Shown here: positions 1-22,842 of the stretch, one piece after another | Numbering within the stretch: the first letter of the stretch is position 1 | How the letters are laid out: each line of letters starts with the position of its first letter | Source of the DNA: a virus | Strand: one strand, 5' to 3' | DNA: 22,842 nucleotides | UHGV virus genome: UHGV-1660455 | Translations under genes and position numbers: made by a program | The notes under the pieces: generated by a model | Told to the model about the DNA's origin: nothing | Databases searched by the model: none | What the model saw: the letters and a program-made list of their open reading frames with translations, nothing else

Positions 1-72
1 CGGATGAATATGATGATCTCATATCAGGAACTTGTTCGCACCTTCCCTAACTGTGTTATAGACTACTAAATA

Positions 73-96
73 TTAACCCCTCAAAAGAGGGGTTAA
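73..96 (-). terminator. Perfect palindromic hairpin (TTAACCCCTC-AAAA-GAGGGGTTAA) immediately 3' of the J stop; putative intrinsic terminator ending the late tail operon
   Basis: 10-bp perfect inverted repeat with a 4-nt loop read directly from the sequence, flanked by A/T-rich sequence; sits 5 nt beyond the J stop codon at 101-103. Confidence 0.45.
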
Positions 97-100
97 TATT

Positions 101-3100
101 TTAACCTGTGAATGAACCAGATCCGTGTGATACTATGACAGTAGGCGAATAAATGGACGCGCCCCTGTTATTTTGAGCGGACACTTTAATACGTACTGTT
201 ACGTTTGGACCTGTTACAACAGCAGAATGCATAATAAGTCTCTCCACGTCTTGCACAGATGAACCACTCTCATTGCCGTTAATATTGATTAGTCCTGCAC
301 CATTACCTTTAACGTTTGCTATAACACAGACGTGTCTTGCGTGCCCAGAACTGGATGAATCCGTATAAGTTATTACCTTTTCTAAAAGGCCGTCACTAGA
401 CCGACTAACGTCAGTTCCGGTGTGCATATTTGCAATGTCCCCGATAAAACTTTGGGCTTCCACAGTCCCTTTGAATTTACCGCTTGTTGCTTGTATCTCA
501 CCAGTAAATCTACCGCCACTAGCATATACTACACCTCTGACGGTCACATTGTTGAATTCAGCATCTCCAGCTTTATTCAACTTCCAACCAGCAGAACCAG
601 CTGCATAGTTGTTGGACTGGATATAGTTGCCGATTTTTGCGTTCTCAATGGTGCCGTCCTGGATGAAGCTGGCCCGGATGAATGTCTGTCCATTCTGGAT
701 CACAAACGGCAAAGCCACGCTATTTCCGGCTGCCGTGGTGACGGCGAAGCGATCAGCCAGGAAGATAACCTGCGACTGCATGCCGGATGGCGTATTCTCC
801 ACGCCGATACCCATCCCCGCGGCGTAATACTGACCGTTGCTGGAAACGCCAACCTTGATGTTGTACATCGCGCTGAGGTCGCCATTAACGTTTGCTATCG
901 CCTGAGCGTTAGTGGTGATGGCGGAGGTATGCCCGTTCACGGTCGCCGTAATGCCGTTTATCTGCGTGGCCGTAGCCTGCTGATAGTCGGAGAACGTCTG
1001 ATTCAGGCTGTTTATGGATGCCTTGTTGCCGTTGACATCCGTCTGCAGGCTCAGCAGAGAACGCGCCGTTGCCTCCTTCTCGTTAACGATTACCTCATCA
1101 ATACGATCCAGCTGCGCACTGTTCCCTGCGACCGAAGCTGACAACGATTTACGCGTAGCCACTTGTGCCAGCCCGTTCTGGATAATTGCGATAGCAGAGT
1201 TCTTCACCCCGCCCGTCATGCCGTCCATAGACACGCTGATGCTGTCGATTCGCTGGCCCAGTGCGGTATCAGCAGTCGCAACAGTCTGCTCAAGATCTGA
1301 GAGAGAAGACGACACATCACCGACCGTGCTAGAAAGCTCATTAACGCTGGTCTGAACCTGCCCGATGTCCTGCGCGTTTTTTGCGATTTCCTGCGCCTGG
1401 AGTTCAAGTTCATCGTTGGCCTGTTTGATGTCGTCAGCCATGCCAGCAATTTTTTCATTGCTGTCCACAGCGTTCTCGATCAGGTCTTTGAACGTCTCAG
1501 ACCCTTTGATGTCTTCAAGGATCACATCTGTGATGTCAGAAACGTCGATACTGGCCTGCCCACGAACCCAGCCGGTATAACCTGACTCGTTACCGCTGCG
1601 GTCAACCAGCTGCGCGCGGTACCAGAAAATCTGCCCCGCTTTAAGGCCCATCTGCTGATATTTACGCTGTGGGTATGGCACATCAGCCAGCAACATCGCA
1701 TCGTCCTCAGTACCGGTCAGGCTGTACTGAATTTCCGTCTTCAGTGTATCGTCCGTATTGGCCGGGAACCCCCAGTTCAGCTCGATACCGAACACCACGT
1801 TTTCAGACGCGATGAAACCCACCGGCTTCGGCGGATTCCCGTCCTTGCCCGTCAGTGTTTTCTCTTCTGAATATCCCCATCCGGACGAAATTTCAGCGGC
1901 ATTGATGGCACGCACGCGAACCAGGTAGCGTCCCGCATAAATACCCGGAACATCGAACGATGTGGTGGAGCTGCGCGGCACATTGACCCAGTTCCCGTCA
2001 TTGCGGCGCCACTGTGCTTCATAGGCGATGGCGTTCTTCGCCTGGTCCCAGCTGACGCGCATGGTCTGAACGTTCACATTCTGCTGAACCACAGAGAATG
2101 AATTGATGACGATGTTGGCTGGCGGGGACTGATTACCTGGTGGAATAATACTTATTGGCCGCTGGTCGATAATGGCACCGGTATCGATACGCGCATATTT
2201 ATCCGGATCGTGCAAAGCGCCAGCAATCGAATACGTTCCGTCATTATTATCCGTAACGCTGATAACGCGATATTGCTGCGCGTAAAGCTCTTCAGACTCG
2301 ACAATCCACACCGATTCCACTGCAGGTGTTTCGCTGTATGCCGTTGTCACAGTGACGGCCCGCCCGTTTACGCTCTGTATCGTCCTGCTCTGCGATGCGC
2401 CGGACGGAAGGTTAACCATCAGACGGCTTCCGGGAGCGGCTGCCGAATCACGATCAAGCGTGATAACGCGACCGTTAACCGCGCTGATGCGCCCTCCCAT
2501 CACTTTTCCGGAAAGCAGCTCATCGGCAACCGCGATGATATAACCAGGCTGTGGGATCTTACCGTCAAGACCAACATCGAACGACACGATGCGATCCTTG
2601 TTATTGGTCAGGATACCCCAACGTCCTTTGCGGTTTGCCTCTGACTGCCGGGTACAACCAATGGCTGTCATTTCGAGCTGATTTGTGCCAAAGCGAGCAA
2701 CGAGATCCTGCTCAAATACAGGCTCCATCGCATCCGCGTAGGCATTACCAGGATCGGACCAGGAAACCAGTGCCGTGGTATAGCGGGTTTTGGTGGTGCT
2801 GCCCGAATAGGTAAAGCGCCCATTAACCACGTTTGCACGCGTGTAGCTGTAATCCACATCGCGGGGCATATCCGCCAGCGCAACGATTTGATCGCCACCC
2901 CAGTACGTCATGCCCCGGAATATCGCCGCAAAATCACGTAACACGGTATAGGCGTCATTCCTCTCCTGCACGTACACGTTACAGGTATAGCGAGGCTCAG
3001 TGCCGCTACCGCCTTTACCATCAGGAACCGGCTGATCGCAATATTGCGCGACCTGATAAAGCGTCCATTTATCAATATTGGCCGCCGTCAGGCGATTGCC

Positions 3101-3991
3101 CAGCCCAAAGCGGTCGCTCACCACCAGATCGTAAAAAATCCAGGCTGGATTATCCGTCCACGCCCACTTAAACGCCCCTGTCCATGTGCCGCTGTAGGTG
3201 CGGGTCTCCGGGTCATACGTATCCGGAACGCGGATTACACGCCCTCGCGGTTCGCAGGATATTTGCGGGATAGAGCCGTTAAACTGGCTTGAGTCGAATT
3301 CGATGTACAGCAGCGCGGTATTTGGATAACGCAGTTTGGCGTCAATAACCTCTGTGTAGCTCTGCAGCGTCATCGTGTCGCCAATTTTCGCGCTGTTGGC
3401 ATCCGCCGTAAGCTTACGCAGGCGCACCGTCCATGTACTGCCTGCCTGTGGTAAATCGATACGATGGCTGCGTTCGTAGCCGGAAGTTGTCTTGCCGGTT
3501 ACGCTGGTATTAAGTACCGTCTGCCAGGTGCCGCCATCGGTCTGCAGATCAATAGCGTAGTTAATTGAATAGCCAACCAGATCGCCATCATCCTCCTGTT
3601 TAAAAAGCGATGGCCACTTGAGGCGCAGGCGAACGGCTGACAGTTGCGTGTTGGTAAAGGTATGTGTCCAGCCGGTGGTGCTTGACACTTCGGTGCCCAC
3701 GCTGATTTCATTTTCTGTGCCGGGGACACCCTGAATATATTTTTGTGCCTGAGTCCCCGGACGAAATTCCCACGCCACGCCACTGAAGTTTTGCGATCCG
3801 TCTGCATTCTCCAGTGGCGTGCCATCGAGATAGATATCCTTCGCCGTCAACTGCCCTGCAAATTCGCCCTCTCCCAGTGCAACAAGAATTTTGGCTTTCG
3901 CTACGGACTGGAGATCGTCTGGTTGTTCAGTCGGGGTGCGTGAACTGGAGCTGCCGCCCTTGCGGCCTCTAATCGGAGTAGATGTAGCCAT
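101..3991 (-). CDS. J: Tail tip / host specificity protein J (central tail fibre), 1296 aa; mosaic with a non-lambda C-terminal region
   Basis: Uninterrupted 1296-aa ORF. N-terminal and central parts are recognisably like lambda J (fibronectin-III-like middle region), and it sits last in the conserved order ...M-L-K-I-J. Confidence 0.93.
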   Translation of the reverse strand: MATSTPIRGRKGGSSSSRTPTEQPDDLQSVAKAKILVALGEGEFAGQLTAKDIYLDGTPLENADGSQNFSGVAWEFRPGTQAQKYIQGVPGTENEISVGTEVSSTTGWTHTFTNTQLSAVRLRLKWPSLFKQEDDGDLVGYSINYAIDLQTDGGTWQTVLNTSVTGKTTSGYERSHRIDLPQAGSTWTVRLRKLTADANSAKIGDTMTLQSYTEVIDAKLRYPNTALLYIEFDSSQFNGSIPQISCEPRGRVIRVPDTYDPETRTYSGTWTGAFKWAWTDNPAWIFYDLVVSDRFGLGNRLTAANIDKWTLYQVAQYCDQPVPDGKGGSGTEPRYTCNVYVQERNDAYTVLRDFAAIFRGMTYWGGDQIVALADMPRDVDYSYTRANVVNGRFTYSGSTTKTRYTTALVSWSDPGNAYADAMEPVFEQDLVARFGTNQLEMTAIGCTRQSEANRKGRWGILTNNKDRIVSFDVGLDGKIPQPGYIIAVADELLSGKVMGGRISAVNGRVITLDRDSAAAPGSRLMVNLPSGASQSRTIQSVNGRAVTVTTAYSETPAVESVWIVESEELYAQQYRVISVTDNNDGTYSIAGALHDPDKYARIDTGAIIDQRPISIIPPGNQSPPANIVINSFSVVQQNVNVQTMRVSWDQAKNAIAYEAQWRRNDGNWVNVPRSSTTSFDVPGIYAGRYLVRVRAINAAEISSGWGYSEEKTLTGKDGNPPKPVGFIASENVVFGIELNWGFPANTDDTLKTEIQYSLTGTEDDAMLLADVPYPQRKYQQMGLKAGQIFWYRAQLVDRSGNESGYTGWVRGQASIDVSDITDVILEDIKGSETFKDLIENAVDSNEKIAGMADDIKQANDELELQAQEIAKNAQDIGQVQTSVNELSSTVGDVSSSLSDLEQTVATADTALGQRIDSISVSMDGMTGGVKNSAIAIIQNGLAQVATRKSLSASVAGNSAQLDRIDEVIVNEKEATARSLLSLQTDVNGNKASINSLNQTFSDYQQATATQINGITATVNGHTSAITTNAQAIANVNGDLSAMYNIKVGVSSNGQYYAAGMGIGVENTPSGMQSQVIFLADRFAVTTAAGNSVALPFVIQNGQTFIRASFIQDGTIENAKIGNYIQSNNYAAGSAGWKLNKAGDAEFNNVTVRGVVYASGGRFTGEIQATSGKFKGTVEAQSFIGDIANMHTGTDVSRSSDGLLEKVITYTDSSSSGHARHVCVIANVKGNGAGLININGNESGSSVQDVERLIMHSAVVTGPNVTVRIKVSAQNNRGASIYSPTVIVSHGSGSFTG

Positions 3992-4002
3992 ATTGCGCCC
4001 AT

Positions 4003-4026
4003 AAAAAAGGCCACCCTGAGGTGGCC
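4003..4026 (-). terminator. GC-rich hairpin (GGCCACC-CTGA-GGTGGCC) followed by a U6 run on the minus-strand transcript, between I and J; terminator-like or attenuator element
   Basis: 7-bp perfect stem at 4009-4015/4020-4026, preceded on the plus strand by AAAAAA (4003-4008), which is UUUUUU after the hairpin on the minus-strand RNA; lies in a 52-bp I-J spacer. Confidence 0.5.
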
Positions 4027-4043
4027 TGAAAGGAGGTTTTTAT

Positions 4044-4634
4044 TTATTGCTGGTCTTCGACATAAATCCCGGCAGAAATAATCGCACCGCCGATTTGCCG
4101 ACGACCATAAAGAAGCGGTACCGGATAGCCCTGCGCGGCGGTGTTGGTGACTCCACCGAACGCGTATGAGGCGCGGTTATCTGAACTCTGTTTGCTGGCC
4201 AGCCCCGCTGGTTGAGGGGAAAGCATCTGAACAACCCCGCCAATCATCATTGCGGCACCGAATTTGTATAAGAATGGTGATGCCGCAGCCCAGGGTGTGA
4301 AATTAAGCACCGCCCCAACGGCAACCAGAACTGCACCAAGTATTGTCTGGAGTAATCCGGCCTTTTTGCTCCCGATAATCACCGGGACAATGCGAATGAC
4401 ATCGCCGGTGACCGGGTAACCCAGGTCATCAACACCAATATTCTTTTTCCCTTTGAATACTGAATAAGTGAGACCACGGCGTTGGCTGGAAATCATAAAC
4501 TGCTCAAAGCCCGGTATAGTCTTTGCCAGCGCAACACTCGCTTCGTTCACGCGGGAAATCAGGCGATGGTGAACTTTACCGAATGTTTTCCCGAGCACGC
4601 CGCCAAGCTCAATGCGGGTCATTACTTCCTGCAT
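4044..4634 (-). CDS. I: Tail assembly protein I
   Basis: 196-aa ORF between K and J in lambda order; hydrophobic central segment. An alternative start at 4622 overlaps the K stop (TAATG). Confidence 0.85.
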   Translation of the reverse strand: MQEVMTRIELGGVLGKTFGKVHHRLISRVNEASVALAKTIPGFEQFMISSQRRGLTYSVFKGKKNIGVDDLGYPVTGDVIRIVPVIIGSKKAGLLQTILGAVLVAVGAVLNFTPWAAASPFLYKFGAAMMIGGVVQMLSPQPAGLASKQSSDNRASYAFGGVTNTAAQGYPVPLLYGRRQIGGAIISAGIYVEDQQ

Positions 4635-5392
4635 GTTTCACCTGCCATTACATCTTTATAGCGAACGATCTTCATTGTGCGCTCCTGCCAGTATCCGCCA
4701 TAAGGAACACGTTGACTCAGATGCCCGTAAAGATGGTGCAGCAGCATGTTACCCTCCAGTAAAATCCCGGCATGATTCCACTTATCGGCCTGCACCTGCA
4801 TGATGACGAGGTCCCCTTCCTGAGGCGGACCATCAAACTCCCTGAATCCGCACTCGTACCAGCACTCCTGATAGAAATTGTCCGGGTAGTCGTTTTCCCA
4901 CCAGGGATAATCCACCCGGTAATCGTGGAGCTCGATACAGTGGGTCTGCCGGAAATAGCTCATTACCAGACCCCAGCAATCGAAGTGGCCAAGCACGAAC
5001 GGACGCTCCAGCAATGGCAGCTCCCCGCGTGGCTGAATGGTACGTAAATCCCCCTCTGGCCAGCTCACAATATGCCAGGGCAGCAGCGTTGCATCACACT
5101 GCGCCTTATCCAGCTCGCTGGCCTGCGTCGTCGCATCAGGATGGCTGTGAACAATGGCCACCACCGTCCCCCAGTCTTCTGCCGCTGCGTAATCTTCGGG
5201 GGACAGGTGAAAATGTTCAGTCGGCTCTGCTGCGAGATTACGACAGGGAAAATAGCGCTCAACCCGGCTTTTCTGTGCCACCACGCCGCAGCACTCTCGC
5301 GGATATTCCGCTGCAGCGTGTGCCATGATGGCATCAATGGTTTTCTGGCGCATATCAGCTCCTGATAAGGGATGTACCGGGGAAACCGCCAA
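4622..5392 (-). CDS. K: Tail assembly protein K (JAB/MPN plus NlpC/P60-like fold); true start probably the internal Met at 5353
   Basis: ORF with the conserved ...AEYPRECCGVV... and HSHP motifs typical of lambda K; sits between L and I. The ATG at 5353 lies 1 nt after the L stop. Confidence 0.88.
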   Translation of the reverse strand: MAVSPVHPLSGADMRQKTIDAIMAHAAAEYPRECCGVVAQKSRVERYFPCRNLAAEPTEHFHLSPEDYAAAEDWGTVVAIVHSHPDATTQASELDKAQCDATLLPWHIVSWPEGDLRTIQPRGELPLLERPFVLGHFDCWGLVMSYFRQTHCIELHDYRVDYPWWENDYPDNFYQECWYECGFREFDGPPQEGDLVIMQVQADKWNHAGILLEGNMLLHHLYGHLSQRVPYGGYWQERTMKIVRYKDVMAGETCRK

Positions 5393-6110
5393 ACGGCAGC
5401 TCGTTGCTGTCTCCGTGCCGGAGCTTGCAGGCCGTCAGCGTGCCGTTGCAGACATCCAGCGATGGATCGTCAACCGGATTATTGTTTTTGTCGAAATAGC
5501 GCGTTCCGGCATAGTCGCAGCCGTCGCCGGTCCGGTACTTGTTCCGGATGCACCAGCTGCATAACGAATGCAGCTGCCGCGTGGGTATCATCTGGCCCTG
5601 TAAATCCATCGGACTGGAAAGCGTAAATTCAACAGATTCATCCGTCTCGGTGCTTCTGGCATCGATATAAAAGACCTTCAGCTTTTCCTGTGACGGGTCT
5701 GCAGTGGGATTGCCCTGCGGAAAATTTCTGGCGTCCAGATACTGTGCCAGCGTGTCGTGGATACTCACTTTCGCCTGCAGCAGATCGTCATACGCCAGAC
5801 AGAGCGCTGAGATCGAGCTGTCCAGGTTCGCCACACTCAGTTTTGGCTGTGGACTGGTACCGTCCGTAGTCGCTTCAATACCCTCAACCTGACACGGCCA
5901 GGCTTTATACTCCTCCCCCTGCCACCAGATGGACTTCGCCGGAAGTTTATTCTCATCCCCGCCTGCAGCCTCAATCTCTTCCGGGGTATGCGCGATATTA
6001 TGTGCGTGGAAGCGGAGTACATCTGACATACCGAACGCTGTGCCATCGACAGAAAAAAGCCGGACTTCATTGCCCGGCTCGAGTTTTTGATAATCAGCAT
6101 TAAGACTCAT
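5355..6110 (-). CDS. L: Minor tail protein L
   Basis: 251-aa ORF following M in lambda order; Cys-rich C-terminus (possible Fe-S site) as in lambda L. Confidence 0.88.
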   Translation of the reverse strand: MSLNADYQKLEPGNEVRLFSVDGTAFGMSDVLRFHAHNIAHTPEEIEAAGGDENKLPAKSIWWQGEEYKAWPCQVEGIEATTDGTSPQPKLSVANLDSSISALCLAYDDLLQAKVSIHDTLAQYLDARNFPQGNPTADPSQEKLKVFYIDARSTETDESVEFTLSSPMDLQGQMIPTRQLHSLCSWCIRNKYRTGDGCDYAGTRYFDKNNNPVDDPSLDVCNGTLTACKLRHGDSNELPFGGFPGTSLIRS

Positions 6111-6454
6111 GGTGCAAATGCCTGTTCAAACGTTGCGGTTACGGTTATCACTTTTACGTTTTTAACCACCTTTTTGAGCGTGTCAGCCTCGACACGCCAC
6201 AGCGCGGTATCGCCGAAAGGCGGTGTGAAAATAAACGACTTCACTTTATGCCGCCGAAGGAAAGCGTGAATTTCATTCGCTGTAGTCGGATCCCCTGAAA
6301 AGGAATATTCATAGGTACGAATCTCATCATTCAGGCCGGAGCCGCTCACCTGTGCGTACCCGTCGCCGAACTGGACCTTCCTGACTGTGTCTTTGCTTCC
6401 CTCGGTGGGCTGGCTGGAAACCTTAATGCCCCAGGGGAATGTTTCTATCGTCAT
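6107..6454 (-). CDS. M: Minor tail protein M
   Basis: 115-aa ORF immediately after H, overlapping the L start by 4 nt; size and position match lambda M. Confidence 0.88.
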   Translation of the reverse strand: MTIETFPWGIKVSSQPTEGSKDTVRKVQFGDGYAQVSGSGLNDEIRTYEYSFSGDPTTANEIHAFLRRHKVKSFIFTPPFGDTALWRVEADTLKKVVKNVKVITVTATFEQAFAP

Positions 6455-6459
6455 AACTG

Positions 6460-8976
6460 TTACCTGCGATTGGTCGCATTCCAGATAAGCCCACCGGGCT
6501 GGATTGCCCTGGCGATACCATCGTTGACAGATTTGTTAATCACCTGCTGATACGCCTTACCCAGCCTGTCTCCGTCGTTTTGCTGCTGTGCGTTACCGGA
6601 AGCATTCTCGACCGTCACCGGGGCATATACACTGACACCGAAAGGTGCTGCAGCCGGGCCTGTACCACCGCCCCCGACATACCCACCCGTGGCATACCCT
6701 TTCATCATCCGGTAAAGATTGCCGACGCCGATCCGGCTGGTAGCCTCTTTGGTGAAAACAAATTCACCACGGTGAACGACACCTGCAGGTTCATATTTCC
6801 CGCCTGAACCGGTATAACCGCCACCTGCAAATCCCAGCGCGGTTGTCGCTGAATCCACCAGGCCTACCATCGCCTGTTTCAGCAGGATCTGTGTCAGCAT
6901 GGAGAGCGTGGAGCGGGTGAAGTCAGCCCAGTCAGCCTTTCCGCGCGTCAGCATGTCAGCCATATTTTGCCCGATGCCATCAAACGCACTGGTGGCAGCC
7001 GACTTCATCTGGCCATAAGCATCTGAAGCAGAATCAACATAATCTGCCCATGCGGATTTGGCTCCGGACTGCCAGTCGTCCCGCAGCTTATCCTGCTCGG
7101 CGTAATACGCCTGCAGCGCCTGCAGCTCATTCTGATAACCAGCATCGTTCTCCGAACCACCACCATTTTTCCAGCCCTGAAGAAGCTGGGCCTCTTCATT
7201 GCGACGTTGTGCTGCACGACTGCTCATACCAGCACTTTCCGCAAGGGCTCGGGTTTTCTCGCCGATCTGCGTGACGTATTTTTGGGACGTATCCTGCAGG
7301 CGATTAAGCCGCTCCTGCGCCACTATCTGATCGCCGAGCTTCGCATTCAGCTCCGCACGGGAAAGCACCTCACTTTTACTGGCCAGCAGGGATTTTTCCT
7401 CAGCAGAAAGCGTTCGGGTCTTCGCGGCCTCTTCCAGAACCGTAAAGCGGGACTGCTGACGCCACAGCTCCTGACGCTGCTGGCTGATGGTGTCATTGAT
7501 GCTCTTATGCTCCTGCAGGGTGCGCAGCTGTGTCTGTAGCTCCAGCGTATGGGCACTGGCCGTATCGGTGGCACGGGCACCTGCGGGGGTTCTGATCGCC
7601 GGGGTCTTCTTCGGCTTTTTAAGGGTGTCTTCGTACTCTTTTTTCGCGGCAGCCAGGTTGATGTTGTAGTCAGCCTGGAGGATCCGCCCCTCTTTCAGCG
7701 CCTTGTTGAGCTCGCTCTGCCTGGCCGTGTATTTCTCCAGTGCCGTCTGCGTTTTGGCATAGTTTGCCTGTGCCTGCGCAGCATACTTCTGGCGATCCGA
7801 TTCCGCAGCCGCTTCGCGCGATGCATTCTCTTCGTTCGCCCTGGCAATTCCCGCCTGCTGCTGCGCCATATCCAGCGCAAGCCTGGCCGTTTCGCGGTCA
7901 TTCCAGAATCGGGCGCGAGCCTCATCATTGACATATCGGTCACCTTTACGCAGGTTCCAGATTTCATCAGCTTTTTTGAACGCGGCTTCGGCTTTTGCCA
8001 CCATCTCCTGCGCGGTGTCAGGTCGGCCAATATCGAGGGCTGCATCCCACATCGACTTGAAGGCGCGCTTCAGGGAGTCCGCTGAAGACTCTATCGTCCC
8101 CATATTGTCGCGGATGGCTTTGGTCTGATCGTTGAATCCGGCTGTAGCCGCCTCGTTAGCCGCCTGCAGTGCGCCAGCCTCATCACCGGCACGCTGCAGC
8201 TGCGCCACATGGGCAATCTGTTCTGCGGTAACGTTATGGAACTGCTGGGCCATCGCGATCAGGCCCGATGTCGGGTCAGTTGCGAGCTTGCCGTAGGCTG
8301 CAGCGACTTTCTCCACCGGCACGCCGGAGGCATCAGTAAACCGCGCCACCGCCTGGCTCATTTCATCAAAGCGCGAGCCAGTACGCACACCTGCATTGAT
8401 AAGCTCGGTCAGGGCTTCACTGGTCTGGTTGAACGTTAGCCCCGCTGCCTGTCCGTTCCGCGCCAGTGCCAGCATGCGGTCAGCTGTCAGTCCGGCTGTG
8501 TTCCCCGACAGTACCAGCGTTTTGTTGAAATCAGACAGAGTGGAAGAGCCCTGGTACCAGGCATAGAACAACGCGCCCGTTGCAACGGACAATGCACCAA
8601 TGCCGACCATCAACGGGGAAATCGTCCCCAGCAACGCCCGGAATGTCGGAATGATCCCGCCAAAGGAGTCCTTAACCTGACCGCCCTGCTGAAGCAGAAT
8701 CAGCCAGGGGTTCTGCCCACCCGCCAGCTGCGTGGCCACGTCAGTAAACTGCGCCGGAAGCATACGCATTGCTGCGTTATACTGGCCTATTGAAATACCC
8801 GCCTTGCGCGCGGCGTTCTCCTGGCGGCTAAAGGACTGCTGGATCCGTAGCGCTTCGTCGTTCGCCGCGCTGCCAGTCTGCTTTAATTCTTTTTTGACGT
8901 AGTTAAGCTGCTCGTTAAATTTCGTCGAGTTAACGTCAAGGTTAACGACCAGATCACCCACTGCCGTCTGGGCCAT
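6460..8976 (-). CDS. H: Tail tape measure protein H
   Basis: 838-aa ORF with Ala/Gln-rich coiled-coil core and Gly-rich C-terminus; N-terminus and the ...AMRMLPAQFTDVATQLAGGQ... segment recognisably lambda H-like. Confidence 0.93.
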   Translation of the reverse strand: MAQTAVGDLVVNLDVNSTKFNEQLNYVKKELKQTGSAANDEALRIQQSFSRQENAARKAGISIGQYNAAMRMLPAQFTDVATQLAGGQNPWLILLQQGGQVKDSFGGIIPTFRALLGTISPLMVGIGALSVATGALFYAWYQGSSTLSDFNKTLVLSGNTAGLTADRMLALARNGQAAGLTFNQTSEALTELINAGVRTGSRFDEMSQAVARFTDASGVPVEKVAAAYGKLATDPTSGLIAMAQQFHNVTAEQIAHVAQLQRAGDEAGALQAANEAATAGFNDQTKAIRDNMGTIESSADSLKRAFKSMWDAALDIGRPDTAQEMVAKAEAAFKKADEIWNLRKGDRYVNDEARARFWNDRETARLALDMAQQQAGIARANEENASREAAAESDRQKYAAQAQANYAKTQTALEKYTARQSELNKALKEGRILQADYNINLAAAKKEYEDTLKKPKKTPAIRTPAGARATDTASAHTLELQTQLRTLQEHKSINDTISQQRQELWRQQSRFTVLEEAAKTRTLSAEEKSLLASKSEVLSRAELNAKLGDQIVAQERLNRLQDTSQKYVTQIGEKTRALAESAGMSSRAAQRRNEEAQLLQGWKNGGGSENDAGYQNELQALQAYYAEQDKLRDDWQSGAKSAWADYVDSASDAYGQMKSAATSAFDGIGQNMADMLTRGKADWADFTRSTLSMLTQILLKQAMVGLVDSATTALGFAGGGYTGSGGKYEPAGVVHRGEFVFTKEATSRIGVGNLYRMMKGYATGGYVGGGGTGPAAAPFGVSVYAPVTVENASGNAQQQNDGDRLGKAYQQVINKSVNDGIARAIQPGGLIWNATNRR

Positions 8977-9307
8977 AGCGCACGCCTCCTGAAATACCTG
9001 CAGCCTTCGCCATCAGCGTATCGTCATCCGGATCATCGATGTCGATGGCTTCCGGTGCAGAGGAAAGAATGCTGAAACTGTCCGGGGTTAACTCCGGATC
9101 GGCAAAAAACAGGGTTGAGATGGTGTAGAGCAAGCCGGAGAAATGTGCGTCCAGCTGCGCATCATGAAAGTAATTGTCCTGGTAGAAGATTTTCCAGTCG
9201 CCGTATTCCGTTGAGGACATGCCAGCAAGCATGGCACGCCAGTCCGGGCGACCGAACTCACGCGCCAGTTTCATGGCAAACTTCAGCTCACTGGCGAGGG
9301 CTTTTCC
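8954..9307 (-). CDS. T: T segment of the tail assembly chaperone G-T fusion, reached by a programmed -1 frameshift from G (putative slip site GGAAAAG at 9301-9307)
   Basis: The ORF in the -1 frame relative to G stays open from the end of G through 8954. The heptamer G_GAA_AAG lies 7 codons before the G stop, at the position where lambda has G_GGA_AAG. Confidence 0.75.
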   Translation of the reverse strand, partial: GKALASELKFAMKLAREFGRPDWRAMLAGMSSTEYGDWKIFYQDNYFHDAQLDAHFSGLLYTISTLFFADPELTPDSFSILSSAPEAIDIDDPDDDTLMAKAAGISGGVRYGPDGSG

Positions 9308-9705
9308 GCAGTAACAGGTTCAGCGGGTTCATTACGTTCTTCACCGGGCTCAGCCTGGTCATCAGTGACCGGCGCAATCATCCCGGACAGGAGTTTCACC
9401 TTATATTCGGCTTCGGCAACAAGTTCGGTCGGCCATGTCTGCATGACCTCATCCTGAATCTGCTCCACTTCCGCCGCCGCGTTTTCTCCCTGCGATCCTT
9501 TAAGCGCGTGGCCATGCCAGAGTGACATTGCCACCAGATATGCTCCACTCTTCACGGTAAGGGTAATGGCAGCCTGAAAATCACCAGCTTCAACCGCCTC
9601 AAGTTGTTTCAGGTATTCGAGGTATTCAATACGCTGCAGCGCCGACAGCTGGAACAATGTGACGCTGCTGCCGTTACTTTCAAGCAGCTCGCTCTTTAGA
9701 AACAT
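9283..9705 (-). CDS. G: Tail assembly chaperone G
   Basis: 140-aa ORF, same length as lambda G, starting MFLK...; follows V. Confidence 0.9.
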   Translation of the reverse strand: MFLKSELLESNGSSVTLFQLSALQRIEYLEYLKQLEAVEAGDFQAAITLTVKSGAYLVAMSLWHGHALKGSQGENAAAEVEQIQDEVMQTWPTELVAEAEYKVKLLSGMIAPVTDDQAEPGEERNEPAEPVTAEKPSPVS

Positions 9706-9741
9706 AATTACTCCGGGGGAACGGGGCTTTCGCCCCGGTTA

Positions 9742-10479
9742 TCAGGAAACAGTGACTTTGCAGATCGCCACAAAGTTACCGTCATTGCTCATTACGATGA
9801 TCTCGACGGTGCCTGCCGCCACGCCGGTAACAGTCAGGGTATTGCCGCTGACGGTGACCGTTGCTTTTGACGGATCAGAACTGGCTACGCGGAAAGACTT
9901 ATCTGAAGCACTTGCTGGCAGGACAGAAACAACCAGTTGCGTCGTGGCCGCGACAGCCACAGCCGCCGTGGATTTATCCAGGCTGATCCCCGTAACGGCA
10001 ATCGGCGCGGTACCACTGTCTTCGGCCAGCGATGGTTTGCCATTGTTGGTGATTTTTGCCGTGCGGGTCATGACCTCTTTAGACGAGATGGTCTTGCCGA
10101 GACTGCTCACCCAGCCCTTAAAGACATCGACAACACCATTCGGATATTTGATTTTATACCCCTTCACGGTGCCTTCATCGAACCAGTTCACCAGGTCCTG
10201 CTGACCGGAATCCTCCGGCATCCATGCGAGCGTCAGGTTTGTTTCACCGGCTGATTTCTGCCCCTGCATCGTTGATGTCCAGTCGGCATTCTCATCATCG
10301 ATGTAGGTGTCATCTTCCGATTCAGCTGTCAGTTCTCCGGGCTGCAGGTCTTTAATCTTTGCCAGGCGCAGCCAGTCAACGTCTGAAAGCGGATTGGCGT
10401 ATGGATCACCAGTTCCGGTGTAAACCCAGAGGGTGGTACCAGCACCTTTTGTTGGTGCCAGCGGGTTTGGTGTGGCCAT
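9742..10479 (-). CDS. V: Major tail tube protein V with C-terminal Ig-like domain
   Basis: 245-aa ORF; the ...[25 protein letters not shown]... N-terminus is recognisably lambda V. Confidence 0.93.
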
Positions 10480-10486
10480 AGGGTCC

Positions 10487-10885
10487 TCACATGTCGTAAG
10501 TAATGGAATATTTCAGGTCGGCAGAACTCCACAGCGCCATATCGTCATCGCGCTGGTAGTCATAGCCCTGCTGAACCATTGTGGTGATAAGAGATTCAAG
10601 CCCCGGAACCTCTGCGAGAACCGGATACACTCTCGTCTCCATCCAGTCATCCAGATCAGAATCAGGTACCTGAGCCTCAAGAAAGACTTCGATATGCAGA
10701 ATGGCCTGCCAGCTATCGGCGTCCAGTTCTTCCCCTGTGTATTCCGCATCTGTCAGGTAGACGGCAACAGCGGGAAAATCACCCTCTTCGAGCACTGCAG
10801 GTCTGCCGTCAAAATAAATGACATCAGTACCAATCGCGCTTTCCAGCGCGTCAATAATCACCTTGCGAATATCGCTGTGTTTCAT
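10487..10885 (-). CDS. U: Tail tube terminator protein U
   Basis: 132-aa ORF with the ...[27 protein letters not shown]... motif pattern of lambda U. Confidence 0.92.
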
Positions 10886-11436
10886 CGTGTCAGAATTAAC
10901 CTGAGTTGGTTGGTAAGGGATGCCCGGAGCTCTTTGGGCATATCTGACTCCATGAGCTTCGGCAGTTCTTCTTTAAATGCCGTAGTTAATGGAGCTGCCA
11001 GCGGGATGCTGACCACTTCAATGGGGTAACGAGGTTTTGAAGTCCGCCTCATGACATGCCAGCGACCATTTTTAAGTTGCTGGATAAAGCCGCCCGGAAA
11101 ACGAAATGGCCCTATGCGAAGAACGCTGTTGGCCCCTTTCTTGTCCCGTTTTCTGCGGGAAAGTCGCACGCTTGCGGTACCGAGTTTAATGGCCGGTAAA
11201 TTTCCCCGGTTTACCCGGATAAGTGCACGAGGTCTATTGACCGTCGCACGCTTCACCCTGGCGCGTTGCTTTACCAGTTTTCGCGGTACGCGCGTATCTT
11301 TTGATACGACTGCCACGCTGCGGCTGACGGCCCGGTTTGCCACGCGGTTAACGGCCTGCGCCGATGCCCGCGGAACAGCCGTTTTGCTGATGCTGTTAAG
11401 GTTTTCTATGGCCTGTTCAAGGCCTTTTATGGACAT
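10882..11436 (-). CDS. Z: Head-tail connector / tail completion protein Z
   Basis: 184-aa basic ORF between FII and U in lambda order. Confidence 0.85.
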   Translation of the reverse strand: MSIKGLEQAIENLNSISKTAVPRASAQAVNRVANRAVSRSVAVVSKDTRVPRKLVKQRARVKRATVNRPRALIRVNRGNLPAIKLGTASVRLSRRKRDKKGANSVLRIGPFRFPGGFIQQLKNGRWHVMRRTSKPRYPIEVVSIPLAAPLTTAFKEELPKLMESDMPKELRASLTNQLRLILTR

Positions 11437-11445
11437 ATGCGCTCC

Positions 11446-11799
11446 TTAACGGCGACGCGAAGATGCAGGTGGAGAGCCGTTACCCAGACAGATATGACAG
11501 GAGCCACAGTCATCCGGACCAATACGTTCAACCCAGAATTGCCGACCGTTAATCGTCAGCGTGTCCATACGCTGCAGCTGCCTGACAGTGGCGGTTTCCA
11601 CAAACAGGGTCGGGCTGGTTCCTTCAACACGAATCCCGGCACCGGCATATCCGATATTTTCTGGATCATCGAATACACCGACCAGGGTGGCACCTGACAA
11701 AGCGCCTGACATCACCTTTGCCTCTGTGCCCATCACACCACGGATAGCGCTATCAGCTCGCGACATGGCCTCGTCAAAGAGATTATCGAAATCAGCCAT
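11446..11799 (-). CDS. FII: Head-tail joining protein FII
   Basis: 117-aa ORF, same length and position as lambda FII. Confidence 0.88.
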   Translation of the reverse strand: MADFDNLFDEAMSRADSAIRGVMGTEAKVMSGALSGATLVGVFDDPENIGYAGAGIRVEGTSPTLFVETATVRQLQRMDTLTINGRQFWVERIGPDDCGSCHICLGNGSPPASSRRR

Positions 11800-11809
11800 G
11801 TGGCCCCCT

Positions 11810-12271
11810 TCAGACTTCGAAAGCCAGCCCCTTTGCGATCAAGTCGTCGGCATCCTGTTCAGATACGCGGATAATCACACCAGGCTCTACGATAGATACC
11901 GGCTCGTTACGCGTGGCATGCAGAGCGTCAATATGCAGGGTGGCCAGCGTTTCTACTGATACCAGGTCACCCGTTGTGGCCGATTCCGTTTTTACTTTTG
12001 CCACGTTAGCAACATTGTTGTCGGTGCTGTCGGTGCTGTCGGTGCTGTCGGTGCTGTCGGAAGCATTCTGCACGCCGTTTTCACCGTCAACTGACCCGGC
12101 ATTGCCATCCAGTTCCTCTTCAAGCTCAGCAATACGCATCGTCAGTTCCTGAATGGTGCCGCTGGTACTGACCTCGCGGTTAAGCTGGGTCCCAAGTTCA
12201 TTCAGGCGGGCGACCAGCTTTTCTTTTTCTGTCATGGGAAATACTCCAGAAAGGTGGCCCGACAGGGCCAC
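11810..12271 (-). CDS. FI: DNA packaging protein FI, with an expanded (DST)n linker
   Basis: 153-aa ORF. The N-terminal ...EL.ARL.ELG.QLNR.VS..GT..EL..R.AEL.EELD... and C-terminal ...LH.DALHATR.EPV... segments are lambda FI-like; the central acidic linker holds the tandem repeat. Confidence 0.88.
   Translation of the reverse strand: MALSGHLSGVFPMTEKEKLVARLNELGTQLNREVSTSGTIQELTMRIAELEEELDGNAGSVDGENGVQNASDSTDSTDSTDSTDNNVANVAKVKTESATTGDLVSVETLATLHIDALHATRNEPVSIVEPGVIIRVSEQDADDLIAKGLAFEV
12021..12060. repeat. Perfect 9-bp tandem repeat (TCGGTGCTG, about 4.4 copies) inside FI, encoding (Asp-Ser-Thr)n on the minus strand
   Basis: Read directly: tcggtgctg x4 followed by tcgg. Confidence 0.95.
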
Positions 12272-12280
12272 TGGGGGAAG

Positions 12281-13306
12281 TTATGCCAGTTTGACGGAGA
12301 CGAATGCGTCAGGGTCTGGCAGCAGCATCAGCGGAGCTGACTGAATCATGGTGAATTCGCGCGCCGGATCCCCCGACTGCACCCAGTTTTTCGGGTAGCG
12401 TGTCGAGGCATTGATACCTTCGCGCTGGGCATCAGCATCAAGAATGCAGCCATAGGTACGCAGGCCACGAGCCTGGGTATTCCCCAGCACCATTGTCAGG
12501 TCCGGCAGATAATTCTTTTTGACGTCGTTTTCGACGTACTGGCCGGAGTACACCACGATGGCCACATCGCCAAACATCCCCTTGTATGAAACAGCCATAC
12601 CCAGGTCTTTCACGGCAGTTTCCAGCTCAGAGTTAGAACCACGACGCGTATCCAGCTTCTTCTCAACAGCCTTGAAGGAACGGAACAGCGCCCAGCCTTT
12701 CGGATCGAACACAATGATGTTGACCACACCGCTGGCGTTGAGCGCGTAGGCTTCAATGTCATCGGTCGGGTCATACGTTTCTTTGTCGCGGGTTGACCAT
12801 GCAGCCGCACCGGCCTGGACAATGTTGTTACCAGCGCTGCGGCCCATATCGACTTCAACAGGCTCGAACGCTTCCCCGGTCATGGTGTATTTACCGCTGA
12901 GCACCGCCGAAACAGCCTGTTTCTCTTCGACCTGAGCAATCGCCAGCTCTTCATCCTTCATGTTCTGAAGGATAATGCGGCGACGGCGATAGACCGGGTC
13001 AGCGAGATTCTGCGGATCCTCATCCGGCAGGCGGCGGAGAGTCATCAGTGGGTTAACTTCGTGTTTCGGCTTCACATAACCCGGCGTGAATTCAGACGTG
13101 CTGCCGCCACGGGAGCGGATCACTTTGCCGGAGACAATCGGCGAGACGTAAAGCGCCATATTGACCAGGCCAGGAATTTGCGACAGGTAAACCTTCTCTG
13201 TACTGAAGGGATAGGTTTCGCGGAAAAAGATACGCAGGAAAAGCGGATCGAATTTGAATTTCTTCTCATTGACCGCCAGCAGTTGGGCAGTGGTGTAAAC
13301 GGACAT
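12281..13306 (-). CDS. E: Major capsid protein E
   Basis: 341-aa ORF, same length as lambda E and highly similar along its whole length (MS.YTTAQLLA.NE.KFKFDPLFLR...). Confidence 0.96.
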   Translation of the reverse strand: MSVYTTAQLLAVNEKKFKFDPLFLRIFFRETYPFSTEKVYLSQIPGLVNMALYVSPIVSGKVIRSRGGSTSEFTPGYVKPKHEVNPLMTLRRLPDEDPQNLADPVYRRRRIILQNMKDEELAIAQVEEKQAVSAVLSGKYTMTGEAFEPVEVDMGRSAGNNIVQAGAAAWSTRDKETYDPTDDIEAYALNASGVVNIIVFDPKGWALFRSFKAVEKKLDTRRGSNSELETAVKDLGMAVSYKGMFGDVAIVVYSGQYVENDVKKNYLPDLTMVLGNTQARGLRTYGCILDADAQREGINASTRYPKNWVQSGDPAREFTMIQSAPLMLLPDPDAFVSVKLA

Positions 13307-13320
13307 AGATTTTTCCCGTA

Positions 13321-13344
13321 AAAAAAGCCGCGCAAGCGGCTTTT
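13321..13344 (-). terminator. Hairpin (GCCGC-GCAA-GCGGC, extendable through flanking A/T) with a U-run, between D and E
   Basis: Inverted repeat read directly; on the minus-strand RNA the stem is followed by UUUUUUU; located in a 67-bp D-E spacer. Confidence 0.5.
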
Positions 13345-13373
13345 ATGAATGATGATGGTTGTAGAAATGCGGA

Positions 13374-13706
13374 TTAAACGATGCTGATTGCAGTACCGGC
13401 GAACGCGTTACGTTTAATGTTGTCGTCGGTGACGGCAGATGGCCAGAGGACATCTTCAATACGGAAAGAGCCAGATTTGTAATATGCCAGTTCCGCGCTG
13501 TTCTGGTCTGCGGTTACAGCCAGGATGCCCATTGCCGCGCCAGCATGAGCACCATCCCAGACGGTCAGCTTGCCAGAAGTGGCATCCAGCATGAGCGGCG
13601 TCATGGCTGGAGTGGAAGCCGTCAGTTCGCCAGGACCATACGCAGTGTGCGCCGGGTCGCTGTTACCGAGCGGCTGGTTATGTGTGAAAACTTCAGTAAT
13701 TGCCAT
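13374..13706 (-). CDS. D: Head decoration protein D
   Basis: 110-aa ORF, same length as lambda D, with the conserved ...GNSDPAHTA... and ...[11 protein letters not shown]-terminus. Confidence 0.95.
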
Positions 13707-13715
13707 GATAGCCTC

Positions 13716-14981
13716 TTAAACGGGGGTGTTTAACAAATCGTCAGCGGCATCAGAAGATGCGCTACCTGCTGGGAGTGCACCGGGTGCTGTTTCCATCAAA
13801 CGATCCAGCGCCGTATCGGTACGCGCCTGGGCACTTTGCGGTGCAGCAGCCAGAATGCGCTGTGCGCTCTCTACCGTCATACCCGGCGTTTCGGCCAGTG
13901 CTCGCGCCTGTGACTCACGCCCTTTAGCCTCATCGCAGTTCAGGATGCCCATGATGCGGCTATTCTCTGCAGCTACTGCTGCAGTAACCTGCGCACTGAC
14001 ATCTACAGGGGCCGCTACGGAAGCAATGGTCGTGTCAACGGTAGTGACCTGTTCAGCTGAGGCAGTTGTCTGAGTTGCTGCCTGGTCAACTGGCTTAGTG
14101 GTCACAGCTGAAGCAGAAGGTGATGGCATAGTTCCTCCAAGGGTTGTTTTTTTGCGTCTGTCGAGTGCTTCGCGCATCACGCCGAGCGCATCGGTATTGT
14201 TAACAAGTTCATCCGCCAGTCCGTTATCCAAAGACTCCTGGCCGGAGAATACTGCCGCTTCGGTGTCCAGCACGTCCTGAACAGACATGCCGGTATAAGC
14301 GGAAACCTTTTCGGCAAACATCTGACGAGTGGCATCGATACGCGTCTGGAAATCAGCACGCACATCTTTCGGAAGCTTTTCGTAAGGGTTGCCGTCGACC
14401 TTGCGATCGCCGCTGTAAATCAGCGTGACCTCAACGCCGTTAGTTTTGAGCGCAGCGCCATAGTTGCTGTGCGCCATCATGACCCCAATGGAGCCGGTTC
14501 TGGCCGTTTGTGTGACCAGCCGTCGCGATGCCGAACTGGCTATAAGCTGCCCTGCACTGCAGTTCATGTCATTGGCCAGCGCCCAGATGGGTTTGATATC
14601 GCGCATACGGGCTATAATGTCGGCGCAGTCAAACGCCCCGGACACCATTCCACCCGGCGTATCCATATCCAGAAGAATGCCGTCAACGCCGGGGTCACTG
14701 ATTGCCTGCTGCAGGCGAGCAATGATCCCGTTGTAACCCGTCATGCCGGAATAAGGCTGAAGCGCACGGGTTTTACTGACCAGCGTGCCGGAAACCGGCA
14801 AGACCGCGATACCATTTGCCACCTGATAGCTGCGTGATGGACGGGGATCCATGTCATCATCCTCACCAAACAGCGCCAGCGGTTCGGCTATTTGTCCGGC
14901 ATCAAGCGTGATGCCAGAGACGGTATCTGTCAGCCGGGTGATGCCCAACTGGCCAGCCAGCGCGCAAATAGGCGGGTTCAA
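13716..14981 (-). CDS. C: Head maturation protease / scaffold protein C (S49 peptidase family; the 3' portion corresponds to the Nu3 scaffold frame); the 5' end appears frameshifted
   Basis: 421-aa ORF that opens on a TTG directly after an in-frame TGA. It is recognisably lambda C from ...CALAGQLG... onwards, but the first 26 C-like codons lie in another frame (next feature). Confidence 0.85.
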   Translation of the reverse strand: MNPPICALAGQLGITRLTDTVSGITLDAGQIAEPLALFGEDDDMDPRPSRSYQVANGIAVLPVSGTLVSKTRALQPYSGMTGYNGIIARLQQAISDPGVDGILLDMDTPGGMVSGAFDCADIIARMRDIKPIWALANDMNCSAGQLIASSASRRLVTQTARTGSIGVMMAHSNYGAALKTNGVEVTLIYSGDRKVDGNPYEKLPKDVRADFQTRIDATRQMFAEKVSAYTGMSVQDVLDTEAAVFSGQESLDNGLADELVNNTDALGVMREALDRRKKTTLGGTMPSPSASAVTTKPVDQAATQTTASAEQVTTVDTTIASVAAPVDVSAQVTAAVAAENSRIMGILNCDEAKGRESQARALAETPGMTVESAQRILAAAPQSAQARTDTALDRLMETAPGALPAGSASSDAADDLLNTPV

Positions 14982-15046
14982 GCATCAGCGGCTCATTAAA
15001 GGCCATACTGGCAATATGCGGAAGATTACGCAGCTCGTGCGCCATC
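14903..15046 (-). other. C: Out-of-frame 5' fragment of gene C: ATG plus 26 codons matching the lambda C N-terminus, then a frame change and premature stop
   Basis: Manual translation from the ATG at 15046 gives [26 protein letters not shown], then unrelated residues and a TGA at 14903-14905. The C homology resumes in the +1 frame at ...ICALAGQLG. Confidence 0.6.
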
Positions 15047-16618
15047 TTGCTCCTCCTCGTTTGATTTTTTCACTCCGGCCTCAAAAGCTGCAGCGGCCCA
15101 TGCCGGTGGTTTCAGACCCGCAGCACGACGCTCCATGGTTTCCCGGACCTGCTGGGCAAAAATCTCCTGATAATCATCACCGCGTTTGGCGCACTCTTTT
15201 TCATACGTGCTGAGACCTGCCTCAATGAGCATGACGGCCTCCTGTACCTCTTTCAGCCCGTCAATTGCCATTCGACCAGAGCCAATCCAGTTGGCATTCC
15301 CCCAGGCTGTTCTCGCCTCCTGGAAACTGAACCGGGCTTTCGAAGGAAGCGTGACCACGCGGCGGACAATCGCCTCTTCAAGCCAGCAAAGAAACATCTG
15401 ACAGGCCTGTCGGGATGCCACAAACTTGCGACGCCCCATAAAGTACGCCCAGGACTCGTTAGCACTTGCGCGTGCGGTCGAGTAGCTCATCTGCGAATAG
15501 TTTCGCGAAAGCTGCTCATACGACACACCAAGCCCAGCGGCAATATAACGCAGCAGGGACTGTTCAAAAGTCGAGTAGCCGTTATCGGTATCCTGCGCCG
15601 ACTGAAGGTTGAGAGAATCACCCGGCAACAGGTGTGGAACCCTTGCCCCACCCAGGCGAACAGGCGCAGCTGAGTAATAGGACGCCATTTCACCGAGCCA
15701 GCCCGTAAGTTTGCTCTGCTGCTCTTTATTATCCGCGCCGAGAATAAAGTCCATCGCCGATTGGGTATCCAGTTCACTCTCGATGGTAGCGGCATACATA
15801 GCCTTCACTATCGCGCTCTGGAGCTGGGTATTTTGCAGGGTATCGAGCATTTTCATCTGCTCCATCACGCTGTAAAACGCATTGGCCCCACGGGTCTGTC
15901 CATCCTCCATCGGTTCGAATACATGGATAAATGAAGGTCGACCGCCGGGTAGTTCGCGAGGAATGTAGGTCCAGTTCTGCGCCATCCAGCCGGGATAACC
16001 ATCGTCGCTGACGTAATATCCCAGCGCAGCACCGCTATCATTTATTTTCACACCGGCGCGACAGTTCCGGGTATCACCGATATTATTCGGATTGCTGACG
16101 CGCTTCGGACTGACCATTTTGAACTGAGTACGGAAAAGACGCGTTGAATCGCTGTCCCAGGTCGCCTGCGTGCATAATTCACCGTTAAACGCGTGCATGG
16201 CCACACCTTCTCGGATCATCATCGTAAACGTTCGCTTACGCTCGGCATCAATCCCGCAAAAGTCGTCCTCGGCATACTCATTCCATGCAGCTTCCACATC
16301 CCGCGAGAATGCCCGTGAATCCTCCTCATTTATTCCCAGATAACGCCAGCTTGGTCGATAACTGAGTCTGAAAAATGACCCGACGATGTGGTCCTGGTGG
16401 AGCTGCACGGCGTTTGCCGCGTAGCCATTATTTCGCACCAGATCGTCAGCGCGGGCATTTCCGCGAGAATAGTTGGGTAGGAGTGCGGCATCTGCACTTT
16501 CACTCGGCGGATTCCAGCCTCGCAGCTGCCCACCAAACCCGCCTCCACCGCCATGATATCCTGCGTATTCCCGAAGGGATGTTTTCCCGTCAGGTCCCAC
16601 CAAAGATGGTATTTTCAT
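15026..16618 (-). CDS. B: Portal protein B
   Basis: 530-aa ORF highly similar to lambda B over its length. Confidence 0.96.
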
Positions 16619-16821
16619 ACGTAAAACCCTGCTGGCCCCCGGCGTCGTGATGTGGTGCCAACCTGAGATTCAAGGTCAGCAATATATTTTTTGAGATCGC
16701 TGACTGAAGTGGCTGTAAATTCCACTCTTCGACCGTCTTTCTGTACCGTCGCCACGCGCTTTCCCATCATCAGGTCATGTAACGCAGCGCGCGCGGCATC
16801 CAGTTCAGTCTGTGTTGCCAT
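16615..16821 (-). CDS. W: Head-tail joining / DNA stabilisation protein W
   Basis: 68-aa ORF, same length as lambda W, with the conserved ...[31 protein letters not shown]... core. Confidence 0.93.
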
Positions 16822-18743
16822 TATTCATCTCCAGATAATGCCCGCGCGTAATCCGCCAGGGTCTTGTTATTGTTACGGCTGCCTTCTTCCTCCAGCAGGC
16901 TGGCCAGAAGTGAATCAAGATTTAGCTGCCAGCGGGATATGCTTATACGCAGCGCCGCCAGTGCATAAACAAAGCAATCGAGCGCCTCATTTCGTCGTTT
17001 TTTGCTGTCCCAGACGATCTTTTTCTTTCCGTCTACCCATTTTTCCACCTGCTCTTCAGCTGTTAGTTGTTGGGCCTCTGTTAGATCGTAGATTTCTGGG
17101 TTATTCGGGAAATGAACCGCTCCCGCCAGCGGCTCGTCTCTTTGCGCCACCAGCGTGAAACGGTTATAAATCTGCTCTTTTGCGGTGTCTGTTCCTACCT
17201 CTGTGAGGTAAACACCATTCTTGTTACGCTTGCGTGGCATGTTCGCCACTGGCTTTCCATAAACCGACGCCCCCTTTATAGGGATCACACGAAACAGACC
17301 GTGTTTTTTTGAGCGGTTGTAGACGATGGTGGGATCAATGCCGCCAATATCCCAGCAAGTGCGGGATATAACCATTTCGAGACCGTTCTGGCGCTTATAC
17401 GTCCTGTTGATCGCTTCATCAACTCGAGCGAGAGTCGACTCATCATCATGACGACCCATAATGATAATTTTGTCGATAAGCCAGCTTTCCTCTCCCGGCC
17501 CCCATCCCCAAACACGCATTTCGTAACGGTCAAGCTGGGAGTCAATACCCGCTGTCAGATATGCCACTCGCTCCGGCACAGACGCTTCAAAGTGCTCTTT
17601 TCGTTCCGCTAAAACTTCAGCATCGGGTCGCTCACCTATTTTCGGTTCCCACGTTTCGCCCAGGGTCGTGTTAACGAAAGTTTTTCGCTTACCCGTATCA
17701 CCTTTTGTTTTTATCCAGTCCTTGACGATCTGCACCCAGGTTGTGAACGGGCTATATGCGGTCCAGATGTGGAATGTAACGCTATCAGGAGGTTCAATTT
17801 CGGTACCGGATGAAGAAAACCAGTTAAGGCCGTCTCGTGTCCAGATACCTGTTTCATCACAAATATACCTGGCCTCCAGAAATTCCAGCTCCTGTTGTTT
17901 AATCACACAGGCATTGTGTTCACAGAGGTAGTAAACGCTGGCAGGTTCTCCCGGAGACCATTTGAAGCCAAATGGTGTCTCTTTATCACCGAATTTCAGA
18001 TACTGCTCTTCCCCACAGTGTGGGCATGGAACATGGAACCGAAGAAAATGTTCAGACTCCTTAGCAGCTCTTTCTATCTGGCACGTACCTTTGACTTTCG
18101 GTGTAGATCCGCGAATGGATTTCGGCCATACAGAACCCTCAATACGCTTATCACCCAGAAAGGTGGGAGAACCTTCTTTCTCGATGTCATCATCGAAAGC
18201 GGCGAGCTCGTCGTAGCCAGCCACATCAACTGATTTTTCACGGTAGTTTTTTGCAGCCTTACCGCCCAGGCACCAGAAACCACGACCATTCGAGAAACGC
18301 TTCATGCTCAGCGTATTGTCCCGGTGTTTTTTACCGTACCAGGGAGCAAGCGCCAGCAACGTCGGAATATCACGAATGGTCGGTTCTACATGAGACTTCA
18401 TGAAGTTTTCAGCATCACCGTCGGTTGGTAACCATATTAGGGAGTTACGCTGTTTATGTTGGATGAAATATGCGTAAACGCCGAGCAACATTTTTGAGTA
18501 GCCGACACGAGCCGATTTAACGACATTCACCTCGCGAATATAGTCATTACCCATCGCATTCATAATTGCACGCTGAAATGGCAGTGTTTCCCAGCGCCCT
18601 TCCTGGTAGGCAGACTCTTTCGGGAGATAATAATTCTCATCTGCCCATTCAACTGCTGTTTGCGGTTGCGGCCGGTACAGCGAACGTAACCCCGCCCGCG
18701 CAGAGTGCTGCAGCCCCTTAACCTGACTGTTCGATATATTCAC
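16821..18743 (-). CDS. A: Terminase large subunit A (gpA; ATPase/endonuclease)
   Basis: 640-aa ORF near-colinear with lambda gpA (MNISNSQV... N-terminus; Walker and nuclease regions conserved). Confidence 0.97.
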
Positions 18744-19263
18744 TCAGCAACCCCGGTATCATTTCATCCAGCGCAGCTGCCTTGTTCATGGCCTTAATGA
18801 TGTCCTTCTTGAGGAAATCAATATGTCGGTTCTCCAGCTCCGGGAAGCGCCGCTGAACCGACAGAGGTATTCCATCGAGAATGCTGGCGATTTCTCCGGC
18901 TACCCGCGACAGCACGAACGTGCAGAATGCGGTCTCCACCACTTCAGCGGACTCTTTTGCATTTTTTAATTCCTGAGCGTCAGCCTGAGCTCGCGTAAGT
19001 CGGTGTCGCTCATATTCAATCGTGCCAGGTTGAAGATCGGACTCAGAAGCGATACGGAGATCTTCAACTTCCTTCCGCAACTTTTCATTTTCTATAGCTG
19101 CATCGCGCGCACTGTACCATTCGATTGCAGCAGCAGATTCAAAGAGAACCTCATTACCTTTGCCACCACCGCGGACAACCGGCATACCTTGCTCCTGCCA
19201 GTTCTGAATCGTTCGGACGCTTACCCCGAAAATTTCGGATAAGCGTTTTTTGTTAACCTCCAT
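18718..19263 (-). CDS. Nu1: Terminase small subunit Nu1
   Basis: 181-aa ORF, same length as lambda Nu1; N-terminal winged-helix region MEVNKK...IRTIQNWQEQGMPV.RGGGKGNEVL... essentially as in lambda. Confidence 0.96.
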   Translation of the reverse strand: MEVNKKRLSEIFGVSVRTIQNWQEQGMPVVRGGGKGNEVLFESAAAIEWYSARDAAIENEKLRKEVEDLRIASESDLQPGTIEYERHRLTRAQADAQELKNAKESAEVVETAFCTFVLSRVAGEIASILDGIPLSVQRRFPELENRHIDFLKKDIIKAMNKAAALDEMIPGLLSEYIEQSG

Positions 19264-19438
19264 GGCTTACTCCTGGCAAAAAACAGAGAAAGGAAACAAT
19301 CAACGGTAAACTTCCGTTTTCCTTGCTCAGCATTTCCTTTCTGGAGAGAGGACGTTTTTAACAAAAACAATGAGTAAACAAGAAGAAGAACGGAAATGGC
19401 ATAAACCAGAAAATTTTCATAAATAGCGAGAATCTGCG

Positions 19439-19450
19439 CGGACGCCGCCC
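19439..19450 (-). other. cos: cosN cohesive-end site (predicted 12-nt overhang 5'-GGGCGGCGTCCG-3' on the phage l-strand), with cosQ-like and cosB-like flanks
   Basis: The revcomp of 19400-19500 aligns by eye with the lambda right-end/left-end junction (...GTTACG|GGGCGGCG....|CGCTATTTATGAAAATTTTC.GG...), about 180 bp upstream of Nu1. Confidence 0.75.
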
Positions 19451-19511
19451 CGTAACAGGCCGGATCGCCGGAAAGGACCCGCAAACGATATTAATTATCA
19501 TTTGCATATCA

Positions 19512-20186
19512 TCATCGACGGCACTGCTGCCAGATAACACCACCGGGGAGACATTCCATCATGATGGCCGTGCGGACATAGGAAGCCAGTTCATCCATCG
19601 CTTTCTTGTCTGCTGCCATTTGCTTTGCAACATCCAGATCCGCACATTCAGCAGTATTTTTCAGCGCGTTATCAAGCACCGCTTCGAGATTGGTATCAAC
19701 GCCAGAGTTAACTTCAAATTTGTCGGCGCTGATGGTTACCTTGTTCTGTACTGGCTCATCACGCAGGATACCAAGGCTGATGTTGTAGACTTTGGTCACC
19801 GACTGAGGCTTTTCTAATTCGGCGGCGCGGATAGAACCACCAGCGATATTGGCTTCCTTGATGAATACCTCACCGTTCTTCACAACAAATGGTGAGGTAT
19901 CAATCTCAACGCCAAGCGTCATCGAAGCGCAATATTGCTGCTTACCAAAACGCGTATTGACCAGGTGTTCAACGGCAAATTTCTGCCCTTCTGATGTCAG
20001 AAAGGTAAAGTGATTTTCTTTCTGGTATTCGGTTGCTGTATGTCTGGTTTCAGCAAAGCCAAACTCGCGCAATTCAGCGGCACCAGATTTAGACGGCAGG
20101 TCACCTGACAGCAACGCGCCACGGAAAAAGAGCGAATACAGAACATCCGTCGCCGCACCGGATAACGTAATGATTTTCTGACCCAT
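19512..20186 (-). CDS. Conserved lambdoid-phage protein of unknown function, encoded just upstream of cos
   Basis: 224-aa ORF with an AAAGGAAA ribosome-binding site. It resembles proteins found at the right end of lambdoid genomes, but my recollection of the exact family is uncertain. Confidence 0.6.
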   Translation of the reverse strand: MGQKIITLSGAATDVLYSLFFRGALLSGDLPSKSGAAELREFGFAETRHTATEYQKENHFTFLTSEGQKFAVEHLVNTRFGKQQYCASMTLGVEIDTSPFVVKNGEVFIKEANIAGGSIRAAELEKPQSVTKVYNISLGILRDEPVQNKVTISADKFEVNSGVDTNLEAVLDNALKNTAECADLDVAKQMAADKKAMDELASYVRTAIMMECLPGGVIWQQCRR

Positions 20187-20446
20187 TATTTATTTCCTTT
20201 TAGGCGTGAGCCTGTCGCACGGCAAAGCCGCCGAAAGTTAACGGTTTGCCCAGGCTCACAGCTGAAAGACTTTCTTTGATGTGCGCGTGCGATGCGCATA
20301 AATGCCGCGCGATGCGGTTACTGTCTGAATATCAGGGTATTACTTCGTTTTAACCCCGGGTAAGGTAAGCATTCAGCCCGTCAGTGGTGGGACACTGATT
20401 CACGCAAAGAGGAGGAATGGCTGAATAACTCTTCGAAGGAAAAAGG

Positions 20447-20911
20447 ATGATCACCAAAGTAAAAATCAAGTTTATTTCCCCTATTGATGGATCGGTATCA
20501 GATACCCCCACGGAGCATGCAATTCCCGTAGTTCCATTGACAGTATGGCCAAGTAGCTCAAAAGATATAAACGTTTATAAACCAAATGGATTGAAGGCTG
20601 GTGCCTACGCACTTATAGATACCGGAGCAGATCTTTGCTATGTGGATTCAGACTTTGCTGACGATTTAAAACTCCCAATCGCGGAAAAAACAACTGTGAG
20701 CGGAGCCACCTCAACAATAGAAACTACAGTTCGGCATGCGGTAATATCGTTCACTGAGGACGAAAGAGTTTTTTCAACAGAATTGACTTCAGTGCCATTG
20801 GTAAGTAACGGGAGAAAATTCCAAGTCGTTTTCGGAATGCAACTAATTAAAATGGGCGCCCTTACGATGGATTTTTCCAATCAAGTATTTGAGTTAACAT
20901 TTTTTAACTAA
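20447..20911 (+). CDS. Retropepsin-like (clan AA) aspartic protease, 154 aa; AT-rich moron gene on the strand opposite the late operon
   Basis: ORF with a good Shine-Dalgarno (AAGGAAAAAGG-ATG) and the canonical aspartic-protease signature hydrophobic-hydrophobic-D-T-G-A (..YALIDTGADLCYVD..). Markedly lower GC than the flanking phage genes. Confidence 0.75.
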   Translation: MITKVKIKFISPIDGSVSDTPTEHAIPVVPLTVWPSSSKDINVYKPNGLKAGAYALIDTGADLCYVDSDFADDLKLPIAEKTTVSGATSTIETTVRHAVISFTEDERVFSTELTSVPLVSNGRKFQVVFGMQLIKMGALTMDFSNQVFELTFFN

Positions 20912-21055
20912 CCCCCCAGGGATACCTCCCTCTTTTGCAAGACTGGATAAGGGCATTGCTTTTGCTGTTTTCCTAGAATCGGTACCAGAATTGAGTTGCG
21001 ATTTAATGTCTTTTAATTCGCTCTCAATTCTCTTTACACGTTCAGCTAAAGTCAT
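20894..21055 (-). CDS. Small hypothetical protein (53 aa, N-terminal predicted helix ERVKRIESELKDIKSQL), convergent with and overlapping the 3' end of the protease gene
   Basis: Hand-translated; absent from the ORF track because it is under 60 aa. Strong ribosome-binding site (AAGAGG, 6 nt before the ATG). Same low-GC module. Confidence 0.35.
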   Translation of the reverse strand: MTLAERVKRIESELKDIKSQLNSGTDSRKTAKAMPLSSLAKEGGIPGGLVKKC

Positions 21056-21176
21056 GATTGCCTCTTAATAATCGCTTAACATCTACAAAGCCTTCCCGAA
21101 GACAATACATACCATTATCAAGCCCACCAGCAGGTGAGCTTTGTAATGGAAAGCCGTTGTGAAAGTGGCTCTCAAA

Positions 21177-21194
21177 AACCACAGATTTGTGGTT
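21177..21194 (-). terminator. Weak hairpin (AACCACA-GATT-TGTGGTT) with a U-run on the minus-strand RNA, at the 3' end of the Rha-like gene
   Basis: 7-bp inverted repeat overlapping the stop codon by 2 nt; followed on the minus-strand RNA by UUUUGAG. Confidence 0.35.
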
Positions 21195-21879
21195 ATGCGG
21201 CCAAGCGGTGCTGCTCTTCGATAAGTGGCTGGCGGTGATTACGCTCGAACATGCCGCGCAGCACTTCTTTGCGTTGTTCGAAGTCCCACCCCATGCTGAT
21301 GAATACCGTGTTGGCGCGCTGTAGCTCGGTGATGCAGTGAATTTGTTCCGGCGTCAGGTAATCGCGGATCGGCTCTTTCTTCCCGATTTCGTGATGCACG
21401 CGGAACTTGGCCGCCGTCATGCCCAGCGCCAGTCGGTTAATCAGGTCAGCTTCGTTGCTGAAGTGATGCGGGGCGATCTGCTTACCCTGCGCCTCACGCT
21501 CATGCTTGATGGCATCGGTCATAGGCTTGTACTCCAGACGCGCCGAGTTGCGATCCATCTTCTTCTTCGCCAGCGCGCTGCGCATAGTGAAGAATTCATA
21601 TACCAAGCGCTTTTTGAATTCACGCACAACTTCATTGTTTCGCATGTAGGTGATCAACAGCGTGGTTTGCTGTTCGTTTAGCAGTGCTATTTCCTGCTTC
21701 TGCATGCCCCCATCCGTTTGAAAGGGTCGCATTTCAAATTCCACCCTTCCGAATTCTTCGAGGTCGCTTTTGTACTTCCTGATGAGTTGAATCACTGGCT
21801 TGTGATCCTTCATAACACCACTGGCGATCACTGCCGAGTTGGTGACCAGGTCTAGCTTCTTGATTTCTACTAATTGCAT
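21193..21879 (-). CDS. rha: Phage regulatory protein of the Rha family (antirepressor-like)
   Basis: The N-terminus ..LVTNSAVIASGVMKDHKPVIQLIRK.. fits the Rha-domain pattern (T.SS..IA...GK.H..V.R.IR). The tracked ORF runs to 21963, but the Met at 21879 has a plausible ribosome-binding site and begins the conserved domain. Confidence 0.7.
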   Translation of the reverse strand: MQLVEIKKLDLVTNSAVIASGVMKDHKPVIQLIRKYKSDLEEFGRVEFEMRPFQTDGGMQKQEIALLNEQQTTLLITYMRNNEVVREFKKRLVYEFFTMRSALAKKKMDRNSARLEYKPMTDAIKHEREAQGKQIAPHHFSNEADLINRLALGMTAAKFRVHHEIGKKEPIRDYLTPEQIHCITELQRANTVFISMGWDFEQRKEVLRGMFERNHRQPLIEEQHRLAA

Positions 21880-22032
21880 GGCGTGTACCTTTCTTTGAGA
21901 TGAACCTTTGCCGCACAGGAAATCAGCCCGTCGAGGCTCGCCAGCACTAACTGACTTCCTCAAAGGCTCATTTCAAAGGGTATGGTTCGACGTGGGTTGA
22001 ATGCGCTGCGGTGCGCGGTGAAATTCTGGCAT

Positions 22033-22057
22033 AAAAAAGCCCGACCGAAGTCAGGCT
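22033..22057 (-). terminator. Intrinsic terminator after Rz/Rz1 (stem AGCCUGAC / GUCGGGCU, UUCG loop, then UUUUUUAU on the minus-strand RNA)
   Basis: 8-bp stem with one G-U pair and a UUCG tetraloop followed by a U6 run; lies 20 nt beyond the Rz stop. Confidence 0.65.
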
Positions 22058-22076
22058 CTGTTATTTGGGTAACGAA

Positions 22077-22535
22077 TCATTTAAGACACTGCTCTTTGAT
22101 GTATTCCTGCAAATATCCAACCTGTTTCGTCACTGTGACGATTCGCTCTCTGAGGGTGAAATAATCCCGTTCAGCGGAGTCAGTAAGTCGGGGGCCGGTA
22201 ACATCGCCCAGGCCGCCGGTGCTGGTCGTTCCGTTCGCGGGACAGTTTGCGTTGAGCTGCAGCCGCTTACGGCCAGCAATGACATCGCTATGCAGACGCT
22301 CAATGGTTTCTTTCGCATCAGCCAGTTCTCCGGTGTATTTGGCATCCAGTGCAGCGACATCACGCTGGCGGGTCTGCATGTCTTTAATGGTGGCGGTCGC
22401 CAGGAGGAGTTTCTCAGTGGCCTTATCGCGCTGGTCTCTGTAAGTGATGGCGTTGTCGCGGTAGTGGTTCACGAAGAAATTAACGCCAGCACCAGCAACT
22501 GCAGCCAGTAACGCTTAACCAGTGCGCTAATCATG
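22077..22535 (-). CDS. Rz: Rz inner-membrane spanin subunit (i-spanin); the N-terminal transmembrane region appears interrupted by a frameshift
   Basis: The ..[28 protein letters not shown].. periplasmic domain is lambda Rz-like. The ATG at 22533-22535 overlaps the lysozyme stop but is in a different frame from the body of the gene. Confidence 0.85.
22130..22318 (-). CDS. Rz1: Rz1 outer-membrane lipoprotein spanin subunit (o-spanin), embedded in the +1 frame of Rz
   Basis: Lipobox LLAVSG|C followed by a Pro-rich segment ..[26 protein letters not shown].., closely resembling lambda Rz1; wholly nested inside Rz. Confidence 0.85.
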
Positions 22536-22842
22536 ACAGGAACAGAGCTCGCTCTGCCTTGCGGCGATTCGTGAGCCCCGGCATCACCTTTCCGCCTGAT
22601 TTATTCCAGCGCAGAAATTCATCTGCCGCGCCTTTTATATCGCCAGCATTCAGCTTTTTCAGCAGTGTAGATGTGGAAAGAGCACGCGACCCAACGTTGT
22701 AAGCGAACGACACCAGTGCGTCGAACTGGCCTTGTGTCAGCTTCACCCTGACAACTTTCAGCACGTCATTCTCATAACCAACAAGCCCTGTTTTCAGAAG
22801 CCTGTCAGCGGTTTGCTGGTCGATAGTCATACCGCGCTTTAC
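22531..22842 (-). CDS. Endolysin, P22 gp19 / T4 lysozyme-like (GH24 family); 3' part only, the 5' end lies beyond the window
   Basis: The C-terminus ...[11 protein letters not shown] and preceding ..QGQFDALVSFAYNVG.. match P22-type lysozymes, not the lambda R transglycosylase. The frame is open to the window edge. Confidence 0.85.
   Translation of the reverse strand, partial: VKRGMTIDQQTADRLLKTGLVGYENDVLKVVRVKLTQGQFDALVSFAYNVGSRALSTSTLLKKLNAGDIKGAADEFLRWNKSGGKVMPGLTNRRKAERALFLS

Follow-up and report, generated by a model that had tools for sequence, protein, structure and literature searches.

Gene content at the J end of the window

The window, that is, the whole 22,842-nt stretch of viral DNA that was analyzed, carries at one end a J gene (central tail fiber/tail tip protein) bordered by an insertion sequence (IS). 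The following features were found there.

1..46, no strand assigned: end (46 nt) of an ISKpn26-like insertion sequence of the IS5 family, with the CTAA target site at 47-50
47..69, plus strand: convergent gene for a 78-aa lipoprotein, severed by the IS element; last codons only, (..S)NCVIDY*, read from the sequence
69..100, no strand assigned: perfect hairpin AATATTAACCCCTC-TTTT-GAGGGGTTAATATT, read from the sequence
101..3991, minus strand: J gene, 1296 aa, with an ATG start and its stop codon at 101-103, from the open reading frame (ORF) list and translation

By BLASTP, the encoded protein is 93.6% identical to HK97 gp24 (J; NP_037717, also 1296 aa) over 1296/1296 aa without a gap. The similarity is thus colinear and full length, including shaft and tip, as expected of an HK97-type (long-shaft) J. 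Pfam detected FNIII-A_GpJ at aa 92-218 (E 9e-51), Phage-tail_3 at aa 343-505 (E 1e-13), and Phage_Tail_Tip (PF09327) at aa 1024-1161 (E 4e-49), showing the hub, FNIII domains, and tail-tip fiber domain of the TipJ/lambda gpJ family. The lambda J structure 8iyk was matched by aa 13-698 (phmmer, E 3e-129). The position of the gene is also that of this family, since it closes the tail gene block, after K-like and I-like genes. The ORF at 4622-5392 contains Prok-JAB and NlpC/P60 domains (Pfam) and is gpK-like; the ORF at 4044-4634 had no match in Pfam, and its counterparts in relatives are annotated "tail assembly protein". Gene order in the window is that of mEp237, and the upstream structural block is 98.5% identical to mEp237 across 17.8 kb. 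This block belongs to the mEp237/N15/phi80 type. Judged by sequence, the J gene is an intact gene for an HK97-type central tail fiber of a lambdoid siphophage, a fiber that would be trimeric in the best explanation.

The hairpin at 69..100 probably serves both J and the convergent lipoprotein gene as a bidirectional terminator; its counterparts are annotated "H1 loop" in 9g and predicted terminator T18 in mEp010. Intact versions of the lipoprotein gene are present in E. coli QL57EC and in 9g (gp69), both ending in ..SPSNCVIDY*. A homolog of the lipoprotein, mEp010 gp116 (Lpp010), excludes LamB-dependent phages, lambda included. The IS5-family element lies 55 nt 3' of the J stop codon and cuts this lipoprotein gene. 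A junction in E. coli EC2001, next to an annotated ISKpn26 transposase gene, matches nt 1-60 at 100% identity. Of 5426 complete E. coli genomes, 1821 contain the IS end sequence, at up to 43 places per genome. Despite the exact shared junction, EC2001 was ruled out as the source: its J is 94.5% identical to that of the window and contains a fourfold tandem repeat.

Domain organization and comparison with lambda J

The J protein was divided into five parts, all encoded on the minus strand.

1562..3991, minus strand: hub domains and FNIII domains closing the tail tip, aa 1-810 (Pfam, similarity to lambda J, phmmer match to 8iyk)
872..1561, minus strand: shaft segment, aa 811-1040 (composition, periodicity, alignment with F2-pyocin 25vf, motif count)
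572..871, minus strand: beta-prism "central straight fibre" core, aa 1041-1140 (Pfam Phage_Tail_Tip/DUF1983; aligns with lambda J 860-997)
431..571, minus strand: start of the exchanged module, aa 1141-1187, with short repeats (VRGVVYASGGRFTGEIQATSGKFKGTVEAQSF) before the tip domain (similarity break at nt 571)
104..430, minus strand: C-terminal receptor-binding domain, predicted beta-sandwich, aa 1188-1296 (AlphaFold2, Foldseek, identity; GC 0.436)

In the assembled fiber, the hub and FNIII domains (aa 1-810) would seal the tail tube, and aa ~811-1040 would make up the long shaft, an alpha-helical coiled coil, followed by a beta-prism or beta-helix fiber (aa ~1041-1187) and a beta-sandwich receptor-binding domain (aa 1188-1296).

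The initial annotation had measured this protein against lambda J and had correctly given its length as 1296 aa versus 1132 aa in lambda (ORF translation and BLASTP). It had also called the N-terminal two-thirds lambda-like. This is true of homology and domain order (Pfam) but not of close similarity, since BLASTP gave 31.7% identity between aa 13-861 and lambda J 4-858 (about 33% for aa 1-810). Further downstream, aa 1040-1186 and lambda J 860-997 were 27.7% identical, whereas in BLASTP against lambda J nothing aligned with aa 862-1039 and no match was found for the last ~110 aa, beyond aa 1186. Uniform similarity to lambda J over the whole length was therefore not seen. With 93.6% identity to HK97 J and only about 32% to lambda J, lambda is the wrong yardstick for this protein.

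A long Ala/Gln/Ser-rich, heptad-like segment, described as a coiled-coil insertion into a lambda-type J, is indeed present: its composition, its 3.5-residue periodicity, and the lack of a lambda J counterpart all agree with the description. About 178 residues of the helical shaft are without a lambda J equivalent. The term insertion does not hold, because the protein is of the HK97 lineage throughout and aligns with HK97 J without gaps. Lambda J carries its own short alpha-helical shaft, residues 809-861 (PMC11101478), so the two proteins differ in shaft length and not by a foreign insert.

J is a mosaic with an exchanged 3' module

Nucleotide identity to related J genes changes abruptly along the gene. 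Codons 1-600 (nt 2192-3991) are 99-100% identical to mEp237 J, compared with ~80% for HK97 and HK022. The block matching HK022 and HK97 comprises codons about 800-1120. Within it, codons 801-920 are ~100% identical to HK97 and HK022 alike, and codons 921-1080 are closer to HK022 (97-100%) than to HK97. Over codons 801-1080 the identity to HK022 is 97-100%, and the protein is identical at aa 811-1040. At the codon level, codons 1121-1200 are 97-100% identical to HK97 and codons 1201-1296 are 89-93% identical to 9g.

A sharp joint lies at nt 571 (aa 1140/1141). There, similarity to more than 15 phages ends, among them HK022, HK75, HK633, mEp235, mEpX1, and mEp237, and codon-level identity changes from HK022 (100%) to HK97/9g. 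At the protein level, aa 1141-1187 are 100% identical to 9g and 98% to HK97, and aa 1188-1296 are 91% identical to HK97 and 90% to 9g.

The base composition changes at the same place. GC content is 0.437 in nt 101-571 and 0.544 in nt 572-3991, and only 3% of all 471-nt windows over the 22.8 kb are as low in GC, located either here or at 18.9-20.6 kb. In the last 156 codons, GC3 is 0.327 versus 0.58-0.69 in the other four J segments, whereas at the first two codon positions GC stays the same (0.50). Amino acid composition was thus ruled out as the cause of the low GC. HK97 J has the same step (0.444 in the module versus 0.556), whereas the 9g J gene is even in GC (0.442 in the module, 0.443 elsewhere). 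The AT-rich 3' end is thus confirmed, and the sharp break, the switch in codon identity, and the 9g-like GC content support the swapped receptor-binding module that had been proposed. The divergent C-terminus is likewise unlike the lambda tip, which BLASTP does not match, but its length was overestimated: the composition step coincides with the similarity break at nt 571, so the exchanged module is 156 aa long, not ~170.

Homology, mosaic joints, and the composition step are observed directly in the J gene. Very probably the gene was built by homologous recombination among J genes of the HK97 lineage, its hub matching mEp237 and its shaft HK022/HK97. The last 156 codons are a low-GC cassette common to HK97 and virulent Queuovirinae such as 9g. 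Among complete E. coli genomes no identical J mosaic was found, the best match being 96.2% identical over 94% of the query (strain MSB1_9D).

The odd low-GC C-terminus could alternatively reflect degradation or IS-associated rearrangement, with J as a decaying remnant of a defective prophage. The adjoining IS element does indicate that the prophage region is disturbed, having truncated the neighboring lipoprotein gene, and many database relatives of J are partial proteins. Yet the full-length ORF aligns colinearly with J of the functional phage HK97, with neither gaps nor stop codons, the protein of its low-GC module is 93% identical to the modules of the viable phages HK97 and 9g, the 17.8 kb upstream match the viable mEp237 closely, and the IS lies outside J, past the terminator hairpin. 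We therefore regard decay as very improbable.

The tip belongs to a class known from LamB-dependent phages

A homolog search with the 156-aa tip returned 12 proteins, mostly fragments, and tblastn against phage records was used for the survey instead. Module identity was 92.9% in HK97, 80.6% in KurtStettler, 68.5% in mEp010, 59.6% in mEp044, 58.9% in mEp013, and 58.2% in mEp554. Adsorption of HK97 to LamB is stated in PMC6832061, which cites Dhillon 1980 and Cumby 2015, and in bioRxiv 10.1101/2025.12.01.691526. KurtStettler/Bas22 targets LamB (PMC8594841), and mEp010, mEp013, mEp044, and mEp554 are all LamB-dependent (PMC11893012). All six characterized phages with the module at 58-93% identity thus depend on LamB, and the last ~156 aa of the window J are homologous to their tips. 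The initial annotation had concluded from the non-lambda tip that the receptor is other than LamB; these six carriers give that conclusion no support. J tips associated with LamB fall into at least two classes unrelated in sequence, and a non-lambda tip does not imply another receptor. The tip in the window belongs to the second, known class and therefore gives no pointer to a new receptor.

The AlphaFold2 model of aa 1188-1296 was all beta, with block-mean pLDDT values of 78-96 and 78 residues at or above 90. In a Foldseek search with this model, the four best PDB matches were lambda-type gpJ fibers (E 2e-5 to 9e-5), among them the gpJ-LamB complex 8xcj. Alignment to lambda J by hhalign (97.9% probability) included aa 1141-1187 and reached window aa ~1224/lambda ~1037, covering the first strands only of the lambda receptor-binding domain. 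Like that of HK97, the tip most likely makes direct contact with the maltoporin LamB.

It differs from the HK97 tip at 11 of 156 positions (R1161S, D1194N, D1200N, K1228R, L1234T, N1240S, S1242G, G1243S, K1269T, Y1281S, and V1285I). In 2012 work by Meyer, a handful of substitutions in the lambda J tip were reportedly able to add a new receptor. These 11 differences, the clear exchange of the module, and the last ~110 aa without BLAST similarity to the lambda J tip could be taken to mean that the phage is directed to a non-LamB outer-membrane receptor, e.g., FhuA, OmpC, LptD, or BtuB. Distant relatives of the module (~35%: Seurat, CAjan, and WildeMaa) also occur in genera that use other receptors, e.g., LptD and FhuA. 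Such a receptor is nevertheless unlikely: every experimentally characterized carrier at 58% identity or more is LamB-dependent, the FhuA-type HK022 and mEp237 are arranged otherwise (shorter J, small extra genes, and cor), and the linked lipoprotein belongs to a family that excludes LamB-dependent phages.

Another reading is a tip that merely docks a separately encoded receptor-binding protein, a role proposed in Drexlerviridae and, with PyoF11/F12, in F pyocins. Many J-like systems do encode dedicated receptor-binding proteins just downstream of J (PMC8594841; preprint; F7 pyocin). In the window, 9g, mEp010, and QL57EC, however, only the small convergent lipoprotein gene lies between J and the side-fiber genes, and HK97 J directly precedes stf. 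Moreover, the tip domain is compact, is predicted with confidence at the position of the lambda receptor-binding domain, and published comparative genomics (preprint) placed LamB specificity in the distal domain of GpJ itself. We consider docking highly unlikely. Taken together, the window very probably encodes an HK97-type J that is a recombination mosaic and ends in a non-lambda tip of a known class of LamB phages.

A possible fold switch in the shaft

The shaft segment (aa 811-1040) is rich in A (12%), S (11%), I and D (9% each), and T, Q, and N (8% each); Pro, Phe, Trp, and Tyr together make up 1.3%, versus 14.7% in aa 1-810. Hydrophobic residues recur in it most strongly with a period of 3.5 residues, and around aa 883-950 with one of 11/3. 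The best PDB sequence match of J was the F2-pyocin central fiber 25vf (phmmer, 1051 bits, aa 6-1143), and the shaft segment alone aligned with 25vf residues 906-1185, showing that homology to F-pyocin fibers includes the shaft. The F2-pyocin shaft is a three-stranded coiled coil (PMC13455828).

In the F7 pyocin, SxSxxMxxLxS is the published motif of a switch by which a coiled coil becomes a beta-prism (PMC12874032). Nine matches to it are present in aa 855-1045, compared with 2.1 ± 1.4 in shuffled sequences, none of 2000 shuffles reaching nine; the density is 4.7 per 100 aa in this region versus 0.45 elsewhere. The AlphaFold2 model of the shaft monomer (66-sequence alignment; mean pLDDT 59.7) had a helix at aa 818-906 and a beta-meander at aa 910-1064 (block-mean pLDDT up to 84). 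The motif matches at aa 909, 942, 959, 974, 991, and 1006 each fall within one predicted strand, and the five at 942-1006 occupy five consecutive strands in alternating orientation (f/r) at a spacing of 15-17 residues. For aa 910-1040, we infer a helical state from the periodicity and the solved pyocin shaft. Foldseek of the shaft model against the PDB gave no significant match (best E 0.03) and returned no post-ejection structure of the F7 pyocin; one chain out of a three-chain prism may not lend itself to such a comparison.

These data suggest a tentative model, perhaps slightly less probable than its converse, in which aa ~885-1040 (~155 residues) are a metastable coiled coil that refolds to a beta-prism on LamB binding. 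Refolding would then supply the force that opens the tail tip, and the opened tip would release the tape-measure protein. According to the F7-pyocin authors, lambda and T5 do not show the extensive fold switch; of 24 phage fibers, the main text of their preprint names only HK639 and mEp390. If true, the model would extend the F7-pyocin fold switch to a phage and make a published prediction directly testable by genetics. Both LamB as outer-membrane receptor and, for HK97, the inner-membrane/periplasmic factors PtsG and FkpA are already known, and HK97-type J genes like that of the window would in that case be convenient test material.

Comparison with known systems

The J protein, its modular build, and the receptor that it likely uses all have counterparts in published phages, and this is already known biology. 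Lambda gpJ (1132 aa; 8iyk, 8xcj, and 8xck) has the same order of hub, FNIII, alpha-helical shaft, beta-prism fiber, and C-terminal receptor-binding domain (PMC11101478), its fiber is the best PDB match of the predicted tip fold, and LamB is probably the receptor of the window J also. It differs in its ~32% identity, in a shaft of ~53 residues versus ~230, and in a tip sequence that cannot be aligned past the first strands. A J tip unlike that of lambda does not mean a different receptor, which calls for caution in genome scans.

The F-type pyocin fibers (F2: 25vf; F7: PMC12874032) share the long three-stranded alpha-helical shaft, and their SxSxxMxxLxS motif is enriched in the window J. They come from Pseudomonas, use separate PyoF11/F12 proteins in place of a covalent LamB-type tip, and are the fibers for which the fold switch was shown, in contrast to phage fibers.

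The receptor of HK022 is FhuA. The J proteins of HK022 and mEp237 are of the same lineage as the window J, to which large blocks are 100% (HK022) or 99% (mEp237) identical in protein, but they are shorter (1183 and 1151 aa, respectively) and lack the 156-aa tip; downstream of them are additional small genes and the exclusion gene Cor.

The tips of 9g, KurtStettler/Bas22, Dru_SM1, and mEp010/013/044/554 are homologous to the 156-aa module (58-93% identity). In these Queuovirinae and mEpimmI carriers the same hairpin and then the convergent lipoprotein gene follow, and the GC content of the module resembles that of the 9g genome. Their J bodies, in contrast, are unrelated or very distant (14-18% identity to 9g J over hub and shaft, aa 1-1040), and their lifestyles differ. 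In most module carriers the cassette is accompanied by the terminator hairpin and the convergent lipoprotein gene, and the receptor-binding module and its cognate exclusion lipoprotein gene cross as a pair between temperate lambdoid phages and virulent Queuovirinae.

HK97 differs in codons 1-600, where its DNA is only ~80% identical (versus ~100% for mEp237), in codons 921-1080, where the window is closer to HK022, and downstream of J, where stf follows directly and the convergent lipoprotein gene is absent. Its gp24 shares with the window J the same length, the same shaft, the C-terminal module, and the same drop in GC.

The J gene and its closest relatives

The central tail fibre protein J is encoded at the end of a 17.8-kb structural gene block, which shows 98.5% identity to phage mEp237 and is also related to HK225, N15, and phi80. 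Domain searches and the annotations of relatives revealed two genes upstream of J, first a gpK-like gene coding for JAB and NlpC/P60 domains, then a gpI-like gene. The ORF is accordingly J from a lambdoid siphophage or prophage and has the following features:

101..3991, minus strand: J gene, 1296 aa (ORF listing and translation)
J aa 92-218: FNIII-A, J-specific domain (Pfam match)
J aa 343-505: Phage-tail_3 (Pfam match)
J aa 1024-1161: PF09327, tail-tip fibre domain (Pfam match)

The right part of the window encodes a protein with a retropepsin-like aspartyl protease domain (20447-20911, plus strand), a Rha-family regulator (21193-21963, minus strand), and a phage lysozyme (22531-22830, minus strand), consistent with a prophage late and lysis region upstream of cos. 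A low-GC stretch between the lysis region and cos/Nu1 harbors a 224-aa ORF (19512-20186, minus strand) with a fragment-like match to profile positions 70-115 of PF09327 (E 1.7e-7); it weakly resembles J aa 1021-1120 and shares 77% identity with a hypothetical protein from the right end of phi80.

The initial annotation compared J with lambda J, and the lengths it gave (1296 vs 1132 aa) were correct. BLAST aligned aa 13-861 and aa 1040-1186 to lambda J with 31.7% and 27.7% identity, respectively; it detected no lambda counterpart for aa 862-1039 and no similarity in the last ~110 aa, confirming the described divergence of the C terminus. The N-terminal part, which had been called lambda-like, is indeed homologous to lambda J, yet at ~32% identity it is not close to it. 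In contrast, HK97 gp24 has the same length and is colinear, with 93.6% identity and 0 gaps. Judged by sequence, lambda is the wrong reference for this protein.

An exchanged C-terminal module of 156 codons

A codon-based nucleotide comparison with J genes of known phages showed that the gene consists of blocks nearly identical to different phages (nucleotide identities):

codons 1-600: mEp237 closest, 99-100%; HK97/HK022 ~80%
codons 601-800: transition zone, intermediate identity
codons 801-920: HK97 and HK022 closest, ~100%
codons 921-1080: HK022 closest, 97-100%; HK97 85-95%
codons 1121-1200: HK97 closest, 97-100%
codons 1201-1296: 9g closest, 89-93%; HK97 77-90%

In more than 15 phages, including HK022, HK75, HK633, mEp235, and mEpX1, similarity ends exactly at nt 571 (aa 1140/1141). 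The GC content drops at the same point (0.437 at nt 101-571 vs 0.544 elsewhere in the gene), in line with the AT-rich 3' end noticed initially. Together, the two breaks support the proposed swap of a C-terminal module and delimit it to the last 156 codons.

The drop is due to third codon positions (GC3 of 0.327 vs 0.58-0.69) and not to positions determined by the amino acids, and only 3% of equally long windows within the 22.8 kb have a GC content as low. Both in HK97 and here, the module has a GC content of ~0.44, vs 0.55 in the rest of J. In phage 9g, the values are 0.442 in the module and 0.443 in the rest. This suggests that the cassette may have arisen in the low-GC background of a virulent, Queuovirinae-like siphophage and moved into temperate lambdoid J genes.

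The module match extends beyond the J stop codon

Similarity to 9g, KurtStettler (Bas22), and CSP1 continues past the J stop codon up to nt 39-49. It thus includes a hairpin and the final part of a lipoprotein gene in convergent orientation:

69-100: perfect hairpin between the convergent J and lipoprotein genes, 14-bp stem AATATTAACCCCTC / GAGGGGTTAATATT, loop TTTT
47-69, plus strand: remnant (..NCVIDY*) of the convergent lipoprotein gene (78 aa)
1-46: terminal 46 nt of an IS5-family (ISKpn26-like) element, followed by the CTAA target site

Phages 9g and mEp010 have conserved the hairpin together with the module, as the "H1 loop" and terminator T18, respectively. The lipoprotein gene, intact in E. 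coli QL57EC and phage 9g (gp69), is broken here by the IS element six codons ahead of its stop. Its product is homologous to Lpp010 (gp116) of mEp010, which excludes LamB-dependent phages, including lambda. Because a gene of this family was cut, the exclusion gene of the prophage may be damaged. The 60-nt IS junction recurs with 100% identity in E. coli EC2001, where it adjoins an annotated ISKpn26 transposase gene; among 5426 complete E. coli genomes, 1821 contain the IS end sequence, at up to 43 places per genome.

LamB as the probable receptor

From the swapped tip, the initial annotation had concluded that the receptor is not LamB. This was not supported. The module has homologs in other phages, with identities of 92.9% (HK97 and 9g), 80.6% (KurtStettler), 68.5% (mEp010), and 58-60% (mEp044, mEp013, and mEp554). 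HK97 adsorbs to LamB according to PMC6832061, with reference to Dhillon 1980 and Cumby 2015, and its use of LamB is also given in bioRxiv 10.1101/2025.12.01.691526. LamB was confirmed by complementation as the target of KurtStettler (PMC8594841), and mEp010, mEp013, mEp044, and mEp554 are LamB-dependent (PMC11893012). In contrast, the module is absent from the close relatives HK022 and mEp237, whose J is shorter, with small additional genes and cor behind it. Reasoning from "not lambda-like" to "not LamB" is therefore contradicted by the LamB-using phages that carry the module, by the adjacent lipoprotein family, whose member Lpp010 excludes such phages, and by the differing relatives without it. 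LamB is very probably the receptor of this tip, with some doubt left by 11 substitutions relative to the HK97 module.

A long shaft instead of an insertion

The heptad-like character ascribed to the shaft was confirmed. J aa 811-1040 have a high content of Ala, Ser, Ile, Asp, Thr, Gln, and Asn, contain only 1.3% Pro and aromatic residues (vs 14.7% upstream), and show a hydrophobic spacing of 3.5 residues, with 11/3 around aa 883-950. However, this segment is not a foreign insertion. HK97 and HK022 share the long shaft, which is typical of the lineage, and lambda J carries a short version of it, an α-helical shaft at residues 809-861 (PMC11101478). The two proteins thus differ by ~178 residues in the length of a common element. 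In J of E. coli EC2001, which adjoins the same IS junction, we found a 288-bp unit repeated four times in tandem (L007 3451-4598, corresponding to 951-1246 in the window). The unit equals J aa 915-1013 and extends the shaft in steps of 96 aa, giving a protein of ~1638 aa. It seems that shafts differ in length by whole multiples of the strand repeat.

Among PDB sequences, J is best matched by the F2-pyocin fibre 25vf (1051 bits over aa 6-1143). Our comparison with F-type pyocins relies on two 2026 reports (PMC13455828 and PMC12874032). In F2 pyocin, the region homologous to the shaft forms a coiled coil of three strands, and side fibres are anchored there at a Gly-containing kink (PMC13455828). 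In the middle of our shaft, there is a Gly-rich break, DGMTGG (J aa 923-928, nt ~1208-1225). By analogy, it could serve as a side-fibre attachment site, with the side-fibre genes outside the window.

A possible fold switch and comparison with known systems

The motif SxSxxMxxLxS marks the strands that take part in the coiled-coil-to-β-prism switch of the F7-pyocin fibre, and the same switch was predicted for lambdoid fibres such as those of HK639 and mEp390 (PMC12874032). We detected nine matches in aa 855-1045 of J, at ten times the density in the rest of the protein. Composition-preserving shuffles gave 2.1 ± 1.4 matches, and none of 2000 reached nine. Using a 66-sequence alignment, AlphaFold2 predicted a helix at aa 818-906 and a β-meander with a 16-residue period at aa 910-1064 (block-mean pLDDT up to 84). 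The matches at aa 909, 942, 959, 974, 991, and 1006 each lie within one predicted strand; the five from aa 942 to 1006 fall on five consecutive strands, with the motif orientation alternating f/r. The predicted meander fits the published behaviour, in which the prism is obtained from deep alignments. The model is a monomer of moderate confidence, and no significant PDB match to it was found. A fold switch in this shaft is thus a reasoned proposal and not a finding, with slightly less than an even chance of being correct.

In summary, the facts stated in the initial annotation were confirmed, and J fits phages and mechanisms that have been described before; its biology is already known.

Follow-up and report, generated by a model that had tools for sequence, protein, structure and literature searches.

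A probable GGAAAAG slip site at the G-T junction of a lambda/N15-like Escherichia coli prophage, the commonest form of the site in its gene family

The tail assembly chaperone gene G and the overlapping T frame of a prophage related to lambda and N15 are most probably connected by a programmed -1 ribosomal frameshift at G_GAA_AAG, where two tRNAs would slip together to give a gpGT fusion protein; we estimate the probability of this whole explanation at roughly 0.88. GGAAAAG is also the commonest form of the site in this gene family, with GGGAAAG of lambda in the minority. The analysed stretch of DNA, the virus genome UHGV-1660455 (22,842 nucleotides, hereafter the window), carries all of its genes on the minus strand, among them a complete lambda-type morphogenesis operon (Nu1-A-W-B-C-D-E-FI-FII-Z-U-V-G-T-H-M-L-K-I-J). 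Because the G-T junction sequence sits on the chromosome in 31 of 5,426 complete E. coli genomes, the window can be assigned to an E. coli prophage of the lambda/N15 kind, whose late morphogenesis operon it comprises.

Gene identities were assigned by comparison with Pfam. G (9705..9283, minus strand, 140 aa, stop codon TGA at 9285..9283) matches PF06894 (Phage_TAC_2) over the full length of the profile (E = 6.5e-52, residues 1-126 of 126 profile positions), and the open reading frame in the -1 frame matches PF06223 (Phage_tail_T, minor tail protein T; E = 1.7e-12). After a -1 shift, the T segment would cover 8954..9301 on the minus strand, comprising 115 codons and the stop codon at 8956..8954. 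As in lambda-type G/GT, both genes are placed between V, the major tail tube protein upstream of G (9742..10479, minus strand; PF16461 and Big_2), and H, the tape measure protein downstream of T (6460..8976, minus strand; PF06791 and PF09718). A scan of 8900..9800 for promoters and terminators returned neither.

The 0 frame of G ends with ...ACT GCG GAA AAG CCC TCG CCA GTG AGC TGA, and the -1 frame reads TGA ACC TGT TAC TGC GGA AAA GCC CTC..., with its stop codon at 9322..9320 and an open frame from 9319 to the stop at 8956..8954. According to the translations, both frames are open across 9283..9319 (minus strand), which corresponds to the interval 9283..9320 over which a preliminary description of this DNA had reported T to be open in the -1 frame from the end of G. 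The slip site GGAAAAG lies at 9307..9301 (minus strand) and is read as GAA AAG (Glu-Lys) in the 0 frame and as GGA AAA in the -1 frame; the G stop codon follows five codons past it, and the spacing in lambda is equal. In a direct alignment, CTGCGGGAAAGTG of lambda stands opposite CTGCGGAAAAGCC of the window with a single G-to-A difference. G_GAA_AAG thus occupies the position of the lambda G_GGA_AAG, as had been proposed, and the codon reading given with that proposal also holds: the AAG-to-AAA slip in the A site is retained, and the P-site codon is GAA instead of GGA. Re-pairing in the A site from AAG to AAA is cognate. The first three bases are G-G-A and hence not identical as in the canonical X_XXY_YYZ pattern, and a slipped tRNA-Glu would face GGA with a G.U pair at the second position. 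The predicted GT fusion, join(9705..9301, 9301..8954), has 250 aa and reads ...PVTAEK up to the shift and ALASELKF... after it. Across this junction the predicted protein, ...PAEPVTAEK followed by ALASELKFAMKLAREFGRPDWRAMLAGMSSTEY..., is collinear with lambda gpGT, ...PAEPVSAGK followed by VFDGELSFALKLAREMGRPDWRAMLAGMSSTEY....

In the proposed mechanism, most ribosomes translating G would terminate at 9285..9283 and release the chaperone gpG. A small fraction would slip back by one base at 9307..9301 with GAA (Glu) in the P site and AAG (Lys) in the A site. Here, tRNA-Lys would re-pair cognately on AAA, and tRNA-Glu would re-pair near-cognately on GGA, keeping the first G:C and the third A:U pair and tolerating the middle G.U. 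Translation of the T frame to 8954 would then give a gpGT of 250 aa, which would connect tape measure and tail tube protein in the way known from lambda.

In order to compare junctions across the gene family, relatives were gathered in three ways: from IMG/VR by means of the window G protein, from a set of one genome per species by means of a G-protein alignment, and from IMG/VR with lambda G; the last of these scans yielded only near-identical lambda copies and added little. This resulted in 215 usable loci, 102 of them unique, with G identities down to ~34%. Each G/-1 overlap of the 102 unique loci contains exactly one in-frame N_NNA_AAG, namely GGAAAAG (86 loci), GGGAAAG (14), GGCAAAG (one; G_GCA_AAG in L045) or AGAAAAG (one; A_GAA_AAG in L060). 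GGAAAAG was found in prophages of Kluyvera, Trabulsiella, Enterobacter, Citrobacter, Kosakonia, Phytobacter, Buttiauxella, Atlantibacter, Leclercia, Erwinia, Serratia, Proteus and Xenorhabdus. Among these loci, GGGAAAG occurs only in lambda and its close relatives, in E. albertii and at one Edwardsiella locus, and falls at two separate places on the G+T tree. The term "non-canonical" used in the preliminary description is apt with respect to the first three bases only; within the family the heptamer is not unusual, since it is the form present in 86 of 102 relatives.

As the heptamer is invariant at synonymous positions in these 86 relatives, down to 34% G identity, a chance match is unlikely. 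The boundaries of the overlap vary across the family: in L064, L066, L069 and L141 the -1 frame opens just 3 nt before the heptamer, and in four Proteus loci the G stop codon in the 0 frame directly follows AAG. This variation confines the shift to 10 nt, consisting of the heptamer and 3 nt. Use of a different upstream slip site, considered in the preliminary description, finds no candidate sequence: none of the overlaps of the 102 unique loci, the window included, holds another canonical X_XXY_YYZ heptamer or another A_AAG. Junctions were also sought by a pattern independent of G similarity, in which GGAAAAG or GGGAAAG had to lie at a fixed distance from GAYTGGCG....ATG, an invariant stretch of T. 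Of the 76 unique junctions obtained, 49 carry GGAAAAG and 27 GGGAAAG; the frames are arranged as expected in every one of them, and further T subfamilies came to light, all of which use GGAAAAG. Taken together, the Pfam identities, the collinearity with lambda gpGT and the conserved sole heptamer argue for the programmed -1 frameshift that had been suggested for this junction.

Conservation within the heptamer bears on how the slip would take place. Among the 102 unique loci, the Glu codon is always GAA and never GAG, and the Lys codon is always AAG and never AAA. Position 1 is G in 101/102 unique loci; it is the four-fold-degenerate third base of the preceding G-frame codon and is untranslated in the T frame. 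That codon itself varies (GCG 46 + 14, CTG 28, CCG 10, GTG 1, ACG 1, GCA 1). The first G is thus conserved though neither protein explains it, which fits two-tRNA slippage and suggests that the first base is under selection, the site behaving as a near-cognate heptamer and not as a bare tetramer. The fusion product and a low efficiency at the percent level are likewise predictions derived from the sequence.

As an alternative, tRNA-Lys alone might slip on A_AAG, be it from the A site with no re-pairing in the P site or from the P site while the A site is empty. The upstream GGA would then be irrelevant, and the slip site would amount to a tetramer. A_AAG alone supports -1 shifting in E. coli, where Sharma et al. 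2014 (PMC4066793) found it to be by far the best tetramer, and natural sites with poorer P-site re-pairing or non-slippery P-site codons exist, namely A_CGA_AAG in B. subtilis cdd and G_CGA_AAG in IS1222 (PMC5009743). The loci L045 and L060 further indicate that the flanking bases can change. However, a tetramer predicts no constraint on position 1, which is G across five different codons, and position 3 is A or G in the 86 GGAAAAG and 14 GGGAAAG loci, and with either base the P-site tRNA could re-pair as purine with pyrimidine. We therefore consider slippage of a single tRNA unlikely. An origin of the -1 mRNA by RNA polymerase slippage on the A run is extremely improbable: the heptamer does hold AAAA and nothing specific speaks in favour of this route, whereas four A are far fewer than the ~7-9 or more that transcriptional slippage usually requires (established; reviewed in PMC5009743), and the conserved flanking G and terminal G match the rules of tRNA re-pairing.

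T could also be translated independently from the in-frame ATG at 9274..9272, without any fusion being made. This ATG is the T start in mEp237, HK225 and RefSeq records, and several database entries begin the T CDS there. It is not conserved, however: across the 102 relatives the codon at this position is CTG (52), ATG (40), CTT (7), TTG (2) or CTC (1), and lambda belongs to the 62/102 relatives that lack ATG. No Shine-Dalgarno sequence precedes the ATG in the window, the T-frame residues between the heptamer and the ATG are conserved (xLxxELxF), and the T CDS in RefSeq is itself marked as partial. In lambda, gpT is known from the gpGT fusion alone (PMC5009743). On the sequence side, the independent start that the preliminary description had kept as an option thus appears very improbable, and the two-tRNA slip at G_GAA_AAG is retained as the preferred reading.

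The window site is not new, because a GGAAAAG is already annotated as a slippery sequence in N15. The G-T region of the window is 98.3% identical to mEp237, 93.1% to N15 and 92.0% to HK225. In the N15 record (GenBank AF064539), a misc_feature at 10027..10033, "slippery sequence for -1 translational frameshift", is GGAAAAG, and gene 15 is described as "downstream half of translational frameshift product". The heptamer of N15 aligns base for base with those of the window, mEp237 and HK225. To our knowledge, the feature in the N15 record was predicted and does not stem from an assay. Compared to N15 genes 14/15, mEp237 and HK225, the window shows an identical GGAAAAG at the homologous position and no substantive difference; it is a chromosomal prophage copy, a further instance of the known N15-type G-T frameshift as annotated. 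In the open-access literature, we found no paper naming GGAAAAG as a tail-chaperone slip site and no frameshifting measurement for G_GAA_AAG in a phage context. The remaining interest lies in a near-cognate heptamer as the family norm, in the apparent selection on its first base and in a candidate downstream RNA shared with lambda. Accepting G_GAA_AAG beside G_GGA_AAG in the annotation rule would fix many prophage records in which T begins at an internal ATG or is given as a partial pseudogene.

The preliminary description had suggested that the altered P-site codon may change the frameshift efficiency and hence the G:GT ratio. A difference from lambda in this respect is a reasonable expectation in view of published work. 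Peng et al. 2019 (PMC6924986) used AUG GAA AAG as the "unfavorable" or "less slippery" control to G GGA AAG, GAA AAG being chosen because of its second-position mismatch. In their reconstituted system, G GAA AAG gave mainly the 0-frame product, and slow EF-G mutants increased its shifting, as they did that of G GGA AAG (PMC6924986). In the measurements of Sharma et al. 2014 (PMC4066793), A_AAG stayed near background (~0.15%) when no stimulator was present and reached 5.6% once the IS3 pseudoknot was included. According to Bock et al. 2019 (PMC6787027), a change from A.U to G.U at the first P-site position costs ~5 kJ/mol, and G_AAA_AAG, combined with the dnaX stem-loop, still reaches 28% shifting. 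Given the mainly 0-frame product (PMC6924986) and the near-background shifting of bare A_AAG (PMC4066793), the efficiency at G_GAA_AAG may be well below lambda's roughly 4%. Since lambda needs a G to GT ratio of only ~30:1 (PMC5009743), a near-cognate heptamer of low efficiency would fit the biology. The sequence that served as a "less slippery" control in biophysical work (PMC6924986) would then be one that nature keeps at an essential recoding site of low efficiency, and the junction would provide a natural test case for a P-site mismatch tolerated by a programmed shift.

In comparison to lambda G/GT, the window is alike in its genes, their position, the AAG-to-AAA slip in the A site, the distance to the G stop codon, the fusion to the T domain and a homologous downstream RNA architecture. 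It differs in the P site, where tRNA-Glu would move from GAA onto GGA with a middle G.U, whereas in lambda tRNA-Gly moves from GGA onto GGG, and in the spacer to the outer helix of the predicted RNA (5 nt versus 7 nt in lambda). With IS1222 (G_CGA_AAG), cdd (A_CGA_AAG) and IS3, the window would share the move of tRNA-Lys from AAG to AAA, imperfect or no P-site re-pairing and a low efficiency (PMC5009743, PMC4066793). In contrast to them, the P-site tRNA of the window would make two of the three pairs, with a G.U as the remaining one, and position 1 appears to be under selection.

A further difference concerns tRNA modification. Thiolation of U34 in tRNA-Lys affects the G:GT ratio of lambda, and tRNA-Glu and tRNA-Gln are substrates of the same modification pathway (Maynard et al. 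2012, PMC3296357). Both tRNAs shifting at G_GAA_AAG would carry mnm5s2U34, as opposed to only tRNA-Lys in lambda; thiolation sensitivity of the ratio at this site is only a lead. If true, the ratio would be doubly sensitive to host tRNA thiolation, because tRNA-Glu and tRNA-Lys both carry the modification. A more far-reaching scenario combines this double sensitivity with G_GAA_AAG as the ancestral and dominant slip site of enterobacterial lambda-like phages, a two-tRNA slip with a second-position G.U in the P site, and an undescribed covarying junction setting the G:GT ratio in the lambda/N15 group. As a whole, we regard this scenario as doubtful.

Directly downstream of the heptamer, the minimum free energy (MFE) fold predicts a three-way-junction RNA of 75 nt (9295..9221, minus strand), which begins 5 nt 3' of the heptamer. 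It consists of an outer helix of 10 bp (9295-9286 with 9230-9221), a short hairpin (9282-9278 with 9271-9267) and a long hairpin of 14 bp (9266-9252 with 9247-9233), all on the minus strand, and the 5' arm of the outer helix ends just ahead of the G stop codon. A simple hairpin, CGCCAGU...ACUGGCG, had been our first guess and was superseded by this fold. For the 90 nt from 9295 to 9206, the MFE is -46.6 kcal/mol (z = -5.4; 0/200 shuffles as stable), with the MFE structure accounting for 54% of the ensemble. Scanning the 4.2 kb V-G-T-H mRNA, we found the structure window to rank 1/275 both by energy and by z-score. The antisense strand reaches -34.9 kcal/mol, 11.7 kcal/mol less stable, and takes a different shape. 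Screening 8900..9800 against Rfam gave no family and one sub-threshold match to a snoRNA.

Covariation was analysed in 39 diverse junctions aligned without gaps, in which 78.8% of cells are paired versus 26-42% in slid controls. None of 500 shuffles reached any of the five observed measures for these 39 junctions. However, the +1 slid control scores only a little lower than the true register (0.113 vs 0.152), and the arms are coding. By frame arithmetic, the outer-helix pairs each join a first to a third codon position of the T frame. At pair 16-84, column 84 falls on the third position of an Ala codon and is thus synonymous; it is U in 22/22 sequences with partner A and C in 9/10 with partner G, the tenth forming G.U, and it is never A or G among the helix-keeping sequences. 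On a tree built without the stem columns, this pair has changed between A-U and G-C independently in three or more lineages. The 3' arm contains the codons CUU and GCU, which are rare in enterobacteria. Consensus folding of phylogenetic clades (25 and 35 sequences) recovered the outer helix and the long hairpin; with all 39 diverse sequences as input, RNAalifold missed the structure and gave only a trivial 4-bp helix. Both arms encode conserved T residues, so that part of their conservation is at the protein level, and the synonymous-site profile along T shows only a modest dip over the structure in a sample dominated by two clades.

The fold is restricted to part of the family. In 12 of 20 diverse loci the window behind the heptamer is in the top 6% by z-score, and in 8/20 the structure is unremarkable or absent. 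Only loci whose T reads ...MLAGM retain the helix, namely those of lambda, N15-like phages, Kluyvera, Enterobacter, Buttiauxella and Serratia; the T subfamilies with MLSEM, MLAEM, MLAQM and others all use GGAAAAG and have z ~0, with one or two exceptions. Lambda-type GGGAAAG loci share the fold (L112 ranks 2), and neither mean MFE nor mean z differs by heptamer type. We had considered the structure as compensation for a weak heptamer and rejected this idea: the fold also accompanies GGGAAAG, is missing from most other GGAAAAG subfamilies and does not extend beyond the lambda/N15 T subfamily, so it does not specifically make up for GGAAAAG. Overall, the structure is probably real and under selection in one T subfamily, and it is not needed for maintenance of the heptamer.

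Whether this RNA acts on the shift is where we see roughly even odds. As a stimulator, the stable three-way junction would slow translocation and thereby raise or tune the shift frequency in the lambda/N15 T subfamily; a functional junction shared with lambda would mean that a stimulator is added to a classic system. Its placement would suit such a role: a spacer of exactly 5 nt (lambda: 7 nt) separates the heptamer from the structure and puts the first pair at the mRNA entrance of the ribosome when GAA and AAG occupy the P and A sites. That it is the most stable of all windows in the V-G-T-H mRNA, the A-U/G-C switches through a synonymous Ala position and the rare codons of the 3' arm also speak for a stimulator. 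A real structure serving mRNA stability, processing or translational coupling, or arising as a by-product of conserved T codons, is slightly short of an even chance. It would agree with the many T subfamilies that keep GGAAAAG with no excess of downstream stability, and with the presence of the same structure at GGGAAAG loci. Levin and co-workers (1993) reportedly observed lambda frameshifting without a strict need for a defined downstream structure, and in the accessible literature we found no description of a downstream stimulator for lambda G-T.

With IS911 and dnaX, the window shares a stable structure located 5-7 nt 3' of X_XXA_AAG, and the IS911 stimulator is also a three-way junction (PMC5009743). 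Unlike these two systems, the window has no upstream Shine-Dalgarno-like element, a stimulator present in only 15/102 loci, and many relatives with the heptamer lack its candidate structure. Towards the other end of T, the synonymous-site profile among relatives shows codons 103-115 to be almost without synonymous variation; the start of H overlaps the end of T by 23 nt.

Among the compared G-T loci, two forms of the slip site occur at one locus each: G_GCA_AAG in L045 (IMGVR_UViG_3300048929_000058) and A_GAA_AAG in L060 (IMGVR_UViG_2648501177_000013). Both retain A_AAG, with poorer re-pairing in the P site, and they could be sites that function at low efficiency, belong to prophages in decay or reflect errors in sequencing. 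In several lineages carrying GGAAAAG, including the Proteus loci (L135-L138) and loci with the MLSEM-type T subfamily, the G stop codon lies near the slip site, either directly after AAG (GAA AAG TAG) or one codon later (GAA AAG TCC TGA), whereas five codons separate AAG from the stop in the lambda/N15 subfamily. Where such an adjacent stop is present, it might itself promote shifting.

The annotation of T differs between database records. RefSeq labels T of NZ_CP029242.1 (L226) a partial pseudogene, and in the records of mEp237 (L001) and HK225 (L003) the “tail assembly protein GT” begins at an internal ATG; in contrast to these, only the N15 record annotates the frameshift. Annotation pipelines appear not to recognise G_GAA_AAG.

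Further features were identified along the V-G-T-H region. In the stretch separating V from G lies a GNRA-loop hairpin that lacks a U tract (CGGGGC-GAAA-GCCCCG; 9722..9737, minus strand); it is homologous to a stem-loop that is annotated in N15 as a putative rho-independent terminator, but the hairpin in the window (−15.9 kcal/mol, z = −2.2) did not reach the score of a rho-independent terminator. It might attenuate expression, at the level of transcription or of translation, downstream of the abundant V and ahead of G, T and H, which are scarce. The last 23 nt of T overlap the start of H (8954..8976, minus strand), and synonymous variation across relatives is nearly nil in T codons 103-115, as would be expected for dual coding or translational coupling. 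The scan of the V-G-T-H mRNA also predicted a structure within the tape measure gene H (7166..7255, minus strand; MFE −40.8 kcal/mol, z = −5.6), the second most extreme of the predicted RNA structures.

Upstream of Nu1, where a lambda-type prophage would be expected to carry lysis genes ahead of cos, the window instead encodes, in this order, a 224-aa ORF in which the tail-tip-fibre domain is present only as a fragment (19512..20186, minus strand), an aspartyl-protease-like ORF read from the other strand (20447..20911, plus strand) and a Rha regulator (21193..21963, minus strand).

Within the one-genome-per-species set, lambda-identical G-T DNA was present on short, low-coverage contigs (L092-L105 and others) in assemblies of unrelated organisms, namely Neobacillus, Oceanobacillus, Kitasatospora, Shewanella, Pseudoxanthomonas and Leeuwenhoekiella, which is most simply explained by contamination with lambda DNA.

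Follow-up and report, generated by a model that had tools for sequence, protein, structure and literature searches.

Does a short tandem repeat inside a phage head gene vary in length between relatives, and if so, what would the variation change in the protein that the gene encodes? We addressed this question for a 9-bp repeat in gene FI of the UHGV virus genome UHGV-1660455, using a stretch of 22,842 nucleotides (hereafter the window, meaning the whole stretch of DNA that was analysed). The product of this gene, gpFI, binds the gpE lattice of the procapsid and bridges it to the complex of terminase and DNA (PMC13595911; PMC4856287), and in lambda the E lattice is the proposed docking surface of the FI C-terminal domain (PMC4856287). 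A CRISPRi screen scored the protein as essential (PMC10695390), and another paper names it among examples of functional disordered linkers (PMC10968229). By analogy with lambda, from whose literature both activities are taken, FI of the window would promote the association of terminase with the prohead and stimulate packaging. A literature search returned no description of a DST repeat, or of its polymorphism, in FI and no paper containing the string DSTDSTDST; a repeat feature at the FI site is also absent from four annotated phage records, those of N15, phi80, HK225 and mEp237.

A perfect 9-bp array lies in frame within FI

Tandem Repeats Finder, run over the whole window, placed its top-scoring tandem array at 12019..12060, with a period of 9, 4.7 copies, 100% matches, 0 indels and a score of 84. 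Reading the sequence directly, we found TCGGTGCTG four times on the plus strand, followed by one partial copy, which corresponds on the minus (coding) strand to four copies of GACAGCACC running from 12058 to 12023; two flanking bases on one side (..CC) and four on the other (GACA..) stretch the periodic tract to 42 nt.

12019..12060, minus strand: perfect period-9 array, (GACAGCACC)x4, encoding (Asp-Ser-Thr)4-Asp, FI residues 60-72

The tract contains 33 consecutive matches between positions i and i+9, against a chance expectation of 4e-16 for a window of this size and composition, and the longest run that the window shows at another period (4 to 30) is 9. The unit GACAGCACC is matched four times in the window, each time within the array, where 0.23 matches are expected from shuffled sequence. 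The array is in frame within the open reading frame 11810..12271 (minus strand), whose translation there reads ...NASDSTDSTDSTDSTDNN..., and the peptide that it encodes is S-(DST)4-D. The first-pass annotation had described a perfect in-frame 9-bp repeat of four copies and a partial one, encoding Asp-Ser-Thr, and both the sequence and Tandem Repeats Finder confirm that description; of the limits that it had given, 12021 to 12060, the end is correct, while the start lies two bases too far in, as perfect periodicity begins at 12019. Elsewhere in the window, two copies of an imperfect 21-bp direct repeat, 80% identical, occupy 11393-11432, close to the 5' end of a Z-like gene and to its junction with the FII-like gene.

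FI is a 141-residue protein in a lambda-like head operon

The gene and its surroundings are as follows.

11810..12235, minus strand: FI (DNA-packaging chaperone) coding sequence, 141 amino acids plus stop (PF14000; RefSeq annotation of identical genes)
12235-12233, minus strand: FI start codon ATG, with GGAG at 12247-12244, 8 nt upstream
12281..13306, minus strand: major capsid gene, lambda E-like, 341 amino acids, directly upstream of FI (PF03864, E=1e-64)
11446..11799, minus strand: FII-like head-tail joining protein gene, directly downstream of FI (PF05354; RefSeq annotation)
12254..12271, minus strand: E-FI intergenic hairpin GUGGCCC-UGUC-GGGCCAC, with a 7-bp G+C stem (terminator annotation in the HK225 and N15 records)

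The identification of the gene as FI, already proposed in the first-pass annotation, is borne out on three counts: firstly, Pfam family PF14000 (Packaging_FI) is matched along the whole protein, with a score of 182.3 bits (cutoff 27; E=6.9e-54) and with residues 3-138 covering profile positions 1-131 of 131; secondly, the E-like, FI and FII-like genes lie on one strand in the order of a lambda-like late operon, and a closely related annotated E. coli prophage has the whole of such an operon, from Nu1 (terminase small subunit) to J (tail-tip), in the same order; thirdly, the gene is annotated in RefSeq relatives as 'DNA-packaging protein FI'.

The length of 153 amino acids given earlier for this protein does not hold, because it takes an upstream GTG at 12271 as the start. 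That triplet is the first of the hairpin stem and has no ribosome-binding site, and we rejected it as the FI start. Since the ATG at 12235 is preceded by GGAG, all FI homologues aligned begin MTEKEKL, and the RefSeq length of the identical gene is 426 nt, FI is 141 amino acids long. Annotation of the start differs between database records: the RefSeq, N15, HK225 and mEp237 records use the ATG, and the phi80 record (JX871397; L010:301-753) begins FI at an upstream GTG and gives it 150 amino acids.

The hairpin between E and FI is recorded as a rho-independent terminator for HK225 and N15. In the window, a simple terminator scan did not call it at 12254-12271, because its T tract is weak (CUUUCUGG). 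It may attenuate transcription from the abundant capsid gene into FI.

The array maps to a predicted disordered linker

We modelled FI with AlphaFold2 from an alignment of 25 sequences. The model, the alignment itself and homology to the lambda protein divide FI into three parts.

12104..12235, minus strand: FI N-terminal domain, residues 1-44, predicted helical hairpin (AlphaFold2; near-invariant alignment columns)
11966..12103, minus strand: FI linker, residues ~45-90, acidic, polar and variable (AlphaFold2; alignment)
11813..11965, minus strand: FI C-terminal domain, residues 91-141 (homology to the lambda gpFI domain, 2LSM; AlphaFold2)

The model has helices at residues 3-24 and 27-43, a segment at residues 45-76 with pLDDT below 50, and a confident, beta-rich C-terminal domain at residues 91-140 (pLDDT about 83-89), and the lambda gpFI C-terminal domain (PDB 2LSM), the one relative with a solved structure, aligns to residues 87-138 with E=2e-9. 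In the 25-sequence alignment, residues 1-44 and 92-141 are nearly invariant and every indel falls at the repeat site. The segment that carries the array, residues 45-76, is thus predicted to be disordered, with a domain on either side, in agreement with the earlier view that a flexible linker between these domains holds the repeat.

Copy number differs among phages and prophages

Across N15, phi80, HK225, mEp237, Enterobacter phages, E. coli prophages and IMG/VR, the number of units ranges from 1 to at least 10. FI of this type was present in 35 of 5,426 complete E. coli genomes, and the 32 full-length matches at 95% identity or more measured 444, 453, 462, 471 or 480 nt, that is, they differed in steps of 9 nt. 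Fourteen E. coli and phage loci, read directly, have 2, 3, 4, 5, 6 or 8 perfect GACAGCACC units, and in the closest relatives among them the FI protein is identical outside the array; where E. coli loci were read, the lengths of 444 to 480 nt matched 2-6 perfect units. Named examples are listed here.

mEp237: 2 copies
HK225: 3 copies
phi80: 3 copies
The window: 4 copies
N15: 5 copies
Enterobacter phage MStein-2023a: 8 copies

Scanning IMG/VR for two adjacent units returned 89 loci, 23 of which have FI flanks and carry 2-6 copies. Two contigs of IMG genome 2703718696 end inside the array, one with 10 copies (L065, 11020-11109) and the other with 5 (L054, 12827-12871); the allele of this genome probably has at least 10 copies. 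Arrays of GACAGCACC also occur on unrelated IMG/VR contigs that have no FI flanks: one bears six copies (L040:1611-1664), and another bears three perfect copies within a (DST)4 stretch of a different open reading frame (L021:3142-3168). In the plasmid collection, the only matches were of 444 nt, in N15-like Enterobacter plasmid-prophages, once 38-nt matches to Streptomyces had been set aside as spurious.

Exact look-ups in the protein collection placed the n=1, n=2 and n=3 alleles on 10, 169 and 630 contigs, respectively, and found none of the n=4-9 alleles. This looks like a gap or a filter in the collection and not like biology. Because RefSeq holds alleles of n=4 (WP_016240130), n=5 (WP_023062982) and n=6 (WP_097719098) that the collection lacks, the allele-frequency spectrum drawn from it is unusable above n=3. 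The frequencies of long alleles are in general poorly known; short-read contigs break inside long arrays, and such alleles are likely to be under-represented in short-read data.

The first-pass annotation had expected the length of the FI linker to be polymorphic, and it is: annotated genomes and phages carry 2-6 or 8 copies, IMG/VR contigs carry 2-6 and in one genome at least 10, and the alleles in the protein collection have 1-3.

Whole units are gained and lost on otherwise identical sequence

That annotation had proposed a comparison of copy number between close relatives and would have been refuted by a lack of variation; the relatives do vary. Sixteen sequences, the window among them, are identical over 513 + 513 nt of flanking DNA (1,026 nt) yet carry 2, 3, 4 or 5 units; two further flank haplotypes have two alleles each, and at least five copy-number changes are required within identical-flank haplotypes. 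Over longer distances, 5,190 nt aligned between mEp237 (L059) and the window contain a single mismatch, and mEp237 has two units fewer; L078 shows seven mismatches in 8,638 nt and likewise has two units fewer; in these two alignments the array is the sole indel or one of two. As a rough estimate from such comparisons, the array would change about once for every substitution in several kb, or at 10^3 to 10^4 times the per-site rate.

Three apparently clonal groups of complete genomes, namely the seven of the 2020S05-013 series and two sets of three near-identical genomes, all have n=4. High-frequency switching in clonal populations was thus not seen in these 7 + 3 + 3 genomes, and the uniformity of this small sample argues that the array is not hypermutable on outbreak or laboratory time scales.

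The pattern of change offers a number of further clues. Firstly, units come and go whole: all length differences are multiples of 9, and the arrays read as perfect. Secondly, the identical GACAGCACC unit, synonymous positions included, recurs in phages whose flanks have diverged by 7-15%; the arrays of N15 (5 units), phi80 (3) and MStein-2023a (8) have flanks that are 10-15% diverged and an unchanged unit, and whereas about 31 substitutions would be expected in the arrays of the diverged phages at the divergence of their flanks, 0 were observed. Thirdly, one locus (L016) reads (GGCAGCACC)3(GACAGCACC)2, that is, a variant unit has itself been amplified; GSTGSTGSTDSTDST proteins also exist among the FI homologues. 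Unit identity despite flank divergence reads as the signature of homogenisation by turnover, and the whole-unit steps, the identical units and the amplified variant together suggest slippage turnover and concerted evolution, of which they are the classical marks.

Other repeats occur at the same site in the wider FI family

As judged from these sequences, the DST array is a feature of one lineage, that of FI of the N15/phi80/HK225/mEp237 type in phages of Escherichia and Enterobacter. Other short repeats are found at the same FI site in homologues (P0075-P0119, P0123 and P0198), including GSTGSTGST, DSPDSPDSP, DGTDGT, DSIDSIDSI and EEQEEQEEQ, as are complex DSTDIDTDTNIDTDSTD blocks (DSTDIDTDTN-type) in proteins of up to 159 amino acids. 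Among 79 near-full-length FI representatives (50% identity clusters), 3 have at least three perfect copies of a tripeptide in the linker (DST, DSI and EEQ) and several more have two. Repeats of other kinds thus occupy the same site across the family, and repeat-based growth of the linker therefore recurs. A scan of GTDB species representatives yielded only five distant FI homologues, from Kluyvera, Citrobacter and another member of the Enterobacteriaceae, all with non-repetitive linkers; those of the distant Kluyvera and Citrobacter proteins are acidic and rich in Gly, Ser and Thr.

The array is very probably a coding VNTR that sets tether length

We consider it very probable that the array is an in-frame coding minisatellite (variable-number tandem repeat, VNTR) in the disordered FI linker, which changes by slippage and alters nothing but the length of the tether. 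Like other VNTRs, it has at least three near-identical units, its copy number differs on the same flanks, and the differences come in whole-unit steps. From these features we infer slipped-strand mispairing as the cause of copy-number change: the identical 9-bp units would allow the nascent and template strands to misalign by whole units at replication, or, by an alternative route, to recombine over the short homology between units. Either event would add or remove Asp-Ser-Thr tripeptides and leave the reading frame intact, and frequent gain and loss would keep the units alike, as in concerted evolution. Recombination between phages could have spread part of the allele diversity, so that a given allele need not be a new creation each time.

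At the level of the protein, a change in the number of DST units would do no more than alter the length of an acidic, flexible tether, each unit being worth 3 residues, or about 1 nm of contour length. Such changes would be close to neutral, a wide range of tether lengths being apparently tolerated; this tolerance is read from natural variation alone, and some carriers may be defective prophages. The partners of FI show no corresponding change: an identical capsid protein (WP_000118198.1) accompanies n=3, 4 and 5, and an identical FII protein (WP_000753023.1) accompanies n=2 to 6. With the same E and FII proteins across copy numbers, no partner compensation is therefore needed.

Alternative explanations

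It is unlikely, in our judgement, that the array serves as an adaptive tuning knob, akin to a contingency locus, in which selection maintains a mutable array for the sake of capsid or terminase partners or of escape from a host factor. Such selection would fit the persistence of a conserved perfect unit across phages with 10-15% diverged flanks, but neutral turnover explains the conservation of the unit equally well. It would also fit the GST, DSP, DGT, DSI, EEQ and DSTDIDTDTN-type repeats that other FI lineages have built at the same site, which suggests recurrent repeat-based evolution of the linker; most representatives of the family, however, have linkers without repeats. Moreover, an in-frame unit of 9 bp is unable to switch expression on or off, the clonal groups are without variation, and the occurrence of identical E and FII proteins with n=2-6 gives no sign of co-adaptation. 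On/off phase variation was considered in its own right and rejected: the 9-bp unit lies inside the open reading frame, and every allele examined encodes full-length FI.

We also think it quite unlikely that the DST array, instead of being a tolerated passenger, is under selection as a 'length dial', which would make it a contingency locus of a quantitative, non-switching kind in a chaperone of virion assembly. If this were true, it would let lambdoid and N15-like phages re-tune the reach of FI quickly after acquiring a new capsid or terminase module, or might alternatively serve the evasion of a host factor that targets FI.

It is very unlikely that the array acts at the level of nucleic acid, whether by binding a protein, by forming an RNA structure, as a hot spot of recombination at a module boundary or by coding on the opposite strand, with the peptide as an incidental product. 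The 27-72 nt of perfect identity that it provides between diverged phages could be a crossover site, and an 11-mismatch patch in HK225-type sequences stops just upstream of it, but in the mosaic relatives whose divergence changes sharply, the junctions are found off the array, at the boundary of E and FI or close to the 3' end of FI. The open reading frames that overlap it, 11913..12152 (plus strand) and 11992..12132 (minus strand), might point to additional coding, but are low-complexity read-throughs of the repeat (LSV, PTA) inside a well-supported FI gene. Finally, the RNA is predicted to fold no better than shuffled sequence (z = -0.35), the unit is absent from the rest of the window, and a promoter and terminator scan around FI returned nothing tied to the array.

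The array was also rejected as a general mosaic junction, as those junctions, in L004, L010, L012, L013 and L086, fall elsewhere. Only the HK225-type sequences (L007, L097 and L036) have a patch that stops near the array. It comprises 11 mismatches at positions 401-500 of a reference segment made of FI +/-300 nt, occupies the linker-coding segment directly upstream of the array, with almost no mismatches downstream, and may mark a tract of recombination whose end is at the repeat.

That the differences in copy number are sequencing or assembly artefacts, produced by collapse or expansion of the repeat, is scarcely credible. Short-read contigs do break in long arrays (L065 and L054), and a few database proteins have single odd units (DNT, YST) that resemble read errors. 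However, a tract of 18-72 nt fits well inside single reads, and alleles differ both between complete E. coli chromosomes and between finished phages from different laboratories (N15, phi80, HK225 and mEp237). Moreover, the seven isolates of one strain series agree on n=4, and every difference is an exact multiple of 9 in which the units stay perfect.

State of the prophage

Apart from the FI array, the window has two features that set it apart from its close relatives. At about 14967/14968 (region ~14960-14975), it is without 14 bp (GCGCGGGTTTTCTT-type) that are present in four close relatives (L078, L082, L100 and MSB1_9D, L104), and the site is flanked by GCGCG microhomology. As a result, a gpC-like S49 head protease/scaffold gene (minus strand; ATG at about 15045) is out of frame after codon 26 and meets a stop at about codon 48, about 20 codons past the shift; what is left in the window is an open reading frame of 421 amino acids that restarts at a TTG, as compared to 447 amino acids in relatives. 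Gene C is essential in lambda. Because the 14-bp deletion shifts the frame of this gene, the prophage of the window is possibly defective for head assembly and, as its sequence suggests, may be unable to build heads. In addition, the Z-like tail gene (10882..11436, minus strand) has CTT as codon 106 in the window, a private synonymous difference at 11119 that is absent from each of the seven close IMG/VR relatives compared.

Significance and comparison with known systems

The mechanism by which gpFI acts as a chaperone is so far only partly understood, and the alleles of this locus form a natural series, from n=1 to at least 10 in an otherwise identical protein, that could be used to relate tether length to the bridging of procapsid and terminase-DNA complex by gpFI. 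The practical consequences are modest: the array is a cheap length marker that separates near-identical lambdoid and N15-like prophages, and it calls for caution in annotation and assembly, since long alleles break short-read contigs and the FI start is assigned inconsistently (141 as opposed to 150-153 amino acids).

FI of the window shares with lambda gpFI its family (PF14000), its position between E and FII, and its architecture, with a helical N-terminus joined by a disordered, acidic linker to a small C-terminal domain. The two proteins are 43% identical, with identity confined to the N- and C-terminal parts; the lambda linker, by contrast, is non-repetitive and cannot be aligned, its protein has 132 rather than 141 amino acids, and no length polymorphism has been described for it. 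The FI proteins of N15 (gp9), phi80, HK225 and mEp237 are much closer, having the GACAGCACC array at the same codon position and 83-100% identity outside it, and differ in their copy numbers of 5, 3, 3 and 2, as compared to 4 in the window.

Beyond the family, the FtsZ C-terminal linker is a disordered, 'entropic' linker whose length matters more than its sequence. The FI linker would resemble linkers of this kind in that a flexible tether joins two interaction modules and composition is conserved while sequence is poorly so; for FI the likeness is drawn from sequence and predicted structure. With simple-sequence contingency loci, the array has in common a repeat-mediated, slippage-type mutation; whereas those loci shift the reading frame or the spacing of a promoter, with frequent on/off changes, FI alleles all keep the open reading frame.

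The Ser-Asp repeat (R) regions of the staphylococcal Clf/Sdr proteins are in-frame coding VNTRs of bacteria. As is generally known, these too have short, perfect units in multiples of 3, form acidic, hydroxyl-rich, flexible spacers, and vary in copy number between strains while the flanking domains stay constant. The Clf/Sdr regions, however, are cell-wall-spanning stalks of adhesins, with dozens of copies of 18-bp units, whereas FI is a cytoplasmic chaperone of phage assembly, and its array has a 9-bp unit in 1 to about 10 copies. In-frame VNTRs of disordered linkers are a well-known phenomenon, and the FI array is no new kind of system.

Follow-up and report, generated by a model that had tools for sequence, protein, structure and literature searches.

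In a phi80/N15-like lambdoid phage, the late-operon spacers between genes D and E and between genes I and J were each found to hold a hairpin and a U-tract, and both elements have, as judged from sequence, the stem, loop, U-tract and discriminant score of an intrinsic terminator. The DNA analysed (the window) is a stretch of 22,842 nucleotides from UHGV virus genome UHGV-1660455. From the structure, conservation and junction behaviour of the two elements we infer, with somewhat more confidence than doubt, that they are conserved intrinsic terminators of a Q-antiterminated late operon, which would be read through by Q-modified polymerase, would stop unmodified polymerase and would possibly stabilise the RNA. 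Terminators at these two junctions are an already known, publicly annotated feature. Their discovery value is small, because closely related or identical sequences have been annotated for years; the only mildly new points are descriptive, namely the conservation statistics, the hairpins that bracket gene E and a crossover inside the I-J hairpin of a relative.

The window is the late region of the phage, and all structural genes lie on the minus strand, in the lambda-like order Nu1, A, W, B, C, D, E, FI, FII, Z, U, V, G, T, H, M, L, K, I, J. The features at the two junctions are as follows (source in brackets):

101-3991, minus strand: gene J, central tail fibre / host specificity protein, 1296 aa, HK97-like (ORF list)
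3992-4043, minus strand: I-J spacer, I stop to J start, 52 nt (ORF list, gap table)
4003-4008, minus strand: U6 tract of the I-J spacer (sequence)
4008-4027, minus strand: I-J hairpin, 5' arm AGGCCACC at 4027-4020, loop UCAG at 4019-4016, 3' arm GGUGGCCU at 4015-4008 (sequence, fold, terminator scan)
4044-4634, minus strand: gene I, tail assembly protein (ORF list)
12281-13306, minus strand: gene E, major capsid protein, PF03864, downstream neighbour of the D-E spacer (mEp237 annotation)
13307-13373, minus strand: D-E spacer, D stop to E start, 67 nt (ORF list, gap table)
13320-13326, minus strand: U7 tract of the D-E spacer, of which the first 4 U also pair with an A4 tract (sequence)
13323-13344, minus strand: D-E hairpin, 5' arm AAAAGCCGC at 13344-13336, loop UUGC at 13335-13332, 3' arm GCGGCUUUU at 13331-13323 (sequence, fold)
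13374-13706, minus strand: gene D, head decoration protein, upstream neighbour of the D-E spacer (ORF list, mEp237 annotation)

Over the 2-kb stretch around the D-E junction, the sequence matches that of Enterobacteria phage mEp237 exactly (100%) and that of phi80 at 99.3% identity. A lysozyme gene, a frame in the Rz position and a rha-like gene are located upstream of Nu1, so the window spans cos, as in a prophage or concatemer. The window ends within the lysozyme gene, and the Q gene and the late promoter fall outside it; in the nearest relative, mEp237, a 'late gene regulator Q' is annotated upstream of the holin and lysin genes, and by analogy with such relatives the late operon of the window is presumed to depend on Q.

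Gene J was observed to be mosaic (1296 aa in the window, 1151 aa in mEp237), and its DNA is 85.8% identical to HK97 J over 100-4025, an alignment whose end falls inside the I-J hairpin. Nu1 has two unusual neighbours in the region that separates the lysis genes from cos: a plus-strand ORF (20447-20911) that encodes a retropepsin-like aspartyl protease domain (PF13650, E about 1e-5) and a minus-strand ORF (19512-20186) with a weak Phage_Tail_Tip match (PF09327, E 1.7e-7).

On the late transcript, the D-E spacer reads ...CAUUCAU-AAAAGCCGC-UUGC-GCGGCUUUU-UUUACGGGAAAAAUCU-AUG and the I-J spacer reads ...CCUUUC-AGGCCACC-UCAG-GGUGGCCU-UUUUUAUGGGCGCAAU-AUG. The stems are of 9 bp (5 GC) at D-E and 8 bp (6 GC) at I-J, each closed by a loop of 4 nt; intrinsic terminators were taken to need a GC-rich stem of about 5-12 bp, a loop of 3-8 nt and, directly behind the stem, at least 5-6 U, ranges within which both elements fall. 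Folded alone, the D-E hairpin has an energy of -13.1 kcal/mol (z = -3.4) and the I-J hairpin one of -16.1 kcal/mol (z = -5.4), and for neither was any of 200 shuffles as stable. These results agree with the first-pass annotation, which had given spacers of 67 bp and 52 bp, as in the ORF and gap tables, had placed in each a GC-rich hairpin followed by U6-U7 on the late transcript (13321-13344 and 4003-4026) and had regarded weak folding energies as an argument against termination. Both elements occupy gaps of a kind that is rare in this operon, true intergenic spacers, and the stem starts 29 nt after the stop codon of D and 16 nt after the stop codon of I, respectively. In PMC4824070 it is reported that terminators a few bp past a gene are repressed and that their efficiency grows with distance; the I-J stem, at 16 nt from the stop codon, is borderline for escape from masking by the terminating ribosome.

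For terminator scoring, the complete 22.8-kb late strand was scanned with a d'Aubenton-Carafa-type score (hairpin energy per nucleotide plus a weighted U-tract). With the discriminant used, our own re-implementation with modern energy parameters and for that reason approximate in its absolute thresholds, only four late-strand sites scored above 0, namely I-J with 39.5, a site in the gene L coding sequence with 28.7, D-E with 25.7 and the post-Rz site with 24.5. In 40 dinucleotide-preserving shuffles, the mean number of positive sites was 0.23 and the maximum score 12.4. The D-E and I-J hairpins are thus far beyond chance, and the label 'terminator-like', given to them at first reading, is upheld by this score (25.7 and 39.5, compared with the shuffle maximum) and agrees with existing GenBank annotation. 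In a separate terminator scan, I-J was listed and D-E was missed, probably since the A4/U4 pairs were counted as stem, which consumes the U-run.

Other classes of element were tried for the two spacers and rejected. Strong bidirectional terminators were set aside on the plus-strand scores, which reach just 10.9 and 11.5, the U-runs there being short or absent (bidirectional action would be at most weak for D-E). A riboswitch or an attenuator with alternative structures is not indicated by the whole-spacer folds, each a single hairpin with weak flanking pairs, or by Rfam 15, in which no family matched at gathering score anywhere in the window. RNase III sites were dismissed on length, known substrates being far longer than the 8-9-bp stems. 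Terminator-promoter pairs were rejected on the finding of no promoter-like site in either spacer; in the window as a whole, promoter-like sites were fewer than in shuffles. A literature search for lambda 3'-end or term-seq data covering the D-E and I-J sites returned nothing usable, and a paper on the transcriptome of a Pseudomonas phage held no relevant result.

Both junctions were compared with those of lambda (J02459), in which D and E, and I and J, had been described at first reading as nearly abutting. The comparison contradicts that description: the D-E gap runs from the end of D at 6079 to the start of E at 6135 (spacer 6080-6134, 55 nt) and the I-J gap from the end of I at 15444 to the start of J at 15505 (spacer 15445-15504, 60 nt), and both lambda gaps contain a hairpin with a U-rich tail. 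The supposed contrast with lambda at the two junctions does not exist. The lambda D-E hairpin, AAAGGCCGC-CUGU-GCGGCUUUUUUUACGGGA, is homologous to that of the window, from which it departs by a single stem base (A-U to G-U) and by two bases of the loop. The lambda I-J hairpin, AAACCGCC-UGCG-GGCGGUUUU (also written AAACCGCC-UGCG-GGCGGUUUUGUCAUUUAUGGAGCG), has a similar layout before J, and its U-tract is interrupted (UUUUGUCAUUU), unlike the U6 of the window; the I-J stem of one relative (L132) is intermediate between those of the window and lambda.

The same elements were traced in the annotation of public records. The D-E element is annotated as 'rho-independent terminator' in mEp237 (JQ182730 5938..5958, the same bases as in the window), HK225 and HK629, and the I-J element as a terminator or putative terminator in HK97 (AF069529 15107..15129), N15, phiKO2, HK225, HK75, HK633 and mEp234. 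In the record of mEp237, whose D-E element is identical to that of the window, the I-J hairpin was left unannotated.

For the analysis of sequence variation, the D-E comparison set consisted of 80 IMG/VR loci obtained via protein D and 59 genome loci obtained via capsid-protein alignment, and the I-J set of 80 IMG/VR loci obtained via protein I. Low-coverage contigs at the lambda-like 89% identity to the capsid query were not used as independent relatives. Loci at this identity to the query in the capsid gene, the same as lambda (L178-L193, L202, L207, L209-L219 and L222), are in many cases short or of low coverage and occur in unrelated assemblies (Pseudoxanthomonas, Bradyrhizobium, Paenibacillus, Prevotella, Corynebacterium and others); they look like contamination of the assemblies with laboratory lambda DNA. 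Stem pairs at both junctions were counted with a loop-anchored script; MAFFT shifted the register where a stem had gained a base.

At D-E, 24 unique versions of the hairpin were collected; among them are those of lambda and of two prophages, one from Erwinia (74% identity in E) and one from Aeromonadaceae (72%). All of them have the same five G-C pairs, with a single exception (G-C to G-U), and pairs 6 and 7 occur as A-U, G-U and G-C, with double (compensatory) changes among them. The four loop positions are near random, with an entropy of 1.7-1.84 bits and 19 different loops, and a U-run of at least 6 is present in 24/24 unique variants. At I-J, the 37 unique variants listed retain the stem, with a few compensatory changes, and differ in the loop, of which 16 kinds occur (most often UUCG); each of these 37 has a U-run on the 3' side of the stem. 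The I-J stem of the window has one extra G-C pair (GGCC...GGCC) that was found in 1/37 variants; the HK97 copy, AGCCACC-UUUG-GGUGGCUUUUUUAUGGACGCGAUAUG, aligns base for base with the hairpin of the window. Stems and U-tracts that stay fixed while loops vary, with a few compensatory changes, point to selection and not to chance or decay.

The D-E hairpin changes further out in the family. Relatives 58-61% identical in E have a different hairpin at the D-E position, one lacking a clean U-run, and in Pseudoalteromonas relatives (49% identical in E) no hairpin was found at that position.

Further hairpins of the same strand were located in the gap table, the folds and the terminator scan, as follows (source in brackets):

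9722-9737, minus strand: V-G hairpin, CGGGGC-GAAA-GCCCCG, GNRA loop, no U-tract (gap table, fold)
12254-12271, minus strand: E-FI hairpin, GUGGCCC-UGUC-GGGCCAC, tail CUUUCUGG, no clean U-tract (fold)
22033-22056, minus strand: post-Rz hairpin, GCCUGAC-UUCG-GUCGGGC (22056-22039), followed by U6 (terminator scan, fold)

The first-pass annotation, correct in its inventory for D-E and I-J, had overlooked these three. The E-FI hairpin (fold -14.4 centroid, z -2.6) lies in a spacer of 45 nt, with FI taken at its annotated start, and is annotated as a terminator in the HK225 record. Compared with the lambda copy, AUGGCCC-UUCG-GGGCCAU, it shows a compensatory A-U to G-C change at the stem base. Gene E of the window is thereby bracketed by hairpins, at 13344-13323 and at 12271-12254. 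All E-family relatives examined, including those with 49% identity, have a hairpin directly after E, and the stems are unrelated in sequence; several of these hairpins are devoid of a U-tract, and the Pseudoalteromonas copy is a canonical terminator. The V-G hairpin is recorded as 'stem_loop' in HK225 and is absent from lambda; HK97 has a different hairpin at this position, annotated as a terminator. The post-Rz hairpin (score 24.5, -17.1 kcal/mol, z -5.2) is located in the gap from the lysis genes to cos/Nu1, between the rha-like gene (21193-21963) and the frame in the Rz position (stop about 22078), which was assigned as Rz by gene order and phi80 feature names and not by family match.

Every gap of more than 30 nt in the operon holds a hairpin, which is why such gaps exist, and a clean U-tract was found only at D-E, I-J and the post-Rz site. 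Since the E-FI and V-G hairpins have no U-tract, the U-tracts at D-E and I-J are not a by-product of having a hairpin.

Two more hairpins of the minus strand were observed outside these gaps. Within the coding sequence of gene L (6053-6080, minus strand, codons about 11-19), a hairpin GAGCCGGGC-AAUGAA-GUCCGGCUU with a U6 run behind it (-16.0 kcal/mol, z -4.0) ranks second on the late strand by terminator score (28.7); it is present in mEp237 and HK225 and absent in lambda and HK97, and HK97 uses other codons for a nearly identical peptide. Directly after the J stop (69-100, minus strand), a perfect hairpin of 14 bp, AAUAUUAACCCCUC-UUUU-GAGGGGUUAAUAUU (-20.2 kcal/mol, z -5.4), is followed by an only moderately U-rich tail.

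Transcription of the lambdoid late operon is carried out by Q-modified polymerase, on which intrinsic terminators have no effect over long distances, so the D-E and I-J sites could stop only unmodified polymerase. During lytic growth, Q-modified polymerase would read through both terminators. Polymerase without Q, whether started at accessory-gene (moron) promoters or at spurious internal ones or arriving by prophage read-in, would be stopped there. After read-through, the hairpins would stay in the long mRNA as exonuclease barriers around the heavily used D and E cistrons, and the I-J copy, in addition, forms a fixed boundary for accessory-gene insertion and for J-module exchange via recombination in the hairpin. 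The hairpin and U-tract anatomy, with the U-tract separately conserved, argues for signals that are read by RNA polymerase. Against insulation at D-E, expression of structural genes in a lysogen would not be obviously harmful, and the conserved U-tract could alternatively be kept as part of the translation-initiation regions of E and J. In work on phage L, terminators inside late operons are described as common and their roles as 'not known', the options offered being partial termination or the stopping of non-antiterminated transcription (PMC8022706).

Partial termination corresponds to a reading made from the sequence at the outset, that the hairpins are attenuators in lytic growth: a fixed fraction of transcripts would end at each site, so that more D would be made than E and the genes after it, and little J. 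The canonical terminator anatomy and the conserved U-tract would suit it; the phage L paper places partial termination among the possible roles (PMC8022706), and in P22 a region just 5' of the tailspike gene reportedly modulates the number of late-promoter polymerases that reach this gene (PMC2629481). Q-modified polymerase, however, resists intrinsic terminators, and M, L, K and I, which directly precede J, are low-copy as well. The lambda capsid contains roughly 415 copies of E and 405-420 of D, and E is the most abundant late protein; a step down from D to E would make no sense, because the two proteins are needed in about equal numbers. In older lambda work the ratios of late-gene products were reportedly put down to translation and mRNA decay, not to transcription. 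A partial terminator that gives high D and lower downstream expression is for these reasons unlikely, and the attenuator reading as a whole was judged improbable.

The insulating terminators proposed above could have a second role as decay barriers, which is plausible because hairpins bracket E and follow D and V, and these encode the three most abundant virion proteins. A stronger version makes an RNA-level role the selected function: the hairpins would stop exonucleases that work 3'-to-5', or cap the 5' ends that endonuclease cleavage leaves, and so prolong the life of the D and E mRNA and raise the yield of the most abundant proteins. It draws on the bracketing of E and the hairpin after V, on the post-E hairpin found in all E-family relatives examined to 49% identity (several being U-less) and on HK97, in which hairpins are annotated after the major head gene and on both sides of the major tail gene. 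The D-E position itself also favours a role in the RNA, since its distant relatives (58-61% identical in E) have hairpins with no clean U-run and the Pseudoalteromonas relatives have none. The stabilisation of upstream mRNA by terminator hairpins is the subject of PMC11696848. The strict U-tract at D-E and I-J and the hairpin before the low-copy gene J are, however, left unexplained, and no processing sites are known at either junction. RNA stabilisation as such is plausible; as the selected function of the two elements it was considered doubtful.

The I-J element was found to be more than a terminator-like hairpin, in that it marks a point of insertion and recombination. In 19/81 loci the I-J gap is of 317, 600, 750 or 879 nt and contains forward or reverse ORFs. 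In every such locus the insert is placed 3' of the I stop and 5' of the hairpin, and the distance from the hairpin to the J start remains about 17 nt. In the HK97 record, gp22 ('moron product') and gp23 ('reverse moron product') occupy this place and are followed by the terminator; the accessory genes of HK97, HK225, HK022 and many IMG/VR relatives are bounded on their 3' side by the I-J hairpin. When both junctions were examined as moron terminators, an accessory gene at the upstream edge was found in some relatives for I-J only. The 52-nt I-J spacer of the window contains no ORF and no promoter-like site, and thus no accessory gene with a promoter of its own.

A recombination break was mapped to the same hairpin. 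Identity between the window and the relative L131 stays at 0.80-0.86 in the 3' end of I and across the spacer and rises to 1.00 from about 4003 into J; a further relative, L128, shares its I gene with L131 but falls to 0.70-0.78 identity with the window in J. The I-J stem of L131 (about 2090-2125) is a hybrid, with an L128-type 5' arm and loop, a window-type 3' arm and an A.C mismatch. The hybrid stem and the identity step together place a crossover inside the I-J hairpin of L131.

In three relatives (HK97, L126 and L151) a second copy of the cassette was found before gene I, that of HK97 being ACCACC-loop-GGUGGU-U7-AUGGGGGCAGC-AUG. The paired hairpin-U7-AUGGGNGC-AUG cassettes are near-identical within each genome, at 15232 and 13925 in HK97 (L224), at 1224 and 1867 in L126 and at 1464 and 2384 in L151, and with one copy before I and one before J they constitute direct repeats on either side of I and of any genes inserted there. 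This suggests a broader scheme, which we hold only tentatively and think unlikely: hairpin-U7-AUGGGNGC-AUG would be a portable junction cassette whose conserved stretch of roughly 35 nt serves diverged lambdoid genomes as a shared recombination point, drives the capture and loss of accessory genes and the swapping of host-range J modules, and is the lambdoid counterpart of the PeSL cassettes of T4-type phages.

Such observations bear on a last alternative, that the hairpins are evolutionary footprints or recombination linkers: terminators brought or left by accessory genes and kept as homology for the joining of modules, with no transcriptional role of their own. The I-J site, empty in the window and filled by inserts of 317-879 nt in relatives, the crossover inside the stem of L131 and the additional cassette before gene I in HK97, L126 and L151 are consistent with it, and T4-type promoter-early stem-loop cassettes that mediate modular shuffling are the closest precedent (PMC2839356). 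D-E does not fit it: no inserts were found in 80 relatives, and the window-lambda identity profile (about 0.60-0.73 in D, about 0.78-0.87 in E) has only a mild step, for which the weaker constraint on protein D than on E could account. The module-exchange footprint suspected at both junctions is supported for I-J, with its inserts, sharp identity break and in-stem crossover. Moreover, free loops on fixed stems point to selection on the folded RNA or the terminator, and not just on DNA homology. For the two elements together, a linker devoid of transcriptional function was thought very improbable. Conserved terminators that would insulate the Q-antiterminated operon, the I-J copy being at the same time a recombination and insertion boundary beside the host-range gene, remain the preferred reading, and this boundary is of practical use for the engineering or comparison of J modules.

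The elements were finally compared with known systems. Morons are independently expressed accessory genes inserted in phage operons (PMC2629481, citing HK97/HK022 work); the I-J element of the window has the same position as a moron terminator but is a terminator without a moron, and the D-E element is tied to no insert. The closest analogue for the junction behaviour of I-J is the PeSL (promoter-early stem-loop) cassette of T4-type phages, a short repeated hairpin that terminates transcription and marks, and apparently mediates, gene insertion and replacement (Arbiol et al. 2010, PMC2839356); the lambdoid cassette differs from it in having no promoter, in its one or two copies per genome and in that no evidence of mini-circles was found. 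The P22-like phages (phage L, P22) have terminators of unrelated sequence and belong to a different virion type, but they too have a predicted intrinsic terminator, at the end of the procapsid module, in an antiterminated late operon with a single promoter, and their variable moron region lies directly 5' of the receptor-binding gene and influences read-through into that gene (PMC2629481).

Follow-up and report, generated by a model that had tools for sequence, protein, structure and literature searches.

Does the phage represented by UHGV virus genome UHGV-1660455 carry a broken gene for its head-maturation protease, or was the break introduced when its sequence was put together? The window (the whole stretch of DNA that we analysed, 22,842 nt) holds on its minus strand the complete late, or structural, module of a lambdoid siphophage, in the order Nu1, A, W, B, C, D, E, FI, FII, Z, U, V, G/T, H, M, L, K, I, J. 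Gene C lies between the portal gene and the genes for the decoration and major capsid proteins, its start overlapping the end of the portal gene, and its reading frame is interrupted. The initial annotation had offered three explanations: a pseudogene, a protein made from a downstream start, or a homopolymer sequencing error. We conclude that the frameshift is most likely a join artefact of a fragmented metagenome contig, the real phage having an intact C.

The phage is most likely a phi80/mEp237/N15-like E. coli prophage, widespread and nearly clonal. Its structural genes are 98.5% identical to those of mEp237, 94.6% to those of HK225 and 91% to those of N15, and its other head and tail genes are all intact. 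The product of gene C is an ordinary head-maturation protease of the lambda gpC type. It consists of an N-terminal module followed by an S49 serine-protease core and, at the C-terminus, a scaffold domain, which is also produced separately from a nested start. The S49 fold matches SppA structures 3rst and 4kwb (residues 82-297, E=2e-17); SppA (PDB 3rst, 4kwb, 3bez) shares this fold but has neither the phage N-module nor the scaffold domain, and is a structural relative only. The nested scaffold gene in the 3′ third of C, with a ribosome-binding site of its own as in gpC-type genes, is annotated as gp6 in N15 and phi80. Coordinates are collected in Table 1.

Table 1. Features of the window discussed in the text, listed from its high-numbered end.
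Feature	Position	Strand	Details
Rz-like lysis gene	22077-22534	-	13 bp (CGGCGCACTGGCT) missing at about 22478; frameshift after codon 19
Cargo-like gene	20447-20911	+	154 aa
Cargo-like gene	19512-20186	-	224 aa
Nu1	18718-19263	-	
Terminase A	16821-18743	-	
Portal gene (lambda B homologue)	15026-16618	-	intact, 530 aa
Gene C, 5′ fragment	14902-15045	-	native ATG and RBS, 26 native codons, 21 out-of-frame codons, TGA; 47-aa ORF
Junction of the missing 14 bp	14967-14969	-	TGCGCGGGTTTTCT or equally GCGCGGGTTTTCTT; placement ambiguous by 1 nt
10-N scaffold gap of scaffold_1173	14956-14960	-	replaces CTGGC, 8-9 nt from the C junction
Rest of gene C, +1 frame	13716-14981	-	mechanical ORF from TTG, 421 aa; equals residues 32-447 of intact protein
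378-aa C product	13716-14852	-	first in-frame ATG, Met70 of intact C
Peptidase_S49 (SppA-like) domain	14166-14606	-	intact; PF01343, E=1e-37, residues 83-229 of the 378-aa form
Nested in-frame scaffold gene (lambda Nu3 / N15 gp6 equivalent)	13716-14129	-	137 aa, ATG 14129, own RBS GGAGGA
D	13374-13706	-	
E	12281-13306	-	
FI, 9-bp tandem repeat	12019-12060	-	TGTCGGTGC, 4.7 copies, perfect
G and T ORFs	8954-9705	-	140 aa and 106 aa
J	101-3991	-	

Gene C begins at an ATG at 15045-15043, one base away from the position 15046 given in the initial annotation, which was right about the ribosome-binding site (GAGGAGGAG) and about the placement after B: the start overlaps the last 20 nt of the portal gene, as in lambda B/C. 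It was also right that the frame breaks after codon 26. From the ATG, 26 native gpC residues are followed by 21 unrelated ones and a TGA at 14904-14902, and the C homology (..ICALAGQLG.. / ..ICALAGQLGITRL..) continues in the +1 frame, in an ORF that opens on TTG. The TTG does not directly follow an in-frame TGA, as had been stated, the actual order being TGA-TGC-TTG. The single continuous frame of about 440-447 codons, N-terminal module included, that is present in every sibling and homologue examined is thus missing from the window.

We aligned this region to its relatives at the nucleotide level and found a feature that is real and specific, with a cause other than the one first described. 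Over 190 nt, the alignment to phi80 contains one clean 14-nt gap between window positions 14969 and 14967, all other bases being identical, instead of a break at a short T run (TATTTG). Phi80 reads CCTA[TGCGCGGGTTTTCT]TTTGCGCG and the window reads CCTATTTGCGCG; the window junction is GCCTAT/TTGCGCGC, with the slash at the join. The 14 nt absent from the window encode ARVFF (residues 27-31) minus one base. In a comparison with mEp237 over 17.8 kb the 14-bp gap is the only frame-breaking indel, the only other indel being an in-frame change in the 9-bp tandem repeat of FI, of which mEp237 has two fewer units; there are no 1-bp indels elsewhere in this span.

The closest known system is phi80, with gene 5 encoding the capsid serine protease (AFV29145.1 / CBH95056.1) and nested gene 6 the scaffold. 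The 351 nt around its C start are identical to the window except for the 14-bp gap, and it shares the order portal-C-D-E, the 20-nt portal/C overlap and the start of the nested 137-aa scaffold protein. Its C protein differs from the repaired window protein at 4 of 447 residues, and its gene from that of the window in being one continuous 447-codon frame. mEp237, HK225 and N15 (gp5/gp6) likewise have an intact C of 1,344 nt, and all four phages contain the 14 nt. The likeness to lambda gpC/gpNu3 extends to the S49 core, the in-frame nested scaffold, the place after portal B and the 20-nt B/C overlap, and the N-terminal 40 residues are nearly identical; lambda differs in a DNA identity of about 85%, detected only over the 5′ part of the query, and gpC has no Met at the position of Met70. 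In all but the continuity of its frame in this contig, the gene conforms to the lambda gpC / phi80 gp5 / N15 gp5 family, with nothing new about it.

All 85 full-length matches from 5,426 complete E. coli genomes contain the 14 nt, each aligning 351 nt of the query to 365 nt of the record. So does the one full-length plasmid match, to Enterobacter cloacae, in which 348 nt of the query align to 362 nt. We retrieved near-identical copies of the phage by exact look-up of neighbouring proteins, and six assemblies at no more than 3 substitutions from the window carry the 14 bp. Contig MVIN01000046.1 (GCA_002109445.1), from an E. coli isolate, matches window positions 22842-12526 (10.3 kb) without a mismatch and differs from them only at two places where the window lacks bases: 14 bp in C and 13 bp in an Rz-like lysis gene. 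Four independent assemblies (ENA ERZ24771491, ERZ23880210 and ERZ27236828, and NCBI GCA_047780885.1) are 1-3 substitutions away from the window over 18.9 kb and contain the 14 bp and a 447-aa C. Taken together, the isolate prophage and the near-identical metagenome copies lie 0-3 substitutions from the window over 10-19 kb and differ from it in their intact 447-aa C; otherwise only the number of FI 9-bp repeats varies. A Logan contig, SRR19064875, covers window positions 47-12048 only, with 1 mismatch, and stops short of C; every near-identical copy that extends to C has the 14 bp and the 447-aa protein. Re-inserting the 14 bp in silico gave a 447-aa protein with an exact match on 616 public contigs.

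The junction itself was not found in GTDB species genomes, IMG/VR or JGI metagenomes, nor in the 5,426 complete E. coli genomes, phage records or plasmids. Neither the exact 47-aa junction ORF nor the 421-aa product occurs in a collection of 15 billion proteins; analogous ORFs of 42 and 44 aa were called in two other broken assemblies. These are the only two public contigs with the 378-aa product, GCA_045572135.1 and ENA scaffold_1173, for which gene callers report this form. Neither supports the 14-bp deletion, as one is riddled with indels and has a different lesion in C, a 1-bp loss in the wild-type T-run neighbouring the window site, and the other is filled with Ns there. In GCA_045572135.1 (JBIGMR010000002.1), a related prophage, many 1-bp indels break the terminase, portal, C and capsid genes, a pattern that looks like uncorrected long-read errors.

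Outside the junction, the N-filled contig, scaffold_1173 of the ENA gut-metagenome assembly ZELL14-1_SAMEA2467067, agrees with the window wherever it has a base other than N. It contains five N-runs in the region shared with the window. One of these, of 10 Ns, lies beside the C junction, and the scaffold's contig on the left side of this site has the 14 bp. A 137-N run covers the second private gap of the window, in the Rz-like gene, where the window junction is GCGTTAAT/TTCTTCG. The 13 bp missing there are present in the isolate sibling and in 24 of 24 complete E. coli genomes matching that region; an intact Rz-like gene was seen in the isolate contig, the only near-identical copy that reaches this far. 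The window end at 22842 is exactly the first base after a further 10-N run, and two N-runs fall where the window is correctly resolved. At its low end the window extends 11 nt beyond the end of scaffold_1173, and near-identical siblings diverge from it below position 47. With assembly breakpoints at either end, the window has the look of a complete contig; from the identical sequence and the shared contig boundary, it is probably the whole contig of a related assembly from the same or equivalent reads. By our rough estimate, both private gaps would fall at N-runs by chance with a probability of about 1e-4, taking roughly 280 nt of 21 kb for each.

We infer that the gap arose during assembly or post-processing and not in DNA. 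This lesion has two marks of an artefact: it is absent from near-identical copies of the same element, and it lies at contig breaks of another assembly, both private gaps and the window end coinciding with N-runs of scaffold_1173. An artefact is favoured because the 14 bp are present in all other copies, because the gaps overlap assembly breaks, and because the repaired protein is the common allele. An assembler or scaffolder may have joined sequence across a poorly resolved spot, dropping 14 bases; the gap could have been closed at zero length, mishandled by a gap closer, or lost when N characters were removed. The real phage would then encode the intact 447-aa C protein. One consideration tempers this account. 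A pure de Bruijn assembler can make only those junctions for which spanning k-mers exist. Unless the join was the work of a scaffolder, a gap closer or N removal, the deletion may therefore be genuinely present in some reads, whether from a minority variant or from a library artefact. A genuine mixture of wild-type and deleted copies could also, by itself, have produced the shared assembly breaks.

The absence of a recognisable deletion mechanism points the same way. We found no direct repeats of fitting spacing flanking the 14-bp or the 13-bp gap, so replication slippage explains the loss of 13 or 14 bp at neither site, and this too favours an artefact. TGCGCG direct repeats near the C junction are 16 nt apart, not 14, which rules out slipped-strand deletion between them, and the junction shows just one T of microhomology. 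Intact C contains an 8-bp hairpin (GAACCCGC/GCGGGTTT) followed by a T-run at codons 22-33 (12208-12239 in the sibling, about 14955-14985 in the window). A simple scan flagged this element as terminator-like, although such counts are not above chance regionally. The 14-bp gap takes away its 3′ arm and most of the T-run. We rejected hairpin-mediated deletion, as the gap removes the 3′ arm only and the fold in intact C is no more stable than that of shuffled sequence (z=0.03).

What, then, of the possibility that the gap is genuine? Blunt short deletions happen in nature, small-indel decay is common in prophages, the 14-bp gap is unambiguous in the window sequence, and de Bruijn assembly would require junction-spanning reads. 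A very recent private deletion, leaving C a pseudogene in this prophage copy, would fit the intact state of the remaining head and tail genes, and C in the window does carry a frame-disrupting indel relative to its intact orthologues. Yet two independent blunt deletions of 13-14 bp would be needed in a copy with zero substitutions relative to the isolate, both coinciding with scaffold gaps of another assembly whose contig has the wild-type 14 bp, and neither junction is present in any other public sequence searched. The lesion is private among near-identical copies, with no other carriers, shared lineage or accumulated substitutions to give it independent support. We therefore regard the pseudogene named in the initial annotation as possible but unlikely. 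If the deletion were real, the native ATG would yield a 47-aa peptide in place of the full-length protease; the nested 137-aa scaffold protein, untouched by the gap, would be kept together with all other structural genes. Lambda C was scored essential (EOP <2e-7), in agreement with the literature, though CRISPRi may be polar (PMC10695390). Given this essentiality, proheads could be assembled but not matured, and without complementation the prophage would be defective; such a lesion in an essential head gene would be an ordinary, fresh knockout. We give virtually no weight to a programmed +1 frameshift at TATTTG or to a homopolymer error of one base in this run. Deleting one T from the window does restore an open frame, and the error-prone GCA_045572135.1 shows that a 1-bp loss can appear in the neighbouring wild-type T-run. 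However, the phi80 alignment shows 14 bp missing and no base added, the 17.8 kb compared with mEp237 hold no other 1-bp indel, and removal of one T yields a protein without ARVFF, a form found in no relative. Every relative has one continuous frame, so that a frameshift signal is not conserved, and on reading the sequence between the +1-frame TGA and the 0-frame stop we recognised no known +1 slippery motif. The sequencing-error explanation thus erred on mechanism, no T having been gained, but a data artefact is nonetheless the best-supported reading.

A deletion that is real but tolerated is a hypothetical case that we consider very improbable. Re-initiation at the ATG at 14852 would here produce a 378-aa protease sufficient for head maturation. 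A credible ribosome-binding site (GAGG, 14864-14861) precedes this ATG by 8 nt, and 50 nt separate the ATG from the stop of the upstream ORF (14902); the 378-aa form loses nothing of the S49 domain (residues 82-298 of 447) or of the scaffold domain. An AlphaFold2 model of intact C (mean pLDDT 78.5) predicts an N-module at residues 6-64 (pLDDT 72-84), a disordered linker at 65-72, an S49 core at 79-308, and a disordered stretch at 310-351 before a helical scaffold domain. Met70 falls in the low-confidence linker, so that its use as a start would amount to a clean domain deletion. Against this, the ATG and its ribosome-binding site are also found in intact relatives, and so are not an adaptation, and no part of the protein is better conserved between lambda and phi80-like C than the N-module, where 38 of the first 40 residues are the same. 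The motif FNxPLLxEPxYA in this module is still present at 30-50% identity, the module itself is kept in relatives down to about 35%, and essentially all full-length homologues have it. The initial annotation had suggested that the protein might naturally start downstream, and the homologues speak against this: the 120 closest are near full length, at 436-449 aa (117 of them 446-449) with query coverage of 98-100%, save for one 743-aa protein with 89% coverage, and distant homologues align from about residue 5 onward. None among the 120 closest or the distant representatives starts naturally downstream, and the few proteins beginning near residue 70 are fragments of 217-235 aa. The literature covered makes general statements only on the role of the gpC N-terminus (Medina et al., 2010, lay outside this coverage). 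The truncated form depends, moreover, on the deletion being real. That it is real and that heads are matured by the Met70-re-initiated 378-aa protease, making the conserved N-module of gpC dispensable, strikes us as extremely improbable.

A join artefact thus remains our preferred reading, and its significance is mainly one of quality control, as no new biology is implied whether or not the lesion is real. A literal annotation of the contig would report a defective prophage, its protease truncated to 378 aa and its spanin gene broken; judged by comparison, the phage is probably a common, intact phi80/N15-like element. The one by-product of mild use is a domain map for proteases of the gpC type, comprising conserved N-module, linker, S49 core and scaffold domain.

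Three other parts of the window deserve mention. The tail-assembly chaperone ORFs G and T have the usual lambda arrangement, which implies, by analogy, a canonical programmed -1 frameshift. Two cargo-like genes lie between the lysis module and Nu1. The product of the minus-strand gene is named "Fur-regulated" or "tail tip fibre" by its sources and is rare (a cluster of 3); the gene on the opposite strand encodes a retropepsin-like aspartyl protease that is common in Enterobacter. The perfect 9-bp tandem repeat in FI differs in copy number, in frame, between otherwise identical phage copies, giving FI proteins of 138, 141, 144 or 147 aa, and is a genuine VNTR in this DNA-packaging protein.

Follow-up and report, generated by a model that had tools for sequence, protein, structure and literature searches.

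The minus strand of the window, by which we mean the whole 22,842-nt stretch of virus genome UHGV-1660455 that was analysed, carries a complete lambda-type cos made up of cosQ, cosN and a cosB with R3, an inverted R2 and R1, and reaching up to the start codon of Nu1 (19263). We estimate at roughly 90% the probability that this is an ordinary, working cos site that belongs to a lambdoid temperate phage with its late operon on the minus strand, and that combines an N15-type cosN allele with a cosB of the phi80/lambda type. Sequence identity, the spacing of the elements, the gene neighbours and the distribution of related sites are the observations on which this reading is built. Both the kind of cos and the cosN allele are known, and their combination is already present in deposited phage genomes.

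A multiple alignment with lambda, phi80, N15, mEp237, HK225 and the prophage of E. coli ECONIH4 delimits the whole cos region, from the cosQ side to R1, at 19287..19505 (minus strand), with the conserved block starting about 55-60 bp upstream of the nick. A preliminary description of this DNA had called the cosQ, cosN and cosB region clearly homologous to lambda, and both BLAST, with 75% identity over 265 nt (E 6e-42), and the lambda spacing of the subsites bear this out. The interval originally singled out, 19400-19500, contains cosQ and cosN together with the first part of cosB; the three R sites follow immediately beyond its edge, as far as 19287. On the minus strand, 19500..19400 reads ...GGGTCCTTTCCGGCGATCCGGCCTGTTACG|GGGCGGCGTCCG|CGCAGATTCTCGCTATTTATGAAAATTTTCTGG..., and the stretch upstream of GGGCGGCGTCCG and CGCAGATTCTCGCTATTTATGAAAATTTTCTGG, as transcribed with its left context, is ...GCGGGTCCTTTCCGGCGATCCGGCCTGTTACG GGGCGGCGTCCG CGCAGATTCTCGCTATTTATGAAAATTTTCTGG... 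Because the 12-mer alone is statistically uninformative (2.45 matches with at most two mismatches are expected from shuffles, so its occurrence is within chance), a longer cosQ-cosN pattern was needed. A 45-nt degenerate pattern matched the window once with 0 mismatches, against an expectation of zero in 100 shuffles. The window as a whole had no exact match in any collection searched; its best match was an IMG/VR contig (99.2% over 9.7 kb), and E. coli chromosomes match it at 97% across cos.

Directly downstream of cos lie genes for a Nu1-type TerS and a gpA-type TerL. The TerS gene, whose product would be the reader of cosB, spans 18718..19263 (minus strand); its Nu1 ATG is at 19263, or bp 188 when counted from the left end, and its 181-aa product belongs to PHROG 57, terminase small subunit (E 3e-72). 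This protein is 94% identical to phi80 gp1, 87% to lambda Nu1 and 59% to N15 gp1, and it is 100% identical to the E. coli protein WP_000453626.1. TerL, by homology the endonuclease that nicks cosN, is encoded at 16821..18743 (minus strand, 640 aa); its identity is 94% with phi80 gp2 and 88% with both lambda A and N15 gp2. On the separate matter of how the reference proteins compare, BLASTP gives 87% identity between lambda gpA (711-2636) and N15 gp2 (567-2489); the figure of 64.9% quoted for the two TerLs (PMC4669245) disagrees with the deposited sequences.

On the other side, the last gene before cos (19512..20186, minus strand, 224 aa; phrog_17079, E 2e-127) stands in the place of N15 gp59 and phi80 ORF x171.28, and its C-terminal coding sequence aligns with phi80. 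The genes upstream of cos comprise this N15 gp59/phi80 x171.28 homologue, a Rha-like regulator, an Rz-like spanin and an endolysin. The site is thus internal, between lysis/accessory genes and Nu1 with the head genes, from which it follows that the window is in prophage or circular order, in agreement with what had been proposed from the position of cos inside it. The gene of the Rha-like regulator or anti-repressor family, at 21193-21963 (minus strand; phrog_2657, E 1.5e-85), lies among small ORFs between the spanin gene and cos, a stretch that constitutes an accessory cargo region just upstream of cos. At 19505-19510 the similarity that mEp237, HK225 and several IMG/VR relatives show to the window breaks off abruptly. 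This break falls about 55-60 bp upstream of the nick, so a mosaic junction lies at the left edge of cos.

The same neighbourhood bears on whether the site is in use or is a relic in a defective or cryptic prophage. An unused relic would fit the fact that only a 22.8-kb late region is visible, in which no immunity, replication or integration genes were seen, and that isolated-phage records hold no identical sequence. We nevertheless consider a relic very unlikely, since every cos subsite is at lambda spacing and both Nu1 and A are homologous at full length to their counterparts in phi80, lambda and N15. The other large ORFs of the lambda-like late operon on the minus strand are likewise uninterrupted, over genes annotated in phage records from portal to central tail fibre. 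In addition, TerS and TerL are 100% identical to those of five independent IMG/VR contigs, and the viable phages mEp237 and HK225 carry the same cos.

Within the functional site that we favour, the cosQ heptamer GGGTCCT occupies 19480..19474 (minus strand, bp -30..-24), upstream of cosN at lambda spacing and at the same offset as in the right end of lambda. It is identical in lambda, phi80 and N15, and the 7-bp cosQ is described as highly conserved (PMC4669245). The 16-bp core of cosN, CGGGGCGGCGTCCGCG, lies at 19452..19437 (minus strand, bp -2..14) with CG flanks at both predicted nicks. Its arrangement CG|GGGCGGCGTCCG|CG with the conserved left half GGGCGG presents the two features, a conserved left half and CG at both nicks, by which a lambda-like cosN is recognized (PMC4669245).

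The predicted 12-nt 5' cohesive end GGGCGGCGTCCG corresponds to 19450..19439 (minus strand), between a predicted top-strand nick at 19451|19450 (bp -1/1) and a predicted bottom-strand nick at 19439|19438 (bp 12/13). These positions were deduced by aligning the window with the termini of the N15 and phi80 records. When the whole window was searched, the opening base of N15 (AF064539) and that of phi80 (JX871397), at which each record annotates the start of the single-stranded 5' extension, both fell on 19450, and the final base of the N15 record fell on 19439. The hand alignment behind the preliminary description, which had proposed comparison with lambda and phi80 as a check, was therefore not shifted: its register held, and the 12-mer is not identical to that of lambda. 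The unannotated phage contig KM389287, flagged UNVERIFIED, is 100% identical to the window across cosB and ends at 19444; as evidence for a physical end this is suggestive at best, because the contig stops 6 nt inside the overhang and not at its first base.

Relative to lambda GGGCGGCGACCT, the predicted end carries A>T at bp 9 and T>G at bp 12, and the overhang had been transcribed correctly when it was first set apart from lambda's. Further substitutions had been reported in the adjacent 14 nt. Three are indeed found in bp 13-26 (bp 16, 18 and 21), all of them common to phi80 and N15, but the distance from the overhang to CGCTATTTATG is 10 nt (bp 13-22) rather than 14. The suggestion that the end is a new variant has to be given up: with T at bp 9 and G at bp 12 it is the N15-type allele, 12/12 identical to the annotated N15 end (AF064539, misc_feature 1..12), and the sticky-end feature of that record itself notes the difference from lambda's end. 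Feiss et al. (2015; PMC4669245) describe N15 ends as departing from lambda at bp 9 and 12. The end of phiD326, determined long ago, differs from lambda at these same positions 9 and 12, and deviations within cosN's right half (bp 7-12) are common among lambda-like phages (PMC4669245). A literature search on the 12-mer, phage D326 and KM389287 returned nothing relevant among the matches listed.

The allele recurs in other genomes. Phages mEp237 and HK225, as well as the E. coli ECONIH4 prophage, have the window's 12-mer within the same cos context, and 21-mer scans found the N15-type cosN in 49 IMG/VR contigs and the lambda allele in at least 120. An exact search for the N15-type 21-mer in genome_contigs, which holds one genome per species, gave no match; this says little, given that the same 21-mer occurs in those 49 IMG/VR contigs and in an E. 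coli chromosome. At IMG/VR loci, at least four types of cosB are found next to the N15 allele, including the window type, the phi80 type and the simple type of N15. Two further patterns were seen in these contigs. Three loci with an N15-type cosN (L021, L030 and L043) continue from about bp 40 into unrelated sequence (TTTCCTGAAACTGATGTCCGGTTC...) with no R-core matches, and their cosB class could be that of Monarch or represent some other specificity. Seven others (L061, L068, L070, L083, L092, L120 and L139) carry two lambda-type cosN 21-mers that are inverted with respect to each other and separated by about 527, 742 or 870 bp; vector contamination or an unusual element may be the cause.

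The preliminary description had also raised the possibility that the altered cosN bases affect nicking symmetry or packaging specificity. cosN is characterized by rotational symmetry that is two-fold but partial, at 10/16 bp (PMC9026076); window and lambda both have 10/16, with the same five pairs. In this dyad bp 9 and 12 pair with bp 4 and 1, and both pairs are asymmetric in lambda as well, so the changed positions fall outside the symmetric pairs. Published experiments point the same way: yields on cosN-lambda and cosN-N15 were equal with lambda terminase and with the N15-specific enzyme, burst sizes of lambda and lambda-N15hy4 were alike on either allele and revealed no cosN specificity, and right-half cosN changes had minimal effect and were reported as phenotypically silent (PMC4669245). 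The mildness of right-half phenotypes is explained by cosB anchoring of TerL, for whose bottom-strand nick the sequence is largely immaterial (PMC4669245). Since bp 9 and 12 both lie in this right, cosB-proximal half, where the sequence is not under selection, the changes should affect neither cutting nor specificity.

That the two substitutions do alter terminase nicking, in symmetry or in efficiency, or create a distinct packaging specificity is most improbable against this background. In its favour, the N15-type allele is a consistent minority in the IMG/VR counts given above, and mixed chromosomes with one lambda and one N15 end, although viable, give about fourfold fewer viable phage (PMC4669245), so that the allele has some genetic consequence in mixed packaging. 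Near-identical terminases are nevertheless found with both alleles: in IMG/VR, TerL/TerS pairs that are 99.3% and 99.4% identical to each other flank different cosN alleles. The intact symmetry, the published yields and the occurrence of such terminases beside either allele do not support a functional effect of the cosN allele.

The cosB of the window is complex, with R cores at bp 55 (forward), 109 (inverted) and 155 (forward), in the order R3, inverted R2, R1. The predicted TerS-binding site R3, TGCCATTTCCGTTCTT, lies at 19401..19386 (minus strand, bp 50-65; extent and critical bases after PMC9026076 and PMC4669245) and has T, C and C at bp 56, 58 and 59, as in lambda. R2, AGAAAGGAAATG, at 19342..19331 (minus strand, bp 109-120), is inverted relative to R3 and R1, appears among the inverted repeats and sits at exactly the coordinates of lambda R2. 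R1, TTGTTTCCTTTCT, at 19299..19287 (minus strand, bp 152-164), was located by R-core matches and repeats. Between R3 and R2, at about 19381..19351 (minus strand), A/T-rich sequence homologous to the R3-R2 interval of lambda marks the putative position of the IHF site I1. The IHF consensus WATCARNNNNTTR has no match at one or fewer mismatches in cosB, and its matches across the window are not above chance, so I1 is assigned by position alone.

Between R2 and R1, two putative extra R-like matches overlap at 19327..19311 (minus strand, bp 124-140) in the orientation of R2. They read TTTCCTTGCT and CTTCCGTTTT, each with 1 mismatch to the R core. The pair is confined to the subgroup of the window, mEp237 and HK225, being present in the window and in 17 IMG/VR loci, all with an N15-type cosN; it is absent from lambda and degenerate in phi80. 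It could be an additional TerS site or the relic of a duplication. It is conceivable, if unlikely, that this subgroup has a quadripartite cosB in which bp 124-140 act as an additional TerS site that alters the geometry or stability of the initiation complex.

The architecture of cosB also distinguishes the site from that of a phage-inducible chromosomal island (PICI) that hijacks the terminase of a helper. Enterobacterial PICIs do carry a lambda-like cosQ and cosN (PMC9026076), but their cosB consists of an equivalent of R3 only, followed by rpp (PMC9026076), whereas that of the window is tripartite. The window moreover has its own TerS and TerL and a long run of morphogenesis genes in lambda order as far as J. 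The probability of an island is negligible, and this reading is excluded by gene content.

Comparison with named phages places the lambdoid phage site more precisely. N15 shares with the window the 12/12 cohesive end, an identical sequence over bp 1-28 and the same cosQ heptamer, and only 6 differences separate the two over bp 1-45. In contrast, N15 has a simple cosB with a single N15-type R3 and without I1, R2 or R1 (PMC4669245, PMC9026076), no R-core matches were found in it by the R-core scan, and its gene 1 begins at bp 89; the window, with three R sites and the Nu1 start at bp 188, is not of this simple type. In phi80 the R sites are placed as in the window (R3 at bp 55, inverted R2 at bp 109, R1 near bp 156), bp 1-72 differ at only 8 positions, and the upstream gene and cosQ region are homologous. 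However, phi80 carries the lambda allele GGGCGGCGACCT and lacks the extra R-like matches at bp 124-140. Lambda (NC_001416) shares cosQ, the left half of cosN, the CG flanks, bp 56, 58 and 59 of R3, the position of R2 and TerS residues Q20 and E24; it differs at bp 9, 12, 16, 18 and 21, and overall cos identity is about 75%.

The closest named relatives are mEp237 (JQ182730) and HK225 (JQ086371), whose cos sequences are 98% and 95% identical to that of the window over about 245 nt, with the same cosN 12-mer and a cosB that includes the extra R-like element. Their structural operons are 98.5% (mEp237) and 94.6% (HK225) identical to that of the window. They are unrelated to it upstream of about bp -56 and differ at two bases of the cosQ-cosN spacer. 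Both records open at the Nu1 ATG and leave cos unannotated, and thus contain no experimental information on the ends. By sequence, the element in the window is a mosaic, as in mEp237 and HK225, of the N15-type cosN allele and a complex cosB and terminase of the phi80 type.

Features that discriminate packaging specificities are as in lambda: R3 bp 56, 58 and 59, and Q20 and E24 of TerS, at residues with roles in recognition and discrimination (PMC4669245). As specificity resides in cosB and TerS, and both are lambda/phi80-like here, a packaging specificity of the lambda/phi80 type is predicted. The Monarch-type cos, described as a complex cosB with an N15-like R3 and the N15 recognition helix of TerS (PMC4669245), is set apart on the basis of that published description, as the window has neither of these N15 features. 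Its R3 is lambda-like (TGCCATTTCCGTTCTT against GGTTGTTGTTTAATCA in N15), and the helix region of its TerS reads SVRTIQNWQEQ, compared with SVQAFDKWGVQ in N15.

From these similarities we infer how the site would work, including the nick positions, the binding of TerS and IHF and the packaging specificity. By homology with lambda, TerS dimers would occupy R3 and, on the far side of an IHF-type bend, the inverted R2; R1 would be an accessory site. Bound TerS would anchor TerL, whose bottom-strand nick would separate bp 12 from bp 13 (19439|19438); the second nick, in the top strand, would fall between bp -1 and 1 (19451|19450). The two nicks would leave 12-nt 5' overhangs reading GGGCGGCGTCCG. 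The cosQ element, 30 bp upstream, would serve termination at the next cos. Packaging specificity would be set by cosB and TerS, both phi80/lambda-like rather than N15-like.

The importance of the site beyond annotation is small, with the roughly fourfold loss of yield with mixed ends as the one documented practical effect (PMC4669245). For the phage itself, the result fixes the origin of packaging and the predicted ends of the virion DNA, with a left end at 19450 that reads leftward along the window and the overhang GGGCGGCGTCCG. For the lambdoid family, it adds support from natural variation to the published view of a right cosN half that is free to drift and reassorts among cosB/terminase modules.

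What the first reader, a model, noticed from the sequence alone, without database searches (positions are those of the whole stretch)
20187..21192. AT-rich moron encoding a retropepsin-like aspartic protease, between the lysis cassette and cos
A roughly 1-kb patch of clearly lower GC interrupts an otherwise lambda-colinear late region. It carries a 154-aa ORF on the strand opposite to all surrounding phage genes, with its own Shine-Dalgarno and the canonical aspartic-protease active-site motif (ALIDTGAD) in a single-domain, presumably homodimeric, format. Retropepsin-like proteins are not part of the lambda virion or lysis programme. Its position (the Rz-to-cos moron slot that holds bor in lambda), opposite orientation and foreign composition mark it as horizontally acquired cargo, probably expressed from the prophage. 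Its function is unknown; superinfection exclusion, anti-phage defence or modification of a host protein are all possible.
Basis: partly seen in the sequence, partly recalled or inferred. Interest (0 to 1): 0.75.

Follow-up and report, generated by a model that had tools for sequence, protein, structure and literature searches.

The report
Retropepsin-like protease moron in prophage
A lambda-like Enterobacter prophage carries, backwards inside its late genes, a small foreign gene for an HIV-protease-like enzyme of unknown role; the gene sits in a swappable cassette that holds at least 19 unrelated mystery genes in other phages.

Summary
ORF 20447-20911 (+), 154 aa, lies antisense to every neighbouring phage gene in the lowest-GC stretch of the window (0.405 against a mean of 0.532). 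It has a confidently predicted retropepsin fold. D58-T-G and G130 are invariant across the family.

It is cargo, not core. The closest phage, mEp237, lacks it, and no deposited phage or complete E. coli genome encodes it. Distant homologues (204 clusters) were found in nine independent prophage contexts (Enterobacter, Pseudomonas, Azotobacter). Each one is antisense to the late operon and lower in GC than its surroundings.

The mobile unit is about 850 bp (20300-21149):
- a roughly 150-nt conserved leader;
- the cargo ORF;
- a convergent 53-aa late-strand ORF.

The same leader precedes 19 other unrelated cargo families in more than 120 viral contigs, including the HK022 gp23 and ES18 gp25 morons. 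It matches no Rfam family and has no consensus promoter.

Public databases already label the protein "retropepsin-like aspartic protease", and I found no functional study.

My best reading is a cytoplasmic homodimeric aspartic protease made by the lysogen, most plausibly excluding or aborting other phages. Expression, activity and target are all untested. I rate it a new member of known kinds, of moderate interest.

The parts
20447..20911 (+). 154-aa retropepsin-like aspartic protease ORF. No signal peptide or TM segment is visible in the sequence. Residues 1-26 are an N-terminal extension, about 27-140 the retropepsin core, and 137-152 a C-terminal beta-hairpin.
20609..20632 (+). Active-site motif A55-L-I-D58-T-G-A-D62. 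The catalytic Asp codon is 20618-20620. A55, L56, D58, T59 and G60 are invariant and A61 and D62 at least 90% conserved in 63 family members.
20300..20446 (+). Conserved portable leader directly upstream of the cargo ORF. The same element precedes 19 other unrelated cargo families in other phages.
20373..20397 (+). Invariant core of the leader, TCAGCCCGTCAGTGGTGGGACACTG. It contains the 5' arm of putative helix P1 (UCAGCC) and hairpin P2.
   Evidence: 0 matches expected by chance
20417..20428 (+). Mini upstream ORF, ATG GCT GAA TAA, behind a strong GGAGG. ATGGCTGA is near-invariant at the nucleotide level. The uORF length varies among copies (3 to more than 12 codons). GGCUGA is complementary to UCAGCC at 20373-20378.
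20304..20318 (.). Hairpin at the 5' edge of the leader. In most copies it reads AAAAAGCCGC-loop-GCGGCT, an intrinsic terminator on the late (-) strand, and the stem covaries (G-C to A-U). It is degenerate in this window.
   Evidence: (ES18 annotation)
20894..21055 (-). Convergent 53-aa late-strand ORF overlapping the protease 3' end by 18 nt. Its N-terminus MTLAERV..IE belongs to a recurrent MTLEQRVEALEK-type small-ORF family found at the same place in other cassettes. Its C-terminus is cassette-specific.
21111..21149 (.). Right-hand junction. This 39-bp block is shared with SaltyDalty, E. coli 730V1, mEp213 and ECP1, which carry other or no cargo. Homology with all Enterobacter copies ends at 21149.
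20300..21149 (.). The whole mobile cassette (850 bp), as delimited by homology breakpoints among prophages with different backbones.
20188..20302 (.). Conserved lambdoid intergenic DNA outside the cassette. It is present in mEp237, HK639, phi80 and others without leader or protease.
19512..20186 (-). Flanking 224-aa late-strand ORF. It has a conserved phi80-like N-terminus, a variable C-terminus and weak PF09327 similarity. It is the last gene before cos.
21193..21963 (-). Flanking Rha-family regulator gene between Rz and the cassette.

Best explanation
The ORF encodes a soluble, cytoplasmic, single-domain aspartic endopeptidase of the retropepsin type (clan AA). Like all retropepsins it should work only as a homodimer, in which two D58-T-G loops form one catalytic site under two flaps (the conserved V-x-G-A-T-S-T hairpin).

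It is not part of the phage's lytic machinery. It is the cargo of an 850-bp, low-GC moron cassette inserted antisense into the late operon between the lysis genes and cos. The cassette spreads by recombination between two conserved arms: the roughly 150-nt leader, and the right junction with the N-terminus of the small ORF.

Because it runs against the late transcript, it is probably made from the repressed prophage and silenced by convergent late transcription during lytic growth. In the lysogen it most plausibly cleaves a protein of an incoming phage, or a host protein needed by one. That would give exclusion or abortive infection.

Shown here: gene, fold, catalytic motif conservation, foreign composition, mobility, antisense placement, cassette architecture.
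Inferred: dimer, catalytic activity, lysogen expression.
Speculative (about 0.35-0.4 on its own): the anti-phage role.
For: Fold and catalytic residues:
- Pfam Asp_protease_2, 26.7 bits against a cut-off of 24.3.
- AF2 with a 63-sequence alignment, pLDDT 89.8, pTM 0.85.
- Foldseek top hits are HTLV-1 protease, APRc, Ddi1, EIAV and FIV proteases.
- Profile against PDB: HTLV-1 protease E=7e-7, aligned over residues 28-139, with ALIDTGAD on ALLDTGAD and ILGM on IIGRD.
- D58, T59, G60 and G130 are invariant in 63 sequences of 18-97% identity.

Moron status:
- Lowest GC in the window.
- Absent from mEp237, which is 98.5% identical in the structural genes.
- Absent from 50,697 phage records (tblastn) and from 5,426 E. 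coli genomes.
- The same 850 bp sits in Enterobacter prophages with different terminases, lysis cassettes and replication modules.

Family-wide pattern:
- Nine independent contexts (L001-10, L011/12, L014, L015, L148, L149, L150, L151/152) all lie inside siphophage late operons, antisense to them.
- The gene was 3-15 GC points below its locus in all eight contexts measured.

Cassette:
- The leader is shared with the HK022 gp23 and ES18 gp25 morons and about 19 other cargo families.
- 88 of 105 assessable copies are antisense to their neighbours and none is co-oriented.

Defence hint: 15 of 63 family members weakly match PDC-M08B, a component of a PADLOC candidate defence system; best E is 1.4e-5.
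Against: - No sigma-70 consensus promoter is found in 20100-21300 or at a fixed position in 99 leader copies.
- No terminator-like site follows the ORF. Autonomous transcription is therefore not shown.
- No expression, activity or phenotype data exist, and literature searches found nothing.
- The window protein's own PADLOC match is not significant (E=0.02).
- The dimer was not modelled.
- Some retropepsin-fold proteins with an intact DTG motif (Ddi1 is the usual example) have been hard to show active in vitro (from my own knowledge).
Confidence: 0.6

Rival explanations
1. Lytic-cycle accessory or anti-defence factor. The protease is made during infection or induction and cleaves a host defence or stress protein to help the phage.
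For: Variable cassettes in phage genomes often hold anti-defence genes (from my own knowledge). The leader has no recognisable housekeeping promoter, so expression could depend on a phage or stress factor. All cargo families are of unknown function.
Against: All nine family contexts and 88 of 105 leader copies are antisense to the late operon. That placement fits lysogen expression, as for lambda bor, and exposes the gene to head-on late transcription. The gene is also far from the early regions.
Confidence: 0.15
2. Catalytically silent retropepsin-fold protein that acts by binding, for example a peptide-binding inhibitor or scaffold, rather than by cleavage.
For: No activity data exist. The N-terminal 26-residue extension and C-terminal hairpin are additions to the minimal fold and could occlude the cleft or change oligomerisation.
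Against: D-T-G, A61, D62 and the hydrophobic-hydrophobic-Gly130 motif are invariant or nearly so across sequences as low as 18-30% identical. That is hard to explain without catalysis.
Confidence: 0.1
3. A two-gene module in which the convergent 53-aa protein is the protease's substrate, inhibitor or antitoxin.
For: The two ORFs always travel together in Enterobacter and overlap by 18 nt. Small convergent ORFs also abut the protease in L149, L150 and L151.
Against: The small ORFs next to distant homologues are unrelated in sequence, and none was called at that position in L011, L014 or L015. The 53-aa N-terminus (MTLxERV..E) belongs to the cassette arm and occurs next to unrelated cargo. Neither protein matches any PADLOC toxin-antitoxin model significantly.
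Confidence: 0.05
4. A morphogenetic or processing protease of the phage itself (head, tail or lysis maturation).
For: It is a protease gene inside the late region. In Pseudomonas prophages it often sits among tail-tip genes.
Against: It is on the opposite strand to the late operon, has foreign GC and is sporadic. mEp237, with 98.5% identical structural genes, lacks it. These phages already carry their own S49, ClpP or S78 head proteases.
Confidence: 0.02

Closest known systems
Retroviral proteases (MEROPS family A2), e.g. HTLV-1 protease
   Same: Same fold and size of core. The D-T-G-A-D active-site loop, flap hairpin and hydrophobic-hydrophobic-Gly motif are shared. The family profile aligns end to end with HTLV-1 protease at E=7e-7, and HTLV-1 protease is the top Foldseek hit.
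   Different: This is a free-standing bacterial prophage gene, not excised from a Gag-Pro-Pol polyprotein. It has an extra 26-residue N-terminal beta extension and a C-terminal beta-hairpin. Identity is only 12-17%.
APRc, the retropepsin-like protease of Rickettsia conorii (PDB 5c9b/5c9f)
   Same: A bacterial single-domain retropepsin fold; Foldseek ranks 2-5, TM 0.56-0.65 on the target.
   Different: APRc is a chromosomal, membrane-embedded protein with an N-terminal transmembrane region (from my own knowledge). The window protein has no hydrophobic segment and is phage cargo. Identity is 8-13%.
Ddi1 retroviral-protease-like (RVP) domain
   Same: Same fold, including the C-terminal L-x-x-D motif. 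The profile gives E about 1e-3 over residues 54-151.
   Different: Ddi1 is eukaryotic and carries ubiquitin-like and UBA domains. There are no such domains here.
Classical lambdoid morons: lambda bor, HK97 gp15, HK022 gp23, ES18 gp25
   Same: An insertion between late genes, with deviant GC and sporadic distribution (definition in PMC3594210). It occupies the Rz-to-cos slot that bor holds in lambda. It has literally the same leader sequence as HK022 gp23 and ES18 gp25.
   Different: The cargo is an enzyme of 154 aa rather than a small membrane, lipo- or helical protein. The promoter and terminator expected of a moron were not detectable.
Lit protease of prophage e14 (abortive infection by cleaving EF-Tu)
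   Same: A functional analogy only: a prophage-encoded protease that acts in the lysogen against other phages (from my own knowledge).
   Different: Lit is a zinc metalloprotease with no sequence or fold relation. An equivalent role for the window protein is untested.
PADLOC candidate system PDC-M08, component B
   Same: A small protein (127-position profile). 15 of 63 family members match the PDC-M08B model, best E=1.4e-5.
   Different: The window protein itself matches only at E=0.02. No partner gene A was identified here. PDC-M08 is itself only a computational candidate, and I found no paper on it.

Membership tests
Retropepsin-like aspartic peptidases (clan AA) | Catalytic Asp in a hydrophobic-hydrophobic-D-T/S-G-A loop | tested here: met
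   A55-L-I-D58-T-G-A-D62. D58, T59 and G60 are invariant in 63 sequences. The loop aligns on ALLDTGAD of HTLV-1 protease.
Retropepsin-like aspartic peptidases (clan AA) | Single-lobe beta-barrel retropepsin fold with a flap hairpin | tested here: met
   AF2 pLDDT 89.8. All 45 best PDB matches are retropepsins, APRc or Ddi1, except one mycobacterial aspartic-protease-like domain, Rv0977. Hairpin 78-102 carries the conserved G-A-T-S-T.
Retropepsin-like aspartic peptidases (clan AA) | Second conserved motif, hydrophobic-hydrophobic-Gly followed by a short helix (ILGRD/N in retroviruses) | tested here: met
   V-F-G130-M-Q-L. G130 is invariant and helix 131-134 is present in the model.
Retropepsin-like aspartic peptidases (clan AA) | Score above a curated family threshold | tested here: met
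   Pfam PF13650, 26.7 bits against a gathering score of 24.3. PF13975, PF00077 and NCBIfam TIGR03698 fall below their cut-offs, so it is an outlying subfamily.
Retropepsin-like aspartic peptidases (clan AA) | Obligate homodimer forming one active site | not tested
Inferred from the single DTG per chain.
Retropepsin-like aspartic peptidases (clan AA) | Pepstatin-sensitive endopeptidase activity | not testable with these tools
   Needs biochemistry.
Phage moron (Juhala/Hendrix sense; PMC3594210) | Extra DNA present in some phages and absent at the same position in close relatives | tested here: met
   mEp237 lacks it. mEp213, HK633, SaltyDalty and E. coli 730V1 carry other cargo or none at that slot.
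Phage moron (Juhala/Hendrix sense; PMC3594210) | Base composition different from the surrounding genes | tested here: met
   0.405 against 0.532 +/- 0.035. The same holds in all eight family contexts measured.
Phage moron (Juhala/Hendrix sense; PMC3594210) | Own promoter and terminator | tested here: inconclusive
   No sigma-70 consensus in 20100-21300 or at a fixed place in 99 leaders. The only + strand terminator-like site lies inside the ORF. A promoter of another type is not excluded.
Phage moron (Juhala/Hendrix sense; PMC3594210) | Expressed from the repressed prophage | not testable with these tools
   Needs lysogen RNA-seq. The antisense orientation is only suggestive.
Known anti-phage defence systems (PADLOC-DB 2.0) | Significant match to a component model, with the system's partner genes adjacent | tested here: not met
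   Only PDC-M08B at E=0.02 for the window protein, and no partner. Some relatives reach 1.4e-5.
Described RNA families (Rfam 15), for the leader | Match to a covariance model | tested here: not met
   No hit at E<=1 in window 19000-22842. In four other leader-bearing loci the only hit at E<=1 was a sub-threshold istR match elsewhere in L022, not at the leader.

The most novel reading that the evidence does not exclude
The roughly 150-nt leader is an undescribed cis-regulatory RNA. It may be a pseudoknot in which the invariant UCAGCC pairs with the invariant GGCUGA of a mini-uORF. It would define a cassette system that shuffles 20 or more unrelated lysogen-expressed genes among enterobacterial siphophages. 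Its retropepsin cargo would be the first aspartic-protease effector of phage exclusion or abortive infection. The leader could then be used as a 'guilt-by-leader' handle to discover new exclusion or defence genes.
Probability: 0.2. Interest if true: 0.8.

Novelty: new member of a known kind. Interest (0 to 1): 0.5.

Why it matters
Prophage morons are a main source of lysogenic conversion and phage-exclusion genes, yet most are small proteins with no recognisable chemistry. This one has a clear enzymatic fold, with a catalytic motif invariant across a family that, in every context examined, occurs only as antisense insertions in prophage late operons of Enterobacter, Pseudomonas and Azotobacter. 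That gives a clean experimental entry point: a D58 mutant, pepstatin and substrate trapping.

The exact protein is recorded on hundreds of contigs of Enterobacter hormaechei, an organism I know as a hospital pathogen, so any effect on phage susceptibility bears on phage therapy.

The shared leader also ties the gene to HK022 gp23, ES18 gp25 and about 19 other unknown cargo families. It offers a sequence handle for cataloguing a whole pool of exchangeable prophage accessory genes.

Tried and rejected
Searches that found nothing:
- No PHROG family for the protease or the 53-aa ORF.
- No tblastn hit in 50,697 phage records.
- No hit over the ORF in 5,426 E. coli genomes; only the flanks match.
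- Single-sequence search of PDB found nothing. The profile was needed.

Structure:
- The first AF2 run with 5 sequences was poor (pLDDT 64). It was replaced by the 63-sequence run.
- The afdb50 fold library was unavailable.

Leader:
- No Rfam family.
- No unusual folding energy on either strand (z = +0.23 and -0.85).
- No positionally conserved sigma-70 promoter on either strand.
- The mini-uORF is not a conserved peptide; its length varies from 3 to more than 12 codons.
- Covariation is convincing only for the terminator hairpin. P1 is invariant, and P2 and P3 change on one side only.
- A covariance-model search of 1.12 Mb found no diverged copies that could add covariation.
- I considered the prophage anti-sRNAs of Tree et al. 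2014 (PMC4104026). They sit at a different site, are 51-60 nt long, and no Rfam family matched the leader here.

Ideas rejected:
- A protease plus 53-aa toxin-antitoxin or substrate pair, because the partner is not conserved with the family and its N-terminus belongs to the cassette arm.
- A retroelement remnant: in the loci whose called genes and Pfam hits were listed, no reverse-transcriptase or integrase domain was called next to the protease gene.

Literature: searches for retropepsin or aspartic protease together with prophage, moron, anti-phage or superinfection exclusion, and for PDC-M08, returned nothing.
Full report
**1. What is in the sequence**

The window is a lambda-like late region read on its reverse strand. 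All of these genes are on the - strand, confirmed by Pfam:
- phage lysozyme, 22531-22830;
- Rz, 22077-22472, with embedded Rz1, 22130-22363;
- a Rha-family regulator, 21193-21963;
- a 224-aa ORF, 19512-20186;
- Nu1, 18718-19263;
- terminase gpA, 16821-18743.

A cosN-like sequence lies at 19439-19450, and phage N15's left genome end aligns at window 19450. The interval therefore sits between the lysis cassette and cos, the slot that holds bor in lambda (the bor placement is from my own knowledge).

The only sizeable + strand ORF is 20447-20911: 154 aa, ATG start, with AAGGA 6 nt upstream. ALIDTGAD is residues 55-62.

GC of 20432-21110 is 0.405. That is the lowest of all 679-bp windows in the 22.8-kb sequence (mean 0.532, sd 0.035). 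GC3 is 0.355, against 0.50-0.66 in the neighbours.

**2. The protein is a retropepsin-fold aspartic protease**

- Pfam Asp_protease_2 scores 26.7 bits against a cut-off of 24.3. The related models gag-asp_proteas and RVP and NCBIfam TIGR03698 fall below their cut-offs. It is an outlying subfamily.
- An exhaustive HMMER search of 1.84 billion representatives with a 5-sequence profile found 204 clusters at E<=1e-3 and 39 at E<=1e-10. Nearly all are 140-175 aa and match full length.
- In alignments of 42 and 63 members (identity to the window protein 18-97%), D58, T59, G60 and G130 are invariant. P27, A61, D62, L139 and D142 are at least 90% conserved.
- With the 63-sequence alignment AlphaFold2 gives pLDDT 89.8 and pTM 0.85. 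A 5-sequence run had given only 64.
- Foldseek against the PDB returns, in order, HTLV-1 protease, Rickettsia APRc, Toxoplasma Ddi1 and EIAV and FIV proteases, with TM 0.56-0.67 on the target.
- The family profile hits HTLV-1 protease at E=7e-7 over residues 28-139. ALIDTGAD aligns on ALLDTGAD and ILGM on IIGRD.
- The core therefore starts near P27. Residues 1-26 (two short strands) and the C-terminal hairpin 137-152 are additions.
- I see no signal peptide or hydrophobic segment, so the protein is cytoplasmic. This differs from APRc, which is membrane-embedded (the APRc localisation is from my own knowledge).
- Free-standing retropepsin-like proteins of about 135-180 aa also exist in uncultured phages in BFVD, at about 13-19% identity.

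**3. It is mobile cargo**

The nearest phage for the structural genes is mEp237, 98.5% identical over window 1424-19263. It shares the 224-aa-type gene and 20188-20302, then diverges. It has no reverse-oriented gene in this slot.

No record among 50,697 phages encodes the protein (tblastn). No complete E. coli genome among 5,426 contains the ORF.

The exact protein is on record on 487 contigs as [quoted passage not shown]. A 97% variant is named "retropepsin-like aspartic protease". The fold assignment is therefore already in public annotation, and the window is most likely an E. cloacae-complex prophage.

Ten loci encoding the 97% variant carry it in prophages with different terminases (TerL with Terminase_4 or Terminase_2), different lysis cassettes (GH19, GH108 or lambda-type lysozyme) and different replication modules. 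It is always between lysis and packaging genes and always opposite to them. Homology among these loci and the window is confined to 20196/20300-21149. That defines an 850-bp unit.

**4. The family as a whole behaves the same way**

I looked up seven further independent homologues (30-39% identity) from Pseudomonas, Azotobacter and metagenomes. All lie inside siphophage late operons and are antisense to every neighbour, but at different sites:
- between a late regulator and the holins (L011, L012);
- between tail completion and tail tube genes (L014);
- between gpK-like and gpI/J-like tail-tip genes (L015, L148, L150, L151);
- between head-tail connector genes (L149).

GC was measured in eight of the nine contexts, counting the Enterobacter one. 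In every case the gene's GC is 3-15 points below its locus. No conserved partner gene accompanies the family.

This is a clade of retropepsins that, as far as sampled, exists only as prophage morons.

**5. The cassette and its leader**

The 147 nt before the ATG (20300-20446) are not specific to this gene. The same element, at 72-85% identity with blocks up to 27 nt invariant, lies directly upstream of unrelated reverse-oriented ORFs in:
- HK022 (gp23, annotated "moron gene product");
- ES18 (gp25, "possible moron");
- HK633, mEp213, SPN3UB, Oslo, SaltyDalty and CharmingMan;
- a second site in the same Enterobacter prophages.

Together with the loci fetched earlier, this gave 139 cargo ORFs downstream of the leader. 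They fall into 20 BLAST-unrelated families, mostly 62-98 aa. The retropepsin accounts for 18 loci. Of the ten sequences I tested (nine cargo families and one of the convergent MTLEQRV-type small ORFs), none had a known function in PHROGs or Pfam; one cargo is DUF1883.

Of the non-redundant copies, 88 of 105 assessable ones are antisense to the neighbouring long ORFs, 17 are mixed and none is co-oriented. The element occurs in 149 of 5,426 E. coli genomes.

On the other side of the cargo, a small late-strand ORF converges on it. In many cassettes this ORF begins MTLEQRVEALEK and has a cassette-specific C-terminus. The window's 53-aa ORF (MTLAERVKRIESEL...) is a member. A 39-bp block at 21111-21149 is shared with phages carrying other cargo.

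The simplest reading is that cargo is exchanged by recombination between two conserved arms.

**6. What the leader is remains open**

- It begins with a hairpin that is an intrinsic terminator on the late strand. ES18's annotators assigned it to gene 24. Its stem covaries G-C to A-U.
- Downstream, the invariant UCAGCC is complementary to the invariant GGCUGA 45 nt later. That second block was not part of my search pattern and overlaps a mini-uORF start.
- A hairpin CGUCAGUG/CACUGGCG lies between them.
- GAGG/CCUC could close a pseudoknot around the uORF.
- In this structure 93% of cells pair, against 25-45% when partners are slid. Apart from the terminator hairpin, however, the pairs are invariant or change on one side only, so the fold is not demonstrated.
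- There is no Rfam family, no unusual folding energy and no positionally conserved sigma-70 promoter.
- The uORF peptide is not conserved.
- A covariance model finds 103 copies, all at 93 bits or more, and nothing weaker.

**7. Mechanism**

Shown: a conserved, apparently catalysis-competent retropepsin domain; foreign composition; mobility; antisense placement; a shared cassette.

Inferred from what is established for retropepsins: one DTG per chain implies a homodimeric active site.

Inferred from orientation, by analogy with lambda bor: expression in the lysogen, and interference from head-on late transcription after induction.

Speculative: the target. A prophage-encoded protease acting against other phages has a precedent in Lit of e14 (from my own knowledge). 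In addition, 15 of 63 family members weakly match component B of PADLOC's candidate system PDC-M08, best E=1.4e-5. The window protein itself matches only at E=0.02.

My estimates are about 0.9 for "retropepsin-fold moron cargo", about 0.7 for "active protease" and about 0.35-0.4 for "phage exclusion or abortive infection".

Rivals:
- a lytic-cycle or anti-defence factor (0.15);
- a binding-only pseudo-enzyme (0.1);
- a pair with the 53-aa protein (0.05);
- a morphogenetic protease (0.02).

**8. Comparison with what is known, and novelty**

By every feature testable here it is a member of the retropepsin-like clan AA peptidases. It fits the moron concept on distribution and composition but not, so far, on a detectable promoter and terminator.

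I found no paper linking retropepsin-like or aspartic proteases with prophages, morons or anti-phage defence. The moron literature I read does not describe the leader (PMC3594210, PMC4104026, PMC6814406, PMC9928086).

The protein is already auto-annotated in databases, so I rate it a new member of known kinds, with interest 0.5. The leader-defined cassette pool is the more original by-product and deserves its own follow-up.

Noticed in passing
window 20300-20446; also L019 1501-1633 (HK022), L020 1501-1631 (ES18), L021 1272-1421, L001 6431-6585, L003 6489-6644 and more than 100 IMG/VR loci: A roughly 150-nt leader, tightly conserved (27-nt invariant blocks), precedes 20 unrelated reverse-oriented cargo ORF families in enterobacterial siphophages. 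It has no Rfam family, no consensus promoter and no paper found. It may fold as a pseudoknot (UCAGCC:GGCUGA, CGUCAGUG:CACUGGCG, GAGG:CCUC) around a mini-uORF. The covariance model finds 103 copies at 93 bits or more and nothing weaker.
   Followed up: partly
window 20894-21055 (-); equivalents in L018 1147-1305 and many IMG/VR loci: The small late-strand ORFs that converge on the cargo share an N-terminus, MTL(E/A)(Q/E)R(V/I)xxLE, but have cassette-specific C-termini that overlap the cargo 3' end. The conserved part seems to belong to the right recombination arm of the cassette.
   Followed up: partly
window 21193-21963 (-): A Rha-family regulator gene sits in the late region between Rz and the cassette. 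Its C-terminal half matches PADLOC candidate PDC-S22 at E=3.9e-15. It is present in L003 but replaced by other genes in most other Enterobacter loci, so it is probably another accessory insertion.
   Followed up: no
window 19512-20186 (-): The last gene before cos is a 224-aa protein. Its N-terminal roughly 85 residues are conserved (phi80, mEp213, mEp237, SaltyDalty). Its C-terminus is variable, ends in a PGGxIW-like motif and has weak PF09327 (lambda J tail-tip) similarity. Function unknown. The Enterobacter loci have 266-308-aa versions.
   Followed up: no
L015 7880-8000, L148 6880-7000, L151 5968-6000, L150 5880-6000, L014 7880-8000: The Pseudomonas and Azotobacter homologues have their own recurring upstream motifs: GTAGTAGC, and a hairpin CCCAGTCCTT...AAGGACTGGG just before the start codon. 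These are unrelated in sequence to the enterobacterial leader. A second, lineage-specific leader may exist.
   Followed up: no
L001 6431-6869, L003 6489-6901, L069 236-391 and 4360-4516: Single prophages can carry two leader cassettes with different cargo, for example the retropepsin plus an 85-94-aa helical protein near the HNH/terminase genes.
   Followed up: partly
window 19439-19450 (-): GGGCGGCGTCCG has two mismatches from lambda cosN. It lies exactly where N15's genome end aligns (window 19450), so it is most likely the cohesive-end site of this phage.
   Followed up: partly
L151 5428-5967 (+), L152 349-888 (+): In one Pseudomonas-type lineage the retropepsin gene is preceded on the same strand by a 179-aa protein with hydrophobic segments. 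This is the only case seen of a possible co-oriented partner.
   Followed up: no

Follow-up and report, generated by a model that had tools for sequence, protein, structure and literature searches.

What does a 260-bp spacer crowded with repeats do between two divergent phage genes, and which of the two does it serve? The spacer lies in a virus genome (UHGV-1660455) of which we analyzed a stretch of 22,842 nucleotides, referred to here as the window, and it separates a leftward gene from a rightward gene for a retropepsin-like aspartic protease. A preliminary description had treated the repeats, a candidate promoter and a ribosome-binding-site-like motif as one set of operator or structured-RNA elements controlling the protease gene. 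We found that these features are split between two elements facing in opposite directions. The spacer consists of two phage cassettes placed back to back, both widely shared and independently mobile, each carrying a conserved, knotted RNA just 5' of the ribosome binding site (RBS) of a variable accessory gene. We consider it probable that the spacer is the junction of two portable leader cassettes, here called Module A and Module B, which act in cis and face apart across a decayed terminator (Table 1).

Table 1. Positions of the two modules, their structural parts and their associated genes in the window
Feature	Position	Strand	Remarks
phi80-gp66/N15-gp59-like gene	19512-20186	minus	cargo of Module A copy 1; phrog_17079 at 2e-127
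Module A copy 1	20194-20299	minus	leader RNA of the phi80-gp66/N15-gp59-like gene
Long bulged hairpin	20197-20268	minus	basal, outer and inner helices plus apical CCG/CGG pairs
Basal helix	20268-20262 with 20203-20197	minus	CUUUCAG with CUAAAAG
Outer helix	20257-20251 with 20214-20208	minus	GAGCCUG with CAGGCUC
Inner helix	20250-20245 with 20226-20221	minus	GGCAAA with UUUGCC
Six-nt bulge	20215-20220	minus	GUGCGA; 3' strand of the pseudoknot, partner of the Pa loop
Helix Pa	20283-20297	minus	GCGC 20297-20294, loop AUCGCAC 20293-20287, GCGC 20286-20283
Decayed late-direction terminator	20300-20317	minus	between the modules
Module B	about 20320-20446	plus	serves the protease gene
Module B promoter part	20320-20372	plus	
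Inverted repeat	20333-20338 / 20353-20358	plus	CAGGGT / ACCCCG; in the promoter spacer
Module B structured 5' UTR	20373-20446	plus	82.6 bits, E = 3e-18 with model R2
P2	20373-20378 with 20419-20424	plus	UCAGCC with GGCUGA
P3	20379-20386 with 20393-20400	plus	loop GUGGGA
P4	20410-20414 or 20407-20411, with 20429-20433	plus	AGGAG or AAGAG, with CUCUU
Retropepsin-like aspartic protease gene	20447-20911	plus	cargo of Module B
Module A copy 2, diverged	21890-22018	minus	leader of the Rha gene; 35 bits, E = 2.3e-6
Intrinsic terminator after Rz	22033-22058	minus	just upstream of copy 2; read by eye

The two halves of the spacer were found both apart and together. Module A occurs without Module B in phi80, HK639, mEp390, AsXd-1 and others, and Module B without Module A in HK633, ES18, HK022 and SPN3UB, while mEp213, mEp043 and E. 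coli 97.3 have both side by side, with differing flanking genes. Given that each half occurs without the other and that the pair is found with varied flanking genes, the two halves move independently. We regard the modular make-up of the spacer, and the assignment of one gene to each module, as established. Both modules were found in many enterobacterial temperate phages, with at least 11 unrelated gene families downstream of Module A and at least 23 downstream of Module B; neither was found in lambda. Homologues of Module A copy 1 with 72-99% identity are present in the four phages named first above, as well as in Klebsiella and Enterobacter phages. Module A as a whole, which is present in P22 and Stx2a-converting phages as in phi80, is widespread in Enterobacterales, and a 261-base stretch containing one of its subtypes gave matches in 588 of the 5426 complete E. 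coli genomes. Module A invariably points the same way as the late genes, usually lies directly 3' of an intrinsic terminator and, in most phages, has no divergent gene beside it. Its cargo comprises Rha, KilA-N, GIY-YIG nuclease, tail-tip-like and glycosyltransferase-like proteins as well as small ORFs; the phi80 homologue of the cargo in the window is annotated as 'similar to N15 gp59'.

With membership of an Rfam family defined by a covariance-model score at or above its gathering threshold, none of the 4227 models of Rfam 15 (including the C4 antisense RNA, pistol, the DUF2815 RNA and riboswitches) matched anywhere in the window, nor in seven further phage loci carrying the modules. When E-values up to 10 were allowed, positions 19900-20700 returned only a Tetrahymena snoRNA (22 bits, threshold 70) and the DUF2815 RNA (15.7 bits, threshold 41.2), both sub-threshold. 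Searching the literature by topic and with sequence strings returned no previous description of either leader cassette. The modules are candidates for two new Rfam families.

In Module A, we confirmed the 9-bp inverted repeat reported earlier (GTGAGCCTG, 20206-20214; CAGGCTCAC, 20251-20259) and the repeat that it encloses (GGCAAA, 20221-20226; TTTGCC, 20245-20250), and found that the outer one reaches 18 nt per arm (20197-20214 with 20251-20268). The resulting large hairpin has a folding energy of -33.4 kcal/mol (z = -2.86), matched by 1 of 200 shuffled sequences. Six loop bases of the small hairpin Pa (UCGCAC, 20292-20287) constitute the 5' strand of a pseudoknot closed by the bulge of the large hairpin. 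A covariance model built from homologues (R1) scored this copy of Module A at 114.5 bits (E = 4e-24).

Structure prediction combined with covariance analysis across homologous loci had been proposed as a check on the preliminary description; it showed that the structures are conserved and that their helices covary. The term "structured-RNA elements" was apt in kind, since each half of the spacer contains RNA structures that are conserved and covary. Among 64 distinct Module A sequences, paired cells amounted to 92% and double changes were seen in 26 of the 35 pairs; with the partners shifted by 1-3 columns as a control, only 33-50% were paired. A plain MAFFT alignment gave 90% paired cells, a value equalled by none of 500 shuffles. 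The Pa stem was paired in 100% of cells across the 64 sequences, one of which had a compensatory GCGU/ACGC version. The 6-bp pseudoknot, which is absent from the model, was 98.4-98.8% paired, with double changes in 3-4 of its 6 pairs and eight compensatory versions in all. The basal helix covaries (CCUACAG/CUAUAGG, CCUAUAG/CUAUAGG and CUUUCAG/CUGAAAG), and GC, AU, CG and UG pairs were all seen in the inner helix; the outer helix was partly fixed by the search pattern, and its covariation rests on fewer, model-found copies. The conserved unpaired bases are an AGAG linker and a C-A mismatch. We regard the RNA structures of this module, as well as those of Module B below, as demonstrated.

These data bear on two readings in which the spacer works as DNA. 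According to one, the modules are conserved boundary or linker DNA that aids homologous recombination among mosaic phages and have no RNA function. The same junctions do flank many different cargo genes, and among E. coli phages with different neighbouring genes the module junctions share 93-99% identity. However, copies at only 70-80% identity keep their pairing through the double substitutions described above, which recombination alone does not select, and the distances to the Shine-Dalgarno sequence (SD) and the ATG are fixed: of 101 copies, 99 have the 3' anchor of Module A, GACAGGCUC, 19-23 nt upstream of the ATG, and two have it 14 nt upstream. We consider this reading highly improbable. 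The other, taken from the preliminary description, makes the hairpin, the repeats and a TTGATG/TAAATG pair a DNA operator and promoter for the protease gene. Although these elements lie upstream of that gene in the window, and a dimeric regulator could recognise an inverted repeat, a duplex DNA site cannot account for a hairpin loop and a bulge 70 nt away changing in a compensatory manner. Module A mostly lacks an adjoining divergent gene, protease-type genes accompany Module B only, and the hexamers are unconserved and fail a consensus test. Control of the protease gene by such an operator is scarcely credible to us; both the large hairpin and the hairpin containing GCGATGCG belong to the leader of the opposite-strand gene.

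The hexamers themselves are present (TTGATG, 20276-20281; TAAATG, 20299-20304; spacing 17 nt), but the sigma-70 promoter that they were thought to form is not supported. For this site we asked that the second base of the -10 hexamer be A and the sixth T, and that the site be conserved in homologues. The -10 hexamer ends in G rather than T, while E. coli 97.3 and phi80, the closest homologues, have ACGATG or ACGGTG at the -35 site. A sigma-70 consensus scan of both strands from 19400 to 21300 found none, the mean for shuffled sequences being 2.6, and these positions fall within Module A, an element of the opposite strand. The direct repeats of GCGATGCG also exist, at 20289-20296 and 20309-20316 rather than at about 20287 and 20303, but they do not form a repeat unit. 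One copy falls within the Pa region read on the plus strand and is part of the small hairpin of Module A; the other is part of the stem of the decayed terminator. The latter reads CCGC-AUCGC-GCGG and then CAUUUAU on the minus strand, and it aligns with canonical terminators in most homologues (GCCGCCAUCACGCGGCUUUUUUAU among others). When an intrinsic terminator was defined as a stem rich in G+C, 5 bp or longer, with a U-tract immediately after it, the window copy, with its 4-bp stem and CAUUUAU tail, was not called by the terminator scan; the aligned position in E. coli 97.3 (AGCCGCCATCACGCGGCT TTTTTATG) passed.

From its context, we infer that it is the minus strand of Module A that is functional. 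On this strand the leftward gene starts with an ATG at 20186-20184, preceded by the SD AAGGA (20199-20195), whose first three bases (20199-20197) lie within the basal helix. In partition functions calculated without the pseudoknot, the predicted probability of the SD being unpaired was 0.38-0.49, i.e., the SD is only partly paired. A reading in which the plus strand acts instead, as a cis-antisense RNA pairing with the ribosome-binding region of the leftward gene, draws on the stability of the antisense fold, which matches that of the sense fold (-44.7 vs. -43.3 kcal/mol), on the conserved C-A mismatch of the basal helix, which turns into a U-G pair on the opposite strand, and on the 20.2 bits that R1 gives the plus strand. 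The last of these can be attributed to the palindromic nature of Module A. Furthermore, no conserved promoter can exist on the cargo-gene side, as this flank is a variable coding region comprising at least 11 gene families, and there is no terminator in the plus direction. G-U outnumbered A-C by only 64 to 35 over the modelled helices, and by about 53 to 14 in the inner helix and pseudoknot when two poorly paired columns were excluded. We judge the plus-strand reading very unlikely.

Several other candidate features of Module A were rejected. A 37-codon ORF over the module (20186-20299, minus strand) has a start that varies (ATG, TTG, CTG, ACG, CCG, CAG), and its indels are non-multiples of three. 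Within the module there is no conserved TAnnnT that might indicate a promoter, a perfect TATAAT being confined to one subtype. A conserved alternative in which the AGAG linker pairs with the basal 5' strand breaks in the CCUACAG subtype.

Two further readings retain the minus-strand fold and assign it another task. Module A may mainly be a signal for processing by RNase III or RNase E, of the type found in T7 and lambda, at which the accessory mRNA would be cut from the late polycistronic transcript, with no control of translation by Module A itself. Like the T7 and lambda RNase III hairpins, it is long and irregular, has an asymmetric internal loop and lies between the cistrons of a polycistronic phage RNA, here with a terminator hairpin and U-rich sequence immediately before it. 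Its basal, outer and inner helices are predicted to stack to roughly 25 bp, within the range of an RNase III duplex (about 20 bp or more). In contrast to those hairpins, however, its bulge takes part in a conserved pseudoknot, and this loop-to-bulge contact is the best-conserved tertiary feature of Module A; we know of no RNase III site that needs one. The tight spacing of the module to SD and ATG also points to translation, and a role mainly in processing seems to us unlikely.

Alternatively, Module A, and perhaps Module B, may be a sensor, either riboswitch-like or a site at which a protein or sRNA gates the SD helix; a self-cleaving RNA is the less likely variant. The compact pseudoknotted fold with its conserved unpaired bases, the RBS within the closing helix and the wide occurrence in Enterobacterales are all consistent with a sensor, and a pseudoknotted 5' leader fold with a basal helix predicted to touch the SD is what a riboswitch would be expected to have. 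However, the downstream genes have no common metabolic or transport theme, most being of unknown function, no conserved alternative pairing was found by inspection of the Module A alignment, and no Rfam riboswitch or ribozyme matched. We think a sensor quite unlikely. The nearest known ribozyme is a useful comparison: pistol (RF02679), which is phage-associated, has a 6-bp pseudoknot between a 5' hairpin loop and the internal loop of the next helix, with the partner strand on the 5' side, between P2 and P3, and a conserved G-U cleavage site. Module A shares the 6-bp pseudoknot joining a 5' hairpin loop to an internal loop. Its partner strand, however, lies 3' and directly abuts the outer helix, whereas that of pistol lies 5' of the inner hairpin, and its 14-30 nt linker is unlike pistol. 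With the partner on the wrong side and no RF02679 match even at E <=10, Module A was rejected as a pistol ribozyme. The joint reading, in which Module A is a new sensing RNA class gating accessory genes (a translational switch that resembles a riboswitch or responds to a factor; less likely, an RNA that processes itself) and Module B a second new class, is likewise unlikely in our estimation. Were it true, Module A would gate genes such as rha within late operons in phages of the P22, phi80 and Stx types, and Module B would set the expression of antisense-oriented morons in lysogens. The toxicity of rha has long been known to depend on a host factor (IHF), and Module A could be the missing link in this dependence.

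Module B has a candidate promoter 5' of a structured 5' UTR. A TAnnnT motif lies 6-7 nt 5' of TCAGCC in all 73 distinct Module B versions, its middle three bases varying; T7, A8 and T12 are invariant in the Module B alignment (A5), and the module has the conserved T-12, A-11 and T-7 by which we judged a -10 hexamer. In the window, the candidate -10 is TAAGGT (20361-20366), 15 nt from a -35-like TTACTT (20340-20345). Compared with a -35 near TTGACA at 16-18 nt, the -35 is poor: the best -35-like hexamers across Module B are TTGCTT or TTACTT, with spacers of 15-16 nt, and the consensus scan made no call. Transcription probably starts at or beside the first strand of P2. The upstream repeat CAGGGT/ACCCTG was rejected as an RNA helix: it had no compensatory changes and 20 A-C cells, and its right arm is missing in three versions.

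In the 5' UTR, P2 crosses P4, which makes the fold a pseudoknot. P3 and P4 covary. P2 is invariant save for wobble changes, and no double compensatory change was found in it; the same therefore holds for the pseudoknot of Module B. When an A position in P2 was forced, only A to G was recovered (8 of 8 real hits), with the wobble pair kept. G-U outnumbered A-C by 65 to 7, the sense strand folded better in 41 of 46 sequences (p = 1e-7), and we regard the strand of Module B as established. The start codon lies 74-81 nt 3' of UCAGCC in 21 of the 23 downstream ORF families. An AGGAGG at 20410-20415, previously described as an orphan RBS, is present but makes up the 5' strand of the covarying P4. 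The mini-ORF that follows it (ATG GCT GAA TAA, 20418-20429) also exists, but its ATG is ATA or ACG in other versions. The protease gene itself has an ordinary SD, AAGGA (20436-20440), six nt 5' of its ATG at 20447, which had been missed.

The product of this gene matched Pfam Asp_protease_2 at 26.7 bits (cut-off 24.3), and the same ORF lies 3' of Module B in 11 IMG/VR loci; a tblastn search of the phage collection with the protease matched nothing. A 53-codon ORF converges on the gene and overlaps its 3' end. In ES18, HK022, HK633, SPN3UB and E. coli prophages, Module B lies 5' of genes antisense to the late operon. These are extra genes between otherwise adjacent conserved phage genes, as morons are: between tail genes M and L in ES18, between I and J in HK022, before the tape-measure gene in SPN3UB, and between the lysis genes and terminase in HK633 and the window. 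ES18 gp25 and HK022 gp23 are annotated as morons, and both have Module B. As for the terminator that a moron should have, no terminator-like site was found 3' of the protease stop codon (20911).

Virulence, exclusion and defence are among the functions of moron genes in temperate phages, and their expression is usually put down to their "own promoter and terminator". The moron of lambdoid phages (Juhala et al., 2000, summarised in PMC3594210) is an extra gene that is said to have its own promoter and terminator and is horizontally spread. The genes studied here resemble lambdoid morons in being inserted between conserved late genes. The classical description, however, comprises a promoter and a terminator only, whereas here one cassette of promoter and structured 5' UTR (Module B) serves at least 23 unrelated ORF families, and a second, promoterless cassette (Module A) serves late-oriented accessory genes.

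In the reading that we prefer, of two leader cassettes acting in cis, Module A would be transcribed within the read-through RNA of the late operon. Its small hairpin and long bulged hairpin would be locked together by the loop-to-bulge pseudoknot, and the base of the fold would hold the 5' half of the SD of the following gene. Module B would give the antisense-oriented protease gene its own weak sigma-70-type promoter (-10 TAAGGT), with a 5' UTR whose start coincides with or adjoins the first pseudoknot strand (P2/P4, with P3 embedded) and a structure ending a few nt before the SD. Each RNA would work in cis on its own downstream gene and may control translation or mRNA stability. In this way an accessory gene exchanged horizontally would gain a structured 5' end that does not depend on context, by which initiation of translation would be set and the mRNA protected.

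Pseudoknotted translational leaders are known from the T4 gene 32 mRNA, the rpsO/S15 operator and the expression platforms of the preQ1-II and SAM-II riboswitches. As in the modules, the pseudoknot lies directly 5' of the SD or includes it and acts in cis on one gene; the modules differ in having mutually unrelated downstream genes, and they have no sequence or model similarity to these leaders. The hairpin in the ompA 5' UTR, a 5'-terminal stabiliser, lies within a few nt of the RNA 5' end, as is predicted here: Module B would start beside P2, and Pa of Module A begins two nt after the terminator U-tract. The folds of the modules are, however, far more elaborate than a single hairpin. The put sites of HK022 and HK639 encode antitermination RNAs and lie between early promoters, which they closely follow, and terminators. 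These too are cis-acting structured RNAs of lambdoid phages, and HK639 has Module A as well, but Module A lies downstream of late-region terminators and abuts the RBS.

Two conserved pseudoknotted leaders thus serve dozens of unrelated cargo genes across the phages of Enterobacterales, and model phages are among the carriers, i.e., P22, phi80 and Stx2a-converting phages for Module A, HK022 and ES18 for Module B. If these RNAs control translation or stability, they would be portable expression modules exchanged along with their cargo, and they would provide a testable handle on the regulation of rha and on prophage genes made in lysogens.

The window contains a second, diverged copy of Module A, with a CCGCA/UGCGG pseudoknot and an outer helix of GAGCCUUUG with CAAAGGUUC. 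The same subtype lies 5' of rha in P22, and phi80 rha is likewise preceded by Module A. The terminator after Rz reads AGCCUGAC-UUCG-GUCGGGCU, the final U of which starts a six-U run; the terminator scan did not list this site. In both the window and P22, the annotated start of Rha falls inside the RNA element, and these gene starts are corrected accordingly.

The window comes from a phi80/lambda-like prophage and holds its late region, which is read on the minus strand (Table). The 260-bp spacer (20187-20446) between the leftward phi80-gp66-like gene and the rightward protease gene was split cleanly in two by BLAST. Bases 20188-20302 alone, representing Module A, the leader of the phi80-gp66-like gene, occurred at 93-99% identity in phi80, HK639, mEp390, mEp237, FSL SP-016 and AsXd-1, with more diverged copies (72-80%) in further phages, among them those of Klebsiella and Enterobacter. 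Bases ~20300/20316 to 20440 alone, representing Module B, the leader of the protease gene, were present in HK633, ES18, HK022, SPN3UB and Oslo. A few E. coli prophages, as well as mEp213 and mEp043, carried both halves, with flanking genes unlike those of the window. In annotated records, Module A was always located just 5' of a late-direction gene, i.e., phi80 gp66, HK639 gene 13 (between tail genes), an AsXd-1 297-aa ORF, an EKP1 60-aa ORF, a GZ7 142-aa ORF and CobraSix Rha. The gene just 3' of Module B was always oriented against the late operon, e.g., ES18 gp25 and HK022 gp23 (both annotated morons), HK633_067, SPN3UB_0029, a DUF1883 gene and a 210-aa ORF. Most homologues carry a canonical late-direction terminator at the junction of the modules (in E. 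coli 97.3, AGCCGCCAUCACGCGGCU followed by a U-tract); that of the window is decayed, with a 4-bp stem and the tail CAUUUAU, and failed the terminator scan. The spacer is made up of two independently mobile cassettes, each with a conserved RNA structure that keeps a constant spacing to the ribosome-binding site of a downstream gene that varies, and their overall logic is that of the moron concept (PMC3594210). The structures of both modules are well supported; their functions we infer.

Table. Features of the late region and of the spacer, in window positions
Feature	Coordinates	Strand	Remarks
Lysozyme gene	22531-22830		First in order
Rz gene	22077-22472		After lysozyme
Terminator after Rz	22033-22058	-	AGCCUGAC-UUCG-GUCGGGCU + U-tract
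Module A, copy 2	21890-22018	-	Between post-Rz terminator and ATG 21878
Rha-family gene	21193-21963	-	After Rz; mechanical ORF start TTG 21963
53-codon ORF	20894-21055	-	Shine-Dalgarno AAGAGG (strong)
Retropepsin-like protease gene	20447-20911	+	After Rha-family gene
Module B	~20320-20446	+	Leader of protease gene
Module B hexamer TAAGGT	20361-20366	+	Closes upstream block
Module A	20194-20299	-	Leader of phi80-gp66-like gene
phi80 gp66/N15 gp59-like gene	19512-20186	-	Between protease gene and cos
cos			Between phi80-gp66-like gene and small terminase subunit
Small terminase subunit	18718-19263		After cos; large subunit next

Read from 20299 to 20194, Module A showed a fixed order of parts in a nine-phage alignment. 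The first, found in most copies, is an intrinsic terminator; next come the small hairpin GCGC-AUCGCAC-GCGC, a linker rich in purines and a long hairpin whose bulge is 6 nt (GUGCGA), and last CUAAAAGGAAA and the start codon. The long hairpin corresponds to the repeats that a preliminary description had put forward, together with a candidate sigma-70 promoter and an orphan AGGAGG, as candidate operator or structured-RNA elements controlling the protease gene. The 9-bp and 6-bp inverted repeats, both promoter hexamers, the AGGAGG and the 3-codon ORF are all located where it placed them, and both GCGATGCG copies are present, albeit at 20289 and 20309 instead of 20287 and 20303. The observation is real and far beyond chance; the inverted repeat runs to 18 nt per arm, and the predicted hairpin is unusually stable (z = -2.86, 1/200 shuffles as good). 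Structured RNA was the right kind of explanation, attached to the wrong gene and to the wrong promoter and ribosome-binding-site details. No sigma-70-like site passed a consensus scan of either strand of 19400-21300, and the AGGAGG aligns instead with the 5' strand of the Module B helix P4.

The covariance across homologous loci that had been proposed as a check was strong in Module A. A pattern scan of IMG/VR yielded 101 copies (77 distinct cores), with the distance from 3' anchor to ATG being 19-23 nt in 99 of them; at least 11 protein families, mutually unrelated by BLASTP, are encoded downstream. The small-hairpin loop is complementary to the bulge, and the two covary (UCGCAC/GUGCGA, UCUCAC/GUGAGA, UCACAC/GUGUGA, UCGUAC/GUACGA, UCGCAU/AUGCGA, CCGCA/UGCGG, UUCUCG/CGAGAA, CGCUC/GAGCG). 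When 41 sequences were aligned with MAFFT alone, 90.1% of Module A cells were paired; the pseudoknot was 98.8% paired with double changes in 3/6 pairs, the observed score was reached by 0/500 shuffles, and shifting partners by 1-3 columns left only 29-50% paired. A second alignment, of 64 distinct sequences, was made with R1, a covariance model of Module A built without the pseudoknot; it included Enterobacterales genome copies found by a pattern with no constraint on the long hairpin. Here 92% of cells were paired, with double changes in 26/35 pairs, and the unmodelled pseudoknot was 98.4% paired with four covarying pairs. The basal helix, which holds the first Shine-Dalgarno bases, also covaries (CUUUCAG/CUAAAAG, CCUACAG/CUAUAGG, CCUAUAG/CUAUAGG, CUUUCAG/CUGAAAG). 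A DNA operator fits poorly with the loop-to-bulge covariation. The modules may also be recombination linkers, although as DNA without an RNA role these too are a poor fit to it.

Sequence by itself leaves the strand of Module A unsettled. Sense and antisense folds are equal in stability, G-U exceeds A-C by 64 to 35 overall (~53 to 14 minus two poorly paired columns), and the basal helix has a conserved C-A mismatch that would become a U-G pair if read on the opposite strand. An antisense RNA may thus be considered. The late-gene strand is nevertheless favoured as sense, because the module always faces the same way with respect to the terminator, the Shine-Dalgarno sequence and the ATG, and because the far side is variable coding DNA with no room for a conserved promoter.

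Module B was analyzed in 88 distinct IMG/VR versions, sense being the window plus strand. Its upstream block is closed by a hexamer, TAnnnT, present in 73/73 distinct upstream versions 6-7 nt 5' of UCAGCC, with variable middle bases, a pattern expected of a sigma-70 -10 element and hence a candidate one. The candidate promoter looks weak, given its poor -35-like sequence (TTGCTT or TTACTT) 15-16 nt upstream. An inverted repeat 5' of the -10 was considered as an RNA helix and rejected, lacking covariation; it is probably promoter-spacer DNA. Three helices follow, i.e., P2 (UCAGCC with GGCUGA), P3 (8-bp hairpin, GUGGGA loop, U-G pair in the consensus) and P4 ((C/A)AGAGG with CCUCU(G/U)), with a Shine-Dalgarno sequence 3-8 nt 3' of P4. 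P3 and P4 covary, with one P3 pair showing four Watson-Crick types and 4/6 P4 pairs showing double changes. As GAG is repeated in the window, AAGAG (20407-20411) can pair equally well with CUCUU (20429-20433). P2 crosses P4 and would thereby form a pseudoknot; it showed no double changes among the Module B versions. In searches requiring a change at one P2 position, 8/8 real matches were A to G with a wobble pair kept, which is supportive, short of proof. The G-U excess over A-C (65 to 7) and better plus-strand folding (41/46 sequences, p = 1e-7) place the RNA on the protease-gene strand.

Twenty-three ORF families were found after Module B, 21 of them with the start codon 74-81 nt past UCAGCC. 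The families are unrelated by BLASTP and mostly 65-100 aa; they have a helical look and similar leucine spacing, and may be one fast-evolving superfamily instead of 23 unrelated families. In L154, an IMG/VR locus, a transposase-like ORF lies ~118 nt after UCAGCC, between Module B and the cargo position; this is a cassette disrupted by an IS element. The protease gene, being on the plus strand, is antisense to late transcription, as is bor in lambda. Its product matches Pfam Asp_protease_2 just over cut-off and had no tblastn match in 50,697 phage records; among IMG/VR contigs, the gene followed Module B 11 times. No terminator was found 3' of the gene. The 53-codon ORF is convergent with it and overlaps its last 18 bases, a layout similar to the ES18 gp24/gp25 pair.

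We propose that Module B would supply a constitutive promoter of low strength, together with a 5' UTR that begins with bases tied up in a pseudoknot, i.e., a protected 5' end and a context-insulated ribosome-binding site for an antisense-oriented moron expressed in the lysogen. Module A, without a conserved promoter, would be transcribed by late, antiterminated RNA polymerase passing the upstream terminator. Its predicted fold runs from two nt past the U-tract to within the Shine-Dalgarno sequence, limits that could allow it to set both ribosome access and how stable the downstream mRNA segment is. Alternatively, the structures may be pure processing sites or switches sensing a ligand or factor. 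Translational pseudoknot operators, 5' stabiliser hairpins, RNase III sites, pistol ribozymes and put RNAs are functional or topological analogies and not families of which the modules are members. Neither module belongs to any Rfam family; Rfam 15 gave no matches in the whole window, and none in the spacer region even at permissive thresholds. Literature searches by sequence string or topic found no description of shared structured leaders. Both elements would seem to be cis-acting RNA motifs of phages that are widespread and so far uncatalogued.

R1 detected a second, diverged Module A copy in the window (35 bits, E = 2.3e-6). The post-Rz terminator upstream of it is textbook-like by eye and absent from the terminator-scan list. 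The 21890-21963 stretch of the mechanical Rha ORF is part of this copy, and the true start is likely ATG 21878-21876 (MQLVEIKK...), which is preceded by a Shine-Dalgarno-like AAAGG at the 3' end of copy 2. The same subtype lies 5' of rha in P22 (NC_002371 ~39506-39660; L314 2007-2160), where the annotated GTG start (record position 39575) falls inside the Module A copy (36 bits); an ATG ~70 nt further down (MNELIANHDFDFRQ...) better matches the family spacing and the Rha N-terminus. In phi80, one copy precedes rha, annotated as "DNA synthesis inhibition in IHF- hosts", and another gp66. A 1995 paper, by its title, reportedly linked rha to IHF mutants.

Stx2a-converting phages have two late-region copies (L310 1134-1259 and 2500-2626), of a subtype found by BLAST in 73 Stx2a phage records; lambda has no copy. 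A 261-base stretch with one subtype occurred in 588/5426 complete E. coli genomes, 5' of Rha, KilA-N and GIY-YIG nuclease genes. High-scoring Module A copies (72-94 bits) in MAG contigs labelled Cellvibrionaceae, Bacillota and Collinsella (L257, L275, L280) are typical of enterobacterial phages and likely stem from binning contamination. Finally, the E. coli laboratory strains DH5alpha, TOP10, NEB 5-alpha and EPI300 have Module A (94% identity) through their phi80 lacZ-deltaM15 prophage remnant, so that common cloning hosts contain the element.

Follow-up and report, generated by a model that had tools for sequence, protein, structure and literature searches.

A convergent small gene that travels with a retropepsin-like protease gene in a mobile prophage cassette: a possible late-phase off-switch

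The window is a stretch of 22,842 nucleotides from a virus genome (UHGV-1660455). Between its Rha and Nu1 genes, a protease gene on the plus strand meets a 53-codon open reading frame (the small ORF) on the minus strand. The small ORF, its strong ribosome-binding site and its 18-nt overlap with the 3' end of the protease gene had been reported in a preliminary description, and their coordinates were confirmed. As stated there, the small ORF is absent from the six-frame list since that list took ORFs of at least 60 aa. The features of the locus are as follows.

20300..21106, both strands: mobile cassette of ~0.8 kb, comprising terminator hairpin, leader, protease gene, small ORF and ribosome-binding site
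20304..20317, minus strand: hairpin at the far end of the cassette, a canonical intrinsic terminator for the small-ORF strand in relatives
20318..20446, plus strand: conserved 5' leader of the protease gene, defined by alignment, with the invariant block cagcccgtcagtggtgggacactg
20447..20911, plus strand: gene for a 154-aa protein, a predicted retropepsin-like aspartic protease; DTGAD occupies residues 58-62, and a GMQLI motif is also present
20894-20911, both strands: convergent 3' overlap of 18 nt, ending LVKKC-stop in the small ORF and LTFFN-stop in the protease
20987..21031, both strands: 17-bp hairpin within codons 9-23 of the small ORF, with perfect 9-nt arms 27 nt apart (inverted repeat I1)
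21055..20894, minus strand: small ORF of 53 aa, with ATG at 21055-21053 and TAA at 20896-20894
21066-21061, minus strand: Shine-Dalgarno sequence AAGAGG of the small ORF, 5 nt 5' of the ATG
21111..21149, minus strand: conserved hairpin element of 39 nt between Rha and the cassette (-25.2 kcal/mol, z -4.9)

The plus-strand gene is predicted to encode a retropepsin-like aspartic protease by its profile, by the catalytic D-T/S-G-A motif with a downstream hydrophobic-G-x-D/N/Q-hydrophobic-L motif and, more modestly, by its fold. The product passes the PF13650 (Asp_protease_2) profile with 26.7 bits against a cut-off of 24.3 (E 9.6e-6, residues 54-131). YALIDTGAD and FGMQL are invariant, as are D58, T59, G60 and A61. 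The best Foldseek matches of the AF2 model (pLDDT 64) include the proteases of EIAV, RSV, M-PMV and FIV; with TM scores of 0.4-0.66 and E values of about 1e-3, the PDB matches give the fold modest support. The gene is under strong purifying selection, with 39 non-synonymous changes among 106 where 78 are expected. An 80-aa ORF antisense to the protease gene (20880..20638) was considered as a further gene and rejected, being a usual shadow frame whose start codon is lost in locus L012. In PADLOC-DB v2, the protease is only weakly similar to PDC-M08B (E 0.02; 0.0027 for the best of its homologues) and the small ORF has no match; neither component was found to belong to a known anti-phage defence system there, the candidate PDC-M08 included. 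A literature search on retropepsin or aspartyl proteases with prophages, morons, anti-phage systems or toxin-antitoxin systems, on DUF5678 and on PDC-M08 returned nothing relevant.

The local 4.3 kb contains 56 ORFs of at least 25 aa, so the small ORF is unremarkable by its presence alone; it is its conservation that lifts it above chance. Selection was tested on ten full-length DNA variants, divergent by up to 14%. The 162 nt of the small ORF contain no stop and no indel in any of them. Non-synonymous changes make up 24 of 44 in the small-ORF frame against a null expectation of 33.5 +/- 2.6 (P=0.0003). This depletion is found in this frame only and affects both codons 1-23 (P=0.035) and codons 24-48 (P=0.01), and the variable sites are distributed 13/7/21 over codon positions 1/2/3. 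The ribosome-binding site is kept across all variants, the form in locus L009 being GGAAGGAGG (GGAGG) with a GTG start. Because the depletion is frame-specific in both halves, stops and indels are absent and the ribosome-binding site is kept, the small ORF is, as judged from the sequence, a genuine and conserved protein-coding gene. Conservation of the frame in homologous loci, a check named in the preliminary description, thus held.

The predicted 53-aa product of the small ORF is MTLAERVKRIESELKDIKSQLNSGTDSRKTAKAMPLSSLAKEGGIPGGLVKKC. The AF2 model places a helix at residues 3-29, with a pLDDT of 94 for residues 1-20, and the small protein is modelled as an N-terminal heptad (coiled-coil) helix followed by a basic, disordered tail. 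A hydrophobic-Pro dipeptide within residues 33-38, in a low-confidence and non-helical stretch, is conserved in the variants (AMPLSS, AIPLSS and SLPLSS). The C-terminal tail is variable (LVKKC, LFKKC, LLKKC and LFKKS), and its sequence appears to be set by the overlapping protease codons. In genomes of Enterobacter hormaechei / the E. cloacae complex, the identical 53-aa protein has an existing annotation, 'hypothetical protein'. Exact copies of the small protein are found on 962 contigs, versus 487 for the protease. The small protein matches nothing meaningful in Pfam, PHROGs, PADLOC, NCBIfam or PDB sequences, and an exhaustive HMMER search over 1.84 billion representatives returned only its own 50% cluster and repetitive coiled-coil noise. 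By these searches it constitutes an orphan family. It has no transmembrane segment or known domain, that is, no toxicity-like feature. Neither the small protein nor the protease was found in deposited phage genomes by tblastn. In one genome (GCA_900075475.1), the small ORF is broken by an IS5-family element at codon 28/29. The database entry P0013 was considered as a longer protein with a common N-terminus and rejected, since it reflects an IS5-family insertion at CTAG, codon 28/29, at a contig end.

Several elements that may govern transcription surround the two genes. The 18-nt overlap is free of indels in all 77 intact copies of the cassette. The hairpin at 20987..21031 has an energy of -20.5 kcal/mol on the plus strand (z -5.1) and -18.4 kcal/mol on the minus strand (z -4.6). 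It is followed on the plus strand by UCUCUUUAC, and may act as a terminator for the protease mRNA or as a stabiliser of its 3' end; substitutions inside it are too few among the variants to show covariation. The leader at 20318..20446 presumably comprises the promoter and 5' UTR of the protease gene. It holds a mini-ORF, ATG GCT GAA TAA, at 20417-20428 with AAGAGGAGG before it. In phage HK633, this leader recurs at 84% identity and precedes another antisense moron gene. The terminator hairpin at the far end reads AGCCACCACTTGGTGGCT followed by T7 in locus L020 and AGCCGCCATCGTGCGGTT followed by T4 in locus L017, and its stem shows a compensatory change from GCCGC/GCGGC to GCCACC/GGTGGC. The copy in the window has a degenerate T-tract and is not called by the terminator scan. 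No sigma-70 promoter passed the scans of the window and of these two relatives (L017 and L020), either for the protease gene or for the small ORF, and candidates picked out by eye were very weak. An Rfam scan of 20100-21300 gave no match. The hairpin element at 21111..21149 is found at 95-100% identity in E. coli genomes and unrelated phages, and its spacing to the cassette varies (5, 48 and ~375 nt). It is a backbone or module-boundary element that lies outside the cassette.

The cassette has a GC content of 39-44%, versus 47-58% in its flanks. In five backbones, the limits of the homology block fall at 20280-20316 on one side and at 21064-21106 on the other. The flanks form at least seven upstream and at least ten downstream clusters, and the cassette is present in at least five different prophage backbones. 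It lies between Rha and DUF2280/metallopeptidase in L002 and L017, between a 74-aa gene and Terminase_2 in L007, and between a 68-aa gene and DUF1441/GpA in L009. In L020 it has entered the tail module between genes M and L, where the small ORF starts 21 nt past gene M. The junctions are located 9-50 nt 5' of the small-ORF start. The ribosome-binding site survives even with the upstream junction just 9 nt from the start codon; in L020, where homology to the window begins at 21064, it is still retained. The small ORF runs in the same direction as the flanking late genes in every context examined, and the protease gene runs opposite. The exception in orientation is L009, with an opposite-strand gene for a 68-aa membrane protein upstream. 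At the lysis/Rha-terminase junction, the cassette is present in some and absent from others of a large set of flank combinations, and one with/without pair has identical flanks. Cassette DNA was not found in complete E. coli genomes. These boundaries indicate that the small ORF and the protease gene move jointly as one two-gene cassette and that the small ORF is not a resident gene of the backbone. The preliminary description had offered 'the next gene of the minus-strand operon' as a simple account. This stands for the expression wiring, given that no promoter of its own was found and that in L020 the small ORF follows gene M by 21 nt, but not for a resident backbone gene.

Co-occurrence with the protease across related prophages, also named beforehand as a check, is asymmetric. 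The small ORF is present in all 78 fetched protease loci (about 50 distinct contigs), as an intact 53-aa ORF in 77 and as a 47-aa ORF in an indel-rich assembly in the last one. The small ORF was found without the protease in eight loci, seven of which show protease-deletion scars. These seven represent two independent deletions, with junctions at 20865 (9-nt microhomology) and 20902. Since both retain 3' remnants of the protease gene, the protease-less forms are taken as secondary losses. One prophage holds two copies of the small ORF, one of them without the protease.

A similar arrangement is seen in a protease lineage of Pseudomonas-like prophages that is 23-35% identical. A convergent, 3'-overlapping small ORF is present in 14/14 loci of this lineage. 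It is 68-91 aa long, with an overlap of 32-45 nt, a GGAGG-type ribosome-binding site and in-frame indels, and its divergence is biased to the third position (21/19/43). The Pseudomonas-type cassette (loci L077, L094, L096, L098 and L161-L167) occurs in at least three contexts, with homology stopping ~25 nt 5' of the small ORF, which is always accompanied by the protease (9/9 IMG/VR loci). No homology was detected between the Enterobacter- and Pseudomonas-type small ORFs (hhalign probability 0.5%). Judged from the sequences, Enterobacter and Pseudomonas prophages have arrived at one design with small proteins that are unrelated. Within the Pseudomonas lineage, small ORFs are 68-79% identical beside proteases that are merely 23-31% identical, which disfavours a tightly co-evolving binder. 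More distant protease relatives (27-33% identity) have a DUF5678 gene upstream in 51 loci, either abutting the protease start or within about 60 nt. The recurrence of these pairs suggests that the protease superfamily habitually comes with a small partner. At the Pseudomonas Q-holin junction, a third protease lineage (34-39% identity) shows hairpin terminators only, and no small ORF is conserved there. In HK633, the gene behind the shared leader is unrelated and encodes 81 aa, and a late-strand ORF overlaps its 3' end too; given this case, the convergent-overlap geometry may be a general trait of antisense morons inserted at this hotspot. The earlier proposal of a partner of the protease is therefore supported at the level of gene linkage, by the joint cassette in at least five backbones, by the presence of the small ORF in all fetched protease loci and by the second lineage with an analogous ORF. 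Its more specific form, an inhibitor or antitoxin, has against it the lineage without a small ORF, the non-homologous small ORFs and the frequency of the small ORF alone.

Our preferred reading, to which we assign a probability of about 0.4, is that the small ORF is the second gene of a ~0.8-kb moron cassette and serves as a late-phase off-switch (antidote or regulator) of the protease; the expression regimes, the protein interaction and any role in defence are what we infer. The protease gene, behind its own conserved leader and antisense to the late operon, could be active in the lysogen. The small ORF, which has no promoter but a strong ribosome-binding site, would be read only within the late operon of the host. 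Its transcript would run antisense over the whole protease gene and leader, up to the terminator that closes the cassette. The preliminary description had placed the antisense relation at the 3' ends. The 18-nt overlap bears this out, but that view is too narrow for a late-strand transcript that reaches the far-end terminator. Late transcription might then silence the protease mRNA through antisense pairing and convergent transcription, and the 53-aa coiled-coil protein might bind, inhibit or decoy protease that is already present. Such an off-switch would shield the lytic programme of the prophage from a protease with another role in the lysogen, possibly the exclusion of other phages. Counted against it are the genome with the IS5-family insertion in the small ORF and the lack of a callable protease promoter.

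Other explanations need to be weighed against the off-switch. The small ORF might not specify a functional protein at all, its sequence being conserved for the 3' hairpin or terminator of the protease gene and for the overlapped protease codons, with the frame and ribosome-binding site incidental. The strong 17-bp hairpin does coincide exactly with codons 9-23, which are the best conserved, the small protein forms an orphan family, the antisense frame with common wobble positions is also depleted, and the database variants P0008-P0012 have frameshifted or shortened C-termini at A5 and G6 runs. However, codons 24-48, which lie outside both hairpin and overlap, are depleted as well, the antisense frame itself is not open, and the 162 nt remain indel-free at up to 14% divergence while the adjoining non-coding leader has indels. 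The ribosome-binding site and start are retained even where ATG has become GTG (with GGAGG, in L009), and the frameshifted forms come mainly from short or indel-rich assemblies; L002 has split genes throughout. We regard this explanation as very improbable. An independent late gene with a function unrelated to the protease is easier to entertain, although we still consider it unlikely. Such a hitch-hiker would have neighboured the original insertion site of the protease gene and been carried along by recombination, and the overlap would reflect genome compaction. It would account for the common persistence of an intact small ORF without the protease, for the prophage with two copies of which one lacks the protease, for the same geometry with unrelated genes in HK633, and for a Pseudomonas small ORF that does not co-diverge with its protease. 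It sits less well with the cassette boundary in the tail operon, which is flush with the ribosome-binding site of the small ORF, and with the 3' remnants that mark both protease-less forms as secondary losses. Moreover, the Pseudomonas-type small ORF was never found without a protease in the nine IMG/VR loci, and the absence of the family elsewhere among the 1.84 billion representatives is unlike a general late-operon gene.

The pairing could also be that of a two-component effector, in which the protease would process the small protein as its substrate or pro-peptide, for example by a cut at A-M/I/L | P-L-S-S (residues 33-38) that sets free an active fragment once both are present, upon prophage induction or infection. 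A hydrophobic or aromatic residue followed by Pro is a classic retropepsin scissile bond, and the conserved dipeptide lies in the low-confidence, non-helical stretch. The linkage and orientation evidence applies here as it does to the off-switch, and the tolerance of the Pseudomonas small ORF for very different protease alleles is what a generic substrate might show. Against this, a motif of this kind is not common to all Pseudomonas-type small ORFs, the absence of toxicity-like features does not suggest an effector, and a lone small ORF, which is frequent, would be pointless as a pro-peptide. We consider the substrate model quite improbable. A bolder extension of the off-switch, for which the chances seem rather low, is a prophage exclusion or defence module with the antidote hard-wired in the late transcript. 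In this scheme, the protease, made alone in the lysogen, would attack a protein of a superinfecting phage or trigger abortive infection, and once the resident prophage turned lytic, the Q-antiterminated transcript would provide self-immunity as antisense RNA plus inhibitor. A single widespread, uncharacterised system of a protease with a small partner would then also embrace the Pseudomonas cassettes and the DUF5678 pairs as variants.

The cassette resembles several known systems in part. Lambdoid morons are extra genes with their own promoter and terminator between adjacent late genes, as described for HK97 and HK022. Like them, the cassette is a low-GC block between genes that are adjacent in relatives (tail M-L; the lysis/Rha-terminase junction), is bounded by an intrinsic terminator (called in relatives) and has a leader in common with the HK633 moron. 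However, its two genes converge and overlap on opposite strands, one of them needs the host operon for expression, and no promoter is callable. The DUF5678 and retropepsin-like pairs of environmental bacteria and archaea (clan AA, PF13650 / TIGR03698-like) have a homologous protease (27-33%, YALIDTGAD) and a partner of ~65 aa. Their partner is upstream and co-directional, whereas that of the cassette is convergent at the 3' end, and the cassette protease is longer by about 20 residues at its N-terminus. No DUF5678 (PF18929) match was obtained for the small protein at E<=1. The Pseudomonas-like cassette is alike in its mobility and its layout: with a strong ribosome-binding site in front, its small ORF runs along the host tail operon and reaches into the 3' end of a protease gene on the antisense strand. 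Its small proteins are unrelated, 68-91 aa long and apparently lack the coiled-coil heptad.

Lambda CIII, a protein of 54 aa with an amphipathic helix, inhibits FtsH. The small protein is likewise phage-encoded, of similar size, dominated by an amphipathic or coiled-coil helix and proposed to restrain a protease. However, its gene is in a late rather than an early operon, its putative target is the cassette retropepsin and not a host AAA+ protease, and it has no Pfam Lambda_CIII match at E<=1. As in toxin-antitoxin systems, the 'antidote' is found alone and the 'toxin' never, and antisense complementarity is built in. Here, though, the genes are convergent and not bicistronic, the protease is not a known toxin family and an IS-disrupted small ORF exists. 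A type II system does not fit, as the genes are not co-directional and no Pfam, NCBIfam or PADLOC (DNA-binding) domain was found in the small protein. Neither does a type I or cis-antisense system, as the 'toxin' is a soluble 154-aa protease rather than a small hydrophobic protein and the antisense transcript is itself coding. The cassette is an uncharacterised variant of the moron or two-gene module theme.

Retropepsin-like proteases are widespread in bacteria and almost wholly uncharacterised. In prophages, they travel as a fixed two-gene unit in which expression of the partner is probably tied to the late operon. The cassette is also an example of how insulation of a moron from the host operon can go together with control by it. 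With a protease and its candidate inhibitor or substrate within 0.8 kb that is easy to clone, it offers a testable handle on the role of these proteases. Should the pair turn out to serve defence or exclusion, with a switch for self-immunity, it would represent a class that is new in its mechanism. Even otherwise, the small ORF stands as a validated orphan gene under selection, one of fewer than 60 aa that a six-frame listing of ORFs of at least 60 aa had missed.

The window belongs to a lambdoid prophage, from the Enterobacter cloacae complex, that has its late genes on the minus strand. The relevant features, in late-gene order, are listed below.

22472..22077, minus: Rz
21963..21193, minus: Rha-family regulator
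21055..20894, minus: small ORF
20447..20911, plus: protease gene, antisense to the late genes
20304-20317, small-ORF strand: hairpin at the far end of the cassette; in relatives a canonical intrinsic terminator, e.g. AGCCACCACTTGGTGGCT then T7
20186..19512, minus: 224-aa protein with a tail-tip-like domain
19263..18718, minus: Nu1, followed by the large terminase

The plus-strand gene encodes a genuine retropepsin-like protease, based on its match to PF13650 above threshold, motifs invariant across homologues (YALIDTGAD and FGMQL), and an AF2 model of modest quality whose best PDB matches include retroviral proteases. Annotations of E. hormaechei genomes name it 'retropepsin-like aspartic protease' and the small-ORF product 'hypothetical protein', and the accession numbers of the two proteins are often consecutive. 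The 224-aa protein carries a Phage_Tail_Tip-like segment (PF09327, E 1.7e-7) and also matches PHROG 17079; a related 158-aa protein adjoins a distant protease homologue in locus L093. An 80-aa minus-strand ORF antisense to the protease (20638-20880) begins 14 nt past the small-ORF stop and is open in all variants. It was rejected as a gene because L011 and L012 show its TTG start to be lost in the L009-L012 lineage, and it most likely just shadows the protease reading frame.

The anatomy given in the preliminary description holds: a minus-strand ORF of 53 codons (ATG at 21055, TAA at 20894) with a ribosome-binding site, AAGAGG, 5 nt upstream of its start and 18 nt in common with the protease gene. 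Since the 4.3 kb around the locus contain 56 ORFs of at least 25 aa, its length alone is not significant, and conservation is therefore the deciding question. On this point the frame is borne out. Ten distinct full-length variants from genomes, IMG/VR and metagenomes, at most 14% diverged in DNA, contain no stops or indels, and their variable sites fall 13/7/21 at codon positions 1/2/3. When the 44 observed mutations were re-placed at random on the ORF, 33.5 +/- 2.6 non-synonymous changes were expected and 24 observed (P=0.0003); the other two sense frames showed no such depletion. The depletion is separately significant in codons 1-23 and in codons 24-48, which leave out the overlap. In the same test the protease is, as expected, more strongly depleted (39/106 non-synonymous vs 78 expected). 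All variants retain both a ribosome-binding site and a start codon, with GTG and GGAAGGAGG in one lineage. Frameshifted tails, at A5 and G6 runs, occur in some database variants, most of them in assemblies that are short or rich in indels.

Only close relatives (73-100% identity) turned up when 5.8 billion proteins were searched by word index, and exhaustive HMMER over 1.84 billion representatives gave none outside the ORF's own cluster. It is an orphan family. AF2 predicts an N-terminal helix at residues 3-29 (pLDDT 94 for the first 20) with a perfect 4-3 heptad (L3, V7, I10, L14, I17, L21), followed by a basic, low-confidence tail.

The small ORF and the protease make up a single mobile cassette. 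Only about 20300-21100 of the window finds homology, with otherwise unrelated surroundings; the flanks cluster into at least 7 upstream and at least 10 downstream types, and GC is 39-44% inside the cassette vs 47-58% outside. Examples of its contexts are given below.

Contexts of the cassette in fetched homologous loci
L002/L017: upstream, Rha; downstream, metallopeptidase and DUF2280 small terminase
L007: upstream, a 74-aa gene; downstream, Terminase_2
L009: upstream, an opposite-strand gene for a 68-aa membrane protein; downstream, a 238-aa gene, DUF1441 and GpA
L020 group: upstream, tail gene M; downstream, tail gene L

In the L020 group, 21 nt separate M from the small-ORF start, and homology begins at window position 21064, within the ribosome-binding-site region. 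In all contexts examined, the small ORF shares the direction of the host late genes; the protease gene runs the other way. A 39-nt element lies nearby (21111-21149, minus), 43 nt past the Rha stop, and folds into a strong hairpin (-25.2 kcal/mol, z -4.9). Of 16 matching E. coli genomes, 14 have it at 95-100% identity, as do the unrelated phages Fraca, SaltyDalty, Aeromonas AsXd-1 and ECP1; in ECP1 it directly adjoins the stop codon of the final lysis-region gene. Its gap to the cassette varies (5, 48, ~375 nt), and it may mark a module boundary or contribute to RNA stability.

The far-end hairpin shows a compensatory stem change between lineages. Between it and the protease start lies a conserved leader of ~130 nt. 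Since phage HK633 has the same leader, at 84% identity, in front of another antisense moron gene, it presumably supplies the protease with its promoter and 5'UTR; no sigma-70 consensus in the leader passes a promoter scan in the window or relatives. A mini-ORF, ATG GCT GAA TAA, preceded by the strong Shine-Dalgarno AAGAGGAGG (together 20407-20428, plus), lies within this leader at ~20 nt from the protease start codon. Cassette variants keep it, HK633 has ATG GCT GAT TAC CTC TGA at the equivalent position, and it may be a leader peptide or translational-coupling element. The preliminary description placed the antisense contact at the 3' ends of the two transcripts. The overlap is real but not the whole of it: with the terminator at the far end of the cassette, any late-strand transcript that includes the small ORF is antisense to the entire protease mRNA.

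Co-occurrence with the protease, which the preliminary description suggested as a check, is complete among the 78 loci with a close protease (~50 distinct contigs, 28 IMG/VR contigs having been fetched twice). The small ORF is present in all 78 and intact in 77; the other has a 47-aa version in an error-rich assembly. The reverse is not true, as eight loci have the small ORF without the protease. Homology stops at 20902 in four (altered tail, 60-aa form) and at 20865 in three, which retain 47 nt of the protease 3' end and differ from a sister prophage with the same flanks by a 678-nt deletion with 9-nt microhomology. In the eighth, an IS5-family element at a contig end interrupts the small ORF at a CTAG in codon 28/29 (L001 6085-6181, E. 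hormaechei GCA_900075475.1, tail-module cassette), and the protease may still be intact beyond it; the element's end, GGAAGGTGCGAATAAG..., has thousands of copies in E. coli genomes. The lone copies thus represent secondary losses of the protease. They are common, the exact small protein being on 962 contigs vs 487 for the exact protease. The 51-kb prophage contig IMGVR_UViG_2671181165_000002 (L020 and L030) carries the small ORF twice, in identical copies: a complete cassette inserted between tail genes M and L holds the first, and the second follows Rha, where just the 47-nt remnant of the protease is left.

Other relatives of the protease fall into three groups. Those of lineage (a), 34-39% identical, are also antisense morons, between Q-like and holin genes of Pseudomonas prophages; they have no conserved small ORF and are followed by hairpin terminators instead. 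Lineage (b), 30-35% identical to the window's protease, occurs in Pseudomonas-like prophages of 56-61% GC, most often behind tail gene K, but in some cases behind a chaperone-like gene or in one further context. In 14/14 loci the protease 3' end is overlapped, by 32-45 nt, by a convergent ORF of 68-91 aa that has a ribosome-binding site of the GGAGG type. This ORF diverges mainly at third positions (21/19/43 and 25/15/32) with in-frame indels, and homology between two contexts ends ~25 nt upstream of its start. It is 68-79% identical beside proteases merely 23-31% identical to each other, and no similarity between it and the small ORF of Enterobacter could be detected. The more distant proteases of group (c) (27-33% identity, 131-142 aa) have a co-directional DUF5678 gene of 48-109 aa, mostly 62-85, immediately upstream in 51 loci on metagenome contigs (L101-L158); the two genes overlap by at most 30 nt or stand no more than about 60 nt apart. 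This pair looks like a widespread, uncharacterised two-gene module of environmental prokaryotes. A small companion is thus the rule for this superfamily, and in two phage-borne lineages it occupies a convergent position in which the late operon would drive it.

We favour a functional pair because of the linkage, the fixed orientation, the asymmetric loss and the independently recurring architecture. The cassette would regulate its two genes oppositely. The protease, made from its own leader, could be expressed in the lysogen, and the small protein would be made only together with the phage late genes, on RNA antisense to the protease message. The small ORF may thus be the phage's late-phase off-switch for the protease, an inhibitor or decoy whose action antisense and convergent transcription would support. 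This is the most economical reading, at a tentative probability of about 0.4. The regulatory logic follows from the cassette's anatomy; the protein-level activity and any defence role we infer.

Against the off-switch stand lineage (a), which lacks the small ORF, the non-homology of the Enterobacter and lineage (b) small ORFs, and the failure of the latter to co-diverge with its protease. HK633 also weighs against it: an unrelated antisense moron behind the same leader is likewise 3'-overlapped by an unannotated late-strand ORF, so compaction alone may generate the convergent geometry. That ORF (111 aa; 1633..1968 minus of locus L168 from JQ086377.1, GGAGG ribosome-binding site) begins 12 nt past gp73 and overlaps the moron HK633_067 (81 aa) by 35 nt. 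The small ORF could instead be an unrelated hitch-hiking late gene, which we consider unlikely. The preliminary description had offered both a protease partner and simply the next operon gene; linkage to the protease and co-direction with the late genes both stand, but the ORF is not bound to the phage backbone and moves with the protease.

A conserved hydrophobic-Pro bond in the disordered tail would suit a protease substrate or pro-peptide, a role that we find improbable. A non-functional frame over a terminator hairpin is slightly less probable again, given the in-frame depletion. Codons 9-23 do coincide with a 17-bp hairpin whose arms are 20987-20995 and 21023-21031; on the protease strand it folds at -20.5 kcal/mol (z -5.1) and is followed by UCUCUUUAC. 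Some of the conservation at the N-terminus may thus be due to a role at the 3' end of the protease mRNA.

The cassette has the position and composition of a moron, with a terminator and a presumed promoter. It differs from type I and type II toxin-antitoxin systems in architecture and domains, is not a DUF5678 pair, and belongs to none of the PADLOC systems; the protease matches the candidate PDC-M08B only weakly (E 0.02 to 0.003). The small protein resembles lambda CIII solely in size and amphipathic helix. Neither gene was found in 50,697 deposited phage genomes, and we found no relevant literature on retropepsin-like proteases in a prophage, moron, anti-phage or toxin-antitoxin setting, on DUF5678 or on PDC-M08. 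The cassette is best described as a protease moron of two genes that would be under opposite regulation. If true, a reading in terms of self-immunity and defence would make it considerably more interesting.

What the first reader, a model, noticed from the sequence alone, without database searches (positions are those of the whole stretch)
21193..22057. Rha-family regulator inserted in the late region and bracketed by terminators
Between the Rz terminator (22033-22057) and the moron lies a gene whose N-terminus fits the Rha-domain pattern. Rha-like and antirepressor-like genes are accessory in lambdoid phages and can affect the lysis/lysogeny decision or host range (phi80 Rha blocks growth in IHF-defective hosts). 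A strong terminator upstream and a weak one downstream suggest an independently regulated unit.
Basis: partly seen in the sequence, partly recalled or inferred. Interest (0 to 1): 0.4.

Follow-up and report, generated by a model that had tools for sequence, protein, structure and literature searches.

The report
Rha gene behind a conserved RNA leader
The gene is an ordinary, already annotated Rha-family phage DNA-binding protein sitting where phi80 and P22 keep theirs, but it is preceded by a widely conserved, structured RNA leader that is absent from Rfam, whose P22 counterpart is the uncharacterised small RNA P22F, and that heads many different accessory genes in related phages.

Summary
Window 21193-21879 (- strand, 228 aa, ATG at 21879) encodes a Rha-family protein (Pfam PF09669, 66 bits). 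It is 99% identical to the annotated "transcriptional regulator" of Salmonella phage SPN9CC. It lies after Rz, as rha does in phi80 and P22.

A good intrinsic terminator (22033-22057) precedes it, and a weak hairpin overlaps its stop codon.

The "independent unit" reading is only partly supported. No sigma-70-like promoter was found. The upstream terminator belongs to the lysis module and also occurs in a prophage that lacks rha.

The 21880-22020 interval is a conserved, structured leader: a small hairpin plus a roughly 97-nt interrupted hairpin. Its base pairs a CCUUU-type element with the Shine-Dalgarno sequence.

A covariance model finds a second copy at 20184-20301, in front of the next gene. 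In 104 of 105 collected copies the match ends exactly at the ATG of an ORF. These ORFs fall into about 24 protein clusters (KilA-N, Rha, P22_AR_N, HNH-AP2, unknowns).

Covariation is strong in two data sets. The P22 counterpart is the 89-nt sncRNA "P22F" (2026), whose function is unknown.

Most likely reading: a late-operon accessory cassette transcribed by Q-antiterminated read-through and controlled post-transcriptionally by its leader.

The parts
22031..22064 (-). Intrinsic terminator directly after the Rz stop codon (TGA 22079-22077). GC-rich core 22039-22056, UUCG loop 22046-22049, U-run 22033-22038. It belongs to the lysis module, not to rha.
   Evidence: Fold -17.1 kcal/mol, z = -3.0. 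An equivalent hairpin plus T-run follows Rz in Oslo, SPN9CC, phi80, P22 and the rha-less MS 115-1 prophage. Window 22024-22842 matches MS 115-1 at 86%.
21880..22020 (-). Conserved structured 5' leader (copy 1, sequence type A). It comprises the small hairpin P1 (GCGC-ACCGCA-GCGC, 22003-22016) and a long interrupted hairpin (21886-21982). The base of the long hairpin pairs UACC/CCCUUUGA with the SD region. The SD AAAGGU lies at 21892-21887. The counterpart of P22 sncRNA P22F lies at 21891-21972.
   Evidence: CM R1 hit 21877-22010, 55.4 bits, E 1.8e-12. MFE -46.2 kcal/mol, z = -2.5. Alignment to 11 phages, all ending at the same ATG. Covariation. P22F aligns at 74/82 positions. No Rfam family matches.
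21193..21879 (-). rha: a 228-aa Rha-family protein. The N-terminal Rha domain covers residues ~10-100. The C-terminal domain of ~120 aa has no Pfam family.
   Evidence: Pfam PF09669 at 66.2 bits. phrog_2657 at 1.2e-85. 225/228 identical to SPN9CC gp45. 697 homologues, mostly named 'Rha family transcriptional regulator', across Enterobacterales. AF2 N-domain pLDDT 70-89. C-terminal residues 87-214 hit PADLOC PDC-S22 at 3.3e-15.
21172..21194 (-). Weak terminator-like hairpin overlapping the rha stop codon (AACCACA-AAUC-UGUGGUU, then UUUGAGAG). It is part of the rha module.
   Evidence: The same sequence follows the gene in phage Oslo.
21112..21149 (-). Strong hairpin without a U-run (CCAUU..AAGCUCACC-UGCU-GGUGGGCUU..AAUGG). 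It marks the 3' boundary of the exchangeable module.
   Evidence: Fold (fourth sequence). The homology to Oslo/SPN9CC ends at 21112. The same 38 bp (97%) follow a different 66-aa gene in MS 115-1. It is found in 8 of 351 fetched loci, after different alleles.
20187..20301 (-). Second copy of the leader (phi80-like type with a shortened apical part). It ends at the ATG of the next - strand gene.
   Evidence: CM R1 hit 20184-20301, 70.7 bits, E 8e-17. The fold pairs UCUUU with the SD AAAGG, -45.1 kcal/mol.
19512..20186 (-). 224-aa ORF headed by leader copy 2. It is the last gene before cos/Nu1. Function unknown.
   Evidence: phrog_17079 at 2e-127, unknown function. Pfam Phage_Tail_Tip at 31.5 bits over residues 97-141. 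Syntenic with a 243-aa hypothetical gene of the phi80 prophage.
22077..22472 (-). Rz spanin gene with embedded Rz1 (22130-22363). It is the upstream neighbour that fixes the position of the cassette in the late operon.
   Evidence: Pfam Phage_lysis at 146 bits. phrog_13 Rz-like spanin.

Best explanation
The locus is a late-operon accessory cassette of a phi80/N15-type lambdoid phage.

The gene encodes a Rha-family protein. It has an N-terminal DNA-binding domain of the Rha/KilA-N/Bro 'domain-swapping' network and an uncharacterised C-terminal domain.

The gene has no promoter of its own. It is reached only by Q-modified RNA polymerase coming from the late promoter. That polymerase reads through the intrinsic terminator placed just after Rz, whereas ordinary transcription stops there.

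Expression is then set after transcription by a conserved 5' leader of about 140 nt. A long interrupted hairpin ends at the ribosome-binding site and pairs a conserved CCUUU-type element with the Shine-Dalgarno sequence. This should keep translation low until the hairpin is opened or cut. The hairpin survives as a discrete small RNA, seen in P22 as P22F.

The same leader heads a second gene 1.6 kb downstream and many unrelated accessory genes in other phages. It is therefore a generic 'cassette head'. It also provides the homology at which alleles are swapped: here a type-A leader is joined at about the ATG to an rha allele that carries a type-B leader in Salmonella phages.

Shown: gene identity, position, terminator, lack of a consensus promoter, and the existence, conservation and covariation of the leader.

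Inferred: read-through transcription, translational repression, and the nature of the factor that relieves it.
For: Identity:
- Pfam and PHROG hits.
- 99% identity to the annotated SPN9CC protein.
- 697 homologues.

Position:
- The order Rz, terminator, rha is the same in phi80, P22, and Oslo and SPN9CC.
- In those phages a Q gene lies upstream of the lysis genes.
- All window genes from the lysozyme to J are co-oriented.

No promoter:
- 0 sigma-70-like sites against 3.8 expected.

Terminator:
- Fold.
- 91 of 105 leaders have a T-run within 70 nt upstream.

Leader:
- It is 72-90% conserved in at least 86 phage records, upstream of different genes.
- The alignment diverges immediately after a shared ATG.
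- 104 of 105 CM matches end at an ATG followed by an ORF. These ORFs fall into about 24 protein clusters.

Covariation, 105 viral-contig copies:
- 91.1% of cells paired, against 79.1% in shuffles (0/500).
- 30 of 38 pairs carry compensatory changes, against 18.7 in shuffles (0/500).
- Covariation score 0.341, against 0.142 in shuffles and at most 0.064 when partners are slid.

Covariation, replication on 40 sequences from one genome per species:
- 91.6% paired against 77.8% in shuffles; score 0.410 against 0.177.

Covariation, sequence-only MAFFT alignment:
- 99% paired against 88% in shuffles.

Strand:
- Conserved G-U pairs.
- Much lower reverse-strand CM scores, 21-30 bits against 46-164.
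- Both point to RNA of the sense strand.

SD pairing:
- Outer helix 95-98% paired, with variants CCUUA/UAAGG and UCUUU/AAAGG.
- MFE folds pair the SD in all four leader types.

Transcript evidence:
- P22F is an 89-nt RNA whose 3' end lies 6 nt from the rha start. It reaches 926 and 2054 RPM in infected cells and OMVs (PMC13397905).
- It aligns to window 21972-21891 at 74/82.

Recombination joint:
- Homology to Oslo/SPN9CC runs over 21112-21920 only. The leader types differ upstream of that.
Against: - No transcript data exist for this phage. The window does not contain Q or the late promoter.
- The promoter scan covers only sigma-70 consensus sites.
- The thermodynamic SD-occlusion measure is not discriminating. 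The SD GG pairing probability is 0.99 here. It is 0.80 on average for other genes of the window and 0.85 for shuffled leaders, and 18% of shuffles reach the observed value.
- SD pairing therefore rests on a few covarying sequences plus conservation of the CCUUU element.
- In type-A leaders such as this one, the SD helix is only 4 bp beyond an AAA bulge.
- The CM-based alignments are fitted to the model structure, which inflates pair counts.
- A stable hairpin can accumulate merely as a decay intermediate.
- The molecular function of the Rha protein is unknown. The structure model is of low confidence (pLDDT 63.7) and gave no significant fold match.
Confidence: 0.6

Rival explanations
1. Independent moron. 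In this reading rha is an autonomous transcription unit with its own promoter in 21880-22032. It is insulated by terminators on both sides and is possibly expressed in the lysogen.
For: There is a terminator upstream and a weak one downstream. The gene is accessory and exchangeable. From memory, unverified: the phi80 literature discusses IHF-dependent control of rha.
Against: No sigma-70-like site was found. The interval is occupied by a covarying RNA structure with no conserved -10/-35-like element. The upstream terminator is present whether or not rha is present. The leader RNA is detected during lytic P22 infection.
Confidence: 0.12
2. The leader is only a DNA-level recombination linker: conserved homology that lets cassettes be swapped. 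In this reading it has no RNA function.
For: The mosaic joint lies at about the ATG. The same leader precedes about 24 unrelated ORF clusters. Cassettes occur in tandem.
Against: Compensatory base changes keep pairing across leader types that differ in sequence. A linker needs identity, not complementarity. Conserved G-U pairs and strand-specific CM scores also argue against it. The two roles are not exclusive.
Confidence: 0.15
3. The hairpin is mainly the precursor of a trans-acting small RNA (P22F-like). That RNA would act on other transcripts or be exported in vesicles, rather than act as a cis regulator of rha.
For: P22F accumulates as a discrete 89-nt RNA and is enriched in OMVs. Its authors suggest an IsrK-like role.
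Against: No target is known. The element is always fixed at the same distance from a start codon, with 104/105 copies ending at an ATG, which is typical of cis elements. Sequence types differ greatly while the structure is kept, which is unlike seed-based sRNAs.
Confidence: 0.2
4. The hairpin is an RNase III or RNase E processing and stability site. It would separate the lysis mRNA from downstream messages or stabilise the 5' end of the cassette mRNA, without occluding the ribosome-binding site.
For: There are about 45 nearly continuous base pairs. A processed product has been observed. The SD-occlusion statistic is not above background.
Against: This is my own reading of the structure, not a tool result: the reported P22F ends are not the 2-nt staggered ends expected of a simple RNase III cut across the helix. 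Conservation of the CCUUU element opposite the SD is not explained.
Confidence: 0.3
5. The protein is a defence or exclusion factor rather than a transcriptional regulator of the phage's own development.
For: The C-terminal domain matches the PADLOC candidate PDC-S22 at 3.3e-15. The cited paper titles describe Rha of phi80/P22 as inhibitory to phage growth in IHF mutants.
Against: PDC-S22 is only a candidate, and I found no experimental report on it. No promoter for expression in the lysogen was found.
Confidence: 0.15

Closest known systems
rha of coliphage phi80 and rha/orf201 of Salmonella phage P22 (Henthorn & Friedman 1995, known to me by title and reference lists only)
   Same: Both carry the Pfam Phage_pRha N-terminal domain. 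Both lie directly after Rz/Rz1 and its terminator, before the packaging genes. Both are preceded by the same leader family.
   Different: There is no BLASTP-detectable similarity to phi80 Rha (E 0.4). The C-terminal domains differ: P22 Rha carries ORF11CD3, phi80 Rha has no recognised domain, and this protein has a 120-aa domain without a Pfam family. The IHF phenotype was not tested for this allele.
The 228-aa 'transcriptional regulator' of Salmonella phages SPN9CC (YP_006383884) and vB_SosS_Oslo (YP_006560884)
   Same: The SPN9CC protein is 99% identical to the window protein (225/228). At the DNA level the rha module is 96% (Oslo) and 91% (SPN9CC) identical to the window. The position after Rz is the same. 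The stop-codon hairpin and the 3' boundary hairpin are also the same.
   Different: Those phages carry the type-B leader and a different Rz and terminator. The window carries a type-A leader and an E. coli-type lysis module.
P22F small non-coding RNA (PMC13397905, 2026)
   Same: It corresponds to the long leader hairpin. It aligns at 74/82 identity to window 21972-21891. It lies in the same position, with its 3' end 6 nt from the rha ATG.
   Different: It was reported only as an RNA-seq species of P22 with unresolved function. That paper does not describe its family-wide conservation, its covariation, its link to many different downstream genes, or the SD pairing.
Leader and immunity RNAs next to Bro-network/antirepressor genes: IsrK (Gifsy-1), C4 (P1/P7), CI (P4)
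   Same: These are structured RNAs just upstream of, or inside, antirepressor-like genes that control their expression. P22F's authors and the HE-PICI paper draw this parallel.
   Different: There is no Rfam match to isrK, C4 or any other family for the hairpin. No antisense partner or complementary target site was identified.
SD-sequestering or processed phage leaders: Mu com/mom, the lambda N-leader RNase III site, lambda cIII (established knowledge, not tested here)
   Same: A stable hairpin ends at the ribosome-binding site of a potentially harmful gene. In those systems expression needs a factor or a cleavage.
   Different: No activator or nuclease has been identified here, and there is no sequence relationship.
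Morons of lambdoid phages (promoter, gene and terminator units such as lambda bor)
   Same: It is an accessory gene added between core modules, with terminator-like elements nearby.
   Different: No promoter was found. It is co-oriented with the late operon and headed by a leader rather than a promoter.

Membership tests
Phage_pRha (Pfam PF09669) protein family | Match to the family HMM at or above the curated gathering score | tested here: met
   66.2 bits against a cut-off of 29.9, residues 13-100, profile positions 1-90 of 91.
TIGR02681 phage_pRha (NCBIfam subfamily model) | Score at or above the curated cut-off | tested here: not met
   27.9 bits against a cut-off of 45.95, E 2e-06. It is a divergent member of the wider Pfam family, not of this subfamily model.
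rha genes in the phi80/P22 sense | Location in the late region directly downstream of Rz/Rz1 and upstream of the packaging genes | tested here: met
   The window order is lysozyme, Rz/Rz1, terminator, rha, then further genes and Nu1. The order is the same in phi80 and P22.
rha genes in the phi80/P22 sense | The product inhibits phage growth in IHF-defective hosts, and expression is influenced by IHF | not testable with these tools
   This needs plating on himA/hip hosts. The only exact IHF consensus site in the window is at 20879-20891, not at rha. The original paper was not readable.
Moron (autonomous promoter, gene and terminator unit) | Own promoter upstream of the gene | tested here: not met
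   0 sigma-70-like sites in 19000-22842. The interval is a structured leader. The scan is limited to consensus sigma-70 sites.
Moron (autonomous promoter, gene and terminator unit) | Terminator downstream of the gene | tested here: inconclusive
   There is a 7-bp AU-rich hairpin with a short U-run at the stop codon, and a strong hairpin without a U-run at 21112-21149.
Intrinsic terminator (22033-22057) | GC-rich stem-loop followed by a U-run on the transcribed strand | tested here: met
   10-bp stem, UUCG loop, six U's, -17.1 kcal/mol, z = -3.0.
   21877-22010, 55.4 bits, E 1.8e-12, and 20184-20301, 70.7 bits, E 8e-17. Both end at an ATG. There were no other window hits.
   Observed values exceed all 500 shuffles for percentage paired and covariation score in all three alignments, and for the count of compensated pairs in the two CM-fitted alignments (7 observed against 6.1 in shuffles, 148/500 reaching it, in the MAFFT-only alignment). 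They also exceed all slid controls in all three.
   The outer helix is 95-98% paired with a few compensated variants. However, the pairing-probability statistic is matched by other genes (0.80) and by shuffles (0.85).
Rfam families isrK, C4 and other described phage leader/immunity RNAs | Match to the family covariance model | tested here: not met
   There are no hits at E <= 1 over 19000-22842. At E <= 10 only the terminator gives weak generic matches. Nothing is found in the phi80, P22 or Oslo loci at gathering score.

The most novel reading that the evidence does not exclude
The leader may be a previously undescribed family of cis-regulatory RNA, a universal 'cassette head' for late-region accessory genes of enterobacterial lambdoid and P22-like phages.

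In this reading it would do three things. It would keep potentially toxic Rha/KilA-N/Ant-type and other accessory genes translationally silent until a specific phage or host factor (an RNase III-type cleavage, an RNA-binding activator, or the P22F-like fragment itself) opens the SD-sequestering hairpin. It would serve as the homology at which cassettes are exchanged. It would also release a stable small RNA. The old, unexplained IHF-dependent toxicity of Rha might be mediated through this element.
Probability: 0.3. Interest if true: 0.65.

Novelty: new member of a known kind. Interest (0 to 1): 0.42.

Why it matters
The Rha gene itself adds nothing new. It is a near-identical copy of an annotated phage gene in a known position.

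What matters is the element in front of it. It is a strongly covarying RNA structure that is absent from Rfam. Its type-A form alone occurs in 954 of 5426 complete E. coli genomes, and the family occurs across Enterobacterales. It always ends at the start codon of an accessory gene.

This gives three things:
- A concrete, testable handle on how lambdoid phages control the enigmatic Rha/KilA-N/Bro-network genes.
- An evolutionary context and a likely cis role for the uncharacterised P22 sncRNA P22F.
- A practical annotation rule: the conserved ATG corrects start codons that several records place inside the leader.

Tried and rejected
- **Own promoter.** The consensus scan found none. Reading the conserved leader columns by eye showed no conserved -10/-35-like element.
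- **IHF site at rha.** The only exact WATCAANNNNTTR site in the window is elsewhere, and its count is no more than chance.
- **Original rha paper.** PMID 7768817 / PMC177009 is not held. What I say about the IHF phenotype rests on titles and citing papers and on memory.
- **Known RNA family.** Rfam gave nothing for the hairpin.
- **Protein fold.** The AF2 model is poor (pLDDT 63.7). Foldseek against the PDB gave no hit below E 0.001. The best hits are winged-helix proteins at E 0.04-1. A PDB sequence search gave nothing.
- **SD occlusion by pairing probability.** Rejected as evidence after the control.
- **Sequence-only alignment across leader types.** MAFFT misaligned types B and C and gave a spurious consensus structure. 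I therefore built a CM from five phi80-type leaders with a hand-checked structure.
- **Leader as coding sequence or N-terminal extension.** Rejected. Sequences diverge right after the shared ATG, and the in-frame upstream starts used by some annotators are not conserved.
- **Conserved uORF, K-turn, CsrA GGA sites.** I considered these by eye. None holds across all four leader types.
- **PDC-S22.** There is no functional literature.
- **Genome-wide pattern scan.** About 60 of the 98 pattern hits were chance matches in unrelated taxa, as my back-of-envelope estimate predicted. Only CM-confirmed hits were used.
Full report
**1. The observation**

The region holds one convincing gene on the - strand. 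The mechanical ORF runs 21193..21963 from a TTG. The start used by relatives is the ATG at 21879, which gives 228 aa. It is preceded by AAAGGT at 21892-21887.

Pfam Phage_pRha matches residues 13-100 at 66.2 bits against a cut-off of 29.9. PHROG phrog_2657, 'transcriptional regulator', covers the whole length at 1.2e-85. The narrower NCBIfam model TIGR02681 is below its cut-off, at 27.9 against 45.95.

The element at 22033-22057 is a good intrinsic terminator on the - strand. It has a 10-bp stem, a UUCG loop and six U's, and folds at -17.1 kcal/mol with z = -3.0. The consensus scan missed it. I think this is because the stem can extend into the U-run, but I did not test that.

The 'weak' downstream terminator is a 7-bp AU-rich hairpin at 21177-21194 that overlaps the TAA stop.

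**2. What the gene is**

The protein is 225/228 identical to the annotated 'transcriptional regulator' of Salmonella phage SPN9CC. The DNA of 21112-21920 is 96% identical to phage vB_SosS_Oslo and 91% to SPN9CC.

A database search returned 697 relatives, mostly named 'Rha family transcriptional regulator'. They come from Salmonella, Serratia, Enterobacter, Citrobacter, Yersinia, Cronobacter, Klebsiella and others.

An AlphaFold model built from a shallow alignment is mediocre, with pLDDT 63.7. The N-terminal domain scores 70-89 and has a beta-beta-alpha-alpha-alpha-beta-beta-alpha arrangement. The C-terminal half is unreliable. Foldseek against the PDB gave nothing significant. The top non-significant hits are winged-helix proteins.

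The C-terminal part, residues 87-214, matches the PADLOC candidate PDC-S22 at 3.3e-15. I found no functional information on that candidate.

**3. Context**

The window is the right end plus the virion module of a phi80/N15-type lambdoid phage. Positions 1424-19263 are 98.5% identical to coliphage mEp237, whose record starts at cos.

On the - strand the order is:
- lysozyme, Rz/Rz1, terminator, rha
- a 53-aa ORF
- an aspartic-protease-like ORF on the + strand
- a 224-aa ORF
- cos, Nu1, A, and on to J

The phi80 prophage of DH5alpha has the same layout, with its own 172-aa rha after Rz. P22 has rha after gene 15/Rz1. Oslo and SPN9CC do likewise, with a Q gene upstream of the lysis genes.

'Rha in the late region after Rz' is thus the classical arrangement, not an unusual insertion.

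The slot is polymorphic. The E. coli MS 115-1 prophage shares the Rz gene and terminator (86% identity, window 22024-22842). It then carries a 66-aa gene directly after the terminator, with no rha. A terminator follows Rz in every compared phage. The strong terminator is therefore a feature of the lysis module, not a bracket of rha.

**4. No promoter, but a conserved leader**

The sigma-70 scan found no promoter-like site in 19000-22842, where 3.8 were expected by chance.

The stretch between the terminator and the ATG is instead conserved at 72-90% in at least 86 phage records, in front of different genes. These include P22 rha, phi80 rha, KilA-N genes of Stx2 phage 1717 and HK544, an HNH-AP2 gene of Klebsiella phage RothD (there between the tRNAs and the holin), and genes of ES18, Ss-VASD, Hafnia and Erwinia phages.

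In the alignment all copies end at the same ATG, and the sequences diverge immediately after it. The stretch is therefore non-coding. Several records start the CDS inside it. Examples are P22 rha at 201 aa against 178 aa from the shared ATG, and the 251-aa forms.

Four sequence types exist:
- A: the window, P22, ES18 and Stx phages
- B: Oslo, SPN9CC and most IMG/VR hits
- C: phi80
- D: an Erwinia phage

The window combines a type-A leader with the rha allele that carries a type-B leader in Salmonella phages. A recombination joint therefore lies at about the ATG.

**5. Structure of the leader**

Each type folds into two parts:
- a small hairpin, GCGC-loop-GCGC
- a long interrupted hairpin of about 45 bp

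The long hairpin has a conserved asymmetric internal loop (A opposite UGUGNGR) and a conserved apical YGGYGR loop. It ends at the ribosome-binding site.

Sequence-only alignment across the types failed in part. I therefore built a covariance model from five phi80-type leaders with a hand-checked structure and searched representative loci.

On 105 matches from viral contigs and phage records:
- 91.1% of cells are paired, against 79.1% in shuffles (0/500).
- 30 of 38 pairs carry compensatory changes, against 18.7 in shuffles (0/500).
- The covariation score is 0.341, against 0.142 in shuffles and at most 0.064 when partners are slid.

The result was replicated on 40 distinct sequences from one genome per species. 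There 91.6% are paired against 77.8%, and the score is 0.410 against 0.177 in shuffles and at most 0.092 when slid.

For the inner helices a MAFFT-only alignment gives 99% paired against 88%, and 0.379 against 0.167. In that alignment the count of compensated pairs was not above shuffles (7 observed against 6.1, 148/500), and its structure came from RNAalifold on the same alignment.

CM-fitted alignments lean towards the model structure, so these numbers are upper estimates. The slid controls and the independent data sets nevertheless agree.

Conserved G-U pairs, and reverse-strand scores of only 21-30 bits against 46-164 bits, indicate RNA of the sense strand.

No Rfam family matches the hairpin.

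**6. A second copy, and what follows the leader**

The model finds exactly two hits in the window. One is 21877-22010, before rha. The other is 20184-20301, at 70.7 bits and E 8e-17, ending at the ATG of the 224-aa ORF. The two copies share almost no primary sequence.

Several other loci also hold two cassettes.

In 104 of 105 matches the model ends at an ATG that opens an ORF. About 24 protein clusters follow:
- KilA-N alone
- KilA-N with ORF11CD3 or P63C
- Phage_pRha with or without ORF11CD3
- P22_AR_N with ORF11CD3
- HNH_3 with AP2
- a predicted membrane protein
- several proteins of unknown function

Most belong to the domain-swapping 'Bro network'.

91 of 105 leaders have a T-run within 70 nt upstream.

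The type-A leader alone occurs at 1200 places in 954 of 5426 complete E. coli genomes, under Rha or KilA-N annotations. CM-confirmed hits span Enterobacterales: Pantoea, Erwinia, Tatumella, Brenneria, Serratia, Raoultella, Citrobacter, Cedecea and others.

**7. Experimental echo**

A full-text search for leader sequence strings found one paper, PMC13397905 (Noncoding RNA, June 2026). It reports ten P22 small RNAs from sRNA-seq.

One of them, 'P22F', is 89 nt long and lies at P22 21,301-21,389. Its 3' end is 6 nt from the rha start. It reaches 926 RPM in infected cytosol and 2054 RPM in OMVs. Its function is unresolved, and the authors suggest an IsrK-like role.

It aligns to window 21972-21891 at 74/82. 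This shows that the leader is transcribed during lytic growth of P22, and that the hairpin persists as a discrete RNA.

**8. How it most likely works**

Transcription is inferred from architecture and from established lambdoid biology. Q-modified polymerase from the late promoter ignores the post-Rz terminator, and other transcription is stopped there.

Post-transcriptional control is inferred from the anatomy of the leader. A conserved CCUUU-type element at the 5' base pairs with the SD:
- Types B, C and D: CCUUU with AAAGG.
- Variants: CCUUA with UAAGG, and UCUUU with AAAGG.
- Type A, as here: CC or UACC with GG or GGUA, across an AAA bulge, next to CUUUGA with UCAAAG.

This would keep translation of Rha, which is harmful in some hosts according to the cited titles, low until the hairpin is opened or cut.

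My attempt to quantify SD occlusion failed its control. The pairing probability is 0.98-0.99 for leaders. It is 0.80 for other genes and 0.85 for shuffled leaders.

The translational gate is therefore a hypothesis supported by conservation and a few compensated variants. It is not demonstrated.

The rivals are an RNase processing or stability site, a trans-acting sRNA precursor, and a pure recombination linker. They are listed with their tests. Several are compatible with each other.

**9. Verdict**

The 'independently regulated unit bracketed by terminators' is not supported as stated.

The Rha gene is already known. The leader is a new, well-supported member of a known kind, a structured 5' leader. 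Until now it has been noticed only as an anonymous RNA-seq species in P22.

Noticed in passing
window 20184-20301 (-) and 19512-20186 (-): There is a second copy of the conserved leader (70.7 bits) directly in front of the 224-aa ORF, the last gene before cos. The ORF matches phrog_17079 (unknown function) and has a short Phage_Tail_Tip-like segment. The two leader copies in the window share almost no primary sequence.
   Followed up: partly
window 20447-20911 (+): This is the only + strand gene in the region. It encodes a 154-aa protein that matches clan-AA (retropepsin-like) aspartic protease models just above the Pfam cut-off (Asp_protease_2, 26.7 against 24.3 bits). It has no PHROG or PADLOC hit. 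phi80 and MS 115-1 carry a different + strand gene at this place.
   Followed up: no
window 20894-21055 (-): A 53-aa ORF with a good SD (AAGAGG) lies downstream of rha. It has no family hit. Its 3' end overlaps the end of the convergent protease-like ORF.
   Followed up: no
window 21112-21149 (-): A strong 9-bp hairpin without a U-run marks the 3' end of the exchangeable rha module. The same element follows other rha alleles and an unrelated 66-aa gene in other prophages (8 of 351 fetched loci).
   Followed up: partly
L005 (P22, AB426868) 1875-2480; proteins P0009, P0019, P0026, P0031 and others: Start codons are annotated inside the leader. P22 rha is given as 201 aa, and some homologues of the window protein as 251 aa. 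The ATG shared by 104 of 105 leaders, and the position of P22F, imply 178 aa and 228 aa respectively.
   Followed up: partly
window 21193-21879 (-), residues 87-214: The C-terminal domain of the Rha protein matches the PADLOC 'phage defence candidate' PDC-S22 at 3.3e-15. The same C-terminal domain is joined to a different Rha N-domain in Enterobacter phage vB_Ecl_MII_001 (L013).
   Followed up: partly
L133 812-945 and 2139-2271; L260 3515-3648 and 4842-4974; L295 4642-4759 and 5672-5808; L322; L039; L008; L176: These loci hold two leader-plus-ORF cassettes on the same strand, sometimes back to back. The arrangement is reminiscent of a cassette array.
   Followed up: partly
window 22032-22074 (-): At permissive thresholds the post-Rz terminator gives weak, sub-threshold Rfam matches to the 3' ends of sRNAs (isrJ, AgvB at 14.6 bits against a gathering score of 56, istR and others). 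These are probably generic terminator similarity only.
   Followed up: no
window 20879-20891 (+): This is the only exact match to the IHF consensus WATCAANNNNTTR in the whole window. It lies at the end of the protease-like ORF, and the count is no more than chance.
   Followed up: no
L321, L275, L311, L277 (genome contigs): Leader copies scoring 52-162 bits occur in MAGs labelled Collinsella, Cellvibrionaceae, Bacillota and Nanosynbacter; the Collinsella and Cellvibrionaceae copies score as high (161-162 bits) as the best enterobacterial ones. These are probably mis-binned or contaminating enterobacterial phage contigs.
   Followed up: no
window 1424-19263: The virion and packaging module is 98.5% identical to coliphage mEp237 (91-95% to HK225 and N15). 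The match ends at the position where those records start (cos, about window 19264). The lysis and accessory end is mosaic, with parts related to E. coli prophages and to Salmonella phages.
   Followed up: partly
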